Both the position numbers and the translations under genes were made by a program. DNA of 63,280 nucleotides from Welwitschia mirabilis. Lineage: Eukaryota. Of this stretch, positions 1 through 63,280 are shown piece by piece. The stretch lies in contig JBOZIK010000001.1 in the NCBI GenBank assembly GCA_051453625.1, forward strand, positions 45,360,099-45,423,378, given 5' to 3'. Positions within the stretch are counted from its first letter, which is position 1, and every line of letters begins with the position of its first letter. The notes below the pieces were generated by a model that was given only the letters and a program-made list of their open reading frames with translations, made no database searches and had not been told where the DNA came from.

Positions 1-549
1 CCGACATGGACTTACTGGGTCTATGACTTGCTTATTATGATGCATTTGGTTCATTTGCATTATACGAATAGTGAACTCTAGTCTTCTTGTAGGAAAAGTA
101 ATCAGGTGAAATATAAATGATTAAGGTGCAAGCGAGGGGGAAATTAAGTGAGAAATTAAAGTAGTGACCTTAAGAGTCTATTAAGGCTTCTTTCTTTTCC
201 ACTCAACTTGCTAATCTTATTAACTTGTATTAATTTGTTATTTCTTTTATTGTATAAGAAGTGATTATGCCTCCATAATATAAAGTGTTTTGATAATCTA
301 TCTCATTTGTTTTGCAATTAATATAGTTATAACCTAAAAGAGGGAATTCCTCATTTTTCTTTAATAAATTTTACAAGTAATTTAACATCTATCCTTCATA
401 GGGAGCGGTCTAAACTTATTAGAGTGTGTACACATACCTAGAATTTGACAATAATGTTCTTGAAAGATAGAACTTTATAGTACTAGAACTCATGTAGTGT
501 ACCCACCTTAGCTGATAACCTCATGGGAAAACACTTGTTCAATGTGTAG

Positions 550-621
550 CACTGCCCAGGTTGTCACCCATTTGAGTAGTGCTCCACACTGAGCATGCTT
601 AACTCTCGAGTTATTAGGATC
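550..621 (-). mobile_element. 5S rRNA-derived segment (box A to box C), as carried in Cassandra-type TRIM LTRs; probably part of a degraded solo LTR (~514-723) in the WD40 intron
   Basis: Minus strand reads GATCCTAATAACTCGAGAGTTAAGCATGCTCAGTGTGGAGCACTACTCAAATGGGTGACAACCTGGGCAGTG. This is collinear with the plant 5S internal region (GATCCCATCAGAACTCCGCAGTTAAGCGTGCTTGGGCGAGAGTAGTACTAGGATGGGTGACCTCCTGGGAAGTC). The 5S termini are absent. Confidence 0.6.
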
Positions 622-892
622 TTTAGTCAAGCTCAGAGTGAGAATTTTTACAAGCTAGGGCATTCTTGTGTATTTGTTGTTGAACTAATCCCTCACACCA
701 CGCAGGATAATCTAGCTTTTCACATTCTTCTTGCAAGACCCAAGGGTAGGTCATGGAGTAGTATGGAATAACTCAAGAGTGATTGTGTGTAGCAGCACAA
801 CAATGGTGGACCTAGTTGCTTGGGATCGAAGGGGAGAAATTGGATGGAGGACTGTTCTGTGTTTGATGCATCTCTTGTTCTTGGAGAGCTAA

Positions 893-942
893 AATAATAA
901 TAATACTAATAATATAACAATATTATTAGTATTATTATTATT
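893..942. repeat. Perfect 23-bp inverted repeat with 4-nt loop, followed by a partial direct copy (to ~1012)
   Basis: AATAATAATAATACTAATAATAT (893-915), AACA loop, ATATTATTAGTATTATTATTATT (920-942). AATACTAATAATATAACAATATT and TATTGGTGTCCAT recur at ~981-1012. Confidence 0.85.
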
Positions 943-1839
943 GGTGTCCATCCAATACTAATAATAATAATACTAATAATAATACTAATAATATAACAAT
1001 ATTGGTGTCCATTTTTCTTATGATAACATTATATCAGTGTAATTTATTTCACTGTTTGTTAAGCATTAATAAACACAAAAATTATTGGGGATTACCTAAT
1101 CCCCTTTAGGAATTGGTCTTTGACCCTTAAAAATGATGGAGGACATCATTTTTGAAATAATGGTCTTTGACCCTTAAAAACAGCAAAGGCTACAGAATTA
1201 AAATTTCTAAGGACTTGGGAAGGGAACATGCTAAAAAGTCAAGGCATCAAGTAATATTCAAATTCATTAAAACACATTTCTTAATACGTGCCAATACCAG
1301 TACATCACGCTAGGACACCACTAACAACTGGAATATGGGCTATGCAAACATTACCACTATAACTACTTCAAAACCAATAATGTTGTGGTTCAAAAAAGTG
1401 ACTCTTTCCAATCATGTCGACAAAAAAGATCAAGAATAAGGGTCCCATGCATGAAGGTGTGGATTACAGTCAAAAAACAGTCACAAGCAAACTCATGGAA
1501 GAGAAAGGGAACAATTCAAAAACCTTATATATTCTACTAGAATAGCAAATACTAGAATAGCAAGCACTAAGGAATGTTTCTTTGGAAACAAGAAATTGAG
1601 GGAAAAAACACAAAACATATCATTCCTTTGTTCTTTGTTAGTTGGCTAATTTCATTTCCTTTTCTATCTGCAAAAAACATGTTTTCAATTGCACTGACTT
1701 AGTACTAGTGCCACCTGTTTCAACCAGTTGATCTGGTTTTAGAGCTTAATACCTTGGACATTCATCACATCTTTACCAGTTATAAAAAGACTCAATGTTT
1801 TGACTGTCTAATTCCTCATTTGAACATTTTTTGTTTCAG

Positions 1840-1919
1840 GCAATAAAATACAGTTGGAAAAACAAGTGATTGTTGGTAAAAAAAGGAAAAACTCTTCTGG
1901 GAAGATCACTGGTTTTCAA
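1840..1919 (+). CDS. Internal exon of WD40-repeat (WDR44-like) gene: NKIQLEKQVIVGKKRKNSSGKITGFQ
   Basis: Acceptor ttgtttcag at 1839, donor GTATGT at 1920. The KITGFQ motif joins in phase to FVPG in the next exon. Confidence 0.85.
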
Positions 1920-2020
1920 GTATGTTGTATAATGTAGATTTTTTCTAAAAGATGGCAAGACAATCTTACAAGGCATTATGCTGTATCGTCATAACTATGT
2001 GATTGTTTTTGCTCTTTCAG

Positions 2021-2748
2021 TTTGTGCCAGGAGATTCAAAGAAAGTGTTGATAACGTCAGCAGATTCACGTATCCGAATTGTTGAAGCTGANNNNNNNNN
2101 NNNNNNNNNNNNNNNNNNNNNNNNNNNNNNNNNNNNNNNNNNNNNNNNNNNNNNNNNNNNNNNNNNNNNNNNNNNNNNNNNNNNNNNNNNNNNNNNNNNN
2201 NNNNNNNNNNNNNNNNNNNNNNNNNNNNNNNNNNNNNNNNNNNNNNNNNNNNNNNNNNNNNNNNNNNNNNNNNNNNNNNNNNNNNNNNNNNNNNNNNNNN
2301 NNNNNNNNNNNNNNNNNNNNNNNNNNNNNNNNNNNNNNNNNNNNNNNNNNNNNNNNNNNNNNNNNNNNNNNNNNNNNNNNNNNNNNNNNNNNNNNNNNNN
2401 NNNNNNNNNNNNNNNNNNNNNNNNNNNNNNNNNNNNNNNNNNNNNNNNNNNNNNNNNNNNNNNNNNNNNNNNNNNNNNNNNNNNNNNNNNNNNNNNNNNN
2501 NNNNNNNNNNNNNNNNNNNNNNNNNNNNNNNNNNNNNNNNNNNNNNNNNNNNNNNNNNNNNNNNNNNNNNNNNNNNNNNNNNNNNNNNNNNNNNNNNNNN
2601 NNNNNNNNNNNNNNNNNNNNNNNNNNNNNNNNNNNNNNNNNNNNNNNNNNNNNNNNNNNNNNNNNNNNNNNNNNNNNNNNNNNNNNNNNNNNNNNNNNNN
2701 NNNNNNNNNNNNNNNNNGCTGATAAGGTTATTTGCAAATACAAAGGAG
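2021..2748 (+). CDS. Exon of WD40 gene: FVPGDSKKVLITSADSRIRIVEADKVICKYKG (N gap 2092-2717 probably artefactual)
   Basis: Acceptor ctttcag at 2020. VLITSADSRIRI is typical of plant WDR44-like proteins. GCTGA is present on both sides of the gap. Donor AG|GTCTTG at 2749. Confidence 0.8.
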
Positions 2749-3032
2749 GTCTTGTCTTTGTTCCTTTATGTTAAATTCCATATGTGAATGATGATTTTTT
2801 TTTTCTTTTTTGTGTTGTTCCTTCAATGTTAAACAGATAGTACTTACATATGACAGTAAAATGAAAACATCTGAAATGCTCCATTAAGAGATTGCACATT
2901 AAAAGATCAATTTAAATATTTTTGGTTTCTTCTTGTCATTGGTTTGCTATTGTTCAAGTTTTATTTCTTCAAATTCTCATGCAATATGTTTTGTCATTGC
3001 AGTTTATTGATCTTTGTCAGATTTGTTTGTAG

Positions 3033-3817
3033 GTTTTCAAAACAAATGCAGCCAAGTGTCTGCATTGTTTTGTCCAAATGGGAAGCATGTTGTTTGTGCA
3101 AGCGAAGATTCACGTGTATATATATGGAATTATGATACATCCTGCATACCTACAAAAAAACATGGAAAGATTACTTGTTTTTCAAATGAACATTTCCGAT
3201 CGAATGATGTATCAGTGGCAGTTCCTTGGTCTGGTATTACGTTTATGTTCTCTCACAGAGCAGCAGAAGATACATTGTCTTGCCAGACAAATAACGCAAA
3301 ACCTTTGGGTTTTAAGGGGACAGTTTTGGAGAATGGCTTTCTTTTGCAAACGAACAAGGGACATCAATCTGAAGGAGATTTGGAACATGCTAATCAAACA
3401 TCAGATATACATGATTCAGGTCCAGTTTTACAACATGTCAATCAGACATCAAATATGGATGACACTAAACTCTCCAAGGGGTTGAGTGGCCATCACAACA
3501 TTTATACACACTCATCGTTAGATCAATATCAGACCCTGTGTCAATCTTTACATCTTCCTGGTAATTCCAATAGTTTGAATCCTAATCATGCCTTCTTGTC
3601 CACTGCTACATGGCCTGAGGAGAAACTTCCATCCCCAAGCCTGGAATTGCCAAAGTTTCACACTTCTTATGAAATATTAACAGCTAACAATAGAAATCCT
3701 AATCACAACCGGTCCAAAGTTGCTGCAGCTTTTGCATGGGGAACAGTAATTGTGACTGCTGATCATAGTGGAGAGATCAGAACTTTTCAGAACAATGGTT
3801 TGCCCATTCGTCTTTGA
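3033..3817 (+). CDS. Terminal exon of WD40 (WDR44-like) gene
   Basis: Acceptor tttgtag at 3032. Encodes FQNKCSQVSALF..GKHVVCASEDSRVYIWN, VSVAVPW, SATWPEEKLP-like and AWGTVIVTADHSGEIRTFQNNGLPIRL*, the conserved C-terminus of this plant family. Confidence 0.92.
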
Positions 3818-4673
3818 TAATGTTCGTGGTTATTGTGGTAAATATAAGGTCATGCTGAGTCTATTTCTAAGTTTGCAGGAAGAATGTAAACTGACAGATG
3901 ATGTGTAGGATACCAGGGTCCATGATTTCTACATGTTGTCTCCCTTGCCCATTTTAATGCAAGAAGACAATATGTGTGTCATACACAGTGCACCATAAAG
4001 AAGTATTGCCATGCTATATCACATGATCCTTAAATTGCTAGTACGTGATTGTGTATATGATCTACTATTGTCTCCTTCAAATGAAGTGGCAAAAGCATAT
4101 TTTACTATTAATTTTCGCATACCTCTCCTATTCTTTACCATTACATGATCCAACCAACTAGCAGCACTTGCTGGTGTTTAAGACAACCGTTTAGTACATG
4201 ATGTTGTGAGTGAAAAGCAAAAAAGCAAGATTCCGTTCAAGAACTGGCGGGTTCATATTTCTGAAACTAAAGTGAAAAATTGTGAGGGGAGGATGCCACA
4301 TTAACCAGTGTAGCATAACTCTCCGATTCACTCTCTTTGACGCAGCACCCCTGACTCAAAGTGAAATTTTTTTCCCAATTTAAAAAAAATTGATTATGGT
4401 TAGTGACTCGGTACTCAAGCAAGTCAAAAACTTTTGACTCTTTGCACATGATAAAAAGTCAAACTTTTATATTTTTAAATTTTTCCCTACAAAGCAAATA
4501 ACACAATTTATGAAAGAATAAATATATGATTATGAATTAGATTTTTTAACACTTTCTTTCACATGTTATATTGTGAAACCAACTTTATCTGTTTTGTAAT
4601 GTTACATTTCATTGTTAATACTCATTATTTAAAGACTTACTCCAGCGAAATGTGATTTTTAAATGACGTGACC

Positions 4674-4786
4674 TTAGTATTTAGCATAGTCTTTTAAAGG
4701 TGTTGTGGGGGTTAAATATTACTTGTAATTAGTATTTACCATAGTCTTTTAAAGGTGTTGTGGGGGTTAAATATTACTTGTAATTA
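4674..4786. repeat. Tandem duplication, 55-bp unit x2
   Basis: TTAGTATTTA(G/C)CATAGTCTTTTAAAGGTGTTGTGGGGGTTAAATATTACTTGTAA at 4674 and 4729, one mismatch. Confidence 0.95.
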
Positions 4787-5614
4787 TAGAGAATACTTTT
4801 GTGTTCTAGAAAGTTCTACTCTATATCTATTTAATCTCCTTTTGAGGTTGTGTTTGGGTATCAAATTGTCTTGCACAACATTTGGATTGAGGAGTAGTTC
4901 CTACTAGGAAGTTGAGAGCTGAAGTTTGGAGCCCCACTTGACTTGTTTGTAAGCTTTTCTTTCTAATAAATGTTCCACACTATTTTCTAATGGATGTTTT
5001 TGTGAACATTTAAGGGTTTTATCTTGTATATATCTCTCTATCTTTTCTATTTGCATTTGTCTTTTACTTATCATATCTTAGCATCACATTACATACACTA
5101 GTTTGCCTTGGTGTCTTTTTGCACATTTGAAATGATTCTATGAGTTGAATAAAAAAACCAATTAAAAAAAGGTCGTATTACACTCAGTTTTCTATATTGT
5201 TCATCTGTAATGGTATCTAATGGTCATTTGAGTTCATTTTTTCATTCTTGGAATGTTTTATAGTATTATATACACTTAAGAACATAGTATATTCATAAGA
5301 CATTAATATTATGTTGCTTTTTCATATTTATTATTTGACTCTTTTTGAATCTTGTGTAAAAGAGTCAGAATCATGTGAATGAAAAAATTAATGAGTCATG
5401 CTTGATAGTATTTGGATTCTTAAGATTTTTGAAGTAAGATCTTTGTAAGCAGGCATAAAAAGAAATGGTAGGTGGCCTAGAACTTCTGTTGGAAAGTCTT
5501 TGTTTGAATGTGTTAAGGAACAATAAAAACTTATTGAAATTGCCATCAAAGTTATAGAAGCTCCATATGATTTCATGTGTCTATCTCATATTCAATATTC
5601 AAATTTTGGAGTCC

Positions 5615-5770
5615 ACATGCCTATTTATCATGGTTTAGCCATGGTATTTGGAATAACCAACTATTCCACCCCTATGCGATGATAGTCTATAAAGCGTAAA
5701 CTGCATAGGAAGCTACCTTGAAGGCAATATTCAGTCTCTTTTCCTTAGAAGATGAATCCAAGGAAAGTGC
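5615..5770 (+). pseudogene. Possible ancient Ty3/gypsy gag relic
   Basis: Fragments PIYHGL and FSLEDESK resemble Athila gag LPxFHGL and FSLxDxAK. Very degraded. Confidence 0.3.
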
Positions 5771-6994
5771 AATTTTCCTTAATATATTCATGATATGATA
5801 AATTTATTATAACCTAAAAGCTTAAGAGTAAGTTAAAAACAAAAACATTTCCAAGTACCATTAGAAGAGAAAGATAGGTTTACACTGGATAAACTATCTT
5901 GAATAATTTCCTTGTTTGTAGGCATTAAGCTTGTAGAATTAGAATCATAATAATGATTAGCATAAATAAATTTTGAGTGTCATTTGGGGATGTCCTTTCT
6001 TAGCTTTGTATTTTGGCCACATAAGTGCAAGAAAATTAATCTAGATGTGGCACATTACTTAAAAGGAAATACAATCAGGGAGTCTATTAAAAGCACTTTT
6101 CCTTCTAGAACAAAATGGAGTAACCATTTTCCATACTTTTAGCTAAATCATTTTGTAACCTTTCCCATAAAATCTTTTATAGCTAATTTTTTCTACCAAT
6201 GATAGAGTCTCTCTCAATAAGTTCAAGAAACTATTCATATTTTCAAAAACTTGATCTATTAACCTATTATATTAAATGATTTTAATATTCTCTAATTGAA
6301 ATGTTCTTAAATCAAAGAAGTAGTTATGAATCACAAAAGTGCTCATGAGGGCCAACATAAGATCACATTAGATGAATAGAAACATGTGAAAGTCATAGTT
6401 TTATAAGTTCAAAAGTAAGCACTTGGTGCATTAATAACTTCAAAATACAAAATAGTCTAGTGATCTTTTATATAAGATACCACATATCATCTAATAATCT
6501 ACTAAAATTCATTGACATCAACTTGCTAAGCTACGAGAACTTTACAGATAAGTAACTGGCATATTGATAAACTTCTTTGACTAAAATGCATTGTCTCAGA
6601 TAGGTCTTAAAGAGTTCTTGATGGGTTAGAGTTAAATACATTATTAGTGAATAAGGGAAAATTTTGATGCATATTATTGAGAGAAAACCCATCATATCTG
6701 TTATGCTTCCTTCATATTCACCGATTTCAAGAAAGTCTCAGACTTGCCTACCTGCTTGCCTCTTCTGGCACACAATGTTTTGAAGGATAATTGAACAAAT
6801 ATTAAATTATTAGGAATAATCATTATAAGATATGAAAGGGATAATTTCTTTCCTTTCTTTGAGATTACTACTTATCTCATTGATTTAGTGCAAATGTTAC
6901 CTTTCTTTAATTTTGGAGATTATCAGATTCTTCTATGCAAGCTTTGATACAAAGGAAAGCTCTTCTTTGCTGCCATTTAACTTGATGTTGGAAT

Positions 6995-7017
6995 TATATA
7001 TATATATATACATATAT
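6995..7017. repeat. (TA)n microsatellite
   Basis: tatatatatatatatacatatat. Confidence 0.85.
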
Positions 7018-8489
7018 AAATCTTTTGAATTTTTGGGACTCCATCTGAGATGTTAAGAAGGTGATGATTTGAATTAGATGGATTCTTACATGGAATTTAG
7101 ATTTACCATACCATATATTCCAAGTAACGAAAGAAATAAAAGTTTCATAAAAGCTTTTAGCTTTGTTTTTAAGAGATTTCTTTGTTTTGTTAGCCATCAA
7201 CTATTCAAGTCTTGCTTGTGATTCATATATGACATGTTGAACCTTGTGTTAATTGCACCTTGTATAGATGGGTTGAAATATGAACCAACCTCCCTACTAT
7301 AAGATTTACACATAAGACATTAGAGCTTACAACTTATAAACTTGAATTAAATCAACTACTTTATGTGTTGGTTCACAAGAAAATTAAGGATTATATTTAT
7401 GTTTAAACTTTAATATAATAAGCTATAGGAAGTTACATTAGTGTAGAATTTATAAATTTTTGTTTTTAAGTAAAAATTTTTAATGAGTACCACAAGCCTA
7501 TATTGTGTTATAGACCTAGAATCTCAATTTCACTTAACAAATGAATTTCTAAATTATCAACATCATGAAGTTTTATAATGAACAAGGAGCTAGAAATTGC
7601 ACTTGTTATTAGATATTAGTTATATTTTATAAATGTTTAATTGTTAGACTCTTTAATTTTGATAACCTATTCTCTAGAACCAAGGAACTTGTTAGAGCTT
7701 GATTTTGAGTTGTGAAAGTGGACTTGAGAAATAAAGCTTGATAAATGAGGAGTTAATGATTATAAAAAAGATACTAATTAAAAAAACAGAATAACACTTG
7801 CTGGATTAAAAAGAATTTTCTAATGCTTAACTCATAAAATAGTTGGTACAATTGCATAAATTGTGAGCTTCAATGTCTTTTGTTGGAGTCATACAATATG
7901 TAGCTTGACTTATGGTTTTATCCATGTATTCAACTTGTACTAATGCATAGGATTTAATATTTTGAGTATGAAACATAAATGGGACCTAAATGTTTGGTGT
8001 CTAACTCCAAGGAGGGAGGTACCACCCATTTGTCTTTATGTAACCACATAAACTATTGACTATATTAAGTGTAGAACAATTTCTCATGAAATAACTTTGG
8101 AAACTTTTCTCTAAAAATGTAGTCAAAAGGCTACTCACAAAGTTCTTGATTAGTTATTTCATAATTGTATTATGAAAACATATTAATTCCTTTGTTTTTT
8201 ATCTTATTTTATTTTAAAATTGGTATGCTAATATTGAAAACTATAAAATTGTGATTGAATTCTTTACAGATGCCATAATCCTAACAAAATTGGATTTCAT
8301 CTGATTATGTATCTTAGACAAATGTCATATTAAGCTATATTACATGCTAAAATTTGGCTTCCCCTAAAGAAATTAATTCATCAGAGATCATGCCATACTT
8401 ACATTACATTACACAATAAATTCTAAGAACAAGAAGAAAAATATGAATAAATCAATTAAACAATTCAAGCCTTTTGGTTGCCTCATTAT

Positions 8490-9320
8490 GTTGTTGTGTA
8501 GATTTTTTTATAAGGTGATTTTATAAGAAGACGCCAAGCTAAAAATAGAATTATTATTATATAAGAAATTTAGGTTCATTGATCTTAGATTAAAAATAAA
8601 TTTGAAATTTATGATAGTACTACACTTAAACATTGATAACAAAAGGAAAAATATTTAAAGAGAAATTAAAGAAAATTATTAGAAAATAATTTATATAATA
8701 ATATTTTAAAAAAGATAAAAAGAAGTTGATCGTAAAGAAATGCATAAATAATCTTTCATTGTAAAGTCTTCTTTATTAGAGGTTATACATATAGTTCAAC
8801 TATGTTAAACAATGTTTGTAAGATGACTATGTAGAAAGAACTAAAGAAAAATTAAAATTATTATGTGAAAAGACTAGGTTGGTTACTCTTGAATTAAAAA
8901 AATTTTTAAATATTATTATAGTACTATAATTAGATATTAATAACAAAAGGAAAGATCCTAAAAAGAAGAATAAACAATTCTCTTAAAATCATTCATATAT
9001 TAATATCTTCAAAAAGAAAGAAACTTTTTTTTAAAGAAACACATAAATAATATTCCTTCATAAAATCTACTTTTTAAAACATTACCTATATATATGTATA
9101 TATTCTAAGTTTGTTGCATAATTTGTTTCTCAGATGATTTTATAGTAAAAAGCAATAAAAATTAAAAATATTAAGTGGAAAATTTAAGTTAATTAACCTT
9201 CAATTATAATTAAACTTAAAATATAGTCTAGTGTTAATTATTAATAACATAAAAGAAAATGTTAAAAGAATTTTTTTCTTTAAAAAATTCATATAATAAT
9301 AAAATTAAAACTAAAAATTT
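8490..9320. repeat. Degenerate AT-rich tandem repeat, ~305-bp unit, ~2.7 copies
   Basis: A block like TAGTACTA..ATT(G/A)ATAACAAAAGGAAA recurs near 8615, 8920 and 9220. GATGA(C/T)T..ATAG recurs near 8515, 8822 and 9134. Confidence 0.55.
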
Positions 9321-9789
9321 TCTTATTACATCCATAGGATCTTGAAAATCTATTAGACAAAAGAGAGATACATGGCATGAATTTGAAAGATATCATTTTT
9401 AAAATTACTTTAAGTATTGGATAGAACTTGAAATACTGTGATCAAATTATTGGACTTAGTGTTCTCTCTATTTTGTATATTACCAATTGAAAGACATTTA
9501 AGAAAGATAAAATATTCATCTTTAACAATGTTTTAGTAACAAAGTCGACATGTCCATTCTTATTAAGAAACTTAAGACCATCTATTTATTTCAATTCTAA
9601 AGTAATGAGATCCCATCCTTCTAAATCTATAGAGTGCATAATAACTATGAACACATAATTCCTCTTATGTTAAAGGGAAATAGTAGCACTTAAATAAGTT
9701 GTATTTGCCTAAATGGCTTTTATAATTAATGTAAAGTATAGTAAGAAATAAGATAGAGCTATGAAAATAGTGAGAAAATAGGTAGCAGA

Positions 9790-10535
9790 AGGATGATCTT
9801 ATAGCAAGGAAGAGGAAAAAAACATTTCTTGTATTTCTAAATGTATGATTTCCAACTTTTGATTGTTGGTTTATGATACATTAAATGTGTATTTATATTA
9901 AACCCTATATTTAGAAAAGAATTTAAAAATAAAGAGGACTTTTTTTTGATAGAATTAGTAGATGCAAGATATAAATTAAAGAAATAAAACTTTTTCCTCG
10001 TATTTTCTTTTGTCCTTTTATTATCCTTTAGAAGTTCTCGTTCTCTTTGAAATTCTAGTTTAAGATTCTTCATTTAACTCCAATTTTTTGTTTTTCCTTG
10101 CATCATTCCCTTTAAGTGAAAAACATTCTTATATACTTAAGAAGTCGATGAGGTTTCAATTTATTTATTTTTTGGTTAAGGCATTTCACATCCAAATTAG
10201 ATGCATATTTTGGCTTAATTAGGTATTCTTTATATTGCTAGTATCTTGTTTTCTTTTTCCTTAATATTTAATACTTCCCATGGCTTAGTTTTATCCTCTA
10301 ATGCTACATCTTTTTATTGGTTGTTGTTATCCTAAAAATTTATTGAATCCTTCACATGAAAAGTGGTTGACATTTTTAAGTGTATAGACAAATCAATCAC
10401 ATATACATTATCAAAATTTTTTCTTCATTTGGAATGATCCAACTTTTTTGTATCATAATTTTTGCTAGTTCTTTCCTTGTACTCTTTTTCTTATATGTGC
10501 CATGAGAAGAACATAAACTTGAAAATAGGTTTGCT
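9790..10535 (-). mobile_element. Chromovirus (CRM-like) Ty3/gypsy relic: integrase C-terminus (GPF), chromodomain-like tail, PPT and probable 3' LTR
   Basis: Minus-strand fragments MAHIRK, KKVGSFQ, NVYVIDLSIHLKMSTTFHVKD and KTRY.QYKEYLIK. PPT/LTR junction AGGGAA|TGATG at 10111-10101. The left boundary is uncertain. Confidence 0.55.
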
Positions 10536-10862
10536 ATATTTTTTTTCTTGGTGAAAAAGTATATATATTAGACTAGAAAATGTACATCAAGGGGGAAAAC
10601 GCCCAGGAATAAGAGGATGATTAACTATTCAAGAAAAGGGATAGTTCGTTAACTAGTGAAGGGGAAACTAAGAAATAGAACAAAATGGTGGTGAAACTGC
10701 CTCTCTAGTGATATAGTCACAGGGAACTACCTATCTAGAAGAGTAAAAGCATAGAAAAATAAAAACATAGTGCTACTGATAGACTAGAGGTGAAAATGCC
10801 CCTTGAGACCATAAGTTACAAAAAACTTAACTTTGGTAAGGAACAAACCTGAGAGGGGTGGT

Positions 10863-11090
10863 TTAAAGCTCTCTATAGGATGGGAACATGTTACCATGAT
10901 TATAGTCGAGAAGGAATCTACCCAAATCATTAGAAGAAATCTCAAACACTTGATTTATCTCCTTAAATTCTTTGACACCTACTGGATTTTTATTTGGATG
11001 TAATATTAGGGATTTCTTCCTATAGCTTGATTTAATGGCTTGAGGGAGGGCTTTATGAGAGGGTTCTAATGTCATAAAAGGGACTTCAAC
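10863..11090 (-). pseudogene. DnaJ J-domain at the 3' end of the LINE coding region
   Basis: PFMTLEPSHKALPQAIKSSYRKKSLILHPNKNPVGVKEFKEINQVFEISSNDLGRFLLD fits the J-domain consensus (IKxAYRKxALxxHPDKNP..FKEINxAYExLSDxxxR..YD). HPD reads HPN here. Confidence 0.8.
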
Positions 11091-11529
11091 CCTTGGACGG
11101 TTGCTAGTAGAACCTCTTGTCAAGCAGCATTCATGTTAATGTCCTCCGGGGGTTGAGGCTAAATTTGGATTGAGGAAGAATCTAAAGTAGAGTTTTGTGC
11201 AGAGCTGGGGCCCGATGCTAGAGTAGAGGAGGTCTAAGCATTCCTACCTCACTCTTGAGAGTTGGATAACGGTTGATCCTGAGTTGGTTCCTAGGATGTG
11301 CTAGGGTTAGGTTCCTAAGCTATCTTCTATTGGGCCAAGGGAAAAGATATATCTTCTGAATGACCTGGGGACGAAGTCGTCCCTCTCTGGTTAGGGCTAC
11401 AATGCGTAGTGGTTTTCTCTAGAGTAGGTATCCTTTTAAGTGAAGTTCTTCTTTTGGAGGTTCTCCTAAGAGGGGTCTGATGTGGGCAACAACAGGGGAG
11501 GGAGGGGAGGGACTCTCTTGCCCTAATTT

Positions 11530-11980
11530 CTTATGATATTCTTCAAAGGGATAAGACTAATCCTAAGTGCCTTGAGGAATCCTTTTATGTAAGAACTTCA
11601 ATAAAAATAATGGCAGGTTCACCTGATACCCTTAGTTAAGAGCTTTGAGAAAAGCAAAATGGATACCTGAAAGTTTGGAGTAATTCCCTAATTGAATAAA
11701 GTAATGGTCCACGAGCTCTGCACCTAATCCCCAGGGGGCGGTAGCACCTTTCTACTAATGTATCCACTTGGCAATTTAGGAACCCCACCGAGGAAGAAGT
11801 GGAGTGCTTCATGTTGCCCTCTACTTCCAAACAGAATCTGTTCTCCTTCTGTAGGGATCTGTAGCAGCCTGGAGAAAGAGTTTTCAGTGATTTTTATAGG
11901 AATTCTTCTGAACGTGGTATGTCTTCCTCTCCATCCTCTGTAAAAGGGGGTAATATCAGCCCCCTGGTCTTCTCTAAGCT
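11530..11980 (-). pseudogene. 'Putative plant transposon protein' (PF20167/Transposase_32-like) domain within the LINE ORF2 extension
   Basis: Manual translation with two 1-nt slips: ITPFYRGWRGRHTTFRRIPIKITENSFSRLLQIPTEGEQILF..GYISRKVLPPP(W)..AELVDHYFIQLGNYSKLSGIHFAFLKALN*GYQVNLPLFLLKFLHKRI..HLGLVLSL. The family call is from memory of motifs. Confidence 0.5.
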
Positions 11981-12149
11981 CATGCAGAAGGGGTTCTTAT
12001 CCCATTACTTATACTTTTTCCCATAGAGTAGGGCATTTTTTGAAGAGGCCTGGGTCAGAAGGCTTAATTATTGATGTGGATTCCATCACGACTCTGATTT
12101 GGAAATGAAGGTACTTGATCCTCCTTACTATATTTATAGGAAAGGATAG

Positions 12150-15100
12150 GGGGACGTTATTGAAAATCAGATCATTTTTGATCCTCTAAATTTGCCAAAA
12201 CGTTAATTGAATTCCATCCAATAAATGTATATCAGGGGTGTTGCAGGTTTGGTAGTACTTCTTCATAATGAAGATTAATTCTTTGATCTGAAAGCAATGA
12301 TGAAATAGATGCTGCACTATTTCTAGATTTAATTAGCAGATGGGACAGTTTGTATCCAATTGGAATCCCCTCTTAAGAAATTCGTCTCTAGTTAAGATTA
12401 TTTGATAGTATTTTAACCAATAAAAGACCTTAATTTTTTTCCAAAATCTATTCCTTCTAATACTTCTTATATGTGTCCTCTTTCCCATATTTCTTTAGAG
12501 GGATCTACTTGGTTGAATCAAACTAATAGATATTTAAGTCAATGAGTTGTTACCAAGCTTTCTGAGTTATTTTCTTAAGTAGAACTCCCCATGATCAAGG
12601 GTCTAATCTTTAGATTTGTAATTGATCAAATCACACTAGGGCTGACCTCCTTCTTGTAGTTTCTTTAAAATTCTATATGCTCTAGTGAGGATGCAATCTT
12701 TTAGTTTTTGAATTCCCCAATCCCCTGATTCTCTTGGATAGGTAATACTCTTCCATTTACAGAGATAAATTCAGTGATGATTCTTTCCTCTTGATTAAAC
12801 ACATTCCTTTAAGATCATGTTGATTTTTTAGATCATATTTCTTGAGGGGGCCATAACAGAAAATATGTACTAGAAAGAGGAAATTAAGTAAGAATTTGTG
12901 AGAATGATTTTAGCTTTGGATTAGAGAAAGTTATTTTACCATGAATTGCATTGACTTTAGATGGATTCCAAGATGTAATTCCAGATATTAATCTTGTGCC
13001 AATTTCGAAGAGGAATACCTAGGTATATATATCTTAGAGGTATCCTAATTTTGCACTCAGGATTCAAGCGATTTCATCCCCTCTGATACTTTTTCTATTC
13101 AAAGTGTGGATTCTTGATTTATTCTAGTTGGTATGAAGCCCTGTTGACGCTACAAAGNNNNNNNNNNNNNNNNNNNNNNNNNNNNNNNNNNNNNNNNNNN
13201 NNNNNNNNNNNNNNNNNNNNNNNNNNNNNNNNNNNNNNNNNNNNNNNNNNNNNNNNNNNNNNNNNNNNNNNNNNNNNNNNNNNNNNNNNNNNNNNNNNNN
13301 NNNNNNNNNNNNNNNNNNNNNNNNNNNNNNNNNNNNNNNNNNNNNNNNNNNNNNNNNNNNNNNNNNNNNNNNNNNNNNNNNNNNNNNNNNNNNNNNNNNN
13401 NNNNNNNNNNNNNNNNNNNNNNNNNNNNNNNNNNNNNNNNNNNNNNNNNNNNNNNNNNNNNNNNNNNNNNNNNNNNNNNNNNNNNNNNNNNNNNNNNNNN
13501 NNNNNNNNNNNNNNNNNNNNNNNNNNNNNNNNNNNNNNNNNNNNNNNNNNNNNNNNNNNNNNNNNNNNNNNNNNNNNNNNNNNNNNNNNNNNNNNNNNNN
13601 NNNNNNNNNNNNNNNNNNNNNNNGTTGAGAAAGGTTTGACCTCTAATTCTAATTCCTGTAACTCCATTCCTTCTTAGGAAAACTTGTAACATATTCATCA
13701 CAAAAATGAAAAGGTATGGGGATAGGGTGTCCTCTTGTTTCAATCCTCTACCTACTGAAAGGAAATTTGATTTATGGTTATTAATCTCCACACTAAATTT
13801 TGCTAAAGCCTGTATGTCTAGCCAAAGATTAATAATATCTTAAGAAAAACTTATTTACCTAAGGATACATCCTAATGCTTATCAACTAACTGAGTTATAA
13901 CCTTTAGTGATATCCAATTTAGCAATAAGAAGAGGAAATTTGTATTTTTTAATAAAGTGAATAATCTCATGAGTCAAGAGGATTTGGTCTTGGATATACC
14001 TGGATCGGATGAAGCCAACTTGGTTCTTTGAAATCACATTAGGAAGTAGGGGGTGATACAGCCAACCATGATTTTCGCAAAAATTCTATAAGTAATATTA
14101 CAAACACCTAGAGGCTTGAAATTCTATGGTTTACTAGCATTCCTATTTTTTTAGGTATAAGTACCACTCTATTTCTGTTTATTTCCTTAGGAATCTGCCT
14201 ATTATGGAAGAATTTTTGCATCACATCATTAAGGTTATCCCCTAAAATGGAGAAGTGGGATTTAAAAAGTTCAATTAGCCATTCATTAGGGATAGGAACT
14301 CGGTTATTCTTCGTGGATCTAATAGTAGATAAGACCTCCTCTCTACTTAGAGCTTTAATCAACATAGAATTATCTTCAGTTGAGATTTTCTTATTTTCTG
14401 GAATAAGGCCAGGAGCGATATCGTCCCATTTCTAGATTCTCTTAAGATGGACCTACAATTCCTTAGCTATATGCTTTTAATTTTTTATGGTTTAAGGTCA
14501 AATGGATAATCTTCTGATCTTGTTATCTAATCTATGCTGGTTGGCTTGTTGGAAGAAGAATCTGTATGTTTATCACTCTTTTTTAGCCATTTGATCCTTC
14601 AGTGTTCTCTCTAGTAGTGTTCTTTATCAGCATTTATTTCTTAGAGATCTATTAGGCACTGATATTCTTTGTTTTGTAGACTATCCTAGTTACCTCCTTC
14701 TTCTACTCAGTTTGGATTCTTTTAATTCCCTCCTCAAGCTTGATTTTTGATTTAAACCTCTCTTTATATTTCCTTCTCCAATCTCTAAATTGAGACTTTA
14801 GGGTATTGAGGCTCCTGTATAGAAATGTTATGCATTGAGTCCCATCATACTGTGTCCATATTTTTTTCAATAGCATTCTAGTTTCTATTCAATTAATCTG
14901 ATACTATTCCATATGAAATGGAGTTTGGGTGAAATTGCCTCTACTTTACAAGCTTCAAATGGAAGTTTAGCTAGATCCTTTCCAGCCAGAACTCTGTCAA
15001 TCTTGGATATTATCAGATCTTTACCTGCTCTTCTACTCAACCCTGTATACTTACACCCAGTAATAGGAATGTCTATGAGAAAGTGTCTTACCAAAAAATC

Positions 15101-15561
15101 TTTTAGTATTGAGGAACCTTTGGAATTCTAGCTATCACACCCTAATTTTTCCCAGCGTTGAAGACATTAATTAAAATCACCTAGGATGAGCAATTTAGAT
15201 TTATCTATTACTATCCTCTAAGCTTCTTTTAAGATAGAAGCCTTATCTTGATTATTTTGGGGACTATAAAGATTTGTGCCAGTCCAACCCTCTTTTTTAA
15301 GGAGAATCGTGATGTGGTTCTTGTTACTATGAATTAGATCTACCTCTCTTTTGATAGAGATAGTAAGATCATCAAAGTTTTCTTGAGATGCAATAGTGAA
15401 GAAATTCCATTACTACATAAATTCATTTTTCCCATATCATTTTCGATCTTCATTTCCTATAAGAAAACTAGATCGATCTTCAATTAATTGATCATGTTTT
15501 GTAGGGTCTTTTTCTTATAGGAGGATCCTAATCCCTTGTAATTCTATGTGAGACAATTCAT
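12150..15561 (-). pseudogene. LINE ORF2: APE endonuclease, reverse transcriptase, zf-RVT (decayed)
   Basis: Start MNCLT*NYKGLG at 15561. ILGDF-type and SKIDRVL endonuclease motifs. RT motifs FIRSRYIQDQILLTHE, KLDITKGY and RGLKQEDTLSPYLFIF, then YLGIP. Zinc finger CPIC..EIVQHLFHHC and WQI*RIKNDLIFNN. Confidence 0.9.
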
Positions 15562-16760
15562 TGGGGGGTTTTTTCCATCCTTTTTTGGGTGCTTTACCTT
15601 TCTTTAGGATATCCTTAATGATGGATTGGAAACTATTTGCAATGTTTTCTATTGTTTCTCATTCTCAGAGAATTCTATTGCTAGGCCTTTCCTTTGTTTG
15701 AGTTTCCACTTTATTAGGTTCATCATCATTTAGAGGTTGTTGGGTGTCTTTCTCTTCTACAAGAGGTTGAAAGGAATAATTCTCTAGTTCTTGTACTTTT
15801 TTTGTTGCTATCCTTGATTTCCTTGGAAAAAATAGTAGTACTTTTTTTCGTTTATTTCTTTCTTTGCTTATGTTAGTATGTGTTCTGATTGTAATCAATT
15901 TTCCCACAAAACATATAAGCTTTCTTTAGCTTTTCTTCAATATTAATCAATTGTTTTTTACATCTCTTAGATGACCCAATCTTCCACAATGTAAGCATTT
16001 CTTTTCAAAAGGATCACATCTTCCAGAGAGATATCCTAATTTTTCATGGACTGTGTAAGAAATAGGAAGATTCTTATAAGTGATGTCAAGCTCACAAATA
16101 CCCCATTTAGATCTAAATTTTACAGATTGGATCTCCTTAATATCCTATAAGCTTATCCAAATATAAAATCTAGCTAACACTAGTCTTGTCTGTTTAATAG
16201 TGATCCTGTCGAGTTTGATGAGTTTGTTAAACTGAGTTGTCATTTTCCTTAAACTCCAATGGGAACTTATGGATTCATATCCAAATCGGTATCCTCTTAA
16301 ATAAATTCGGGTCTAATTTCATGCCCAACATCCATTTGGCTAGGGTAAGACCTTGAACCCCAAAAAACTAAGGTCCTCTTGCAATTATTTCACCCTGACA
16401 TCCTTAAAGTTAATTTTTCACTTATCAATGCAAATTTGCTGTCTTAAGTTAAATTGATTTATTGATCTTGAAGAAGTAAAATTTCTTGTCATAAGATTTG
16501 GAGTCATGGGATTTCATCCGTAAATAACCTGAAGTGATGTTTTTCCTTCTACTTCTATAAATGGAATTGTTAAAATTCAATTCAACTTGAGCAATCTTCT
16601 CTTTCTATTGCTTTGGATTCCATTTGCTTAAATACCTGAAAATATTTTCTGCTTTTATTTATTACTTTAGCTTCTTCCTCAATTTGAGGATGGAATGCTA
16701 AAGAAAAAATCAAACTGGCTCCCTTGAGCTTTAAAATACTTCTCCAAAATGAGATATAAA
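15560..16760 (-). pseudogene. LINE ORF1 (DUF4283 + CCHC zinc knuckle)
   Basis: RGP*FFGVQGLTLAKW, IPIWI*IHKFPLEF, KLDRITIKQTRLVLARFYI, YKNLP and KCLHCGRLGH. Confidence 0.8.
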
Positions 16761-16769
16761 TCTAACACA

Positions 16770-17070
16770 ATCGTTAGAAACAACGTTGTTTGACACTTTA
16801 TGGAGCCTTACTACTTTAAAGAATAATCTAGCTACATAAACTTCATCTTCATTCTTACTACATGGTACAAAATGTGATGTCTTAGAAAATCTATAATGAC
16901 TAAAATGGTATAAACCCCTTTCTTAGTTTTAAGAATCTTAAGTATTAAATCCATGCTAATGCCATTCTATGGTTTAAATGGGATAGTCAATAGCTGATGT
17001 ATATCTTATTAATTCTTTTCTTCTTTTTCCCTTTGATATATTAATGAACATAAAGATTTATGCATTCAAG
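16770..17070 (-). pseudogene. Chromovirus integrase core fragment (other half of the relic split by the LINE)
   Basis: IPFKP*NGISMDLILKILKTKKGVYTILVIID..SKTSHFVPCSKNEDEVYVARLFFK.VVRLHKVSNNVVSN matches PWxDISMDF..VVDRFSKMAHFIPC..LFFxEVVRLHG..IVSD. Confidence 0.75.
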
Positions 17071-20000
17071 TTGATGTTTTTATGATTTTTATGATTAATA
17101 CATGTGACTTTCGTATTGATAACTAGATGTTTTTTTAATAAATTTATTATTAGTTAGTAGTATATGCATTATTATGATTTTTGTATGTATAAGATATCAT
17201 TTGGTAAACACATGCTAGAGAAAAACAAATGCCTAAAAGGTAGGAACCACTTTTCTTGATACTGCTACTTCTAAGAAGCCAAAATAGGAACTATGAAGGA
17301 GGAAGTTAGAAGATAAGAATAAAAGAGAAAAGGGAAAGGTAGTAATAGATCTTTGGTAAAACGAAAGAGGATGAAAATCCTAAGCTAAATATTAAAAAGT
17401 GAAGATGCTCCAGTGTATTATAGATGGAGTAGCATGTGTCTTGCAAGCTCCAGTGTAATCTTAAAAGGGGAATACTATCATTGGTACATTCTGTAATAGT
17501 TTTATCTTTTTCATTAAGATAAGATGTAAGCTAAAAGGCTATTTATTTATAATGGTATTACATGTTAAAAAGTACTATAAGTAGTGATACTACTTAAAAA
17601 AGTAGTATTTTTACTTTCTTGCACTTGTATCCAAAGTTGGGTGGATACTTAAGATATAGAAATGCTTAGAAATACGTATTGTTTAGATTTATTCTATTAA
17701 TACTTTTTTAATAATAACTTCACACTATTTCCCTGTATATAACTAGTAAAACACTATACTATTCTAAGAAGTGATTTTGAGAGGTTTTGAAGTCACTAGA
17801 TTTTATAAGGTAGTTACTTTCAATAATCAAAGAAATAAGCTAATAAAAATTTCATAAGTTGTTAATAAGCAAGTTATCAACTTAAAATTTTCAAGTTGAT
17901 CATTTTCAAAAAGTAATCTTATAAACATAATTTGAACCAAGTTAGTTGAGAATTTAATCATCTTATTTAGTTATTTAAGTGAACCTTTATTATTTGTTAA
18001 ATGATATGAGCTTACTTTATGTTAATAGCCACATTGTTTTTTGTATTTTCCATCATAATTTATATTGCTTTGCATTAAGTTTTTTAATAATAAGCTTTCA
18101 TAATTTTTGACTCTTGAACAAGGGCCTTTTTAATGTTTACTAACCAAGATAATGAATCCTATAATTTAGAGAGATAGTCAAGAAAAATGGAGAAATAAGA
18201 AAGAGAGTTTTGTCAAAAGCCCTAAGAAATATAACTTGAAGGAACAAAAAGAGAAGTAGAAGAGAATAGTAAGAAAAGTATCAATACTAAAAGCAGAAGG
18301 TGGTTTGTTTATTTCTAAGCACATTAGTCTATTAGAGGAAGTTGCAAAAAAGGTAACTAATAGTATGATTGAAAAATTTGATAAACTAGATGTACATCAT
18401 TTAAAAAGCAATGAAGGACATATTTGTGAACATTGTAATGAATATGATCAGAATGGAACTGACTACCCTGAGTTGTAAGAAGTTTTTTTGGTGACTAGAT
18501 ATTACTAAGTTAGATCTAAATTTTGGAAACTAATCTCAAACTACATGAAATTGATATCCATATCAAAGTAAGAAATGGTAGAACAAAATAAAAAAATCAT
18601 GTAAAAGTATGTCACCTTTAAGAGATAGCAACAAACAAGGTATTATAAAAATTTAAAAAATAAAGATCATGATAAAAGAAAAGAAACACAAGAAGTCAAG
18701 AAGAAGGTAGGGAAAATTCCTACTCAACTATAAACTAATCCTAGATAATCGAGTAGTAAGGCTATAACTATAAGATCTAGAAAACCCAAATTAATTGATT
18801 AGAAACCTTGGAAGATAATGACAACTCATCACTTTGGTGATAATAATAGCATAAAAACAATCTAAAAATTTAGCCTCTCTAATGGAAAGTGAGTGGCTAA
18901 GCATCCTAAGATTAAAAATGATATTACATATCTAGAAAAATATTCAGTAGAATTACCAATCATAAAACTACTAAATGATGTACCCATTTATTAAAGATAG
19001 ACAAAGAGCCTGTATTTGAAATCTAAAACCTCTAAGAAGAAGAAACAAATTAAAATGGCAAAAATGGACCAAGTCTTTTAGACTTCTATACAAGTTCTTC
19101 AAAATAAACAATATGAAAAATATAGCAAACCTAGATTACTAATGACTATAAAAAGGATTTACAATAAATTTAAATTAAAAGCTCTAGTTGATTTAAGAGC
19201 AAGTCTTAATGTTATGCCATATGAAATGCATGAAGAATTAGAAAATCTAGAATTATCACCCTCTCATGGAAACATATATTTGGTAGATGGTTTTGTAGTA
19301 GTATTTAAAGGAATTCTCAAAGATATATCAATTTGAATCCAAGTGTTTATTTATCTAATGGAAAAGCAAGAAGATACCTATGAAGTCATTTTTAGAAAGA
19401 TAACAGATGATCACCGGAGATGTAACTATTTATTCTAGGAAAGGGGTTATGAAAATTAGTCTAGAAGAATTTAAACAAGTAATTAAATAATTTAAAGCTC
19501 TAGTATTAGAAGATATGATATCTACCATGGAATCTAGGATCAACTTTATCTTAAGTCAAGAAGCTCATATGATTCTAAAATAGCAGAATTGGAAAAAGTA
19601 CAAAGGATAAAGCCTAACACCTTAAGATATCAAAAAGCCAAGTCTTAAGGAAGGATTACAGTATATGGATGTAGCCTCAAATAAACCTATGATTATTAAT
19701 AGTAATTTAACTTATTCTTAGAAAAAGACTCTTTAAAAAAATATTAGTAAAAAGAAAAGAAGCCTTTGCTTAGAATCACATTGATATTAAAAGAATAGAT
19801 CTAGTAAAATATTAGCACAAGATTTATTTGGATACTTCCATTAAATTAAGATGACATCCTAAAGTAAGGTGCAATACACATATGAAGGAAGTAATGAAAA
19901 TAAAAAATTTTCAAAATCTTATGGATTTTCATCTATCTATATTGGACTTAGAGTAAGTAAGTTCTTTTAATAGTGCCAAATAAAGAAAATAAATGGAGAG

Positions 20001-20837
20001 TATGTATAGATTTTTGAATGTTAAAAATAGTAACTTATAAAGATAATTTTCTTCTACCTTTTATAGATCAAGCCTTAGAAAGAATATTTGGGCATTAAAA
20101 TTATCTTTTTTGATACATACAGTGGATATAACTAAGTCTTAATAGCTCTAAAGGATTAAAATAAACTAAGTTTTACATGTTGTTAAACCAATTATGATTA
20201 TAAAGTATTACCATTTGGATTGTGTAATGTTCTCATCACATTTCAAAATTTAGTGAAGAATATGTGTTAAGATATGATAGGAAGATTAGTGGGGATGTTA
20301 ATGGATGATGTTTCAACATTTAGGAATAGTTTTAAGAAATTATTAGAGAGATTAGAAAAGGTTTTAAAGAGATGTAAAGAGAAAAATCTGAAAACTAGTT
20401 GGTCTAAAAGTTATCTCATGGTCAGTGAGGTTCTCGTCCTAGGCACAAAATTTTCCAAAGAGGGATTGAGACTGATGAATGAAAAGTTAGAGCTATATAG
20501 GATATAATATAATTAACAAGGTTTAAAGAATTAAGATCTTTCCTTGAATACATAGAATATCATGGGATATTCATAGCTAATTTTAGTAAAACTACTAAAT
20601 TCCTAGTAATCTTCTACAAAATAATGTTGAATATACTTGAACTGATGAATGTCAAAATGTTTTCTAAACATTAAAAGATAAAATACCAATGGCATCTATA
20701 CTATAAGAGCTTGATTGGATAAGGCCTTTTCATATAATGACTAATGCATCCAACCATGCTATGGGAGTTGTCTTAGAAAAAATATAATGAAAATAAACTT
20801 TATACTATCACTTATGTTAGCAATAATTTTAAGGTTG

Positions 20838-21732
20838 TAAGGACTAAAAAATGAATGTGTATTTATGTTATGTTCTTATACCATCAATGAATAATATGTT
20901 AAAATGTTAGCAAATATTGTGACATCATTATAATATATTATGAGTTGTTATTATAAGCTAACTTTAATGTAGATCAATTAAGTGGAGGTATACTACAAAA
21001 AGGAAAAGTAGTTATTACTACTAGATAGGCGGTGCAAAAGAAGGAACAACAAAATTTCTACCACTATGCTTATAATTAGGAGCATTGGAAGAGGTTGGAG
21101 GATCTTTTTGAAAGTCTTGAAGGAGAGCTAAAAAGCATGTCTCAAGTAAAGAGATCATTGTGGAAAGACTATAAAGTGGCATCTTAGGCTCTAGTGCTTG
21201 TTGTGAAAACACAGGAGAGAGCTAATCAATATATTTTATTGATAAGTAATACAATCTATGTTATTGTAAAAATAATCTTATGTTGCTGAAGTGTGTAATT
21301 TGAAAACTTTTCATGCTATCTATTCTTGCTCTTAATATTGATAGTAGCTAGAGTTAATATCAAGATAGTATGCTAGTTAGGAATAATTGGTGTAGGTAAT
21401 TTGAGTAGATTTTCTTTGTTCTAGTTCTTTCATTTCCCCATATTCTATAAATTGTTATCTATAAGTAGGATTATATCAAAACACCTTTTTACCAAGAATA
21501 GTCATTCTTGGTAAAGTATGTGTCCTGATCAAAAGTCTTTATTTTGAGTCAAAAGTAGAAATAAAAGAAATCTCTATATAAAAATTATTAATGATCAAAG
21601 TTTATGTGTAGATGTAGCAATATAGTTGTATGTTTTTCCAACATGTTGTTAATATAACAGTTTGTTTTTAAGAATTTCATTGAAACTAGTTAACTATTTT
21701 ATAGGATTTTTAGTCAAATTTTAGCCTTGTCA
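20838..21732 (+). repeat. 5' LTR of B
   Basis: Direct match to 40314-41636 and inverted match to 45872-46761. Ends CTTGTCA. Confidence 0.9.
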
Positions 21733-21735
21733 TTT

Positions 21736-21750
21736 TGGTTCTAGAAGGAG
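21736..21750 (+). promoter_or_regulatory. Primer binding site complementary to tRNA-Asn 3' end
   Basis: TGGTTCTAGAAGGAG versus TGGCGCTAGAAGGAG. The D copy reads TGGCATTTGAAGGAGG. Confidence 0.7.
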
Positions 21751-21809
21751 AGCACTTATAGCCTTTTTTCAGAAGAAAAAAAGACGTTTTTGATAAAATA
21801 CAACGATGG

Positions 21810-24800
21810 ATAATGGAGGGATGAAAAGGGATAATATATCCAGAACCCTAAGAAGTACAAATTACATGAAGCAATTAGTGATACAACAATAACTGAATTG
21901 AGCCCTATGATTTGATAGAAGATATGGAAACACTTAAAAGAGGTTAAATAAAGTTACAACATAAGATAGAGCTATTGATATAAAACCAAAGAAAGAAAGA
22001 AAAAGCACAATAACTAAAGGGTTATATTGGGATGAATAAGAAGTAGTCGATTCTACTCCTTTATATATAGACTAGTATATGATTCATATACCTAACCCTA
22101 TAGATCTTATAGTCTTAGAGACCCCTGATAATATAAGAAACATAAATACAACTAATATCCCCACTTTTAAAGGTAGAAAAAATGAAGAACCTATGCTACA
22201 TTTAAATCTATTTGATTCTTTTTGTAACGCTAACTATTTAGAAACTAAATCATATTTCTTGAGACATTTTCCTCTTTTCTTAAAGCAATATACCAAGCTA
22301 TGGTTTCATAAATTTTCAAATTAAACTTTCAAAACCTAGAACTCTATAAGATTAGAATTCTTGAATAAATATCAACCTATTTGAGTCATTGAAGATTTGA
22401 GGGATCAAATTTTAAATGTTAAATGGAAAGAGCATGAGAAATTTGATCAATTCATGGCTAGGTATTAGATTTCATTAGCAAGATATCCAAATCATGGGAT
22501 AACCTTTAGATAACAAATGAGAGCCTTATTAAGAGGTCTTCAAAGTGATTCTTTGGATAAGTAAGATATTCTTCATCTAGGAAACACTAGAAATGGTAGA
22601 ACCTAAGAAATTAAAACCAATATAGATAAATTATATAGAATGAATTAAGGATGGTCTCAAAATGAAGAAAAATAAAATATAAAGGTTAATGAAATTATAG
22701 TGGAAAAAGAAAAAGAGACTAATCATGCAAGTATATTAGAAGAAACTAATAAAAGGATAGAGGCTCTAACAGATGGGATTAATAGATTAAAAGAAGAAGA
22801 AGAATTAGAAACCTGTGAATATTGTACCAAGGAGAATCATCATCCTATAGAATGTCCATGGATGATAGGCTTTGTAGAGTGGCTAGATATTAAAAGAATT
22901 AATTAGAATCCTAATAATGCTTCTTAAATCAAGAAGAAGCCATATTATAACTAGACAAGAAAATGAAAAGGTAAGAAATAAACACTAATGCAAAGATTTA
23001 TGTAATCAAAGAAATACGATTAATTTAGTAATTAGATAAATAAAGAAGGAGAATCTATTACCAACAACAACCAAGTAAAGGAAAAAAACCTAAAGAATAT
23101 TTTTTACCTACACAATGCTTGCCAAATCAAAAAGAAGCTAGTTGTAAAGATATTAGAACTAGATTAGGTAGAAGCCATCTTTCACCTTCTAGGGAAGGTA
23201 AGAAAACCAATGAGAATGAAAGCATCATTAAAAATAGTTTAATAGAAGGAGAGATAGATGACCCTTTACCATTTTCAATGAGGAGTAAGATAACAAAAAA
23301 TTTTCTAAAGAAAGGAGGAAAGGATGTAGAATACCTTATTAGAGCTCTAGAACATACCTCGGTCACCTCATCCTTAGTAAAAATGTTTAAAGACATCCCC
23401 TTATATTGGAAGAAAATGAAGAAATTGTGTAGTAATAAGGGAAGTAAGAAAATGAAGAAGAAAACTAATGATAAATAATCAATAAAAGAGATAACTAAAA
23501 GAATTTAGGTAACTTAGGCCTCTACTCAAGATTTACAAGGAAATAAAATTGAGAAGCACAGTGACCCAAGAATACTAGTAATAGACATAATTGTTGAAAA
23601 TGCCTGCAAAATAGGAGCTTTGGTAGATATATGAACGAGTATTAATCTCATTTCCATGACATATTCAAATAACTTGAAAGTCCTCAATTAACTCCATATA
23701 ATGGACAAGCCTACATGGCAGATGGTTCTACAGTAAAGCTAGAAGAAATAATGGAGAATTACTTAAAACTATAAGGGTTTGAATATCTAGTGAATTTAGT
23801 AGTCATAAAGACAAAAGGTAATACTCATCCTATCATCCTAGGAAGAACTTTAATGGCAATAGCTAACGCAACTATTTATTTCAAAAAAGATGTGATGAAT
23901 ATTAGTCTAAAAGATTTGGTATAACAAATCAAACTATCTAATGAGGTATAAATTAGACATTCCTATACTACCAAAGGGGATAGTGGTAACATGATCCTTA
24001 TTCAGTAAGCTTAATAATTATTAAAAGAACAAGAGGTTGAAATAAGAGACTACTCTTTGACTATTGAACTAGTAGAAAAAGAAGAGGAACTTGAGAAAAC
24101 CACTCTTGAAGAAGGTTTGGAATACATGAAAATTTAAAAATATATATATTTAATTTTCAATGAGAATTTGCCTCATTTTCAAAAGATAAAATTAAAAAGG
24201 ATGTTAGATAAATAGACTAATGCTTTTTCTTGGACCAATGAAGGTATTACTAGGGTAGACCCTATTATCTATCAACATAAAATTAATTTAGACACCATAG
24301 TAAAGCTTGTGAGATAACCAAAAAAGAGATGCAATCCTCATATGTAAGATGTGATCAAAAAGGAAATTTTAAGGCTATTAAAACTAGGATTCATATACCC
24401 TATTTCTAATTCAAAATGGATAAGTCTTGTAATAGTAGTTCCTAAGAAAAATAATAAATGGATAGTGTGCACATATTTTAGGCTATTGAACACTACTACC
24501 TATAAGGATAATTTTCCTTTATCCTTTGTGGATCAAGTTTGAGAAATAATTTTTGGTCATAAATAATACAATTTTTTGAATGGGTACAGTGGGTACAACC
24601 AAGTTTCAAATGCTTTAGAGAACCAAGCAAAAATACTTTTACTTGTAAATGGGGTACTTGTCCCTTTAAAGTTTTACCTTTTGGGTTATATAATGCACTA
24701 GCCACTTTTCAGAGGCTAGTGAATAGTATATTCCATGACATGATAGGAAGGTTAGTTGAGGTTTTTATGGATGACTTCTTCACCTTTAGAAATGATTTTT

Positions 24801-26838
24801 GAAGAAGCTTTGAAAAGACTAGAAGCTGTATTAACTCTGTATGAAGAAAAAAATTGAAATTAAGCTGGTTTAAAAGTCATCTTATGATGGTTGAAGGGCT
24901 TGTTTTAGACCATAGGATATTAATAAGAGGGATTAAAATTGATGATAAAAAACTAATGTCATCAAAGAAGTTTTCCTATCAACTAAACTAAGAGAACTAA
25001 AATCATTCTTGGGTCATGTGGTGTATTATAGAAGATTTACTACTAATGTTAGTAAAATTACTAAACCAGTAAGCAATCTTCTACAAAATGATGCACCCTA
25101 TGAATGGACCCAAAAATGCCCAAAAGATTTTTAAATTCTTAAATAATAAGTTGGTTGAGACCCCATTTTACAAAAACCAGATTGAGATAAAACCTTATAC
25201 ATTATGATTGATGCTTCACAATATGCTGTTGGTGTATTTTGGAATAGAAAGATGATGATTATAAACCCTATGCTATTGCTTACATATAAAAAATCTCAAT
25301 TCTACACAATAAAGCTACATAGTTACAGATAAAGAGATGCTAGACATGGTGGTAGCCTTAGATAATTTTAGGCATTAGGTCTTTGGTTACAAAGTTAAAA
25401 TTCATACAAATTATAGTGCCATATAGTTTTTAGTGAATAAGAAAGAAGAAAATTCTTATATCATAATATGGATACTTTTGATGCAGGAATTTGATTTGAA
25501 GATAATAGACAAGAATGGGACAGAGAATGTGATGGCTGATCACCTATCTAGATTGGAATTCCTTGAAGAGGCTAAACAAATGAACATCCAAAATCATTTC
25601 CCTGATGATCATTTAGCAAGTTTGCAATAAGCACCTTCGTTTACAAATATTTCTAACTTCTTAGTAAGTAAAAAGTCACGTCCTTATCTAAACTACTATG
25701 AGAAAAAAAGGTTGTTAAGAGAAGTGAAAGATTGTATATAGAAGAATAAAATCCTCTTCTAATTTTGTAAGGATGATGTCATTAGGAGATGTGTTGGAGA
25801 GCCTAATTAGAAGGATCTTCTGCAAATTTTTGATGTATAGCAAGGAGGAGGTCATTATGGAGGAAAAAGAATTGCTATAAAAATTCTCAGTGTAGGATAT
25901 TATTGGTTTTTTCTATTTAAGGACTCTTTTAACTATACCAAAGGATGTGATAAGTGTCAAAGAGAGGGAGCACAGTTAAAGGTGATGGAAATGCCCCAAC
26001 AATGGATTTAAGCCTTGAAACCTTTTGATGTCTAGGGAATAGATTTCATTAGATCCATTAATCCAAAATCCTATAGAAAAGAGTACATTCTGGTCTATGT
26101 GGATTATTTGACTAAATGGACTAAATCCAAGGCTGTTCCTAACTATTCTACTAAAACCGTATTTAAATTCCTATCTAGCAGTAGCTTTTACTAGTTTGGT
26201 ATGCTTAGGAGTCTTATAGCAGATAAAGGGACCCATATCACTAGTCAAGCCATTCAAAAGTTCTTGTCTAAGTATGGAGTCCATTATAAACTCTCTTTTG
26301 CTTATCATCCTTAGTCCAACGATTATTGCTGAGGTTACAAATAAGGAGTTAAATCAAATTTTAACAAAAATAGTGAACACTAAATGAACCAATTGGGCAT
26401 CTAAACTTACTGAAGCTTTATGAGCCTATAGGAGTTAAGAAAACAATGTTGATTTCACACCCTATGAGTTAGTCTATGGTAAAAAGGTAACTTTACCTAT
26501 TGAATTAAGAATAAAATCTTATAAATTGGCTAAACAATTAGATCATAATCTAGATAAATCTCAAAAAGAATGGATCCAGACATAAATAAATTAGATGAAG
26601 ATAGAAGAAACACCCTAATAAGAATTGAATTGATCTAAAAATAAGTAAAAGAGTGGTACAAAAATAATGTTCATAAAAATAATTTTAAAATTAGAGATAA
26701 AGTCTTGGTTTTCAATCCTAAATATATATCCTTAAAACAAAAGTATAACAAAAAATGGATTGGACCATATACTTTAATAAAAATTTTACTTGATAGAGTA
26801 ATGGAAGTGTTAAATGAAGAAACTAAAGACATGTATCA
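21810..26838 (+). pseudogene. gag-pol of B (decayed)
   Basis: IPTFKGRKNEEPMLHL and LRHFPLFLK (gag), CEYCTKENHHPIEC knuckle, ALVDI protease, [61 protein letters not shown], integrase CDKCQR and GIDF. Confidence 0.92.
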
Positions 26839-29384
26839 NNNNNNNNNNNNNNNNNNNNNNNNNNNNNNNNNNNNNNNNNNNNNNNNNNNNNNNNNNNNNN
26901 NNNNNNNNNNNNNNNNNNNNNNNNNNNNNNNNNNNNNNNNNNNNNNNNNNNNNNNNNNNNNNNNNNNNNNNNNNNNNNNNNNNNNNNNNNNNNNNNNNNN
27001 NNNNNNNNNNNNNNNNNNNNNNNNNNNNNNNNNNNNNNNNNNNNNNNNNNNNNNNNNNNNNNNNNNNNNNNNNNNNNNNNNNNNNNNNNNNNNNNNNNNN
27101 NNNNNNNNNNNNNNNNNNNNNNNNNNNNNNNNNNNNNNNNNNNNNNNNNNNNNNNNNNNNNNNNNNNNNNNNNNNNNNNNNNNNNNNNNNNNNNNNNNNN
27201 NNNNNNNNNNNNNNNNNNNNNNNNNNNNNNNNNNNNNNNNNNNNNNNNNNNNNNNNNNNNNNNNNNNNNNNNNNNNNNNNNNNNNNNNNNNNNNNNNNNN
27301 NNNNNNNNNNNNNNNNNNNNNNNNNNNNNNNNNNNNNNNNNNNNNNNNNNNNNNNNNNNNNNNNNNNNNNNNNNNNNNNNNNNNNNNNNNNNNNNNNNNN
27401 NNNNNNNNNNNNNNNNNNNNNNNNNNNNNNNNNNNNNNNNNNNNNNNNNNNNNNNNNNNNNNNNNNNNNNNNNNNNNNNNNNNNNNNNNNNNNNNNNNNN
27501 NNNNNNNNNNNNNNNNNNNNNNNNNNNNNNNNNNNNNNNNNNNNNNNNNNNNNNNNNNNNNNNNNNNNNNNNNNNNNNNNNNNNNNNNNNNNNNNNNNNN
27601 NNNNNNNNNNNNNNNNNNNNNNNNNNNNNNNNNNNNNNNNNNNNNNNNNNNNNNNNNNNNNNNNNNNNNNNNNNNNNNNNNNNNNNNNNNNNNNNNNNNN
27701 NNNNNNNNNNNNNNNNNNNNNNNNNNNNNNNNNNNNNNNNNNNNNNNNNNNNNNNNNNNNNNNNNNNNNNNNNNNNNNNNNNNNNNNNNNNNNNNNNNNN
27801 NNNNNNNNNTGTCTTCTTGGCAGGTAAAAGCATATCTTATAAGAATCAGTAAGACTTCAAGAAGCATGAAGTTATAAATAGTAAGAATGACTAGATTATG
27901 AAGAAAAATAAAGGTACCTGTAAAATAATTTATTTTGTTCTATATGAGAAAAGAAAAAAATAAAAAAAGAGCAATGTCCTATCATAAGTATTCCCGAAAA
28001 AAATTCCCAAGAGGGGCCTTTGGTAGTGTAATAAGGTAGCAGTGAGAACTCCACTAAGGGATTAGTTGACTATGATTAGGGTTTATAACTCTGTAAGTCC
28101 TTATTCCTATGGTAATGATTGGACTCTCCTTGTTGCAAGAATCGTTCTTAAAATAAAGCTCTTTTGCTTGAAATTATAAAAAAGATAATCAATCTCTAAG
28201 TATTATTTGAGGAGTGGTTAGCCTCTAATATTTTCTTTAAACTAAGTGAACCCCAAAAGAAAAATAAATATCACACAACATATCATTGTTTTATTTCAAC
28301 ATTCAGAACATTTAAATAGGTGTATATTTCTTCTACTTATTTTTAAGCAATAATATTTTTTGAAGATAAAAGAGCTTAACATTCAATAGATTTTTATAAA
28401 TTGGCATAACAAAAATAAGTATTAGAATAAAAGCAACTAAAGCTTATAATAAAATACTTTTATTTATAGCTCATGACAATCCTTACGTTTTGTTTTCAAA
28501 TAAAAATAAATTTAACTAGGAAATGCATTTATTTTGAAAAAGTAGGAAAAGCAAAATAAATAGCAACTAAAAAGAAAAGGTGAAATCATCTAAACTCAAT
28601 CTTATAAATCTAAGAAAAACTGCCTCCTATCCTCATATGACTAGATCTTTCTATGAAGCAGTGTCAGAAGTCAGTAAGAATTCCAATCTCTACATCATGC
28701 ACATTTCAGAAGTTCTGATAAGCTGAGTCATCCTAGGGTCCATACCTTTTCAAGTAATCCTCATCAAAGAAGAGAGAAAAGAGGCTTAATACTAGATTAT
28801 TACCTTCAATTTACTATACTTATAACTCTAGCTCATGAATTTGACTTGTAAACTACCCTAAATATGCATCATACCTATTGGACTCATTAGTTAGGGTAAA
28901 ACTTAGCTCAACAGCCTAGATTCTCAAATACTCTGTACATAGGTGATGAACCATAGGGCCAAAGCAAGGTGGAATTTATCCATGGTCGAATTAATTCCTT
29001 TCATTCTCATAGAGGATGTCATCTAAGCATTGAATTTTAGGTCTAACAAATCCATTATGCACAAATCAGGCCATGATTAAGAGTCCAAAGGTCTCCTAGA
29101 AAGCAGATGTAATATACCATTCAAAAAGCTCACTTTTAATATTAAAATTAAGGGGTTTAAGTATCTTTAAAATACAATGAAATATGGAAGGATGGGTAAT
29201 GGGAGAGAAAAATTAGGGAGTGGTTTTAACAACCACTTAGTTATGGAGTTTGATCCACAAAAATGTTAAACAAACCCCTACTTGATGTTAAATTTCATGT
29301 GAAATTTAACATCACAATTGATAAGAGATGGTTGGAACAAGCCTTTAACCTAGCTTAAGTAACTAGGAACATTCACTCAGAATA

Positions 29385-29490
29385 AAATGGAATAACTTGG
29401 AACAAAGTGAAATAACTTAGAACAACTCAAGACAAGGTGGAATAACTTGGGACAACTCAAGACAAAGTGCGATAACTTGGGATAACACAG
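29385..29490. repeat. ~30-bp tandem repeat inside E
   Basis: GGAATAACTTGGGACAACTCAAGACAAAGT-like unit, ~3.5 copies. Confidence 0.8.
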
Positions 29491-31492
29491 ACTAACTGCA
29501 ACCATGTGGACTAACCATAACAAGGAACACACCCTAGAAATGGAACACACACAAGAAATTTTTATATAAAACAATATTACAAGAAGTATTCCATACCACT
29601 TCTTATAGTATCATTTTACATAAAATTGCATATCACATAAATTAATTGGGACAAGCCCCCAACCTAACTTTTACTCGGTGGGAGTTGGTAAATTTTACCT
29701 CATAAAATACAATATTTATGCCCCTCTAAAACAATAATTTCTTTCATAATGATGTTTCTACAAAATGATAATAATAACTCAGGTTGCTCTTAATGACAAC
29801 ATTTTACACACCTCTTTGATGTGTGCACTATTAAATTTTATGTCACACATCTTACAAAGCCATCTTCAAATTTACATAGGAGATCTCTTCTTATCCCCTC
29901 TTAAATAAAGTACCATATTCCTCCTTACATGGTCCTTAGGGTTTATTGCTTTACCCTTTTTCACTCTATCGCCTTAAAGAGTGAAACAAAAAACACATGG
30001 ACTTAATTTTAGTGTGCCTCACAACAATTTTAGGTCACACTAGTAAACAATGGCTATTTCAAAAGGGGATACATGTGCCTTCTTCTATTCTAGAACACCA
30101 TTACATAAAATGAAATTTTACAAAAAAAGGATTTTACAAAATACTTAAAATAGTTTGTTGGCATAAAAAGGAGTTTCAACTCACCCTCTTGGAAATAATG
30201 GATCTTTTTTCTTTAAAAAATAAGTTACCGAGAAAAATAATGAAATGTAAGGGAAGAAAGAGAATTAAACCAATTTGTTTTCATTAATGCTCAGCCAAAT
30301 GCCTCACTCGGACATCACAGATGCCGAGACCACCAACTTGATGCACCAAATTGGCTGGCCACATTACTATTTCTTAAGAACATCAATCCATTTCCATTTT
30401 ATTGCCCAAAAAGTATTGAGGCACTAAAGCTTTTTAGACTGAGCATTCTGTCCTTTCTCTTGGATTCCCAAACTAGGTTATTTATGACATAGAGTCAGGC
30501 TAGTCTAGAGACCAAAAAACTTTCTAAAGATTATAGGGACCGTAGGGTATGGCAAGGGGACCATAACAGAGTCATCCATAGACCACAGATTGAATGCTGG
30601 AATGTTATTCTAGATGGCGTTCATCCCCACGATGCAGAAATCACTAGATGAATAGAAAATAATGTGTGATATTCCAAGATCCATGATGGTTTTTTGTGTC
30701 CAGCCCATGAAGAAGTCACTGATGATGCAGACTAGATTTATCATTTATTATTATGCGAAAACCCTATAAGTTTGACACGCACTGATATCAAGATTTTTAG
30801 TGATTTCAGATACATGATTTTCTCTACAATTATGCTATTTGAAAGCCATGCTAGGGTTTTTCTTAAGGCTTAAGAAAGGGCTACAAGAGTATCATTTCTT
30901 GTAAGCGGATCACATTTCATGTGCTTTACCATAACTGTGTCTGGTCCCACTGGATACCACGTTCTTCCTATGATTCTAAAGAGAAAAATGATGAACATCA
31001 TTATCATGATATATCTAAGAAGCATTTTCTAAGATTGATAGATCACCATCACCATTTTTGTAGCATTTTCTGCATCTGAACCAAAATAATTATAGGATTG
31101 GAAGAAAATGCCATGAAGCATGAATTCCTTTAACTAGCTCCGATACCAATTGTTGGATCTAACAAATCCATTATGCATAGATCAGCCATGACTGAGAGCC
31201 TAAATGTCTCCTAGGGAGCGGATGTGATATACCATTCAAAAAGCTCACTTTTGATATTAAAATTGAGGGGTTTAAATACCCTTAAAATACAATAAAATAG
31301 GTAAGGATAAGTAATGGAAGAGGAAAATTAGGAAGTGGTTTTAACAACCACTTAATTATGGAGTTTAACCCTTAAAAATATTCAACAAACCTNNNNNNNN
31401 NNNNNNNNNNNNNNNNNNNNNNNNNNNNNNNNNNNNNNNNNNNNNNNNNNNNNNNNNNNNNNNNNNNNNNNNNNNNNNNNNNNNNNNNNNNN

Positions 31493-34400
31493 ATTAGGTA
31501 TTTCCATAATTTTGAGTACCTTGGGTTTTTTTGTAAACTTTTCAAAAGGGTAAGCTTATGCTCACGTTTTTCATCAAGGATTTTAAATGATTATTGAAAG
31601 TTGAATTGTTGTTAAGCCTATCAAGCCAAGGGGTAGTTTGTTGAGAAGGATTTTTCTTTTTCTTTTTTCCAAGACAAGGTAAATTGTAATCTTCTAATAT
31701 TTCAATGTCCTCTTCATATTCTTCTTTATCATTTCTAAAGTTATTTTGAAAGGTGGAAGGTTTACATGGAGGAGGGTTTGTTTCTTGTCCACTTCTTGTC
31801 ACAACCTTACAATCTTTTCTTAATTCATTTGGATTTGATAAAGGTTGTATTGTCAAAGTTCCTTGAGGTTTTTGGTTTGCCAACATTGTTTGTTGAAGAA
31901 TGTTTATTAAGTTTTTAAGTTTGGCATTTGTCTCTTCATGAGATCTTCTAATTTCATCCATAAGTTTTATGATGATATCATTTAGATGTTGGTAGTTGGA
32001 TGAACTTTATGGGTAGTTTGCATTTTCGAATCAGTTTCTAAAAGGTTGAGAATTATTTTAAAAATGAGTGTTCAACCTCAGTTGTGCTTGATTTTGGTTT
32101 TGGAAGTTTTGAGAGGTTTGGTTGAAAGCAAAATCTTCTTCTCGTATTCTTTCTTTGTATGTTGGTAAAAGAGGATAGTTTTTAGTAACATAATAATTAT
32201 CCTCACATAAATCATAGGTTTGCACAACATTTCTCTCAGTTGCGGATTTGACATCTAAAATCATTTTTGCATACTTCTCTAAGGTTGTTGTAAAATTTTT
32301 CATGGAATTTGTAGGATTGGATTCTATCTCTTTTTGTTGTTTAACCTCTTTTAAGTCCTTGATGAGTTGGCCTACAATTTGATTTTCTTTAGGTATTGAT
32401 CAGGTTTGACTAACCTCTACAAGTTCTTCTAATTTTGTCTAGGCATCTTCTAGTGTAAGGTTCATGAGGTTTTCACCATAAAAAAAATCTACAAGTTTTT
32501 TTGTGTGGGGAGTTAATCCACTATAAAAATAGTCTAGTTGTTCTATTCTTGAAAAATCATCTACTGGATTAGAATGGATTGCTATGAAGAAATGTTTGTA
32601 AGTGGAGGAATAATCTTCATTTGGTTTTTGTTGAAATTTCATTACCTCTTTTCTCCTCTTTCTCATATTTTTTCACTCATAAATATTTTTACAAAAGTTT
32701 CTTTGACTTGATCCCAAGTTTTTAAGCTTTTGTAGGGTATGGTTTTTAACCAAAGTTTTTCTCTATCCTTTAATGGCATGGGAAAAATTATCATATATGT
32801 CTTATCACTAATTTTTTTCTTCCTATTTCCTGGTGCAAGGATTAGTTGTTCAATATCTACAATGTGTTAAAGGGGATCCTTATCATTTCTCCACTAAAAG
32901 TTAGGTAGGCATGTAAATTTTTAAGCTCAACATCATCTCCTGGGGGTAGGTCAAAAGGTGTTTGAATTTCTCTTTTCTTATTTGCTAATAATTCCCTCAG
33001 GGTAAAATTTGTATTAGGGATCGAAGATCGTATGACTTATTTTTACTTATAGGAGGCACTCGACATTGTGAATTGGTTCTCTCCTTTTATAGGGTTTTCA
33101 TCAGAAAATTTAACTCAGAAAAAATAAATTCAAAAGGAGGTTTGGAGATCACTTTTTTGATTTATTTTTTATATTCACTAGTCCTTCTTTGATTTTTTTT
33201 CTATCAACAGCTTTTCTCTTTGATATCTCTTCTCTATGTTGACCATATCACAACATCCTATAGATAGCAAACAATAGAAAATAGATAAAATGTAATAAAT
33301 TGCCATCCTGTTTGTCATGGGGACAACAGAAGGGATGACACACACAGAAACCAGAAAAATAGAAATAGAACTAAAATTAAAAGAAAAATCAAAAAACACA
33401 GAAAATAGGATTGTCGTCCACCTAGTTGTTTAGACTTCACAAGAGATAATTAAAATTAATTTATTTTAGAAAAATCGAAATTCAAAAGTAAAACTAAAAG
33501 TAAAAATAGCACACTGTCATCCTGACTGTCGTGGGGACGACAGAGGGGACAACTACTCTTTTTCTATTAAAAATCAAAACTGAAGAACTGCACACAGAAA
33601 ATCTACAGCTCCTAATAAAATACAACACCAAACAGATAAATAACCGAACAGCGGTCCGATATATTCACCTGAATAACGACAACCCTTGTACTCCTCAATA
33701 GCCTTCCTTGGTAACAACGCCAAAATGTTGCAGTGTGTATTTATGCAAGCTTTTACATTTAAAGAGATCCTATCATTTATAACCAAAATAGATATTTTAC
33801 ACAATCCATCACCCTAGTATTAATGGGAGTAAACCCGAAATGTCATATTCACATTGAAGTCGATAAGACTTAGTTTGCTTTGTAAATAATATAGAAACCA
33901 GAAATAAATAACAAATGCAAAGAAATAAAGTACAATACACAATGCAAGATGCAACTATTCTAAATGCAAATGCAAAATGAACTAATACTACTTGCTTTTA
34001 TCTTTAACAAATGCTGCCCTTGATAATCTATATCACCCAAGAAATTGTCATCAGATCAAGGGTAACATAGACTATAAGGGTCATCAAAGAAGCTAACATG
34101 CAAACATGAAAATAAAACAAGGTTTATATTAAGAAAGAGTAAAAAGCATTTTGGTTACAAAACAGTCGGTCTCAATGGAGGATACATAGTCCTTCACCAA
34201 GTGCACGTCTTTCTGCAACACTCAAGGTGGATCTCCCACCCTTCGATCTCCTGTCACGAGAATTTTTAGTGTAAGGAAGGAGGATTATTTATAATAACAC
34301 ATAGCAGAAAAAGACAAATGGTAGGTGTAAAAAGGCGTGCTTATTTACAAGTTAGAAATGGATGAGACAGTCAGGGGTTATTGTTGGAGTTGGTTACATG

Positions 34401-34754
34401 TCAGTGTCATCCGGATGACATTGGGGATGACAGCACATTATAAAATATTCTCAGAATGATGATTTAGCAATCCACATCAGTAGTCATTGTCATGTCTGCC
34501 GTGGGGATGATGAAGGGTACGACGGTCTTCTTTGATTTTTTTTAAGAGAACTTAGCATTTTTGTTAATAATCCTTCTTCAAAGCTCTGTGCATCAGAAAG
34601 TGCCTTTAATATATTAATTTGGCTAAGAATCACACATTTCTGAGATTTCCTCTTGTATCTCCAAAATCCTCAGAATTACACCTAAACATGCATAAAAGTC
34701 CTGTAAAATAACTCATAAAATCCCATCAAATAATCACAAATTGGCAGTGCAACA
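31493..34754 (-). mobile_element. Athila element F (5' LTR 33726-34754, tRNA-Asp PBS, gag), nested in E; remainder lost in the N gap
   Basis: LTR termini TGTTGCA..TGCAACA. PBS TGGCGTTGTTACCAAGGA (decayed TGGCGCCGTTGCCGGGGA). gag fragments IFPMPLKDREKLWL, FQQKPNEDY..YFYSGLTPHTKKLVD and QPQGTLxxQPxxNP-like. Confidence 0.85.
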
Positions 34755-35899
34755 TATTTCTTTTCTCAAAATGGCATTGCTTCTCTGACCTGTCATCCAT
34801 GTTTTGATCTTCGAAATGCTTTGACCACATAGTCCTTTCTACCTTCTATGTGATCTTCTTTTGTTACTTGTATCCCTCCTTTCTTTTATTTGCTACTGTG
34901 GTTCATCTATAATCCCTTCTATCTACTAATGGCCTTTTCTCTGTGTTAGTGGATGAGGCCTTCTAAGATGTCTTCTTTTGATGCCATATCTTTGTTTCCT
35001 TTTTTAGCACAAATTTTTTCATTCCAAATCAAAATGGCAAAGTTTGTTATCTCTTTCTCTCCATTCCCATGTGTTCTTTTCTCCAAATTAAGGTTTGCTT
35101 TCTTCTCTACTTAGAAGACCCCAAAGATTTCCCAAAAAGAGACTGAGTCTTACCATTTTGAACATTGGGTCACTAAACAGAAACCTAGTATACTGGATTC
35201 TCATCTTTCACCTACTTCTAATGCTCCTCTAGCAAAGACTGTGATTTCGGGGTTTTGTCACTTTTTGAGAAACCTCAACCATAAACATGTTAAACGAGAT
35301 CTAATACACTAGCTTCTTCCATTGTTCCAGTGTTAATCTTTACTTGTCAAAGTTCCATGGAATTGTTGGGATTTCAGATCCCATGTGTGTAGAAGGCCTG
35401 AGAATTGGGAGAAATTCCCAAGGAGCACAAAGAATAATCATTCAAATCAACTCATTTTTCATATTAAAATTGAGGGTTTAAATACCTTAAAATACAATGA
35501 AAATACAGAAGGATGGGTAATGAAAGAGGAAAATTAGGAAGTGGTTTTAACAACCACTTAATTATGGAGTTTAACCCATAAAGATATCGAACATTGAATA
35601 CCTTCAAAGCTATGCTATAGCAAGGAAGGTTGGGAATGTAAACACTTTGAATAGAGATTTGAGAAGAAGCATCACTTACACTAGTAATATTCATCTCTAT
35701 TTATGAGAATCTTAGGTAGTGATTGGATTTCTTCATAGGGGGAGGAGTAGCAGGAGGTATGGGTAAGTTGTTGGAATTGGAAGCCATTTCTAATCTAAGT
35801 GTCAAAATAACTTGATTCAGTTTGGAAAAGGTGATTGTGAGTAATTATTCAAGGCATTATAGTATATTTATACTTAAAAAGTAATAATAAAGGAAACAA

Positions 35900-37330
35900 T
35901 TCATAATTTCATGTTTAAGTGAGTCTTAGACATACCTGATTTGCTAATTTTTAAGTCATTAGAGGATATTCATTTGATCTAGAAAATCTTGGATCAAACT
36001 CTACTTCTTCTAACTGAATTATAAATGCTATGCCAATTGCAACTATTTCTAGCTAGATTTATAGATTTGAAGAATCCCCTCTGAGTAACCTTCATTGCTT
36101 GAAGACCTTCTTCAAATCCTTACATAACCAAAAGATTTTATTTTTGATGATGTGTTGAAAGGTATGCGTCATTTGCCGAGGATTCCTTTAATAGATAGCT
36201 GACCCCCTTCAACCATATCTTCAAAATCCCCTCAAGTCTTTGCTTCTTTGTTTTCCACCTTTCCACTCTCGATGTGAGCTTGAAAACTCTCTCTAAATAA
36301 CCTTCTTGCTCAAAGATTCTTTTTGAGTTCTATCTCAAATGTAGTGAAAATCAATCTAATAATGAGTTAGTTTTGTCTTTCTTTTAATTTATCACCTCTT
36401 TTGAAACCCCTTCGAGATGCTTAAAGCCTCCTTTCATACATTAATCTTATTGATTTAATGTGCTTTAGACTTCTAGTTAAAGACCCCATTTGGAAAAAGA
36501 TATCCCCCTTTAATTTCACCATTCATAAATAAGAGCTCGAGGGTAAATTAGTGGTCATATTAAATTCTTCAAAAGAACTTGATCAATGATTCTTTGAAAG
36601 ACCCTTTTGAGTAATCCTTCATTACTCAAAAACCCTCTTCGAGCTCAGTCCTTATTAAAAACTTCTTTTAGAGATGCCACTCAAACTTGGAGGACTCTTT
36701 TAAGCAACCTTTACTACTTGAAGATCCCCTTTGAGAAAGTAATTGCCATTCAAATCTAGAGAAAAATTTGTGACCTGATTTTGACCAAAAAGCTTGCCTT
36801 AAAAAGTTGATTAGAATATTAGATGAAATGAACAACTACTATGATAAAATGAACATTGTATTTTCTAGAATACAATAATAAAGAGTTAGAAGAAATAAAT
36901 ATTATGGAAACAAATTTTACTAGTAGGATAAAATCATCCATGAAACAAAAGAATAATAGTAGTAGTAGCAAATAAGTTAGATTCTTAGAAGAAATTCTTT
37001 TGCAAAGGATTTCTTATTCAAAGCTTCATGAAATCTCACAAAGAAATCCATGGTCTATGTAATGTTCTTACTATAAGCTAGAGGAACTATGATCACATTT
37101 ACATAATTAACATATTCAAGGTATTAATTTTAGATAGTTTGAAACACTAAAATTGAAATAAGAATCTACTGCTTTCACTTTACTAAAAAGCTTTATCAAT
37201 TCGAATGATCCCTTTAAGCCAGTAATAATGACTACTTGAAGGATCCCTTGTAGTAATTTCGGTTGCTTAGAGACTTCCTTTGAAAGTAAAATTGTCACTT
37301 AAAGGAATCCTTCGAATAGTGAAAGATCAC
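35900..37330. repeat. Degenerate ~30-33-bp repeat region between the two accessory ORFs of B
   Basis: Recurring GA(A/T)CCC(C/T)TT(C/T)GAGTAACCTT..TACT(T/C)GAA-like units near 36070, 36290, 36600, 36695 and 37205. A homologous inverted region lies at ~49740-50900 in D. Confidence 0.55.
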
Positions 37331-37699
37331 CTTTAGGCTCTAGTAAGAGGAAGAGATAAAAACATACTTTTATAATGAATTTTATTGATATCTCCCCTTC
37401 AATGACTTTGACCACTTCTTCATCAGAGAAAGTTGTAAGTCAGACTTCAACATGTTATAAGAAGCTTTAAAATTCTATAATCATAACATTATGATAGTTA
37501 AATTATTTATTCCAAGTTTGTGTTTAGTGCACAATTTTCTTTGTCATCTTCTAATTGCATGTGAAAATGTTATAGACACTTCATATATGGTCTCTTTCAC
37601 ATGTGAAATATTATTTTAGGTTAAATGATTTAGACTAATAATGTTTCTTTATATAGTTAAAAGTTTTAGTTTTTTAAAATGCATTACATTTTCTTTAAA

Positions 37700-40290
37700 A
37701 AGATGCTAGGTGAGCACTTAAAATTTGATGATACTTCTTGTATAAGAATTTTATAAAAGAAAGAAATTGAACTCCAAAGATAAACTATAAAATGCTTTCT
37801 ATAGAAGTTAAAATTATTCCAAGTTTAAATTCTAAAAAACTTCTTAGAAATTCTAGTTTTACTAGACTCAGATAATGGATGGATAATCAAACTTTACTTG
37901 TGGAATTGATTAACTTTTTTAGAAAGATATAGTAATGAGGAAATTTATTATTTTTATAGAAACTTGACATTTTTAGAAGAACCTCCAACATTATACTTAG
38001 TAATGTACTACTTCAGATTTCATTAAATGAAATAAGGATGATTCTTAGAATACCATTTAGTGGTAGAATACTATTAAAATCCACAAAATTAAGGATACTA
38101 CTTTATATCTAAAATATTTTTGAAGTATTACTATTAAGGATGAGCGAGTTAACATCAATAAAGTAAGGGATCCTAAGGCATTTGTTATTTCTAGAATGGT
38201 ATTCTCTAACATAGTCCCAATCATTAATAAATAAAATGGCGTGAGTATACTAAGAGCATATTTAACACATTTTATTAGAGACTCCTTAACTAAAAATATT
38301 AACATTGGATTCAACATCTTTTAATGTTTGTATAAATTAGTGTCACAAAACAGAAACACCACAAAAATTACAAAGGTGGGACTAGGATTTTCCTTATTAA
38401 TCAAAAGGAGTTTTTTAGATTACAATATTCCATAATTCTTTTCAAGAAAAAGATGCAGTGTGAAATCCTCAGTTGCATTCTTATTTGAAGTTTTAGCTCT
38501 AACATCCTTAAGTATTCTAGGCACAAAAGAGGAATCTTCAACAAGTCAATCAGTGATACAAATTTAAACATAGCCCTCAGAACCTTCTAGAAAATAAGCA
38601 AATACATTTACTCTATAGCAATTAGGGCTACAAGAGAAAATAGAATCTTTTGCAAAGTTACTAAAAGAAGATAAGATGAATCCTTTATGTTTTTCTATAA
38701 ATTCATTAATCACCTTCTCACTAGAAAAGAATTAACTATAGGAAAAAAAAAATCTTAGCTTAAAAGAAAAATTTAAATTTTGAAACTAGAGAATTAATTT
38801 TACAAAGATAAAATTTCTTTTTGTCAAGAAGAATGTAATCAAGAAAAGAAGAAAAAGCAATAGTTGGAGAACAAATTAATCTCTCATTTTGAATTCCAAA
38901 AGTCAAATAGGTCCTCTTTACATAATGTTTAAGCTCAAAGTAAGGAATTAAAATAAGATCTTAGGAAGAAAAAATAAAAACTGCAGCTTCCTCCAACCCA
39001 TAGAAAAGATTTTTTATTAGAACTTTTGAAAAGCATGCTCATAATAAACATTATGATGCTAAGTACATCGAGATGCAATAGGAATTCATTAATCCCATGC
39101 ATAACAACTCATCCCTTCCTTTTAAGAAAGAATATTCATAGAAAATATATATGGATTTGAGAGGAATGCATGGAAAGTACATGAAAATTCAAGAAGAAAA
39201 TAATAAATACAAGAAAAAATGGGTGAAAGCCTTAGAATAGGTATAGGTTAAGCAAGAGAAGATTGAAATGTATGAAAGAAACATTATTTTCCTTTAGGAA
39301 AATCTAGAATCAAATCCTTCTTTTGTACCCATTGGTTATTCTTCATTAGAGCATAGTTTCATAAAGGTTTTAAAAAATGATTTATCCCCAATCTTAAAAA
39401 AAATTGAATAACTTATTTTACAACAAATCCGTCTAGTGGACACAGAGATTTTTGTGCATCAAATTTTAGATGCCATTAGAGAAATGTTAGTTTCTCCTAG
39501 TCAATTCGATCTAACTGAGAAGCTTAAAAAAGAAAATAGCAGACTACTTTATGAAAGTAAACTTTTAAAACTCTTACTAGAAAAGAGAATATAATTTAGG
39601 AAAGGGGAATTGAGAGTACCACGGAGCATGCATTTATACCCCAAGAACTATATGATTATTTTGATGGTTGTGAAAGAGTTGTAAATGAAATCATATAAAA
39701 AATAAAAAAAGCATGGGATAAGATCACATGGGTATTCAATCAAGCCTTGAAGGAGGTAAATACTACTAAGAATAAAGTAGTTAAAGGACAAAATTAAAAA
39801 GTGCTAAGCAAACTCCTCCAAGTCTATGAAGGTTTCAAAAGGGACATTTATCTCTTTGCAGTTAGTAAGCAAGATTTAAGCTCTTTGAAAAACCAAGTAA
39901 ATTAGCTTTTAGAGTGTATGAAAATTCTTAAAGGAATCTTTATAGATATTTTCTTCAAAATAGAAGGAGAAGAAAGAATTAGAACTATCCTATTTGGAAG
40001 TTGTTTTGGATTGAGGGAATTCAAAAAACTCTCTCCAAGTCAACCTGTGAGGTTCAAGAGGACTCCAACTACTAAAAATGGTAAACAATCAAAAGGAAAG
40101 CTATTCAAGATAGCTCAATCAGATAAATAAAATATAAATTTAGATGATCTAGCCTTTCTAAAAGAGTAAATTAAGGTAATAAAGTAGTTGGAAGAATTAA
40201 AAAAGTCACAAGATGAGTCGAAATTAGATATAATTGAAAAGAAAAAGACAAATCATCAAAGAAAATAGTGTAAATTACTAGAAGACTAAT
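37700..40290 (+). pseudogene. Sense 3' accessory ORF of B: PF20167/Transposase_32-like domain plus long coiled-coil region
   Basis: YSNEEIYYFYRNLTFLEEPP..ISLNEIRMILRIP..AFVISRMVFSNIVPII..VSILRAYLTHFIRD..NINIGFNIF..LGFSLLIK, then E/K-rich heptad-like segments, ending KIEGEERIRTILFGSCFGL. Conserved in D. Confidence 0.7.
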
Positions 40291-40313
40291 AAAAATCTAA
40301 GTGTATGGAAAAC

Positions 40314-41636
40314 TAATGGCTTAGAAATGAACGTATATTTATGTTACATTCTTATCTCATCAATGAAGAATTTGTTAAAATGTTATCAAGTGTTGTGACA
40401 TTATTATAGTATATTATGAGCTGTTATTATAAGATAACTTTGTGATAGAGGTTAGTTAAGTGGAGTTATGCTATTAAAAGTGAAAGCAATTATAACTACT
40501 AGACAGGTGATACAAAAGAAGGAATAACAAAATTTCTACCACTGCACTTATAAATAGGTGCATTGAAGGAGGTAGGGGGATCTTTTTGGAAGTTTTGAAG
40601 GAGACCTAGAAAAGCATATCTCAAGTGAAGAGATCATAATGGGAGGACTGTAAAGTAACTTCTTAGGCTCTAGTGTTTATTTTGAAAATATAGAAGAGAG
40701 CTAATAAATTTATTTACTTGATAAGTAATACAAGATGTCTTATTATAAAATGAATCTTGTATTGCTAAAGTGTATAATTTGAAAAAGTTACATGTTATTT
40801 GTTCTTGCTCTTAATGTTGATGAGAGCTAAAGTTAATATTAAAATAGTGTGCCAGTTAGGAATAATTAGTGCAAGTAATCTAGCTACATTTTCTTTATTC
40901 TAGTTCTTTAATTTTCCTGTATTCTATAAATTATTTTCTATAAGTAGAGTTAAATTAGAACACATTTTTTTCCAAGAATAGTCATTCTTGATAAAGTATG
41001 AGTGTTGATAAAAAAGTCTTTATCNNNNNNNNNNNNNNNNNNNNNNNNNNNNNNNNNNNNNNNNNNNNNNNNNNNNNNNNNNNNNNNNNNNNNNNNNNNN
41101 NNNNNNNNNNNNNNNNNNNNNNNNNNNNNNNNNNNNNNNNNNNNNNNNNNNNNNNNNNNNNNNNNNNNNNNNNNNNNNNNNNNNNNNNNNNNNNNNNNNN
41201 NNNNNNNNNNNNNNNNNNNNNNNNNNNNNNNNNNNNNNNNNNNNNNNNNNNNNNNNNNNNNNNNNNNNNNNNNNNNNNNNNNNNNNNNNNNNNNNNNNNN
41301 NNNNNNNNNNNNNNNNNNNNNNNNNNNNNNNNNNNNNNNNNNNNNNNNNNNNNNNNNNNNNNNNNNNNNNNNNNNNNNNNNNNNNNNNNNNNNNNNNNNN
41401 NNNNNNNNNNNNNNNNNNNNNNNNNNNNNNNNNNNNNNNNNNNNNNNNNNNNNNNNNNNNNNNNNNNNNNNNNNNNNNAGTTAAAAAAAAAGAAATCTCC
41501 ATATAAAAATTATTAATAATCAAAATGCTTGTGTAGATGTGTTAATATAGTTGTATGTTTTTCTAGCATTTTTAAGAATTTCATTAAAACTAGTTAACTA
41601 TTTTATATTATTTTTAGTTAAATTTTAGGCTTGTCA
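40314..41636 (+). repeat. 3' LTR of B (contains N gap 41025-41478)
   Basis: Aligns with 20838-21732 and ends CTTGTCA. Confidence 0.9.
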
Positions 41637-42068
41637 AGTATCTTAGTAGAATTATACTATCATTAAGAAGAATTATTAGAAGTAGTGCTGACATTAGGAA
41701 AAGTTAGACATTATATCCTTGGTCTTGAAGTAAATGTACATACTAATCATAGTGCAATTAGATTCTTAATGAGTGAAAAAGAGGTAAACATGAGAATTAT
41801 GAGATAGATATTATTGATGCAAAAATTTAAACTAAAAATTATTGATAAAAAGAAAATACTATCTAAACTAGAATTCCTCGAGGAAGTAGAAGAACCACTT
41901 AGTATAAGGAATAGATTTCCTTATGAACATCTTTATATTAAGAAAAACCTTTGGTTTACTAACATTGTCAATTTTATAATTACTAAAAGATTAATACCTT
42001 TCTTAAACTATTATGAAAAGAATAAATTATTGAGAAAATGTGAAAGATTATATATGGCATGATAAAAT

Positions 42069-43261
42069 TATAGGATCGTAAACCCTGAAGGGAGGGGATT
42101 AATAGGACTTCTAAAAAATTTAATTAATTATTACTATCCAATAAAGAAATTATCACATAAAAACATATAACAAAACAAACTCAAAATAAGAACCAAAGAA
42201 ATGCACAAGACAAGATTTATAGTGGTTTAAGATACATCCTCCTTCACTCTTGAAAGATAGTCAATAACCAAAACTATTCTAGATCTTTGTTGCATCACTA
42301 TGCACCAGGTTTTTAAGGCTAATCTTCAACCTTGCAAAGCAGACTTTTGCAAGCTAAGTTTTAACCTTCATAAATGGACTCTTGCAGGCTAAGTCTTAAC
42401 CTCTTCAAATAGACTTTTATAGGCTAAGTCTCAACCTTCAAAAAATGCACAAAGGTAAGTGAGGAAATGAAGCCTCTATGCTATAGATCACTTAATTGAA
42501 AGAACTAACAATGGAGCATTATTGTTCAGATTTAAGAGAAAGGTAAGTGCTGAGTGAGAGAAGAATAATAGTATAAAGATAAGCCCTTCACATCAAGAGT
42601 GCAACATTCCTTTTCAAAAAATACATTCTAATGTTAAGGTTTAGGGGTTTTGAGTGTTGCTTTTTATTTATAGATTTCCCCAAAATATAATCGTTTGGAT
42701 AGTTGGGAAGCAATCTGACATTTGTAATGGATAAATTTTGTGAAGTAACGGTTAGAAAATCACTTTAAAATTTCCGCTTCTGTGCTAACCAATCAACCCC
42801 TTGAATCATCCAGTTGACCTAAGTGACTCAAGAAACATAAAATGGTCATTCCCTTTATCATCCGGTCGACTTAAGTAACTTACATCACTTGATCCAGTTG
42901 CTCCCATATAAAATTCGATCAACCGGTTTTGTTTAGGTTTGGTCGACTCCACATGCATCTGTTTGATCCCATAGGATATAGTACATATCGAAAATCTTGA
43001 AAAATGCATTTCTAGGTCTAGTGGACCCCTCAAAAATATAGTGAAACCCATATGAAATAGTCCAAAATAAGTATTTCTAAGTTTTGTTGGCTCCTACATT
43101 AAGTCCTTGGACAGAAACTCAAGTTACTTTAGCCAGAACATGTACAAATCTTACTATCTTTTGGATATAGATCCTGCAGTTTCTTGCACCTATAAAATCA
43201 CTTTTTGTTTTACAAAAATTATATTAGTTTGACATCAATTAGCAAAAATAAAATTCTAACA
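42069..43261 (-). mobile_element. Sirevirus (Ty1/copia SIRE) solo LTR inserted in the integrase of A
   Basis: Perfect TSD AAAAT (42064-42068, 43262-43266). Reverse complement matches the LTRs of G. GGTCGAC motifs and the C-rich terminal Sirevirus signature are present. Confidence 0.88.
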
Positions 43262-43778
43262 AAAATTCTTTTTAAAAGATGTAAAACCACATCATAAGAA
43301 GGTGTGTTAAATAAGGGTTATAAAAGAAATCCTTCAGGAAGCACATAAAGAAGGAGGAGAAAATTTTCAAGCCAGAAAAACAAGAAGAAAAATACTTATA
43401 TTGCTTATTATTAGCCAATAATATTCAAAGAATCTTTTCCTATGCAAAAAAGTGTAATAAATGTTAGAAAGAAGGAACATTTACTTAAAGATTTGAAATA
43501 CCATAATAGTAGATCCAATTCCTTGAATCCTTTATTATATGAGGAATAAACTTTATTGGGCTAATTAATCCTTTCTTTAATAAAATAAGGCATATATTAG
43601 TATATGTTGATTATCTTGTTAAGTGGACCAAGAATGAGGTTGTTCTTTAGTATTATTTCTAAACCATTATAACCTTTCTCTTGAAGAATATTATCTTCAA
43701 GTTTAGAACACTTAGGTCCTAGTATTTATAAGAAACTTACTTTACTAGTGAAATCTTTAAGAAATTCTTATCAAAATA

Positions 43779-45187
43779 TGATATTGGATCATATTTTATA
43801 GTAATTTTGATTTAAAACTAAGTTAGCAAATTAGTTATTATTCTTTCACAAGGATAATTAGGATTAATTAAACAAAAATTACACTAAATCTTACCAACTT
43901 ACAAGTTATAAAAAGAAAGAAAAAGAAAAGAAAAATAAAAGTGAGTTAAGATTTTATCTTTAAAACTTTATTAGGAAATTGGAAAGTAGTAAATCTTCAA
44001 GTTACTTGATTCATTATCTTACAAATTGTTACTCGACCATATATAGCATTAACCTGAAACAAACTTCAGATCATCAAGTGTAAAAGCTCGAGTTATGGTA
44101 ACATAATCTCATTCACCATTTGAGTGTTGATGAACTTGATGGTCACTGATCCTTCATAGCCTTACAATAAAAATATAAAGTATGATCTTATAGTACGCAG
44201 GATTTATAAAACTACAAAGATAAATATCAATTAACTTATTCAAATTCACATGTTTGAACAAAGTAAAACTGGATAGTGCATTGCTACTTAAGTATTCTTA
44301 GTACATATGAATTGAAACTAACACACAAAAGAAAGTAATTATTTAGTATTGAATTAAAAAAGGTACATTACATTAAAGATGAAGGAAGTAGAAAGGACTC
44401 CTCAAGATCCTTGAAACAAGCTCACTTCCTAAGAAATTACTTAGAAGGCCCTTGTGCCTTGATGCACCAAAGGTTTCATGATTTTTCCAAATGAAGGTTG
44501 AATATAATAAAGGGCTTAAGACCCTTTTATAGATGAGCACAGGGGTGAGGGTAATTACAAGATCTTAGCTTATAGTGCTAGGTGAACAATTAGATAATCA
44601 TAACATTAAGTAGAATAGTTTATCTTTTATTCCATTTGGTAGAGATTCTTATGATGATGCTAACACTTAGCTCTAAATGCTATAACTACTATAAACCAAT
44701 GTCGTTATCATGTGTCTTCATTGCCATCCTATTCAACCTTACTAAATGTCATCACTGCCAGTCCTCCTTATCACCGCCATATGTCATTGGGAATGGAGGA
44801 TATTTTCAAGATAAAATTTGATCAAGTCCATAACTCTAATTAACTAAATTATTCATGATATTTTAGAAACATGAAAATGAAAGTGATTTTCCATATAGAT
44901 CAGCAATGCTAATAGTATTGGTTGGTGGTGATAGTGTTTTGGCATGGCAAGTGGTCACCTTTAAGCACATCCTTCAAAATGTGATAATTAACTTGAAAAT
45001 GTTATGAAAAATTGATAAGTCTAAAATTAGTATGTAAATTAATAAAAGACATGTTTTTATGATAAAATTAATTATATTAATATATTTCATTAAGATAATT
45101 TAATTATTTAACTTGATTATAATATTCATTTTTACATGTTTACATATCCCCTAACTAGTCTTTTGCTAGTGCCTTAGTAAGACATCA
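43779..45187 (-). mobile_element. Probable solo LTR of an unidentified family interrupting A
   Basis: A's integrase stops abruptly at 43778. TGAT..CATCA termini and a minus-strand CTATAAAA near 44525-44532. No clean TSD. Confidence 0.4.
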
Positions 45188-45871
45188 ATAAAGAAATGGT
45201 TAAACATGGAAAAATTGTTTATGTTAAAAACACTAAAGTATGTGAATGATATAACTTTGAAAAGTTTATGTCTAATTTTTTTTATTTAAGCTATAGAATG
45301 AAACATTTGGTAGAAAATAGATGTCATACCTCCTTATCAAAACTAAAATCTATCCTTAAAGTTTATAATATAAAGTGTCTAGGTGCATTCGAGAACATAG
45401 CCTTCAAAAGATGTTAATGAGCCATTTTATTAAAAACCATGTGAAGTAATGCAACTTAAGCTATGAAAGGGATAAATTAACTAATGATTTATTTATTTCT
45501 TCCTAAAACTATAATAATAACTCAAACCTTAAAAAGTTTATTTTTATATGATGGAAGTTAGGTGGAATGGATGATGGAGATGGATAATGAAAATGTGATG
45601 ATGGACTTAATTATTAACTAATGAATAAATAAGCGAACCTACCTAAGCTAATGAACTTTATTACATTTTCAATTTTTTAATGAGCATTGATATCAAATGA
45701 GCATAGTTTTAATCAAGTAACTTATATGAATTCAAGAAATTACAACAAATCCTAAGTATAAAAGTTAAAAGACAATAAAACACCGAAATATTCCTATTTC
45801 CACCTTTTTCATTTCTTCCTTCGCTTATGTTCTTAGTTTTAAGACTTTGAAGCACATTGGGAATGTAGTGT

Positions 45872-46630
45872 TAAAAAGCCTAGAACATATTTAAAAATTC
45901 TATAAAAAAGTTAACTAGATTCAACAACATGCTTAAAAAGAAGCTAAAATATTAATAAAATTCTAGAAAAATCATATAGCTTAAATTACCACAATTATGC
46001 ATAGACTTAAGTCATTATAATTTTTATAAGGGGTTTCTTTCTTTCTACTTTTGAGCCATAATAAAAACTTTAAATTAAGATACAAACTTTATCAAGAATT
46101 ACTATTTCTAATAAAAAGGTATTCTGATAGGATTCTACTAATAGATAATAGTTTATAGAATGTGGAAAAAATAAAACAACTAAAATAGAAGAAACATAGC
46201 TAGATCACATGAATCCATTATTTCTAACTACCACATCATCTTAATATTAATTTTAGATATAATCAATTAGCATGCAAGTTTTTCAAATCACATACTTCAG
46301 AAACACAAAATTCTTTTTAGATTAACACATCTTGTATTACTTGATAAGAAAATACAAAGATTAATCCCCCTTGTATTTCCACAATAAGCACTAGAGCTTT
46401 TGGAAATCACCTTATAGCTCTTCCTCTTATGACCTCTTTGCTTGAATGTGCTTTTCAAATTTTCTCCAAGAGTTCAAAAAGATCTCTTCATCTTTCACTG
46501 CATGCCTATTTATAAATGCAATAGAAGAAAGGTTGTTACTCCTTTCTTATTGCTACCTATGTAGTTGTTGTAACGACTTCCCTTTTTGTAGTATATTTCT
46601 CTCTTGACTGACCTACATTCCAAAGTTAGC

Positions 46631-46677
<47 letters not shown>

Positions 46678-46761
46678 AATAATATCATAATATTAGCTAA
46701 CAATTTATCATATTCTTCATTAAAAACATATCATAATGTACATTTTTTTCCTAAATCATTA
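45872..46761 (-). repeat. 3' LTR of D, with a (TA)n run at ~46640-46671
   Basis: Reverse complement of the B LTRs; direct match to 63167-63280. Confidence 0.88.
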
Positions 46762-46779
46762 GTTTTTCCCATACTTAGA

Positions 46780-49372
46780 AAATTGCTAATTCCTTAACAA
46801 TATAATTTATATTATTTTCTTGGATGCTTAGTCTTTTTCTTTTAGACTACATTTGGTCCTAACTTAACCTATGACTTTCTTGATTCCTCTAACTATCTTA
46901 TTACTTTAATTTATTCTTTCAAAAGGCTATAATATCCAAATTTATATTTTCTTGATCTGATTGAGCTACTTTAGCCCTCTTCCCTTTTGATTATTTACAT
47001 TTTCTAGTTATTAGAATCCCCTTAGGTCTTATATGTTGAGCAGCAAGGGGATTTTCTATTTCACTCAATCCAAAAGAGCTTCCAAATAGGATAGTTCTTA
47101 TCCCTTCTTCTCCTTCCATCTTGGAAAAAATATCTATAAATGTTTCTAAGTATTTTCATGTAATCTAAAGTTGATTTATTTAGTTTTAAAGAGAGTTTAA
47201 ATCCTTATAAATGACTGTAAAAAGACAAATGTACTTTTTGAAGCCTTTGTAGACTTGGAGAAACTTGCTTGATGTTCTCTAATTTTGTCCTATTACTGCT
47301 TTACTTTTGACAATGTTTACTTCTTCTAGTGCTTGGTTTGATATCCATATGATTCTTTGTAACTCTTTTTCTATTTTTAGATGATGGAATTTGTAACTCT
47401 TTCACAATCATTGAAATAAGCATATAACTTTTGGGGGTAGAAGTGCATACTCTGTGGTACCCTTAATTCTTCATCTCAAAATCCTATTCTCTTTCCTAAT
47501 TTGATCTATAAAAGATTATTTTCATAGGGTAACCTATTTTTTTCTTCTTTAATCCATTCAATTAGGCCTGACTAAATGGAGGGGACTAGCATTTCTTTAA
47601 TGGCATCTAAAATTTGATGCATGAAAATCTTTGAATTTGATGAAGAATTTTGATGTGAAGTAGGCTATCCAACTTTTTTTAAAGATTGAGGCTAATTCAT
47701 TTTTTATAAATATTATCAAATTTTATTCTAATGAAGAATTATTTATAGATTTAGAAGAAGGAGTAGATTCTAACTTTTCTTGAAGAAGAGAAATTTCTTT
47801 ATCTTGCATTTTGATATTCTCCTACTTAATTTGTACTTGTTCTAAAGCATCTATCCACTTTTGCTTAAATTTATTATTTTTTTATTGAATATTCATGAAC
47901 TTTTCATGCATCCCTCTCAAATTTGTATAAATTTTCTTTGAATATTTCTTCTTAAGAGGAAGAAGAAATTTATTATGTCTAAAAGTAATGAACTCTTACT
48001 ACAACTTAATAAACTTAGAATTGTAATGCTTACTATGGGCCATACTTTTCAAAATCTCCAATACAAAGTCTTCTTTATTAACTAGTGGAAGTTGTGGTTT
48101 TTATTTTTTCCTCCCTAAGCTCCTGCTATAATTCCTCAATCTAAGTTTAAATGTTTATTACAGAGGATTTATTTGATTTCTAGAATTCAAAATGATAGAT
48201 TTGTCTCTCCTCTAACTTCTACTTTTCCTTCTTTTCTTGATCATATTCTTTTTGCCAAAGAGAGATTTTATCTTTATGAAATTTATTTTCTATTTTAGAA
48301 ACTTAAGTTTTTCTTTTAAACTAACATTCTCTTCCTATAGTTAATTATTTTTTGCTAGAAAGATAGCTAATGAATGTATGACAACACATAAAGAATCCAT
48401 CTTATCTTCTTCTAGTGACTTTATAAAAGATTATGGTTTCTTTTGCAGTCTTAACTACTGTAGAGTGAATGTATCTACTTTCTCTCTGAAAGGGTCTTAG
48501 AGCTATGTCTAACTTATCTCACTTGCTAGCTTGATAAGGGTATTTCTTTTGTGTCTTGAACACTTAAGGATATCAGAATGGAAACTCCAAATAAGGAAGC
48601 AACTAAGAGTTCCATACTATTCCTATTCCTTGGAAATAATTGTTGAATATTTTTGCCTAAAATAATTCTTTCAATTAATGATGAAAATCCCAATCCTACC
48701 TTTATAATTTTTGTGGTGTTTCTAATTCTTGACATTGATTTGCATAAGTATTAAAAAACACTAAACCCTACATCAATGTTTTTACTTAAAGGGTCTATGA
48801 TGGCATCTATCAAATACATCCCTATTATACTCATGCTCTTTTATCTATTGATGATGGAAGTAATATTAGAGGATAATATCATTACAATAACAAATGCTTC
48901 AGGATCTTTTACCTTATCAACCTATCCATCCTTATTAGTGATATGCTAGAAATGTTTTAGACATAGGGTAGTGTTCTCATTCTTCCATGTGTCTAAGAGT
49001 ATTCTTTCATGGGGAATTACCCCAAGTACCATTCTTATTTCATCTAAAAAACCTGAATTGACACATTATTAGTGAATGAATATAATATTGGAGGTTCTTC
49101 TGAGAATGTCAAATTATGGTAGAAAGAATAAACTAAGTCATTACTGTACTTTTCTAAAAAAATTAACCAGTTCCACTAGTTGAGTTCAAATACCTTCCCA
49201 TTGCTTAAGTTTGGTAAAACTAAGATCTTTAAGAAGTTTTTTAAAATTTGAACTTGGAAAAAGCTTAACTTCTACAAAAAACATTTTATAGTTTATCTTT
49301 GGAGTTTAATTTCTTTCTTGTATGAGTTACTCATATAAGAAGTATTATTAAACTCCAAGTGCTCACAAGCAT
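46780..49372 (-). pseudogene. Sense accessory ORF of D (PF20167-like + coiled coil)
   Basis: DLVYSFYHNLTFSEEPPIIYSFTNNVSI and RNTTKIIKVGLGFSSLIERII (ORF 48526-48735); homologous to 37700-40290. Confidence 0.7.
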
Positions 49373-51177
49373 TTTGTGAAGAAATGAGAAGTGATTAAAT
49401 AATCAAACAATTAAATCCTTTAAACTATATAAAAAATGTTATTGGATAATTTGTTTATTTAAAAGTGAAATTTTACCTATGAAAAAACAATAGAAGAAGT
49501 TTCCATGATGCTTTTACAAGAACTGAAAGATGAAAAAGCGAAATGTGCACTAAAACAAACTAGGAGTAAATAATTTTCCTATCAAGATGCTCTTATTTAT
49601 ATAACTTTATAGCTCCTTGTCATGCATTAGATCATGATTTGTAAAATATTTGATGAAGGGATGATTAAGATTATCAAAGGAGGGTGCTAACATAATTTTC
49701 TATAAAGTTTCTTTTTGTCTTTTGTTGTGTCAGGGCTCAAAGGCATATTTGATTACTTGAAGGAGTTATTCGACATATAATTACATTCTTGAAGAGGATA
49801 TTTAAGTAATAAAGCTTGCTTGAGGGTCCTTCAAGTATTTATTATTATTGATTTGAAGGGATCCTTTGAACTAATTAAATTGTTTAGTAGAGTAGAAGAC
49901 AAGTATATTCATGTCTCCTGAGTTACCTAAAATTAGCACCTATAAAAAGTTGATCACATAAATGTGGTCATAGTTCTTCTAGCTTGTAAAAATGCATTCA
50001 ATTTTATGAATTTTACATTTTATGTACACATTTTGGAAAACACTAAATAATAAATAGACCACAAGAGATTCCTTTTGAAAATCTAGCCCATTTGTTACTA
50101 CTGCTATTTCTCTTTTGATCCATGGATGCTTTTCTCCTACTACCAAAAGTTAGTCTCATAAGATTATGTTTTCTATTCAACTCTTCATTAATCTCACATA
50201 TTTATCTCTAAATTTGAGTAGCAATTTCTTTCTTAAAAAGGGTATTCAAGCTATAAAGATTTCTCTAAGGGTTCCTTTAAGTTTGAATTACCTTTTCCAA
50301 AGAGTTTTCTAATAAAGATTTAGCTTGAAGGGGGTTTTCAATTAACTAAGAGTTAATTAAAGGGTTCTTTTGAGGATTCATTAATGCAATTCTTCTAAAG
50401 AATCTAATATAACCATTAATGCATTCCTTAGATCTTATTTATAGATGTTCAAATTAAAGGGAAGCATCTCTTTATAAAGGGGTCTTTAATTAAACATCTA
50501 ACATATGTCAAATTAGACTATTGTATGGAAGGAAGCTTTAAAGGTTTTGAAGGGATCTCAGAAGTAGCAATACATTAGGAGAAAGACAAAGCCACCTAAT
50601 TCTTAAATTAATTCATGCTATGCTCAAGGCAGAACTCAAAGGAAGTCTTCAAGTAATAAAGGTTACTCAAAAAAGTTTTTCGAGTTCACGCTAAGAGTAG
50701 ACAAGGAAAAACAAAGAAGCCAAGGTTCCAAGGATTTTTAAAGACACTATCGAAGGGGATCAGCCATATATTGAAGGGGTATTTAATAGACAATGCATAT
50801 CATTTTGACACATTATTTAAAATTGGGATCTTTTAATTTTGCAAGGATTTAAGAGGGGTATTTAAGAAATAATGGTTACTTGGAGAGAGTTCTTTAAATC
50901 TGCAAAGCTAGCTAAAAATAGTTGTAATTGTTATAGAATTTATAGTTAAGTTGAATGAAGTAGAGTTTGATCCAACATTTTCTAGATTAACAAATATTCT
51001 TAAATGATTTAAAAGTTAGTAAATTAGATGCATTCGAGCCTTACTCATATCTAAAATTATGAATGATCCTTTTCACTAATAGTTTTCCTTGTATATGTAT
51101 ACCAAAATGCCTTGAACAATTTCGTACAACCACATTTCCCAAATTGAATTAAGTTCTCTTGACACTTTAGATCAAGA

Positions 51178-51830
51178 ATGGCTTTCAACTCCAACAACTT
51201 ACCTATGATTATTGCTACTTCTCGTCTAGTTAATAAGTTCAAATGCTATCATTTTAGCTTATGATCCTATCAAATAGAAATGAATATTATGAGTGTAGAT
51301 GAGGCTTTTCCTTAGATTTCTATCTAAAGCATTTACACTCCTGACCTTTCTTCTTACAACATAGCTTCTAAGGTACTCAATGCTTTAGATGGAATTCTTT
51401 GAGAGAATGGAAGGACTTGATTTAGTGATGGAGAGATTCTACCTTGTTTTAACCCTAGGGTTCATTACCTTTATGCTAAGTATTTGAGAATCTAGGCTAC
51501 TGAGCTAAACTTTTCCCTAACTAATGAGTTTAATAGGTATGATGCATTTCTAGGATGCTTTGTCAATCACATTCATGAGATAGAGCTATGGGTATGATAA
51601 ACTAAAGGTAATAATATAGTATCAAGTATATTTAATCTTTTTTTTAAATGAGGATTACTTCAAGAGGTATGAACCTTAGGATGACTCTGATTTCTAGAAC
51701 TTCTAGGATTCTCATGGCATTGAGATTGGAATCCTTACTGACTTCTTATAACGCTTACATTTGCTTCCACCCATAAATACTTCAATTTAGAGGAGGTCTA
51801 GGAGAAAGAATAAGGGGCGGTTTTTCTGAT
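51178..51830 (+). pseudogene. Antisense accessory ORF of D (uninterrupted copy)
   Basis: MAFNSNNLPMIIAT..QIEMNIMSVDEAFP*ISI*SIYTPDLSSYNIASKVLNALDGIL..LPCFNPRVHYLYAKYLRI*ATELNFSLTNEFNRYDAFLGCFVNHIHEIELWV.. stays in one frame for ~155 codons. Confidence 0.6.
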
Positions 51831-54058
51831 TGATGATATCAAGTTTAGCTAATTTCACTTTTCTAGTTGCTGCTTAATGCTTAGCCACTTTTAGAATAAA
51901 TGTATTTCCTAGTTAAGACTCTTTTTATTTGAAAGATAAGATATAGGACTGCTATTATCAGCATGATGAAATAAGAGTTTATTTATTTATTTTTTTTTAA
52001 AAATGAGATAAGCTCTAGTTGCTTTTATTCTAGTACTTATTTTTGTTATACCAAATTATAAAAAAATCCCTTGATTATCAAGTTATTTTAACTTTACAAA
52101 AATTTATTACTTCAAGATAAGTAGAAGAAAGATACATTGATGCAAATGCTCTGTTTGNNNNNNNNNNNNNNNNNNNNNNNNNNNNNNNNNNNNNNNNNNN
52201 NNNNNNNNNNNNNNNNNNNNNNNNNNNNNNNNNNNNNNNNNNNNNNNNNNNNNNNNNAAATTTATTACTTCAAGATAAGTAGAAGAAAGATACATTGATG
52301 CAAATGCTCTGTTTTTTGGAATAAAATAATGGTATCCTATGCAACATTTATTTTTTCTTCTAAGGTTTACTTGATTTGAAGAAAATATTGAAGACTAACC
52401 ACTCCTTAGATAACTCCTGGAGAGTGATTGTCTTCTTTATAATTTTAAGCCAAATAGCTTTTATTTTAAGAAATATTTTTGTAATGAGGGAAGTGCAACC
52501 ATTATCATAGAAATAAGGACCTTCAGAGTTATAAACCCCAATCATGGAGACTTAATCCCTTGATGGAGTTCTCACAGCTACTTTATTACACTACTAAAGT
52601 CCCTTTTTGGGAATATTTGTCCCAGTGTCCTTATGATAGGTCATTACTCTTTATATTTTTTTCCCACAGAATAACATAAATGATTGCATAGATACCTCTA
52701 TTTTCTATTCAAATCTAGTCATTTTTACCATTTATAACTTGTTCCTTTTTAAAGTCTTACTAAATCTTATGAGAGATACTTTTACCTACCAAGTAAGAAT
52801 TCTTATAATTTGAATAACATCCATTTCCTTCTTCAAAGTTAAACCTTATAGCCCTTTATTTATTTGTTTATTATTAAGGTTTTTCTTTTATTTTCTTTTA
52901 TTTAATATCACTATAGGACTGTGGAAGAAAATATATGGATAGAATCCTTTCCACCCTGTAAGTTTATTCCATCTCCTCTAGGAGTGAAATTCTTTTTGTA
53001 TAAGTTTTGATTCTATGATCATTGACTTGATACGTGTCCTTAGTTTCTTCATTAAGCAGTTCCATTACTCCATTAGGTAAATTTTTTGTTAAAGTATATG
53101 ATACAATCCATTTTTNNNNNNNNNNNNNNNNNNNNNNNNNNNNNNNNNNNNNNNNNNNNNNNNNNNNNNNNNNNNNNNNNNNNNNNNNNNNNNNNNNNNN
53201 NNNNNNNNNNNNNNNTAAGTATATTTTTGTTTAGAAGATATATATTTAAGATCAAAAATCAAAACTTTATCTCTAATTTTGAAATCAGTTTAATGAACAT
53301 TATGGTCATGCCATTCTTTTACTTATTTTTAGATCAATTTCTTTCACATGAGGGATTTCCTTTTATCTTCATATAATTTATTCATGTTTTTGGATCCATT
53401 CATTTTGATCTTTATTGAGATTGTTATCTAATTATTTTTCTAACTTATAGAACATTAATTTTAATTCAATAGATAAGGTTACCTTCTTATCATAAAATAA
53501 TTCATAAGGTGTGAAACTAATACTATTTGTCAAGTTATCCTATAGGCACATAATTCTTTAGTAAGTTTATATACCTAATCACTTCTTTTAGTGTTTACTG
53601 TTTTAGTTAAAATTTAATTTAAATCCCTATTAATGACCTCATCTTGACTGTTAGACTAGGATGGTAAGCAGAAGAGAGTTTATGATAGACTCCATACTTA
53701 GACAAAAACTTTTCAACCTCTTAACTATCAAAATGGGTTCCTATATCTAATATAAGACTCCTAGGCATATCAAATTGATGAGAGACATCCTTAGATAATA
53801 ATTTAACTACAGTTTTAGTAGAACAGTTAGAAACAACTTCAGCTTTAGTCCATTTAGTCAAATAATCCATACAAATGAGAATATATTCTTTTCAATAAAA
53901 CTTTAGATTAATGGGTTCATTAAAGTATATTCCTTAGATATCAAAGGGTTCCAAAGTTTGAATTCATTGTTGGAGCATTTTCATCACCTTGGACCATGTT
54001 CTCTCTCTTTAACATTTATCAAACCATTTAATGTAATTAAAAGAGTTCTTAAATAGAC

Positions 54059-57000
54059 TATTAAGATTTTATATTACCAATTGATATCAAACTAATATGA
54101 TCTTTATAGAATGAAATGTGATTTTATAGATGTAAGAAGTTAAAGGATCCATAACGAAAAGATAATTAAGATTTAGACATGTTTTAGTCAAAGTAACTTG
54201 ATTTTTTATTTATAAAATTAAACTAGAGGTTAACTAAACCTAGAAATATACATTTTGAGCTACTTCATATGGGGTCGACTGCATTTTTATGTGGTTGACT
54301 AGACTAGAAATGCACTTTTTAAAGCTTCTTCATATGGGCTAATTCATATGGCATTGATCAAACCCATGTGAAATTGACTAGACTTAAAGAAATGTGGTTG
54401 AATGGATTTTAGTTGGGGGTGATTAGATCAAGTAACATGAGTTACTTAGATCAATTGGATGTTTGAAGGGATCAATTAGTTAGAGCGAAAGGATAACTTT
54501 TTAAGTGATTTTTTAATCATTATCTCATCAAATCTATCCATTATAAATGTTAGATTTCTTCTTAACTAACTAATACTTAAAGAGTTTACTCTAAAAAACT
54601 CAGAGGAGAAAAAACTAATTTTAAAAAGGGAGGTTACATCCTTGTTCTAAAAAGCTTATCTTTACAACATCATTCTTCTTTCTCTCAATATTTACCTTTA
54701 TAATAAATGTGAGTAATAAGGCTCCATTGGTGGTACTTTCATTTGAATGACTTAAAGCATAAAGGCTTCATTCCATCACATACCCTTAATGGTTTTATGA
54801 AGATTGGAACTTAGCCTAGAAAAGTCCATTCTTTGAAGATTAAAACTTAGCTTGTAAAAGTTTCTTTTTTTTGTAAAGGTTGAAGGTTAGCCTTAGAAAC
54901 CTAGTGGATAGTAAACTAACAAATATTTGAAGTAGTCTTAATTATTAACTATCTTCTAAGAGTGGAGTAGCGTCTATGTCCAACTACTATCAATCTTGTC
55001 TTATGCATTATTTTGGTTCTACTATTTGGGTTTATTTTGTTATTTATTTTTATGTTATAATTTATTTCTTAGGTAGTAATAATTATTTAAATTTTTCAAA
55101 AATCCTATTCATCTCCCCTCTAGATTTCTAGATCCTACATTTGGTATTAGAGCATTAGGTTAAGTTAACACTAGGATTTTAATCAATCTTTAACTCAAGA
55201 ACCCTAGCCATGAGTTCTATTGTAGAAGGTATCTCTATTTCTAGGCATTCACTGTTTGATAAAATAAACTAAGATATTAGAAGTATAGAATAAGAATATT
55301 CATAAGGTCTCTTAACATAGATTATGAGGATATATTGATCACAGGTTATAGCCATCCTACCACAACTTAAAGGTATGTTAAAGGCAATACTACAATAGTA
55401 TTAAAATCAAAAGATAAATGGAATTTATTAGATAAATCTAATGCTACCATTAATGCTCATGCTTTGAATGTGAGTTTTTGTGTGGTAACTGCAAATGAGT
55501 TTAAGAGAATAGTAAACTATAATACTATCAAAGAAGCATTGGATATTTTTGCTATTGATCATGAAGCGACATTCACTGTTAAGTAAGAAAAGATGAAGTA
55601 GATCTTTTAGAAAGAAAATTTAAAGCATTTTTATTAAAAAGAAGAGATAGAAAAATCAATAAAAGTTTTAGGCATATGAAAAATAATGGTATAAATAATA
55701 GGAAATTAAAGAACGTAAAGAAGCCCTCACTAGTAGTCACTTCGGATAACCTTGAAGAAAATGAAGAAAGCTAAGATGAAGAATTTTAAGAATTAGAACA
55801 TTAACTTTTATGATAGTTGTGAATCCTGATACTTAGTCACTAAAAATCACTAATCATGATGATTTGAACATGAGTAAAGATGGAGGAGGAGAGGATGTTA
55901 AAGACATATATTATGAACTATATTAAGAATGTGAAAGACTTGCTCTAAAAATCAATGAACTAAACAAGATCATCAAGGATTTGAGAAAGGAGCATGAATC
56001 CATAAATCAAAGATATAAAGAGATTCAAGATAAAAACACATCTCATGAAGAATTTAAACTAGTCTTCACAAGTCTTAAGTAGATTTACAAAAGGATCAAG
56101 AAAACTTAAGAAGATGCTTGGATTGGAATTACCTATACATAACAAAAAGGATATTGAATTTGAAGGCAATAGTACACCAATATCATCTAGTGAGGTAATT
56201 ATTAAACATTTTCTACAAGAAATATTACTTCTCATTTTTATTGAAAATTTGGTCATTCAAAATTTAGCTATCCATATAGAAAATATATGTGTTTTACAAA
56301 CATTCATCCTTTATCATTTAAATTTGTTCCCAAACAAGTATCTTTCCAAAAGTCAAAAAAGACCAGATGGGTAAAAGCTAAGAATTTAGAATCATTTTGT
56401 TCTAAGAAAATTTCAACATTAGCCATGGTTCTTCTTATTTTAATTAATTATTATTTATTACATTATTTTTTCCTAAACTATGATTTGTTATAATATGATC
56501 TGCTTCTTGGAAGCATCATTATGATATTTACCTTGTTTTTGTATGAGAACCTCATTACTGTATGGTCATTAAGGTTATTATGATTAGTTAAAAAAGGTCA
56601 TATATGCTCTAGTTATTATTGTTGTATTTAGATTTGCATCTTAATGGTAATTTATTGTGAAGCTATATCTATAAATTTTAAGTATTTTGTTTTACTCTGC
56701 AATTAAAACTTATTGTTATAAACATAGCATCAATCAATTTACTTTTGGAAATTATGAATTAAAAATTATCATCTCATTTACTTATTTGCTCTAAAGACAC
56801 TTTCATGATTTTATATATATATAGCATAAAGTTAGGGGGAGAAAATATGGTATTTCTAACCAAACATCTAAGTTTCATAGCTATTTCTCTCTTTTTCTTT
56901 CTCCTTTGTCATTGATGCCATAAGGGGAGAAAATATGGTGTTTTCAGAAAGATGTATGCATAAAATTACCGTAGTTAAAATTTAATAGAACTCAAAATGA

Positions 57001-59004
57001 TTTTGTTTTAGAAATATGTTTTCTTTAAAAGGAAAGACAATCTTTAATTAATTCTTTTTGTATGGCTTTATGAAAGAGGGAGCTTTTATTATATCAATAT
57101 GATTTATTAGATTGATGAAAGAAAGATCTTAAAGATGAAATATTTGTATGATCTTGAAATCACTTATTAGTTTACCATCAATGTCAAAGGGGAAGATTGT
57201 TAGGATTTTATATTACCAATTGATGTTAAACTAATATGATCTTTGCAGAATGAAATGTGATTTTACAGATGCAAGAAGCTAAAGGATCCATAACCAAAAG
57301 ATAGTCAAGATTTGAAAATCTTCTAATTGAAGTAACTTGAATTTTTATCTAAGGAATTAAACTAGGAGTCAATTAAACCTAGAAATACAATTTTGGACTA
57401 CTTCGCACAGGGTCGACCAGATCGTTATAGGGTCAAATAAACCTGGAAATGCACTTTTGAGNNNNNNNNNNNNNNNNNNNNNNNNNNNNNNNNNNNNNNN
57501 NNNNNNNNNNNNNNNNNNNNNNNNNNNNNNNNNNNNNNNNNNNNNNNNNNNNNNNNNNNNNAATAAAATAAGGTATTTCTCATCATATATCTAAGGTTTA
57601 TAGCTGTTTTTCTCTTTTTCTTTCTCTTTTTTCATTGATGTCAAAAGGCGGAGAAAATATGGTATTTTCAAAAAGATGTATGCATAAAATTTTCATAATT
57701 AAAATTTAATAGAACTCAAAATGTTTTTATTTTAAAAATATTTTTCCTCTTAAAATGAAATACACCCTTTACTTAATATTATTTGTATGGTTTTATGAGA
57801 GGGGGAGCTTCTATTATGTCAATATTCTTTGTTATATTAATGAAAGAAAGAGCATAAAGATGAAATATTTGTTTCATATTAAAATTACTTATTTGTTTGC
57901 CATCAATGTCAAAGGGGAAAATTGTTAGGATTTTATATTATCAATTGATGTCAAACTAATACGATCATTACAAAATGAAGTGTGATTTTATAGATGCAAG
58001 AAGTTGAAGGATCCATAACCAAAATATAGTCAAGATTTAGATATGTTTCGATCAAAGTAGCTTGATTTTTTATCTAAGGACTTACATTAGGAGTTAATCG
58101 AACCTAGGAATACACATTTTAGGCTACTTTATATGGGGTTAACTAGATCTCTATGGGGGCGATCAGACCTGGAAATGCTCTTTTTTAAGCTTCTTCATAT
58201 AGGCTACTTTATATGAGGTTGATTAGATCCATGTGGAATTAATTGAATTAACTAGATTTTAGCTGGGGGCAACTAGATCAAGCAATGTAAGTCACTTAAA
58301 TTAACTAGATGTTAAGAGGCGTTGACTGGTTAAAATAGAAGTACAACTTTTTATTAAATTTTCTAACTATTATCTCATCAAATCTATCCATTGTAAATGT
58401 TAGATTTCTTTCCAACTATCTAATGACTCTATTTTGGGGAAATCTATTTAAATAAGTTACTCTCAAAGACTTAGAGAAGAAAAAATTGATTTTGAAAAAG
58501 GAGGTTTTACCCTTGATATGAAGATCTTATCTTTATAACATCATTCTTCTTTCTTTCATTACTTACTTTTGTACTAAATCTAAGAAATAAGGCTTTATTG
58601 TTAGTACTTGCATTTAAGTAACCTATAGCATAAAGAATTCATTCCATCACACATTCTTAAAGGTTTTATAAAGGTTGAGACTTAGCTTGGAAAAGTCTAT
58701 TTTATGAAGGTTGAGACTTAGCCTATAAAAGTTCCTTTTTTTGTAAAGTTTGAAGGTTAGCCTTGAAAACCTATGGATAGTGAACTAAAAAAAATCCATA
58801 GTAGTCTTAATTATTGGCTATCTTCTAAAAGTAGAGTAAGATCTATTCCAAATCACTATAAATTTTGTATTATGCATTATTTCGGTTTTACTTTTTGAGT
58901 TTATTTTATTATTTTTTAATGTTATAATTAATCTTCTGGTAGTATAGTTCTTTAAATTTTTCAGAGATGCTATTCATCCATTCTTTAGGGTTAAAAATCT
59001 TACA
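54059..59004 (+). mobile_element. Sirevirus (Ty1/copia SIRE) element G with no pol visible: LTR1 54059-55139, gag remnant, multi-PPT, LTR2 57198 to gap, second multi-PPT, LTR3 57923-59004
   Basis: iMet PBS TGGTATTAGAGC (55142-55153). gag start MSSIVEGISISRHSLFD and NEFKRIVN..KEALD. Repeated PPTs (AGGGGGAGAAA, AAAGGGGAAGAT|TG). LTR end CTATTCATCTCCCCTCTAG..CA. Decayed TSD TAGAC/TAAAG. Confidence 0.85.
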
Positions 59005-62000
59005 TAAAGAAGGTCAATAATATCCTATGTTTAAAATTTTTATGGCTATTCTTTTTCCTCCATAATGATCTTCCCCTTCTTCTCACATGAAAAGTTTGCA
59101 AAAGTTCCTTCTAATTAGGCTTTTCAACACACTTCTTAATGAGATCCTTATAAAATCCAAAGAGGATATTATTCTTTCATATATAATCTTTTACTTCTTT
59201 CAATAACCTCTCCTTCTCATAATAGTTTAAGTAAGGTGGCACCTTCTTACTCATTAGGAAGTTAGTAATGTCTACAAATGAAGGTGCTTGTTCTAAACTT
59301 ACTAAATAATCATCAAGAAAATCATTTTAAATGTTTGCTTGTTTAACCTCTTTAGTGAATTATAGCCTAGATAAGTAATCAGCCATCACATTCTCTACTT
59401 CCTTCATGTCTACTATCTTCAGATCAAATTCTTGCATTATAAGTATCCATCTTACAATTTAAGGATTTGCTTCTTTTTAATTCATTAAAAACCATATGAC
59501 ACTATGATCAGTGTAAACCTTTACTTTGTAATCCAAGATATAGTGCCTAAAATTATCTAATGCTACTATTATAGCTAGCATATCCTTTTCTATAACTGTG
59601 TAGATTTGTTGTGCATAATTAAGATTTTTACTGATAGAAGCAATAGTATAGGATTTTACAATCATCATAATTCTATTCCAAAATAACACTAATAGAATAT
59701 TACTAAGCATCAGTTATAATGTGAAAGGTTTTATTCTAATTTGATTTTTATAAAATAGGGGCTTTAATTAACTTATCTTTAAGAATTTGAAAAGCTTCTT
59801 GACATTCTTGGATCCATTCATAAGGTACATCCTTTTATAAAAGACTATTTAATGGTTTAGAAATTTTAACATTAGCAATAAATATTCTGTAGTATCTCAA
59901 TGATATTAGTTCTTTCAGTTTAGTTGATGGAGGAATTTCTTTGATAATATTGGTTTTTTGCTTATTATTTTTAATCCCTCTTACTAATATTCCATTGCCT
60001 AGAATAATCCCTTCAACCATCATAAGATGGCTTTTAGACTAGCTTAATTTCAAATTATTTTTCTTGCACTAAGTTAATACTACCTCAAGTCTTTTCAAAA
60101 CCTCCTTAAAATCATTTCCAAATGTTAAGAAATCATCCATGAAAACTTCCATTGACTTTGCTATCATGTCTTGAAATATACTATTCAATAGCCTCTAAAA
60201 AGTAAAACTCTAAAGGCATAAGTTCCCCATTTATAAGTAAAAGTTATTTTTTCTTAGTCTTTTAGAGCTATTAAAATTTAGTCGTATCCACTATACCCAT
60301 CCAAAAAACTACAGTATCTATGACCAGAACTTCTTTCTAATACTCAATCCATGAAGGATAAAGAAAAGTGATATTTATAAGTAGCAGCATTTAGTAGCCT
60401 AAAATCTATGCAAATTCTCCATTTATTATTATTTTTAGAAACTAATTATCACTAGATTCACCCATTTGGAATTAAAATAGGATAGATGAATGCTACTTTT
60501 ATTAGCTTAAAATTTCTTTTTTGACTACATCTTGCATATGAAGATCGAATATCCTTTTTGGTTGTGTCATAGGTTTTATTGTGGTATCTAGATAGATTTT
60601 ATTCTAGGATGTAATAGGATGTATACTCGAAATATCTTCATGAGTCTAAGTAAATGCATCAGTTCATTTAGGTAATATTCTTTTTAATTTTATCTTTTTA
60701 GAATGTGTCAAATTTTTGTTGATAATTAGAGGTCTATTTTTTTAAATTCCAATGTGTTTCAAACCTTCTTCAAAAGGAGGTTTCTCAAGATCTTCTTCTT
60801 TTTCTATTGGTTCATTAGTCAAGGAGTAATTCCTTCTTTTAATATCTTGTTCTACTAATAATTGTTGAGCCTTCTTCATAAGGATAATATTAGCACTATC
60901 TCCTTTGTTCATAGAGGAGTGCTTAATTTTTTCCTCGTTAGATATTTTTATTTGTTGTATGAGATCTTATAGACTAATCTTCATTACCACCTTTCAAGAA
61001 TAAATATTAGCATTATTAGTTTCCATCCAGGGTCTCTTCAGTATGATAGGATAAGTGTTACCTTTTGTCTTTACATTACTAAATTCACTAGATTTCCAAA
61101 CCCTTGTAATTCTATAGAAGTATTTTTCATTATTCCCTTTGGTATTACTATAGAACCATCTATCATGTAGACTTGTCCATTATATGGAGTTAACTGAGGT
61201 CTTTCAAGTTGTTTAAATATGTCATGAGAAATGAGATTAATATTTGTCCTTAGGTCTATTAAGCTTCTATTTTACAGGTACCTTCAACAGTTATATCCAC
61301 AACTAGTATTCTAGGATTATTGTATTTATTAATTTGATTTTCTTACAAAGCTTGAGTAGAGGCCCAAAATACCTAAACTCTTTTAGTTTATTCTTTTACC
61401 AATTATTCCTCATTGGTCTTATCTTTATTTTTCTTACTCCCTCTTTACTACACAACTTCTTCATTTGATTTCAATATAAGGGAATGTATTTCAACATTTT
61501 TACTAAAGGTAAAGTAACTAAGGTATCTTCCATAGCTCTAATGAGGTATTCTGTATCTTTTTCTTCCTTCCCAGGAATACTTTTTATTATCTTACTCCTC
61601 ATTGAAAATGGTAAAGGATCATCCATTTTCCTTTCTGCTGAACTATTTTTCATCATACTTTTATTTTCCTTGGTTTTTTCTCTTTCTTAAAGGATGAAGA
61701 ATGACTTCTTCATGATCTAGTTCAAATAGATTTATAGTTGAAGTTGTGCAGGTATGGAAGGTTCTTTAGGTTTTTTTTTTTTCAATCTGGTTATTGATGG
61801 TAACTAGACTCTTATTCTCTATTTCTCAAATTTCTAAAGTACTCATACCTCTTTGATTGCATAAATCTCATTATTACTATCTCTTTCTTACCTTTCCACT
61901 TCCTATTCTGGTTAGGATATGACTTCTTCTTAATCTAAGGAGTATTATTATTAGGATTACATTTGATTCTATTAATATTTAACCATTCCACAAAACCTGC

Positions 62001-62056
62001 CATTCATGGACATTTTGTGAAATGATGGTCCTTCTCATTATAGTTCTCATAAGTTT

Positions 62057-62059
<3 letters not shown>

Positions 62060-62107
<48 letters not shown>
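62060..62107. repeat. (CTT)16 microsatellite in gag of D (poly-Glu)
   Basis: Pure CTT run. The homologous B site has only GAAx4 (KEEEELE). Confidence 0.95.
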
Positions 62108-62108
<1 letters not shown>

Positions 62109-63280
62109 TTTTAATCTATTAATTTCACCTATTAGAGACTCTATTCTTTTATTAGTTTTTTTCTAATATACCATCATGATTAGTCTTTATTTCATTTTCT
62201 ATTATAACTTCATTAACTTTTTTTTTTCTTTCTCTTTATTTTAAGATCATCCTTAACTCATATTATATAATTTGTCTATACTAGTTTTGATTTCTTAAGT
62301 GCTATTATTCCTGATGCTACTCCCATAAAAAATGTCTAGTTTCTTCAAAGAATTACCTCAAAAACCTCTTAATAGGGTCCTAATTTATTCTCTTAGGATT
62401 ATTCCATGGCTTGAACATCTTGTTAATAAAATTAAATACCTATCCATGGACTCATCAAATTTCTCATGCTCTTTTTGTTTAACATTCAGGATTTGATGCC
62501 TTAAATCTTTAGTAACTCAAACAGGTTGATATTTATTCAAAAATACTTGTCTTACAGAGCTCCATATTTTAAAATTTAGTTGGGAAATATATGAAACCAT
62601 AACTAGGCATCTCCCTTTACATAAAAAGGAAAATGTCTTAAGAAGTCGAAATTGGTTTCTAAGTAGTTATCTTTGGGAAAAAAAAATAAAAAAGACTCCA
62701 GCATATGTTCTTTATTTTTTTCTACCTTCAAAAGTTAGGATATTAAAAGTATTTATGTTTATTATCTTATCAAGGATCTTCAAGATTGTGGAATCTATAA
62801 GGTTAAGTATATGAGATGTATAGTAAGCAATAAATAAAGGGGTAGAATTGACTGCTTCTTCTTCATCCCAATATAACCCTTCAGGTCCTTATGCTTTTCC
62901 TTTTTGTCTTTGATTTTGTGTTAATAGATCTATCTTGTATTGTAATTCTAATTGACCCATTTTAAGTGTTTTCATATCCTCTCTGAAGTCACAAGGTTTA
63001 ACCTTTATTACTTTGATATCACCTAATTCTTTATCTAATTGTACTTCTTAGGGTTTTGGATGTATTACCCTTTTACATCCCTTCATTGTCCATGGTTGTC
63101 TTTCTTTAAAAAGGCCTCCAGTGTTTCTAACAAAAGGCTAGAAGCATCCTCCTTCAAATGCCAAAATGACAAGCCTACAATATATCTAAAAATTCTATAA
63201 AATAGTTAACTAGATTCAATTAAATGCTCAAAAAAAATTGAAATATTAATAAAATGCTAAAAAATTCATATAGCTTAAAC

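Follow-up and report, generated by a model that had tools for sequence, protein, structure and literature searches.

The window analysed here, a stretch of 63,280 nucleotides from Welwitschia mirabilis, carries on its minus strand the remains of a LINE retrotransposon with relics of ORF1, of the endonuclease and reverse-transcriptase (RT) domains of ORF2 and of a zf-RVT zinc finger. In the direction of reading, these are followed by the tail of ORF2, a second coding relic that we call ORFx, a linker, an open frame related to the J-domain of DnaJ proteins, an untranslated tail and a degenerate poly(A) end (Table 1).

Table 1. Features of the LINE copy and of its 3′ region in the direction of reading; positions are those of the window.
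Feature	Position	Strand	Details
LINE ORF1 relic, DUF4283-like	16248-16391	minus	PF14111, 20.1 bits, E 5.6e-4, under the 27.2 cut-off
LINE ORF2 endonuclease relic (APE/EEP)	14966-15274	minus	PF14529 Exo_endo_phos_2, 20.1 bits, E 5.9e-4, under cut-off
LINE ORF2 reverse-transcriptase relic	about 13624-14431	minus	PF00078 RVT_1, 21.7 bits, under cut-off
zf-RVT zinc-binding domain of LINE ORF2	12291-12476	minus	PF13966, 35.6 bits, E 1.5e-08, over the 27.5 cut-off
ORF2 tail past the zinc finger	12087-12290	minus	In frame with the zinc finger and ORFx
ORFx, second coding relic	11727-12086	minus	Opens with Met at 12086, in frame with ORF2; GC 0.45
Linker	11136-11726	minus	590 nt, GC 0.44, C/T-rich tract, variable among copies
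J-domain open frame	10866-11135	minus	Pfam match at nt 10929-11069; HPN at 10992-11000
TAA stop	10863-10865	minus	12 codons past helix IV
3′ untranslated tail of the repeat unit	10554-10862	minus	High-copy; paralogous contigs enter from the J-domain (X1 records 3 and 4)
Degenerate poly(A) end	10539-10553	minus	A8 at 10539-10546

The endonuclease and RT relics lie on the same strand and in the right order for a LINE, both scoring under their curated cut-offs. Among the LINE domains only zf-RVT clears its cut-off, and the 20-22 bits reached by the others are no surprise in a copy so rich in stops. The RT is broken by an assembly gap (N at 13158-13623) and resumes below it. When used as a phmmer query against the PDB, the RT relic retrieved R2 retrotransposon RTs (E 6.5e-07 to 4.4e-05), and the ORF2 region 12087-13154 gave 0 matches. 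We take a zf-RVT following the RT, together with a DUF4283-type ORF1, to be hallmarks of plant L1 elements; judged by this domain set rather than by an RT tree, the element is a decayed L1-type LINE. The ORF2 tail presumably resembles the usual C-terminus of plant L1 ORF2, and no RNase H was matched by Pfam in the LINE frames. A target-site duplication was sought as 12-16-mers shared between 10440-10556 and 16200-17700, the 5′ end of the element being undefined; none was found, as expected for a heavily decayed copy.

The J-domain frame runs for 90 codons without a stop and matches the Pfam DnaJ profile PF00226 with 34.2 bits (E 2.7e-08; curated cut-off 27.8) over residues 23-69, corresponding to profile positions 6-55 of 63. 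Embedded in a 918-residue read-through frame, it retains 29.6 bits (E 7.7e-07). A phmmer search of the PDB with the frame yielded 20 distinct chains at E<=0.01, and the table entries read are J-domain proteins or fusions. The top matches, Caenorhabditis elegans dnj-12 (2och, E 2.5e-08) and human DNAJA1 (E 1.9e-06), align to the frame over helix II, the loop and helix III, up to helix IV, with no gap. The loop tripeptide is HPN, a single G>A step away from the HPD that is needed for Hsp70 stimulation and that is absent in the window copy. These results bear out the first-pass annotation in two respects, namely that a J-domain-like peptide lies on the LINE strand and that its HPN is one G>A from HPD.

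As measured by a stop/frameshift path cost, the J frame carries coding signal (cost 0, compared with 3.6 in local shuffles; 3 of 200 shuffles were equally good). No in-frame Met precedes helix I. An AlphaFold2 prediction made from the single sequence is a poor model in which just two helices are built (mean pLDDT 45.4), and a word-indexed protein search, which per the tool is weak evidence, returned 0 matches each for the J ORF, for ORFx and for P0001, the ORFx relative described below. Taken at the level of sequence, the J-domain is a genuine relic, most like class-A J-domains. We interpret the PF00226 score above its cut-off, while the RT, endonuclease and ORF1 relics score below theirs, as a sign that the J-domain was well preserved at insertion, and it would then have been about as intact as ORF2 when the window copy inserted. 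In the window copy it is dead, given the HPN and the stops in ORF2.

The class A J-domain proteins DNAJA1 and dnj-12, the closest sequence matches, share with the J frame a loop from HPD to helix III that is short and free of gaps. They differ in having HPD and an N-terminal J-domain that is followed by a G/F region, whereas the frame described here has HPN and reaches a stop shortly past helix IV; the G/F and zinc-finger region of class A proteins is absent after the J-domain. Pfam searches of the three minus-strand frames of 6000-10900 and 17000-20600 detected no more DnaJ-gene parts and no other domains.

On the minus strand, zf-RVT, ORFx and the J-domain share a single reading frame. For the J-domain, sharing the frame of zf-RVT and ORFx would occur by chance in one case out of three. 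The stretch 12494-11727, which spans the ORF2 tail and ORFx, has 4 in-frame stops in 256 codons and a path cost of 4 compared with 12.9 after shuffling, a value equalled by 0 of 200 shuffles. No stop occurs after 12186 on the way from ORF2 to the ORFx Met, and no old 3′ UTR or poly(A) was found between the two. The linker behaves otherwise: its path cost of 7 is no better than the 6.8 obtained after shuffling and is equalled by 135 of 200 shuffles, which amounts to no coding signal in a test of low power for so GC-rich and variable a stretch. The first-pass annotation had placed the J-domain between the zinc finger and the poly(A), at the end of the ORF2 coding region. Order, strand and frame agree with this placement, but the two domains are not adjacent, since 1.15 kb separates them, and the idea that the J-domain ends the ORF2 coding region finds no support in the linker of the window copy.

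ORFx has a counterpart in P0001 (phmmer E 3.7e-18), an ORF of 91 residues from a EukProt transcript of Welwitschia mirabilis. The BLASTP alignment is gapless over all 91 residues with 62% identity (E 1e-41), Met starts stand at the same place in both, and the two stops in the window are opposite Q and W. Neither ORFx nor P0001 has a Pfam match at E<=10. The nearest named Atlas clusters for ORFx, PF20167 (0.89) and ATHILA ORF1 (0.88), both fall under the 0.9 line and serve as leads only; ORFx gave no profile match to Transposase_32 (PF20167) or ATHILA ORF1. An assignment of ORFx as RNase H was considered and dropped, as there is no Pfam match.

Base composition sets the 3′ region apart from the rest of the element. 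GC content is 0.32-0.34 in the LINE body and tail, 0.38 in the J-domain and 0.36 in the 3′ tail, compared with 0.24-0.28 in the flanks, and it steps from 0.32 to the ORFx value at 12086. This step makes the 3′ module look captured.

To place the window copy among its relatives, we used the contigs of two DNA runs (X1 and X4) that align to 9800-13150 at >=80% likeness. These number 13,942 (X1) and 15,978 (X4), and most are paralogs, being less than 90% alike. Summed depth, which is not a copy number and is read here as orders of magnitude only, amounts to 25-220 over the flank (9800-10471), rises abruptly to about 4000-5300 at 10472-10583 and ranges from 318 to 7997 over 10472-13150, with patches of 138 at 11098 and 122-165 at 11351-11440. 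Near-identical contigs of the single-copy flank have a depth of 2.7 (X1) and 5.4-7.7 (X4), which puts everything between 13150 (the limit of the area covered) and about 10554 at 45 to more than 1000 times the single-copy flank depth. The maximum falls on the J core (10920-11031), with 4558 in X1 and 7997 in X4. The entire J region 10808-11143 has a depth of 1521-7997 with about 90 distinct contigs per site, which indicates that it is repeated with the family, and in both runs its depth equals or exceeds that of the LINE tail. Distinct contigs with another letter are similarly numerous in the two parts, 87-91 in the J region and 77-118 in the LINE tail. We dropped a reading of the J-core peak as selection, as A/T richness may slow deamination decay. 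We likewise dropped the idea that the family as a whole has HPN, which had been drawn from the missing row for the HPD codon, as the difference rows listed are 40 of 1170.

The repeat unit has a sharp 3′ end. At 10554 the match stops in 94 (X1) and 97 (X4) contigs, which continue on the plus strand into a run of 16 T and then into unlike flanks; agreement past the T run is 0.57-0.58 and depth falls from about 4000-5300 to 25-100. Many dispersed insertions have their poly(A) end here. About 10% (X1) and 8% (X4) of the placed contigs continue into unlike sequence, and among the loose-end clusters listed, which hold 35-97 contigs, the only poly(T) one is that at 10554, and the interval 10594-11734 contains none of similar size.

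Upstream of this end, individual contigs join neighbouring parts of the unit. Among 16 pieces listed of 30,432, two bridge the junction of the ORF2 tail and ORFx at 12086 (X1 record 7 and X4 record 15, about 82% alike), five bridge 11727, two cross 10865, linking the J-domain past its stop to the 3′ tail, and none spans 11011-11148. No single record joins the RT, ORFx and the J-domain, as is to be expected of contigs this short (248-569 nt among the listed pieces). In the linker, contig depth dips to 318-784 at 11144-11479 and paralogs often skip or replace stretches; some that do so in parts of 11325-11604 match on both sides, and these are weak links because the sides are short (22 letters where given). 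From these observations the J-domain probably belongs within the LINE family unit, and we infer that it is physically linked to the RT in the same copies.

These depths and ends bear directly on whether the J-domain is a single-copy event confined to the LINE of the window, a host DnaJ gene having left a processed pseudogene or an exon beside it or a 3′ transduction having happened just once. J proteins are common host genes, BLASTN and TBLASTN searches with the module and the LINE body found no second copy within the 63-kb window, and the letters GGTAAC at 10890-10895, right after helix IV, resemble on our reading a splice donor. However, nowhere in the area is depth greater than in the J region, at hundreds to thousands of times that of contigs of the single-copy flank, about 90 or more diverged contigs cover each site in each DNA run, and the poly(A)-tail ends in 94 and 97 contigs have differing flanks. 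Depth inflated by low-complexity sequence is disfavoured by paralog alignments of 250-290 nt over 10713-11011. High depth, the shared poly(A) end and the bridges from the LINE tail to ORFx make a one-off retrocopy very unlikely, and we give a single-copy event of any kind hardly any credence. The same three observations, with a J-region depth no lower than that of the LINE tail, speak against other copies ending right after the zinc finger, an outcome that the first-pass annotation had named as fatal to its proposal.

A second alternative is the chance adjacency of two or more unrelated repeats, with a poly(A) retroposon of another family (about 10554-11150 or longer) carrying the J-domain relic and lying downstream of a LINE that is either 3′-truncated or extended by ORFx; the J-domain would then lie outside the LINE family. 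In X1, depth declines upstream of the J core (4558, 1521, 686, 444, 319) and climbs again from 11480, the low value at 11098 sits just upstream of helix I where no listed contig crosses 11011-11148, the linker shows no coding signal, and no target-site duplication frames one element. Several observations weigh on the other side: (i) none of the large loose-end clusters listed marks where an upstream family would end (3′) or where a J family would begin (5′), (ii) depth never comes near the single-copy level, (iii) contig counts at 11148-11242 (59-86) match those of the J-domain, (iv) GC is raised throughout 12086-10554 and strand and frame are shared, and (v) paralogs match both sides of the gaps in 11325-11604, although this last point is weak. 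We consider such an adjacency of unrelated repeats to be quite unlikely.

We favour a reading in which the LINE of the window is a dead member of a high-copy, poly(A)-ended family of L1-type LINEs whose 3′ end, 12086-10554, would be a mosaic module of ORFx, linker, J-domain and 3′ UTR. An ancestral master element may have captured this module from RNA or DNA of the cell or of another element, either by a template switch onto another RNA or by read-through followed by loss of the old tail, and the captured module would then have spread with the LINE family. The J-domain would be 3′ cargo and most likely no working, translated part of the ORF2 protein (ORF2p). Both the capture and the passenger status are inferred, and we put at about even the chances that a captured module spread with the family with its J part probably a passenger. 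The single frame of zf-RVT, ORFx and the J-domain and the continuity of ORF2 with the ORFx Met count against a passenger, as do the Pfam score of the J-domain above its cut-off and the position of the depth maximum on the J core, which could reflect conservation among copies.

The same features enter the case for a working J-domain, the reading of the first-pass annotation, in which the family would have encoded one in a third ORF or at the C-terminus of a lengthened ORF2p (order EN-RT-zf-ORFx-linker-J). At the LINE protein or ribonucleoprotein (RNP), such a domain would have stimulated host Hsp70 and so aided folding or assembly. Strand and frame common to zf-RVT and ORFx, an ORF2 that runs on into ORFx, an open frame of 90 codons that few shuffles equal, a profile score that holds up against the decayed core domains of the LINE and a depth that peaks on the J core all fit this proposal. 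The presence of the module across a high-copy family would imply that the master copies carrying it were competent. At 11062, one of the sites listed, nearly all paralogs have Leu where the window has Pro, and on our reading Leu is the better fit to the profile. Human L1 ORF2p co-purifies with HSPA8 and HSPA1A (PMC5821459), which makes it plausible that a LINE could gain from Hsp70. Against a working domain stand the linker, which has no coding signal, the lack of an in-frame Met upstream of helix I and the HPN of the window copy, and the GC step suggests a foreign origin of the module. It is also known that L1 3′ regions turn over through the gain of non-coding sequence. Recruitment of Hsp70 by a LINE J-domain is purely hypothetical, and we hold a working domain to be doubtful.

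RNA reads and protein databases add to the evidence on this side. On 9800-13150 we placed 113 RNA reads from run X14 and 61 from run X17, of which 104 and 47, respectively, are less than 90% alike and about 87% continue into unlike sequence. They come from diverged paralogs and thus say little about the locus in the window. A sequencing-run search listed no RNA run as carrying the sequence. One RNA paralog matches the window across the HPN codon with at least 3 differences, the places of which are not fully visible. As we read its loose ends, this paralog, the only one seen in RNA, carries a frameshift and a stop, which tells against a working J-domain.

An exhaustive phmmer search with the 382-residue read-through of 10866-12011 against 1.84 billion representatives returned 5 matches at E<=1e-3, namely P0001 and four generic J proteins of 178-601 aa with 33-45% identity (three from JGI/IMG, of which two bear the name CbpA, and one from Ceratiomyxa). 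None of the five is long enough to hold an RT, and P0002-P0004, which were scanned, contain no RT family. The 1.84 billion representatives thus yielded no protein combining an RT with DnaJ, nor did the transcript-derived proteins searched include an intact J ORF from the LINE family; both results argue against the working J-domain set out above.

The element shares with plant L1-type LINEs a DUF4283 ORF1, an APE endonuclease, an RT, a zf-RVT, a poly(A) end and modular gain at the C-terminus, and it departs from them in that its best solved RT relatives are the R2 RTs. Some plant L1 lineages gained an extra RNase H after the zinc finger; the window LINE has no RNase H there and instead has ORFx and, 1.15 kb past the zinc finger, a J-domain. 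Polyomavirus T antigens include a virus-encoded J-domain of proven, HPD-dependent function that uses host Hsp70. The two cases are alike in that a selfish element carries a J-domain; the T antigens are proteins of a DNA virus, and any role of the LINE J-domain would be hypothetical.

L1 3′ transduction, template switching and chimera formation by RNA ligation let a LINE pick up host sequence. As in transductions and chimeras, the window element would have foreign sequence joined to a LINE and ending in its own poly(A). Chimeras of L1 and cellular RNA have been described (PMC6789731). Transductions and chimeras are usually present in a single copy or a few, and the known chimeras have the L1 part at the 3′ side, whereas the foreign part of the window family would lie 3′ and be high-copy.

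Accessory domains at the 3′ end of ORF2 have precedents in insects, where ORF2 of R1/TRAS and Jockey LINEs gained a C-terminal viral SF1 helicase (PMC4686597; PMC6338049). The helicase is likewise a foreign domain at the ORF2 3′ end; it is a full-length in-frame fusion, whereas the J fusion considered here is putative. In Arabidopsis, the J-domain protein SILENZIO is recruited by MBD5/6 to methylated DNA and silences transposons with HSP70 (PMC8616336). SILENZIO is a silencing factor of the host and is not encoded by an element; it is relevant only as a possible source or target of mimicry. A gnetophyte L1 lineage could have fused a foreign two-part module, consisting of the plant domain ORFx and a translated C-terminal J-domain, to the end of ORF2 and reached roughly a thousand copies, with the J-domain bringing Hsc70 to the LINE protein or RNP or acting as a decoy against SILENZIO-type, J-protein-dependent silencing in a heavily methylated genome. 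We regard this scenario as unlikely, and the decoy role within it is speculative.

Searches of open full-text literature for DnaJ or J-domains together with LINE, non-LTR or transposon yielded no J-domain encoded by an element. In a review of retrotransposon accessory domains (PMC6338049), DnaJ, chaperone and Hsp have 0 occurrences. Among the accessory domains that LINEs are known to gain, none that recruits chaperones came to light in these searches. The repeat annotation in the Welwitschia report (PMC8275611) might already list the LINE family.

If it is common to many copies of the family, the J-domain would be a new kind of LINE cargo, next to the gains of RNase H in plants and of a viral helicase in insects. 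Were the translated fusion true, it would be the first J-domain encoded by a retrotransposon, and a working domain would mean that a retrotransposon meets its dependence on host Hsp70 as polyomaviruses do and would offer a handle on LINE RNP folding. If it is only cargo, a LINE would have amplified a host-type coding fragment hundreds to thousands of times, and the resulting copies can give rise to false DnaJ gene predictions in the genome from which the window comes.

Among the contigs, transitions account for 801 of 1023 variable places in X1 and for 793 of 994 in X4. Transposable elements of Welwitschia have a GC content of 28.77% and undergo deamination-driven decay, as reported in PMC8275611, and the low GC and the dominance of transitions seen here fit that pattern.

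The coding relic ORFx, fused in frame to the tail of LINE ORF2, may itself constitute a new LINE domain at the C-terminus. Its sole detectable relative in an exhaustive phmmer search of 1.84 billion representatives is a Welwitschia mirabilis transcript ORF with 62% identity, and Atlas features provide a weak pointer to plant 'Transposase_32'/ATHILA ORF1-like proteins.

The J-domain is followed by a GGTAAC motif that resembles a splice donor in its sequence. Were this a true donor, the J piece could correspond to a genomic first exon with its intron rather than to a processed mRNA. The linker between ORFx and the J-domain carries a C/T-rich tract, which is similar to CT tracts of the plant 5' UTR or promoter type.

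Matches of reads from two RNA runs to the J core are confined to 48 nt (10949-10996), and changes at 10976 and 10984 are common to the matching reads. The loose ends of these reads show a diverged paralog in which the Pro codon has lost one base and a stop comes further along. Transcription, in both orientations, therefore extends to one or more additional decayed J copies.

The DNA runs X1 and X4, whose contigs were matched to the region, are filed under two organism labels (A and B, respectively). Within the single-copy flank (9800-10494), contigs of both labels differ from the window sequence at 0-2 places in 250-417 nt, showing that the labels designate essentially one and the same genome and that the two runs are therefore not independent support at the species level. 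The flank downstream of the LINE unit includes another repeat (9800-9911; summed depth 173-222), which is unrelated to the LINE unit and has A instead of G at position 9847 in nearly all contigs.

In plant L1 ORF1, a zinc knuckle follows DUF4283. In the LINE copy described here, reading the translation by eye likewise places a candidate knuckle after the DUF4283 relic. Eight N runs, four of them exactly 100 long, make the window a gapped scaffold.

Features of the LINE copy and N runs in the window
Feature	Position	Strand	Remark
ORFx, unnamed coding relic	11727-12086	(-)	in-frame fusion to LINE ORF2 tail
GGTAAC, splice-donor-like	10890-10895	(-)	immediately past helix IV of J-domain
C/T-rich tract in linker	11480-11530	(-)	Pro/Ser-rich open frames, 2 overlapping frames
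Candidate CCHC-type zinc knuckle motif	15950-16006	(-)	by eye in translation
N run	2092-2717		
N run	13158-13623		cuts LINE RT
N run	26839-27809		
N run	31393-31492		
N run	41025-41478		
N run	52158-52257		
N run	53116-53215		
N run	57462-57561

Follow-up and report, generated by a model that had tools for sequence, protein, structure and literature searches.

The minus strand of the window, by which is meant the whole 63,280-nt stretch of Welwitschia mirabilis DNA that was analysed, carries the remains of a LINE whose parts follow one another from 16391 down to 10539. At the 5' side lies an ORF1 remnant, DUF4283-like (16248..16391), which matches PF14111 with 18.6 bits (E 0.0016), under the cut-off of 27.2, and the copy appears to be 5'-truncated near 16248-16391. 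A CCHC-like piece at 15950-16144 was recognized by eye alone, and a Pfam search of this piece gave no match. ORF2 is represented by an endonuclease (EEP) remnant at 14966..15274 (PF14529, Exo_endo_phos_2; 17.7 bits, E 0.0033, under the cut-off of 27.4) and by a reverse transcriptase (RT) remnant at 13627..14085, made up of two successive RVT_1 pieces, both under the cut-off of 29.6. The piece at 13885-14085 (E 1.8e-4) covers profile positions 34-82 and that at 13627-13839 (E 0.045) positions 83-139, the remaining RT being lost to an N gap at 13158-13623. The zf-RVT (CCHC) zinc finger of ORF2 follows at 12291..12473 and matches PF13966 with 33.8 bits (E 5.5e-8; cut-off 27.5); a zf-RVT after the RT, here above the Pfam cut-off, is one mark of an L1-type plant LINE. 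Past the finger, the ORF2 tail (..FWQI*RIKNDLIFNN..IRVV; 12093..12290; GC ~0.33) stays in the zf-RVT frame, with a single TAG at 12186-12188, just before RIKND. No RNase H family was matched by Pfam at E ≤ 0.01 in any minus-strand frame of 9400-17599.

The tail is followed by a module that comprises an extra domain in two parts, a C-rich variable linker and a J-domain. The peptides quoted in the original prediction were all found on the minus strand where it had placed them, and the frame that it had followed past WQI*RIKNDLIFNN runs for 153 codons, from RIKNDLIFNN at 12185 to ..KVLPPPGD at 11727, with two stops, both TAA. The other five frames of 12185-11727 contain 2, 5, 8, 13 and 16 stops, and among 5000 shuffles of the 153-codon stretch, with a mean of 8.9 stops (sd 2.8), 0.44% had two or fewer. 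Part 1 of the extra domain (MESTSIIKPSDPGLF .. KVLPPPGD; 11727..12092), where GC climbs to 0.43-0.48, is in frame with ORF2 and matches P0001, a 91-aa transcriptome ORF (phmmer, E 4.4e-18, 68% identity). The alignment with P0001 begins at Met 12086, the start of the module, and at the window's two TAA stops P0001 has Q and W. After 11727 the reading shifts, by the 1-nt slip that had been predicted, to a frame giving AELVDHYFIQLGNYSKLSGIHFAFLKALN*GYQVNLPLFLLKFL (11751-11566); part 2 of the domain (WGLGAELVDHYFIQLGNYSKLSGIHFAFLKALN*GYQVNLPLFLLKFL..; 11566..11751) has one stop in 62 codons.

The state of this frame in other copies was read from two public DNA runs (X1 and X3), whose reads were aligned to the window at 80% likeness. 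The slip corresponds to a one-base deletion at 11733..11734: loose ends before 11734 carry the window's preceding letters and one extra letter in 51 (X1) and 44 (X3) records. At the stop 11632-11634, another letter stands at 11633 in 2074 of 2108.9 (X1) and 3483.6 of 3536.1 (X3) depth units, and this majority letter turns the stop into a sense codon. Since both the slip and the stop are private to this copy, the frame of the family is open there, although openness in the majority of copies might reflect no more than recent capture without selection.

The extra domain had been likened to PF20167 and taken for LTR-retrotransposon cargo, an identification that profile searches did not bear out. 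PF20167 (Transposase_32), PF03078 (ATHILA) and PF10536 (PMD) were not matched by Pfam at E ≤ 10, and no family at all was returned at E ≤ 10 for P0001, P0003 and two frame-B stretches, or at E ≤ 1 for the separate pieces. A phmmer search of 1.84 billion representative proteins turned up a single real relative, and proteins of the PF20167 type were absent from its matches; the two matches at E ≤ 0.001 are the 91-aa orphan ORF and a repetitive protein matching over 20 residues. Word-indexed protein searches scored none of 812 candidates for the two-sequence alignment A1, none of 12 for P0003 and none of 22 for the J piece, and these blanks are weak evidence because even P0001 went unrecovered. 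AlphaFold2 run on A1 returned a model with a mean pLDDT of 38.5, unusable for fold comparison. Using an ESM Atlas feature search, a 90-residue piece was placed with a cluster at a score of 0.90 and 164 features in common (PF20167 on 58% of members), the yardstick being that 9 of 10 same-family matches have at least 170 features in common; an ATHILA cluster followed at 0.88, and the 39-residue second piece gave no usable match. As ESM Atlas likeness is a lead and not a test, the description of the extra domain as LTR cargo is unproven, and on this feature-based likeness the domain may be distantly related to PF20167 / Athila ORF1. A motif-level likeness to PF20167-type ORFs, remarked on in the original prediction, is visible by eye.

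The J-domain expected downstream of the linker was recovered in an open 90-codon frame at 10866..11135, with a complete J-domain (core 10929-11069) and a stop at 10863-10865. The 90-residue piece matches PF00226 with 34.2 bits (E 2.7e-8; cut-off 27.8), and in the long read-through the match has 27.9 bits. The top solved relatives are dnj-12 (2och, E 2.5e-8) and DNAJA1 (2lo1, E 1.9e-6), both over query residues 28-77. The HPD tripeptide between helices II and III is not kept; this copy has HPN, and one G-to-A substitution in the coding strand is enough to turn D into N. The letter that the family has at this codon does not appear among the 40 listed of 1160 letter differences between the window and the aligned copies. 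A single frame takes in the zf-RVT match, part 1 of the extra domain and the J-domain. No intact copy was observed. Restoring the private deletion at 11734 puts the J-domain out of frame unless the linker has more indels, and no linker indel with a majority share was present among the 12 listed of 27 indels.

Extra domain, linker and J-domain all lie upstream of the family's poly(A) end. The 3' untranslated region (10554..10862) has 5-8 stops per 103 codons in each frame and a depth of 1871-7663, versus 16-106 in the flank below 10554. The 3' end of the family is at 10554, where 118 (X1) and 97 (X3) records continue into a 16-T run on the plus strand, equivalent to poly(A) in the orientation of the element; a poly(A) tail remnant of 8 A on the minus strand is present in the window at 10539..10546. 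The poly(A)-bearing 3' end is common to family copies, a further mark of an L1-type LINE. No target-site duplication was found between 16300-16480 and 10470-10600, either as a common 7-16-base word or as a 12-18-base low-mismatch match, and this absence is weak evidence, given the age of the copy and the inexact mapping of its 5' end. The flanks (16449-16966, and ~10400-10538 just below the poly(A)) were considered by eye as Ty3/gypsy integrase parts, for which Pfam, tblastn against the window and PDB phmmer were all empty; were they consecutive integrase parts, LINE and module would be a single insertion, a by-eye reading not used as evidence. Within the window, blastn returned self-matches only, and blastp of the ORF pieces gave nothing below E 0.039. 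No RNA data set was listed as containing the stretch, and RNA reads aligned at 80% likeness reached a depth of just 0-5 and mostly continued on unlike sequence, which indicates no more than low-level transcription of some diverged copies.

Depth was compared along the element and across the junction between ORF2 tail and module, as summed contig word depths and not copy numbers: the six flank bins of 9900-10553 have 15.9-93.8 (X1) and 26-105.6 (X3), and all 24 element bins of 10554-13150 have 333-7232 (X1) and 307-9915 (X3). Throughout 10554-13150 the sequence is repeated hundreds of times more than the flank. There is no drop at 12090; the junction bins have 1209/1611 (11971-12079) and 3267/5181 (12080-12188), a difference that falls within the scatter inside the LINE proper (913-5344, X1). 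Among the loose ends listed, none pile up near 12090, and 10554 is the one true family boundary. At least one contig clearly bridges the junction among 16 listed of 33735 pieces: record 15 (X3, 318 nt) covers 11921-12177, with more than 31 letters on either side, and represents another copy, differing from the window at 49 of 257 letters. No N run occurs at the junction. GC steps from ~0.33 to 0.43-0.50 at ~12100, going into the module. This step and the P0001 Met at the module's start would suit a separate gene as well. A first reading, drawn from the step and the Met, had been a 3'-truncated LINE abutting an unrelated unit; it was rejected on the read depth and the bridging contig. Because depth is continuous, another copy supplies a contig across the junction and the family's poly(A) lies downstream of the J-domain, the module belongs to the LINE family and not to a neighbour. 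The architecture EN-RT-zf-[PF20167-like]-linker-J that had been reconstructed is supported insofar as the module is part of the LINE (depth, bridging contig, poly(A) end), at the RNase H position, and is not supported as to PF20167 or LTR cargo, for which there was no profile match.

Taken together, minus-strand 16391-10539 is probably a single dead copy, truncated at its 5' end, of a high-copy plant LINE of the L1 type with a captured module fused to ORF2. The alternative that fares best, still an unlikely one, is that a master LINE received in its 3' region a retro-copied or transduced piece of a J-protein gene, which was amplified with it as a non-coding passenger and never translated or selected in ORF2. 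The linker (11136..11565; recognized by stop counts, composition and depth) weighs on both sides of this question. Each of its three frames has 6-9 stops per ~143 codons, which is no improvement on the 3' UTR, so that its coding frame is not resolvable from this copy; two TAG stops lie at 11557-11565. The S/T/P/Q linker that had been proposed has the stated composition (46% S+T+P+Q in frame A), but this copy does not show that frame to be the coding one. These stops suit a passenger, as do the degenerate HPD loop of this copy, the GC step where the module starts and the P0001 Met at the module's first residue, as for capture of a whole coding sequence; a majority-open frame would also be expected soon after capture. 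However, depth at 80% likeness is 307-787 in the four linker bins of 11099-11534 versus 1200-9900 in adjoining domain bins, 5-10 times under that of both flanking domains, whereas a neutral passenger should decay evenly. Constraint on the domains in the master lineage would be expected to leave such a contrast. ORF2 also leads into the module without a change of frame, and neither a stop nor a UTR nor an A-run separates its tail from the extra domain, unlike the outcome of a plain 3' transduction. The J-domain frame is open over 90 codons, where elsewhere the copy has 2 stops per 100-150 codons.

Less probable again is a separate 'ORF3', or two frames, within the element, translated alone from Met 12086 and unfused to ORF2. 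The alignment of this Met with the start of P0001 is consistent with such an arrangement, and the frame relation of extra domain and J-domain is not settled by this copy; yet the only stop between tail and Met is the TAG at 12186-12188, 33 codons upstream, and the P0001 start may be the first Met past a decay stop in its own transcript. It is very improbable that a 3'-truncated LINE came to lie beside an unrelated repeat or pseudogene by chance, or was joined to it in assembly, for although the GC step at ~12100, the lack of a second copy in the window for comparison and a one-in-three chance of a common frame would allow it, depth is continuous with no pile of listed loose ends at the junction, a diverged contig from an independent run spans it, and no N run stands where the parts join.

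With the module read as captured and fused to ORF2, the host would be an AT-rich genome and the family an L1-type plant LINE at high copy number, whose ORF2 would continue past the CCHC finger with no RNase H there. ORF2 would pass in frame into a module of ~410 codons, consisting of a lineage-specific domain of ~180 residues, a C-rich linker that evolves fast and, at the C-terminus, a DNAJA-like J-domain, after which would come a ~310-nt 3' UTR and the poly(A). The module may have come from a GC-richer source, either a gene or another element, and recombination or template switching may have placed it at the RNase H site of Ta11-type L1s. In active copies, a J-domain with an HPD loop would be predicted to stimulate the host Hsp70 ATPase, and the ORF2 protein or RNP would thereby bring along a chaperone of its own to serve in folding, in RNP remodelling or in entry into the nucleus. 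We tentatively propose, as a possibility that we would not yet call likely, that a gnetophyte L1 swapped its RNase H slot for this module and became the first retrotransposon known with its own J-protein, recruiting Hsp70 in cis via HPD; that the extra domain is of a PF20167/Athila-ORF1 superfamily common to LINEs and LTR elements; and that the module helped the family to its high copy number.

To our knowledge, foreign protein domains are seldom fixed by LINEs, the known cases being RNase H, the SF1 helicase of insect R1 and few others. Each such captured domain was informative on a host function that limits retrotransposition. If the proposal is true, a LINE-encoded J-domain would mark Hsp70 recruitment as a limiting step in retrotransposition, and would offer a parallel to polyomaviruses and a natural system in which to test the chaperone dependence of ORF2p. 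Hundreds of LINE copies with a J-domain could also inflate 'DnaJ' gene counts in annotating this genome. No description of a LINE with a J-domain was found in the literature, and DnaJ and LINEs are both absent from the main text of the Welwitschia genome paper; its supplements or Repbase may contain the family.

Among J-proteins of solved structure, the closest likeness is to the DNAJA type (C. elegans dnj-12, human DNAJA1), with which ~50 residues align across helices II-III and the loop. DNAJA-type chaperones have their J-domain at the N-terminus, ahead of G/F and zinc-finger regions; here, in contrast, the J-domain is C-terminal, behind a linker, and has HPN in this copy. The polyomavirus large T antigen is the case of a selfish replicon that encodes its own N-terminal J-domain to engage host Hsc70. 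This is proposed as a functional analogy only, between a LINE and a DNA virus whose J-domain is N-terminal.

For the extra domain, the comparison is with PF20167 (Transposase_32) and PF03078 (ATHILA ORF-1), which are extra ORFs of plant Ty3/gypsy Athila elements (PMC11728184). The 90-residue piece adjoins their ESM Atlas clusters (0.90 and 0.88), but the Athila ORFs are separate ORFs of LTR elements, not parts of a LINE ORF2, and in the portion of the source available none is reported with a J-domain (PMC11728184).

Ta11-type plant L1 LINEs, as described in the available part of their report, carry an archaeal-like RNase H downstream of the CCHC motif (PMC5348765). The Welwitschia element shares with them the CCHC finger and poly(A), alongside putative endonuclease and RT remnants, together with an acquired domain at the C-terminal end of ORF2 past the CCHC; it differs in having no RNase H match, its cargo being an orphan domain and a J-domain (PMC5348765). 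Insect R1 LINEs, in the portion of their account available, have an ORF2 with an extra C-terminal SF1 helicase domain of virus-like source (PMC4686597). Although R1 belongs to another LINE clade and host and took up another cargo, from that virus-like source, both R1 and the Welwitschia family would present a LINE ORF2 lengthened C-terminally by a captured foreign domain (PMC4686597).

Three-frame translation of 12400-10700 recovered all the peptides quoted in the original prediction, on the minus strand. The frame of the ORF2 zf-RVT CCHC finger (minus strand; PF13966, 33.8 bits against a cut-off of 27.5) runs through ..FWQI, a TAG at 12186-12188 and RIKNDLIFNN.. to 11727, and the claimed continuation of about 150 codons with two TAA measures 153 codons from RIKNDLIFNN to 11727, with two stops, both TAA. 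The five other frames of this stretch hold 2 to 16 stops, and shuffling gave a mean of 8.9 (sd 2.8), with two or fewer in 0.44% of 5000 shuffles. After a frame change at about 11734, the second part of the extra domain (..WGLGAELVDHYFIQLGNYSKL..NLPLFLLKFL..) lies at 11751-11566 (minus) in another frame, with 1 stop in 62 codons. It is followed by a C-rich putative linker (11565-11136, minus) with 6-9 stops per ~143 codons in each of three frames. The predicted S/T/P/Q composition holds for the frame first proposed (46% S+T+P+Q), but the coding frame is not fixable from this copy; apart from this linker frame, the observation is confirmed. Among the stops of 11136-11600 (minus), TAG accounts for 5 of 9, 6 of 6 and 6 of 10 in the three frames, a preponderance that points to unusual CTAG/TAG word richness.

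The predicted chain ends, as proposed, in a complete J-domain, in a fully open 90-codon frame at 11135-10866 (minus; PF00226, 34.2 bits against a cut-off of 27.8). It aligns with dnj-12 (2och, E 2.5e-8) and DNAJA1 (2lo1, E 1.9e-6), and its assignment to the fold family is secure. This copy has HPN at the usual HPD position of J-domains, so its activity is open to doubt. RNA reads at 10949-10996 (8-10 from set X17, 4 from X14) match only this 48-base J-domain core, with uniform loose ends on either side and agreement of 0.94-1.0. The pattern points to transcription of a single J-domain paralogue that has diverged further, which may be another member of the family or the gene that donated the domain.

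The LINE part of this copy is heavily decayed. Upstream on the minus strand are a DUF4283-like ORF1 remnant (18.6 bits), an endonuclease (17.7 bits) and a reverse transcriptase that survives as two RVT_1 fragments in succession (E 1.8e-4 and 0.045), its middle being lost to the N gap 13158-13623. The window comes from a draft scaffold and contains eight N runs of 100-971 bases. A second copy of the element was not found inside the window, and three word-indexed protein searches returned no relatives. By eye, the LINE flanks at 16449-16966 and about 10400-10538 (minus) resemble successive pieces of a decayed Ty3/gypsy integrase, with the core on the upstream side and a C-terminal part of the 'F.V.D.VLL...KL..K..GPF' type immediately past the poly(A). 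LINE and module would then have inserted as one unit; the likeness was not supported by Pfam, by tblastn or by searches of the PDB. Elsewhere, open frames at 2003-2090 and 3011-3817 (+) with WD40-like wording (..SADSRIRIVE.., ..SEDSRVYIWNYD.., ..TADHSGEIRTFQN..) look like putative host-gene exons separated by an N gap. A retroelement-like, integrase C-terminal-like piece at 26645-26836 (+), before an N gap at 26839, and two retroelement-like ORFs of 113 and 154 aa at 31542-32399 (-) have no similarity to the LINE-module element.

Public reads were compared with 9900-13150 at 80% likeness, and all family-level statements rest on this one comparison, with 16 of 33735 pieces and 40 of 1160 differences listed. 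Loose ends before 11734 (51 and 44 records) carry the window's preceding letters plus one additional letter, so the 1-nt slip noted originally is a deletion confined to this copy. At 11633, a different letter is found in 2074 of 2108.9 (DNA run X1) and 3483.6 of 3536.1 (DNA run X3) depth units (contig word depths added together, which do not equal copy numbers); with this majority letter, the window stop at 11632-11634 reads as a sense codon. The majority letter at 11981 encodes the residue found in P0001, a 91-aa transcriptome ORF. Differences between X1 reads and the window (places: C>T 191, G>A 264, A>G 190, T>C 162; each transversion 11-41) are dominated by transitions, in line with the long-term deamination described in the Welwitschia genome, of 29% GC (PMC8275611). 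Overall GC in the window, about 0.15-0.37 per 2 kb, together with the Welwitschia mirabilis label on P0001, points to a probable gnetophyte lineage.

In active members, the ORF2 protein would run EN-RT-zf-extra domain-linker-J. Linker depth in the read comparison is 5-10 times below that of the adjoining domains, and the J frame is wholly open in a copy otherwise with about one stop per 50-75 codons; both observations speak for constraint on the two folded domains. Against the proposal count the linker, stop-rich in all frames, and the finding that restoring the private deletion brings the J-domain into frame only with further linker indels, none with a majority share being among the indels listed; recent capture alone could also leave the majority frame open. 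That the module is a non-coding passenger in the LINE 3' region, a reading that the linker stops favour and the open J frame disfavours, is unlikely. Less likely still is a separate downstream ORF starting at the Met, a reading favoured by the alignment of the initial Met of P0001 with the window Met at 12086. The ORF2 tail passes into the module with no intervening stop, UTR or A-run. Plain 3' transduction is unlikely given that uninterrupted junction, and recombination or template switching that fused the module in frame would better fit its origin.

A 3'-truncated LINE beside an independent gene copy was the author's first reading, because of that Met alignment and a GC step from ~0.33 in the LINE to 0.43-0.50 from about 12100; it was dropped after the read comparison. 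Depth, as summed word depth, is 333-7232 (X1) and 307-9915 (X3) in 24 of 24 bins over 10554-13150 and 15.9-93.8 (X1) and 26-105.6 (X3) in six flank bins below 10554; the junction-side bins (1209/1611 vs 3267/5181) differ no more than bins within the LINE proper. The loose-end piles listed lie at 10554, 10594, 11061, 11734, 12284, 13030 and 13146, with none near 12090. At 10554, 118 (X1) and 97 (X3) records extend into 16 consecutive T on the + strand, the family's poly(A) tail, which sits downstream of the J-domain and a ~310-nt 3' UTR; the window retains 8 A at 10539-10546. Among the pieces listed, record 15 (X3), a contig of another copy, 81% alike, bridges the junction (11921-12177), and chance juxtaposition or misassembly of LINE and module is very improbable. 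The case that the module is part of the repeated LINE unit, not an independent neighbour, is good but not closed.

The extra domain spans ~180 residues, from 12086 to about 11540. Among 1.84 billion representatives, phmmer returned P0001, labelled Welwitschia mirabilis, as the only real relative of its 90-residue piece (E 4.4e-18, 68% identity), with Q and W at the window's two TAA positions, and no PF20167-type protein. The predicted likeness to PF20167, PF03078 or PF10536 failed every profile test run: extra-domain pieces matched no Pfam family at E<=1, and P0001, a further query (P0003) and two frame-B stretches matched none at E<=10. An AlphaFold2 model from the two-sequence alignment was unusable (pLDDT 38.5). 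In the ESM Atlas, the 90-residue piece lies near a cluster with PF20167 on 58% of members (score 0.90; 164 shared features, on the tool's calibration just below usual same-family sharing) and near an ATHILA cluster (0.88); a 39-residue second piece gave nothing. PF20167 is described as an Athila ORF1 relative and occurs in the 3' extra ORF of sunflower Athila (PMC11728184). Distant homology to PF20167-type proteins is about evenly balanced, while membership itself fails the profile tests.

Domain capture at the LINE ORF2 C-terminus is already known: L1 elements of plants and oomycetes carry RNase H (PMC5348765), and insect R1 ORF2 carries an SF1 helicase (PMC4686597). Ta11-type plant L1 acquired an archaeal-like RNase H at the ORF2 C-terminal end, 3' of the CCHC motif (PMC5348765). 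Of the predicted LINE-LTR chimera at this slot, the position stands, with the module in place of RNase H and no RNase H family match at E<=0.01 in any minus-strand frame of 9400-17599; the assignment as LTR-type cargo has no profile support. A search of full-text literature, its reach stopping short of supplements and Repbase, turned up no paper that describes a J-domain in a LINE or other retrotransposon. The ORF2 J-domain may stimulate host Hsp70, which would bring the chaperone to ORF2p or its RNP. Polyomavirus T antigen carries a J-domain, a functional analogy for the role proposed in the LINE.
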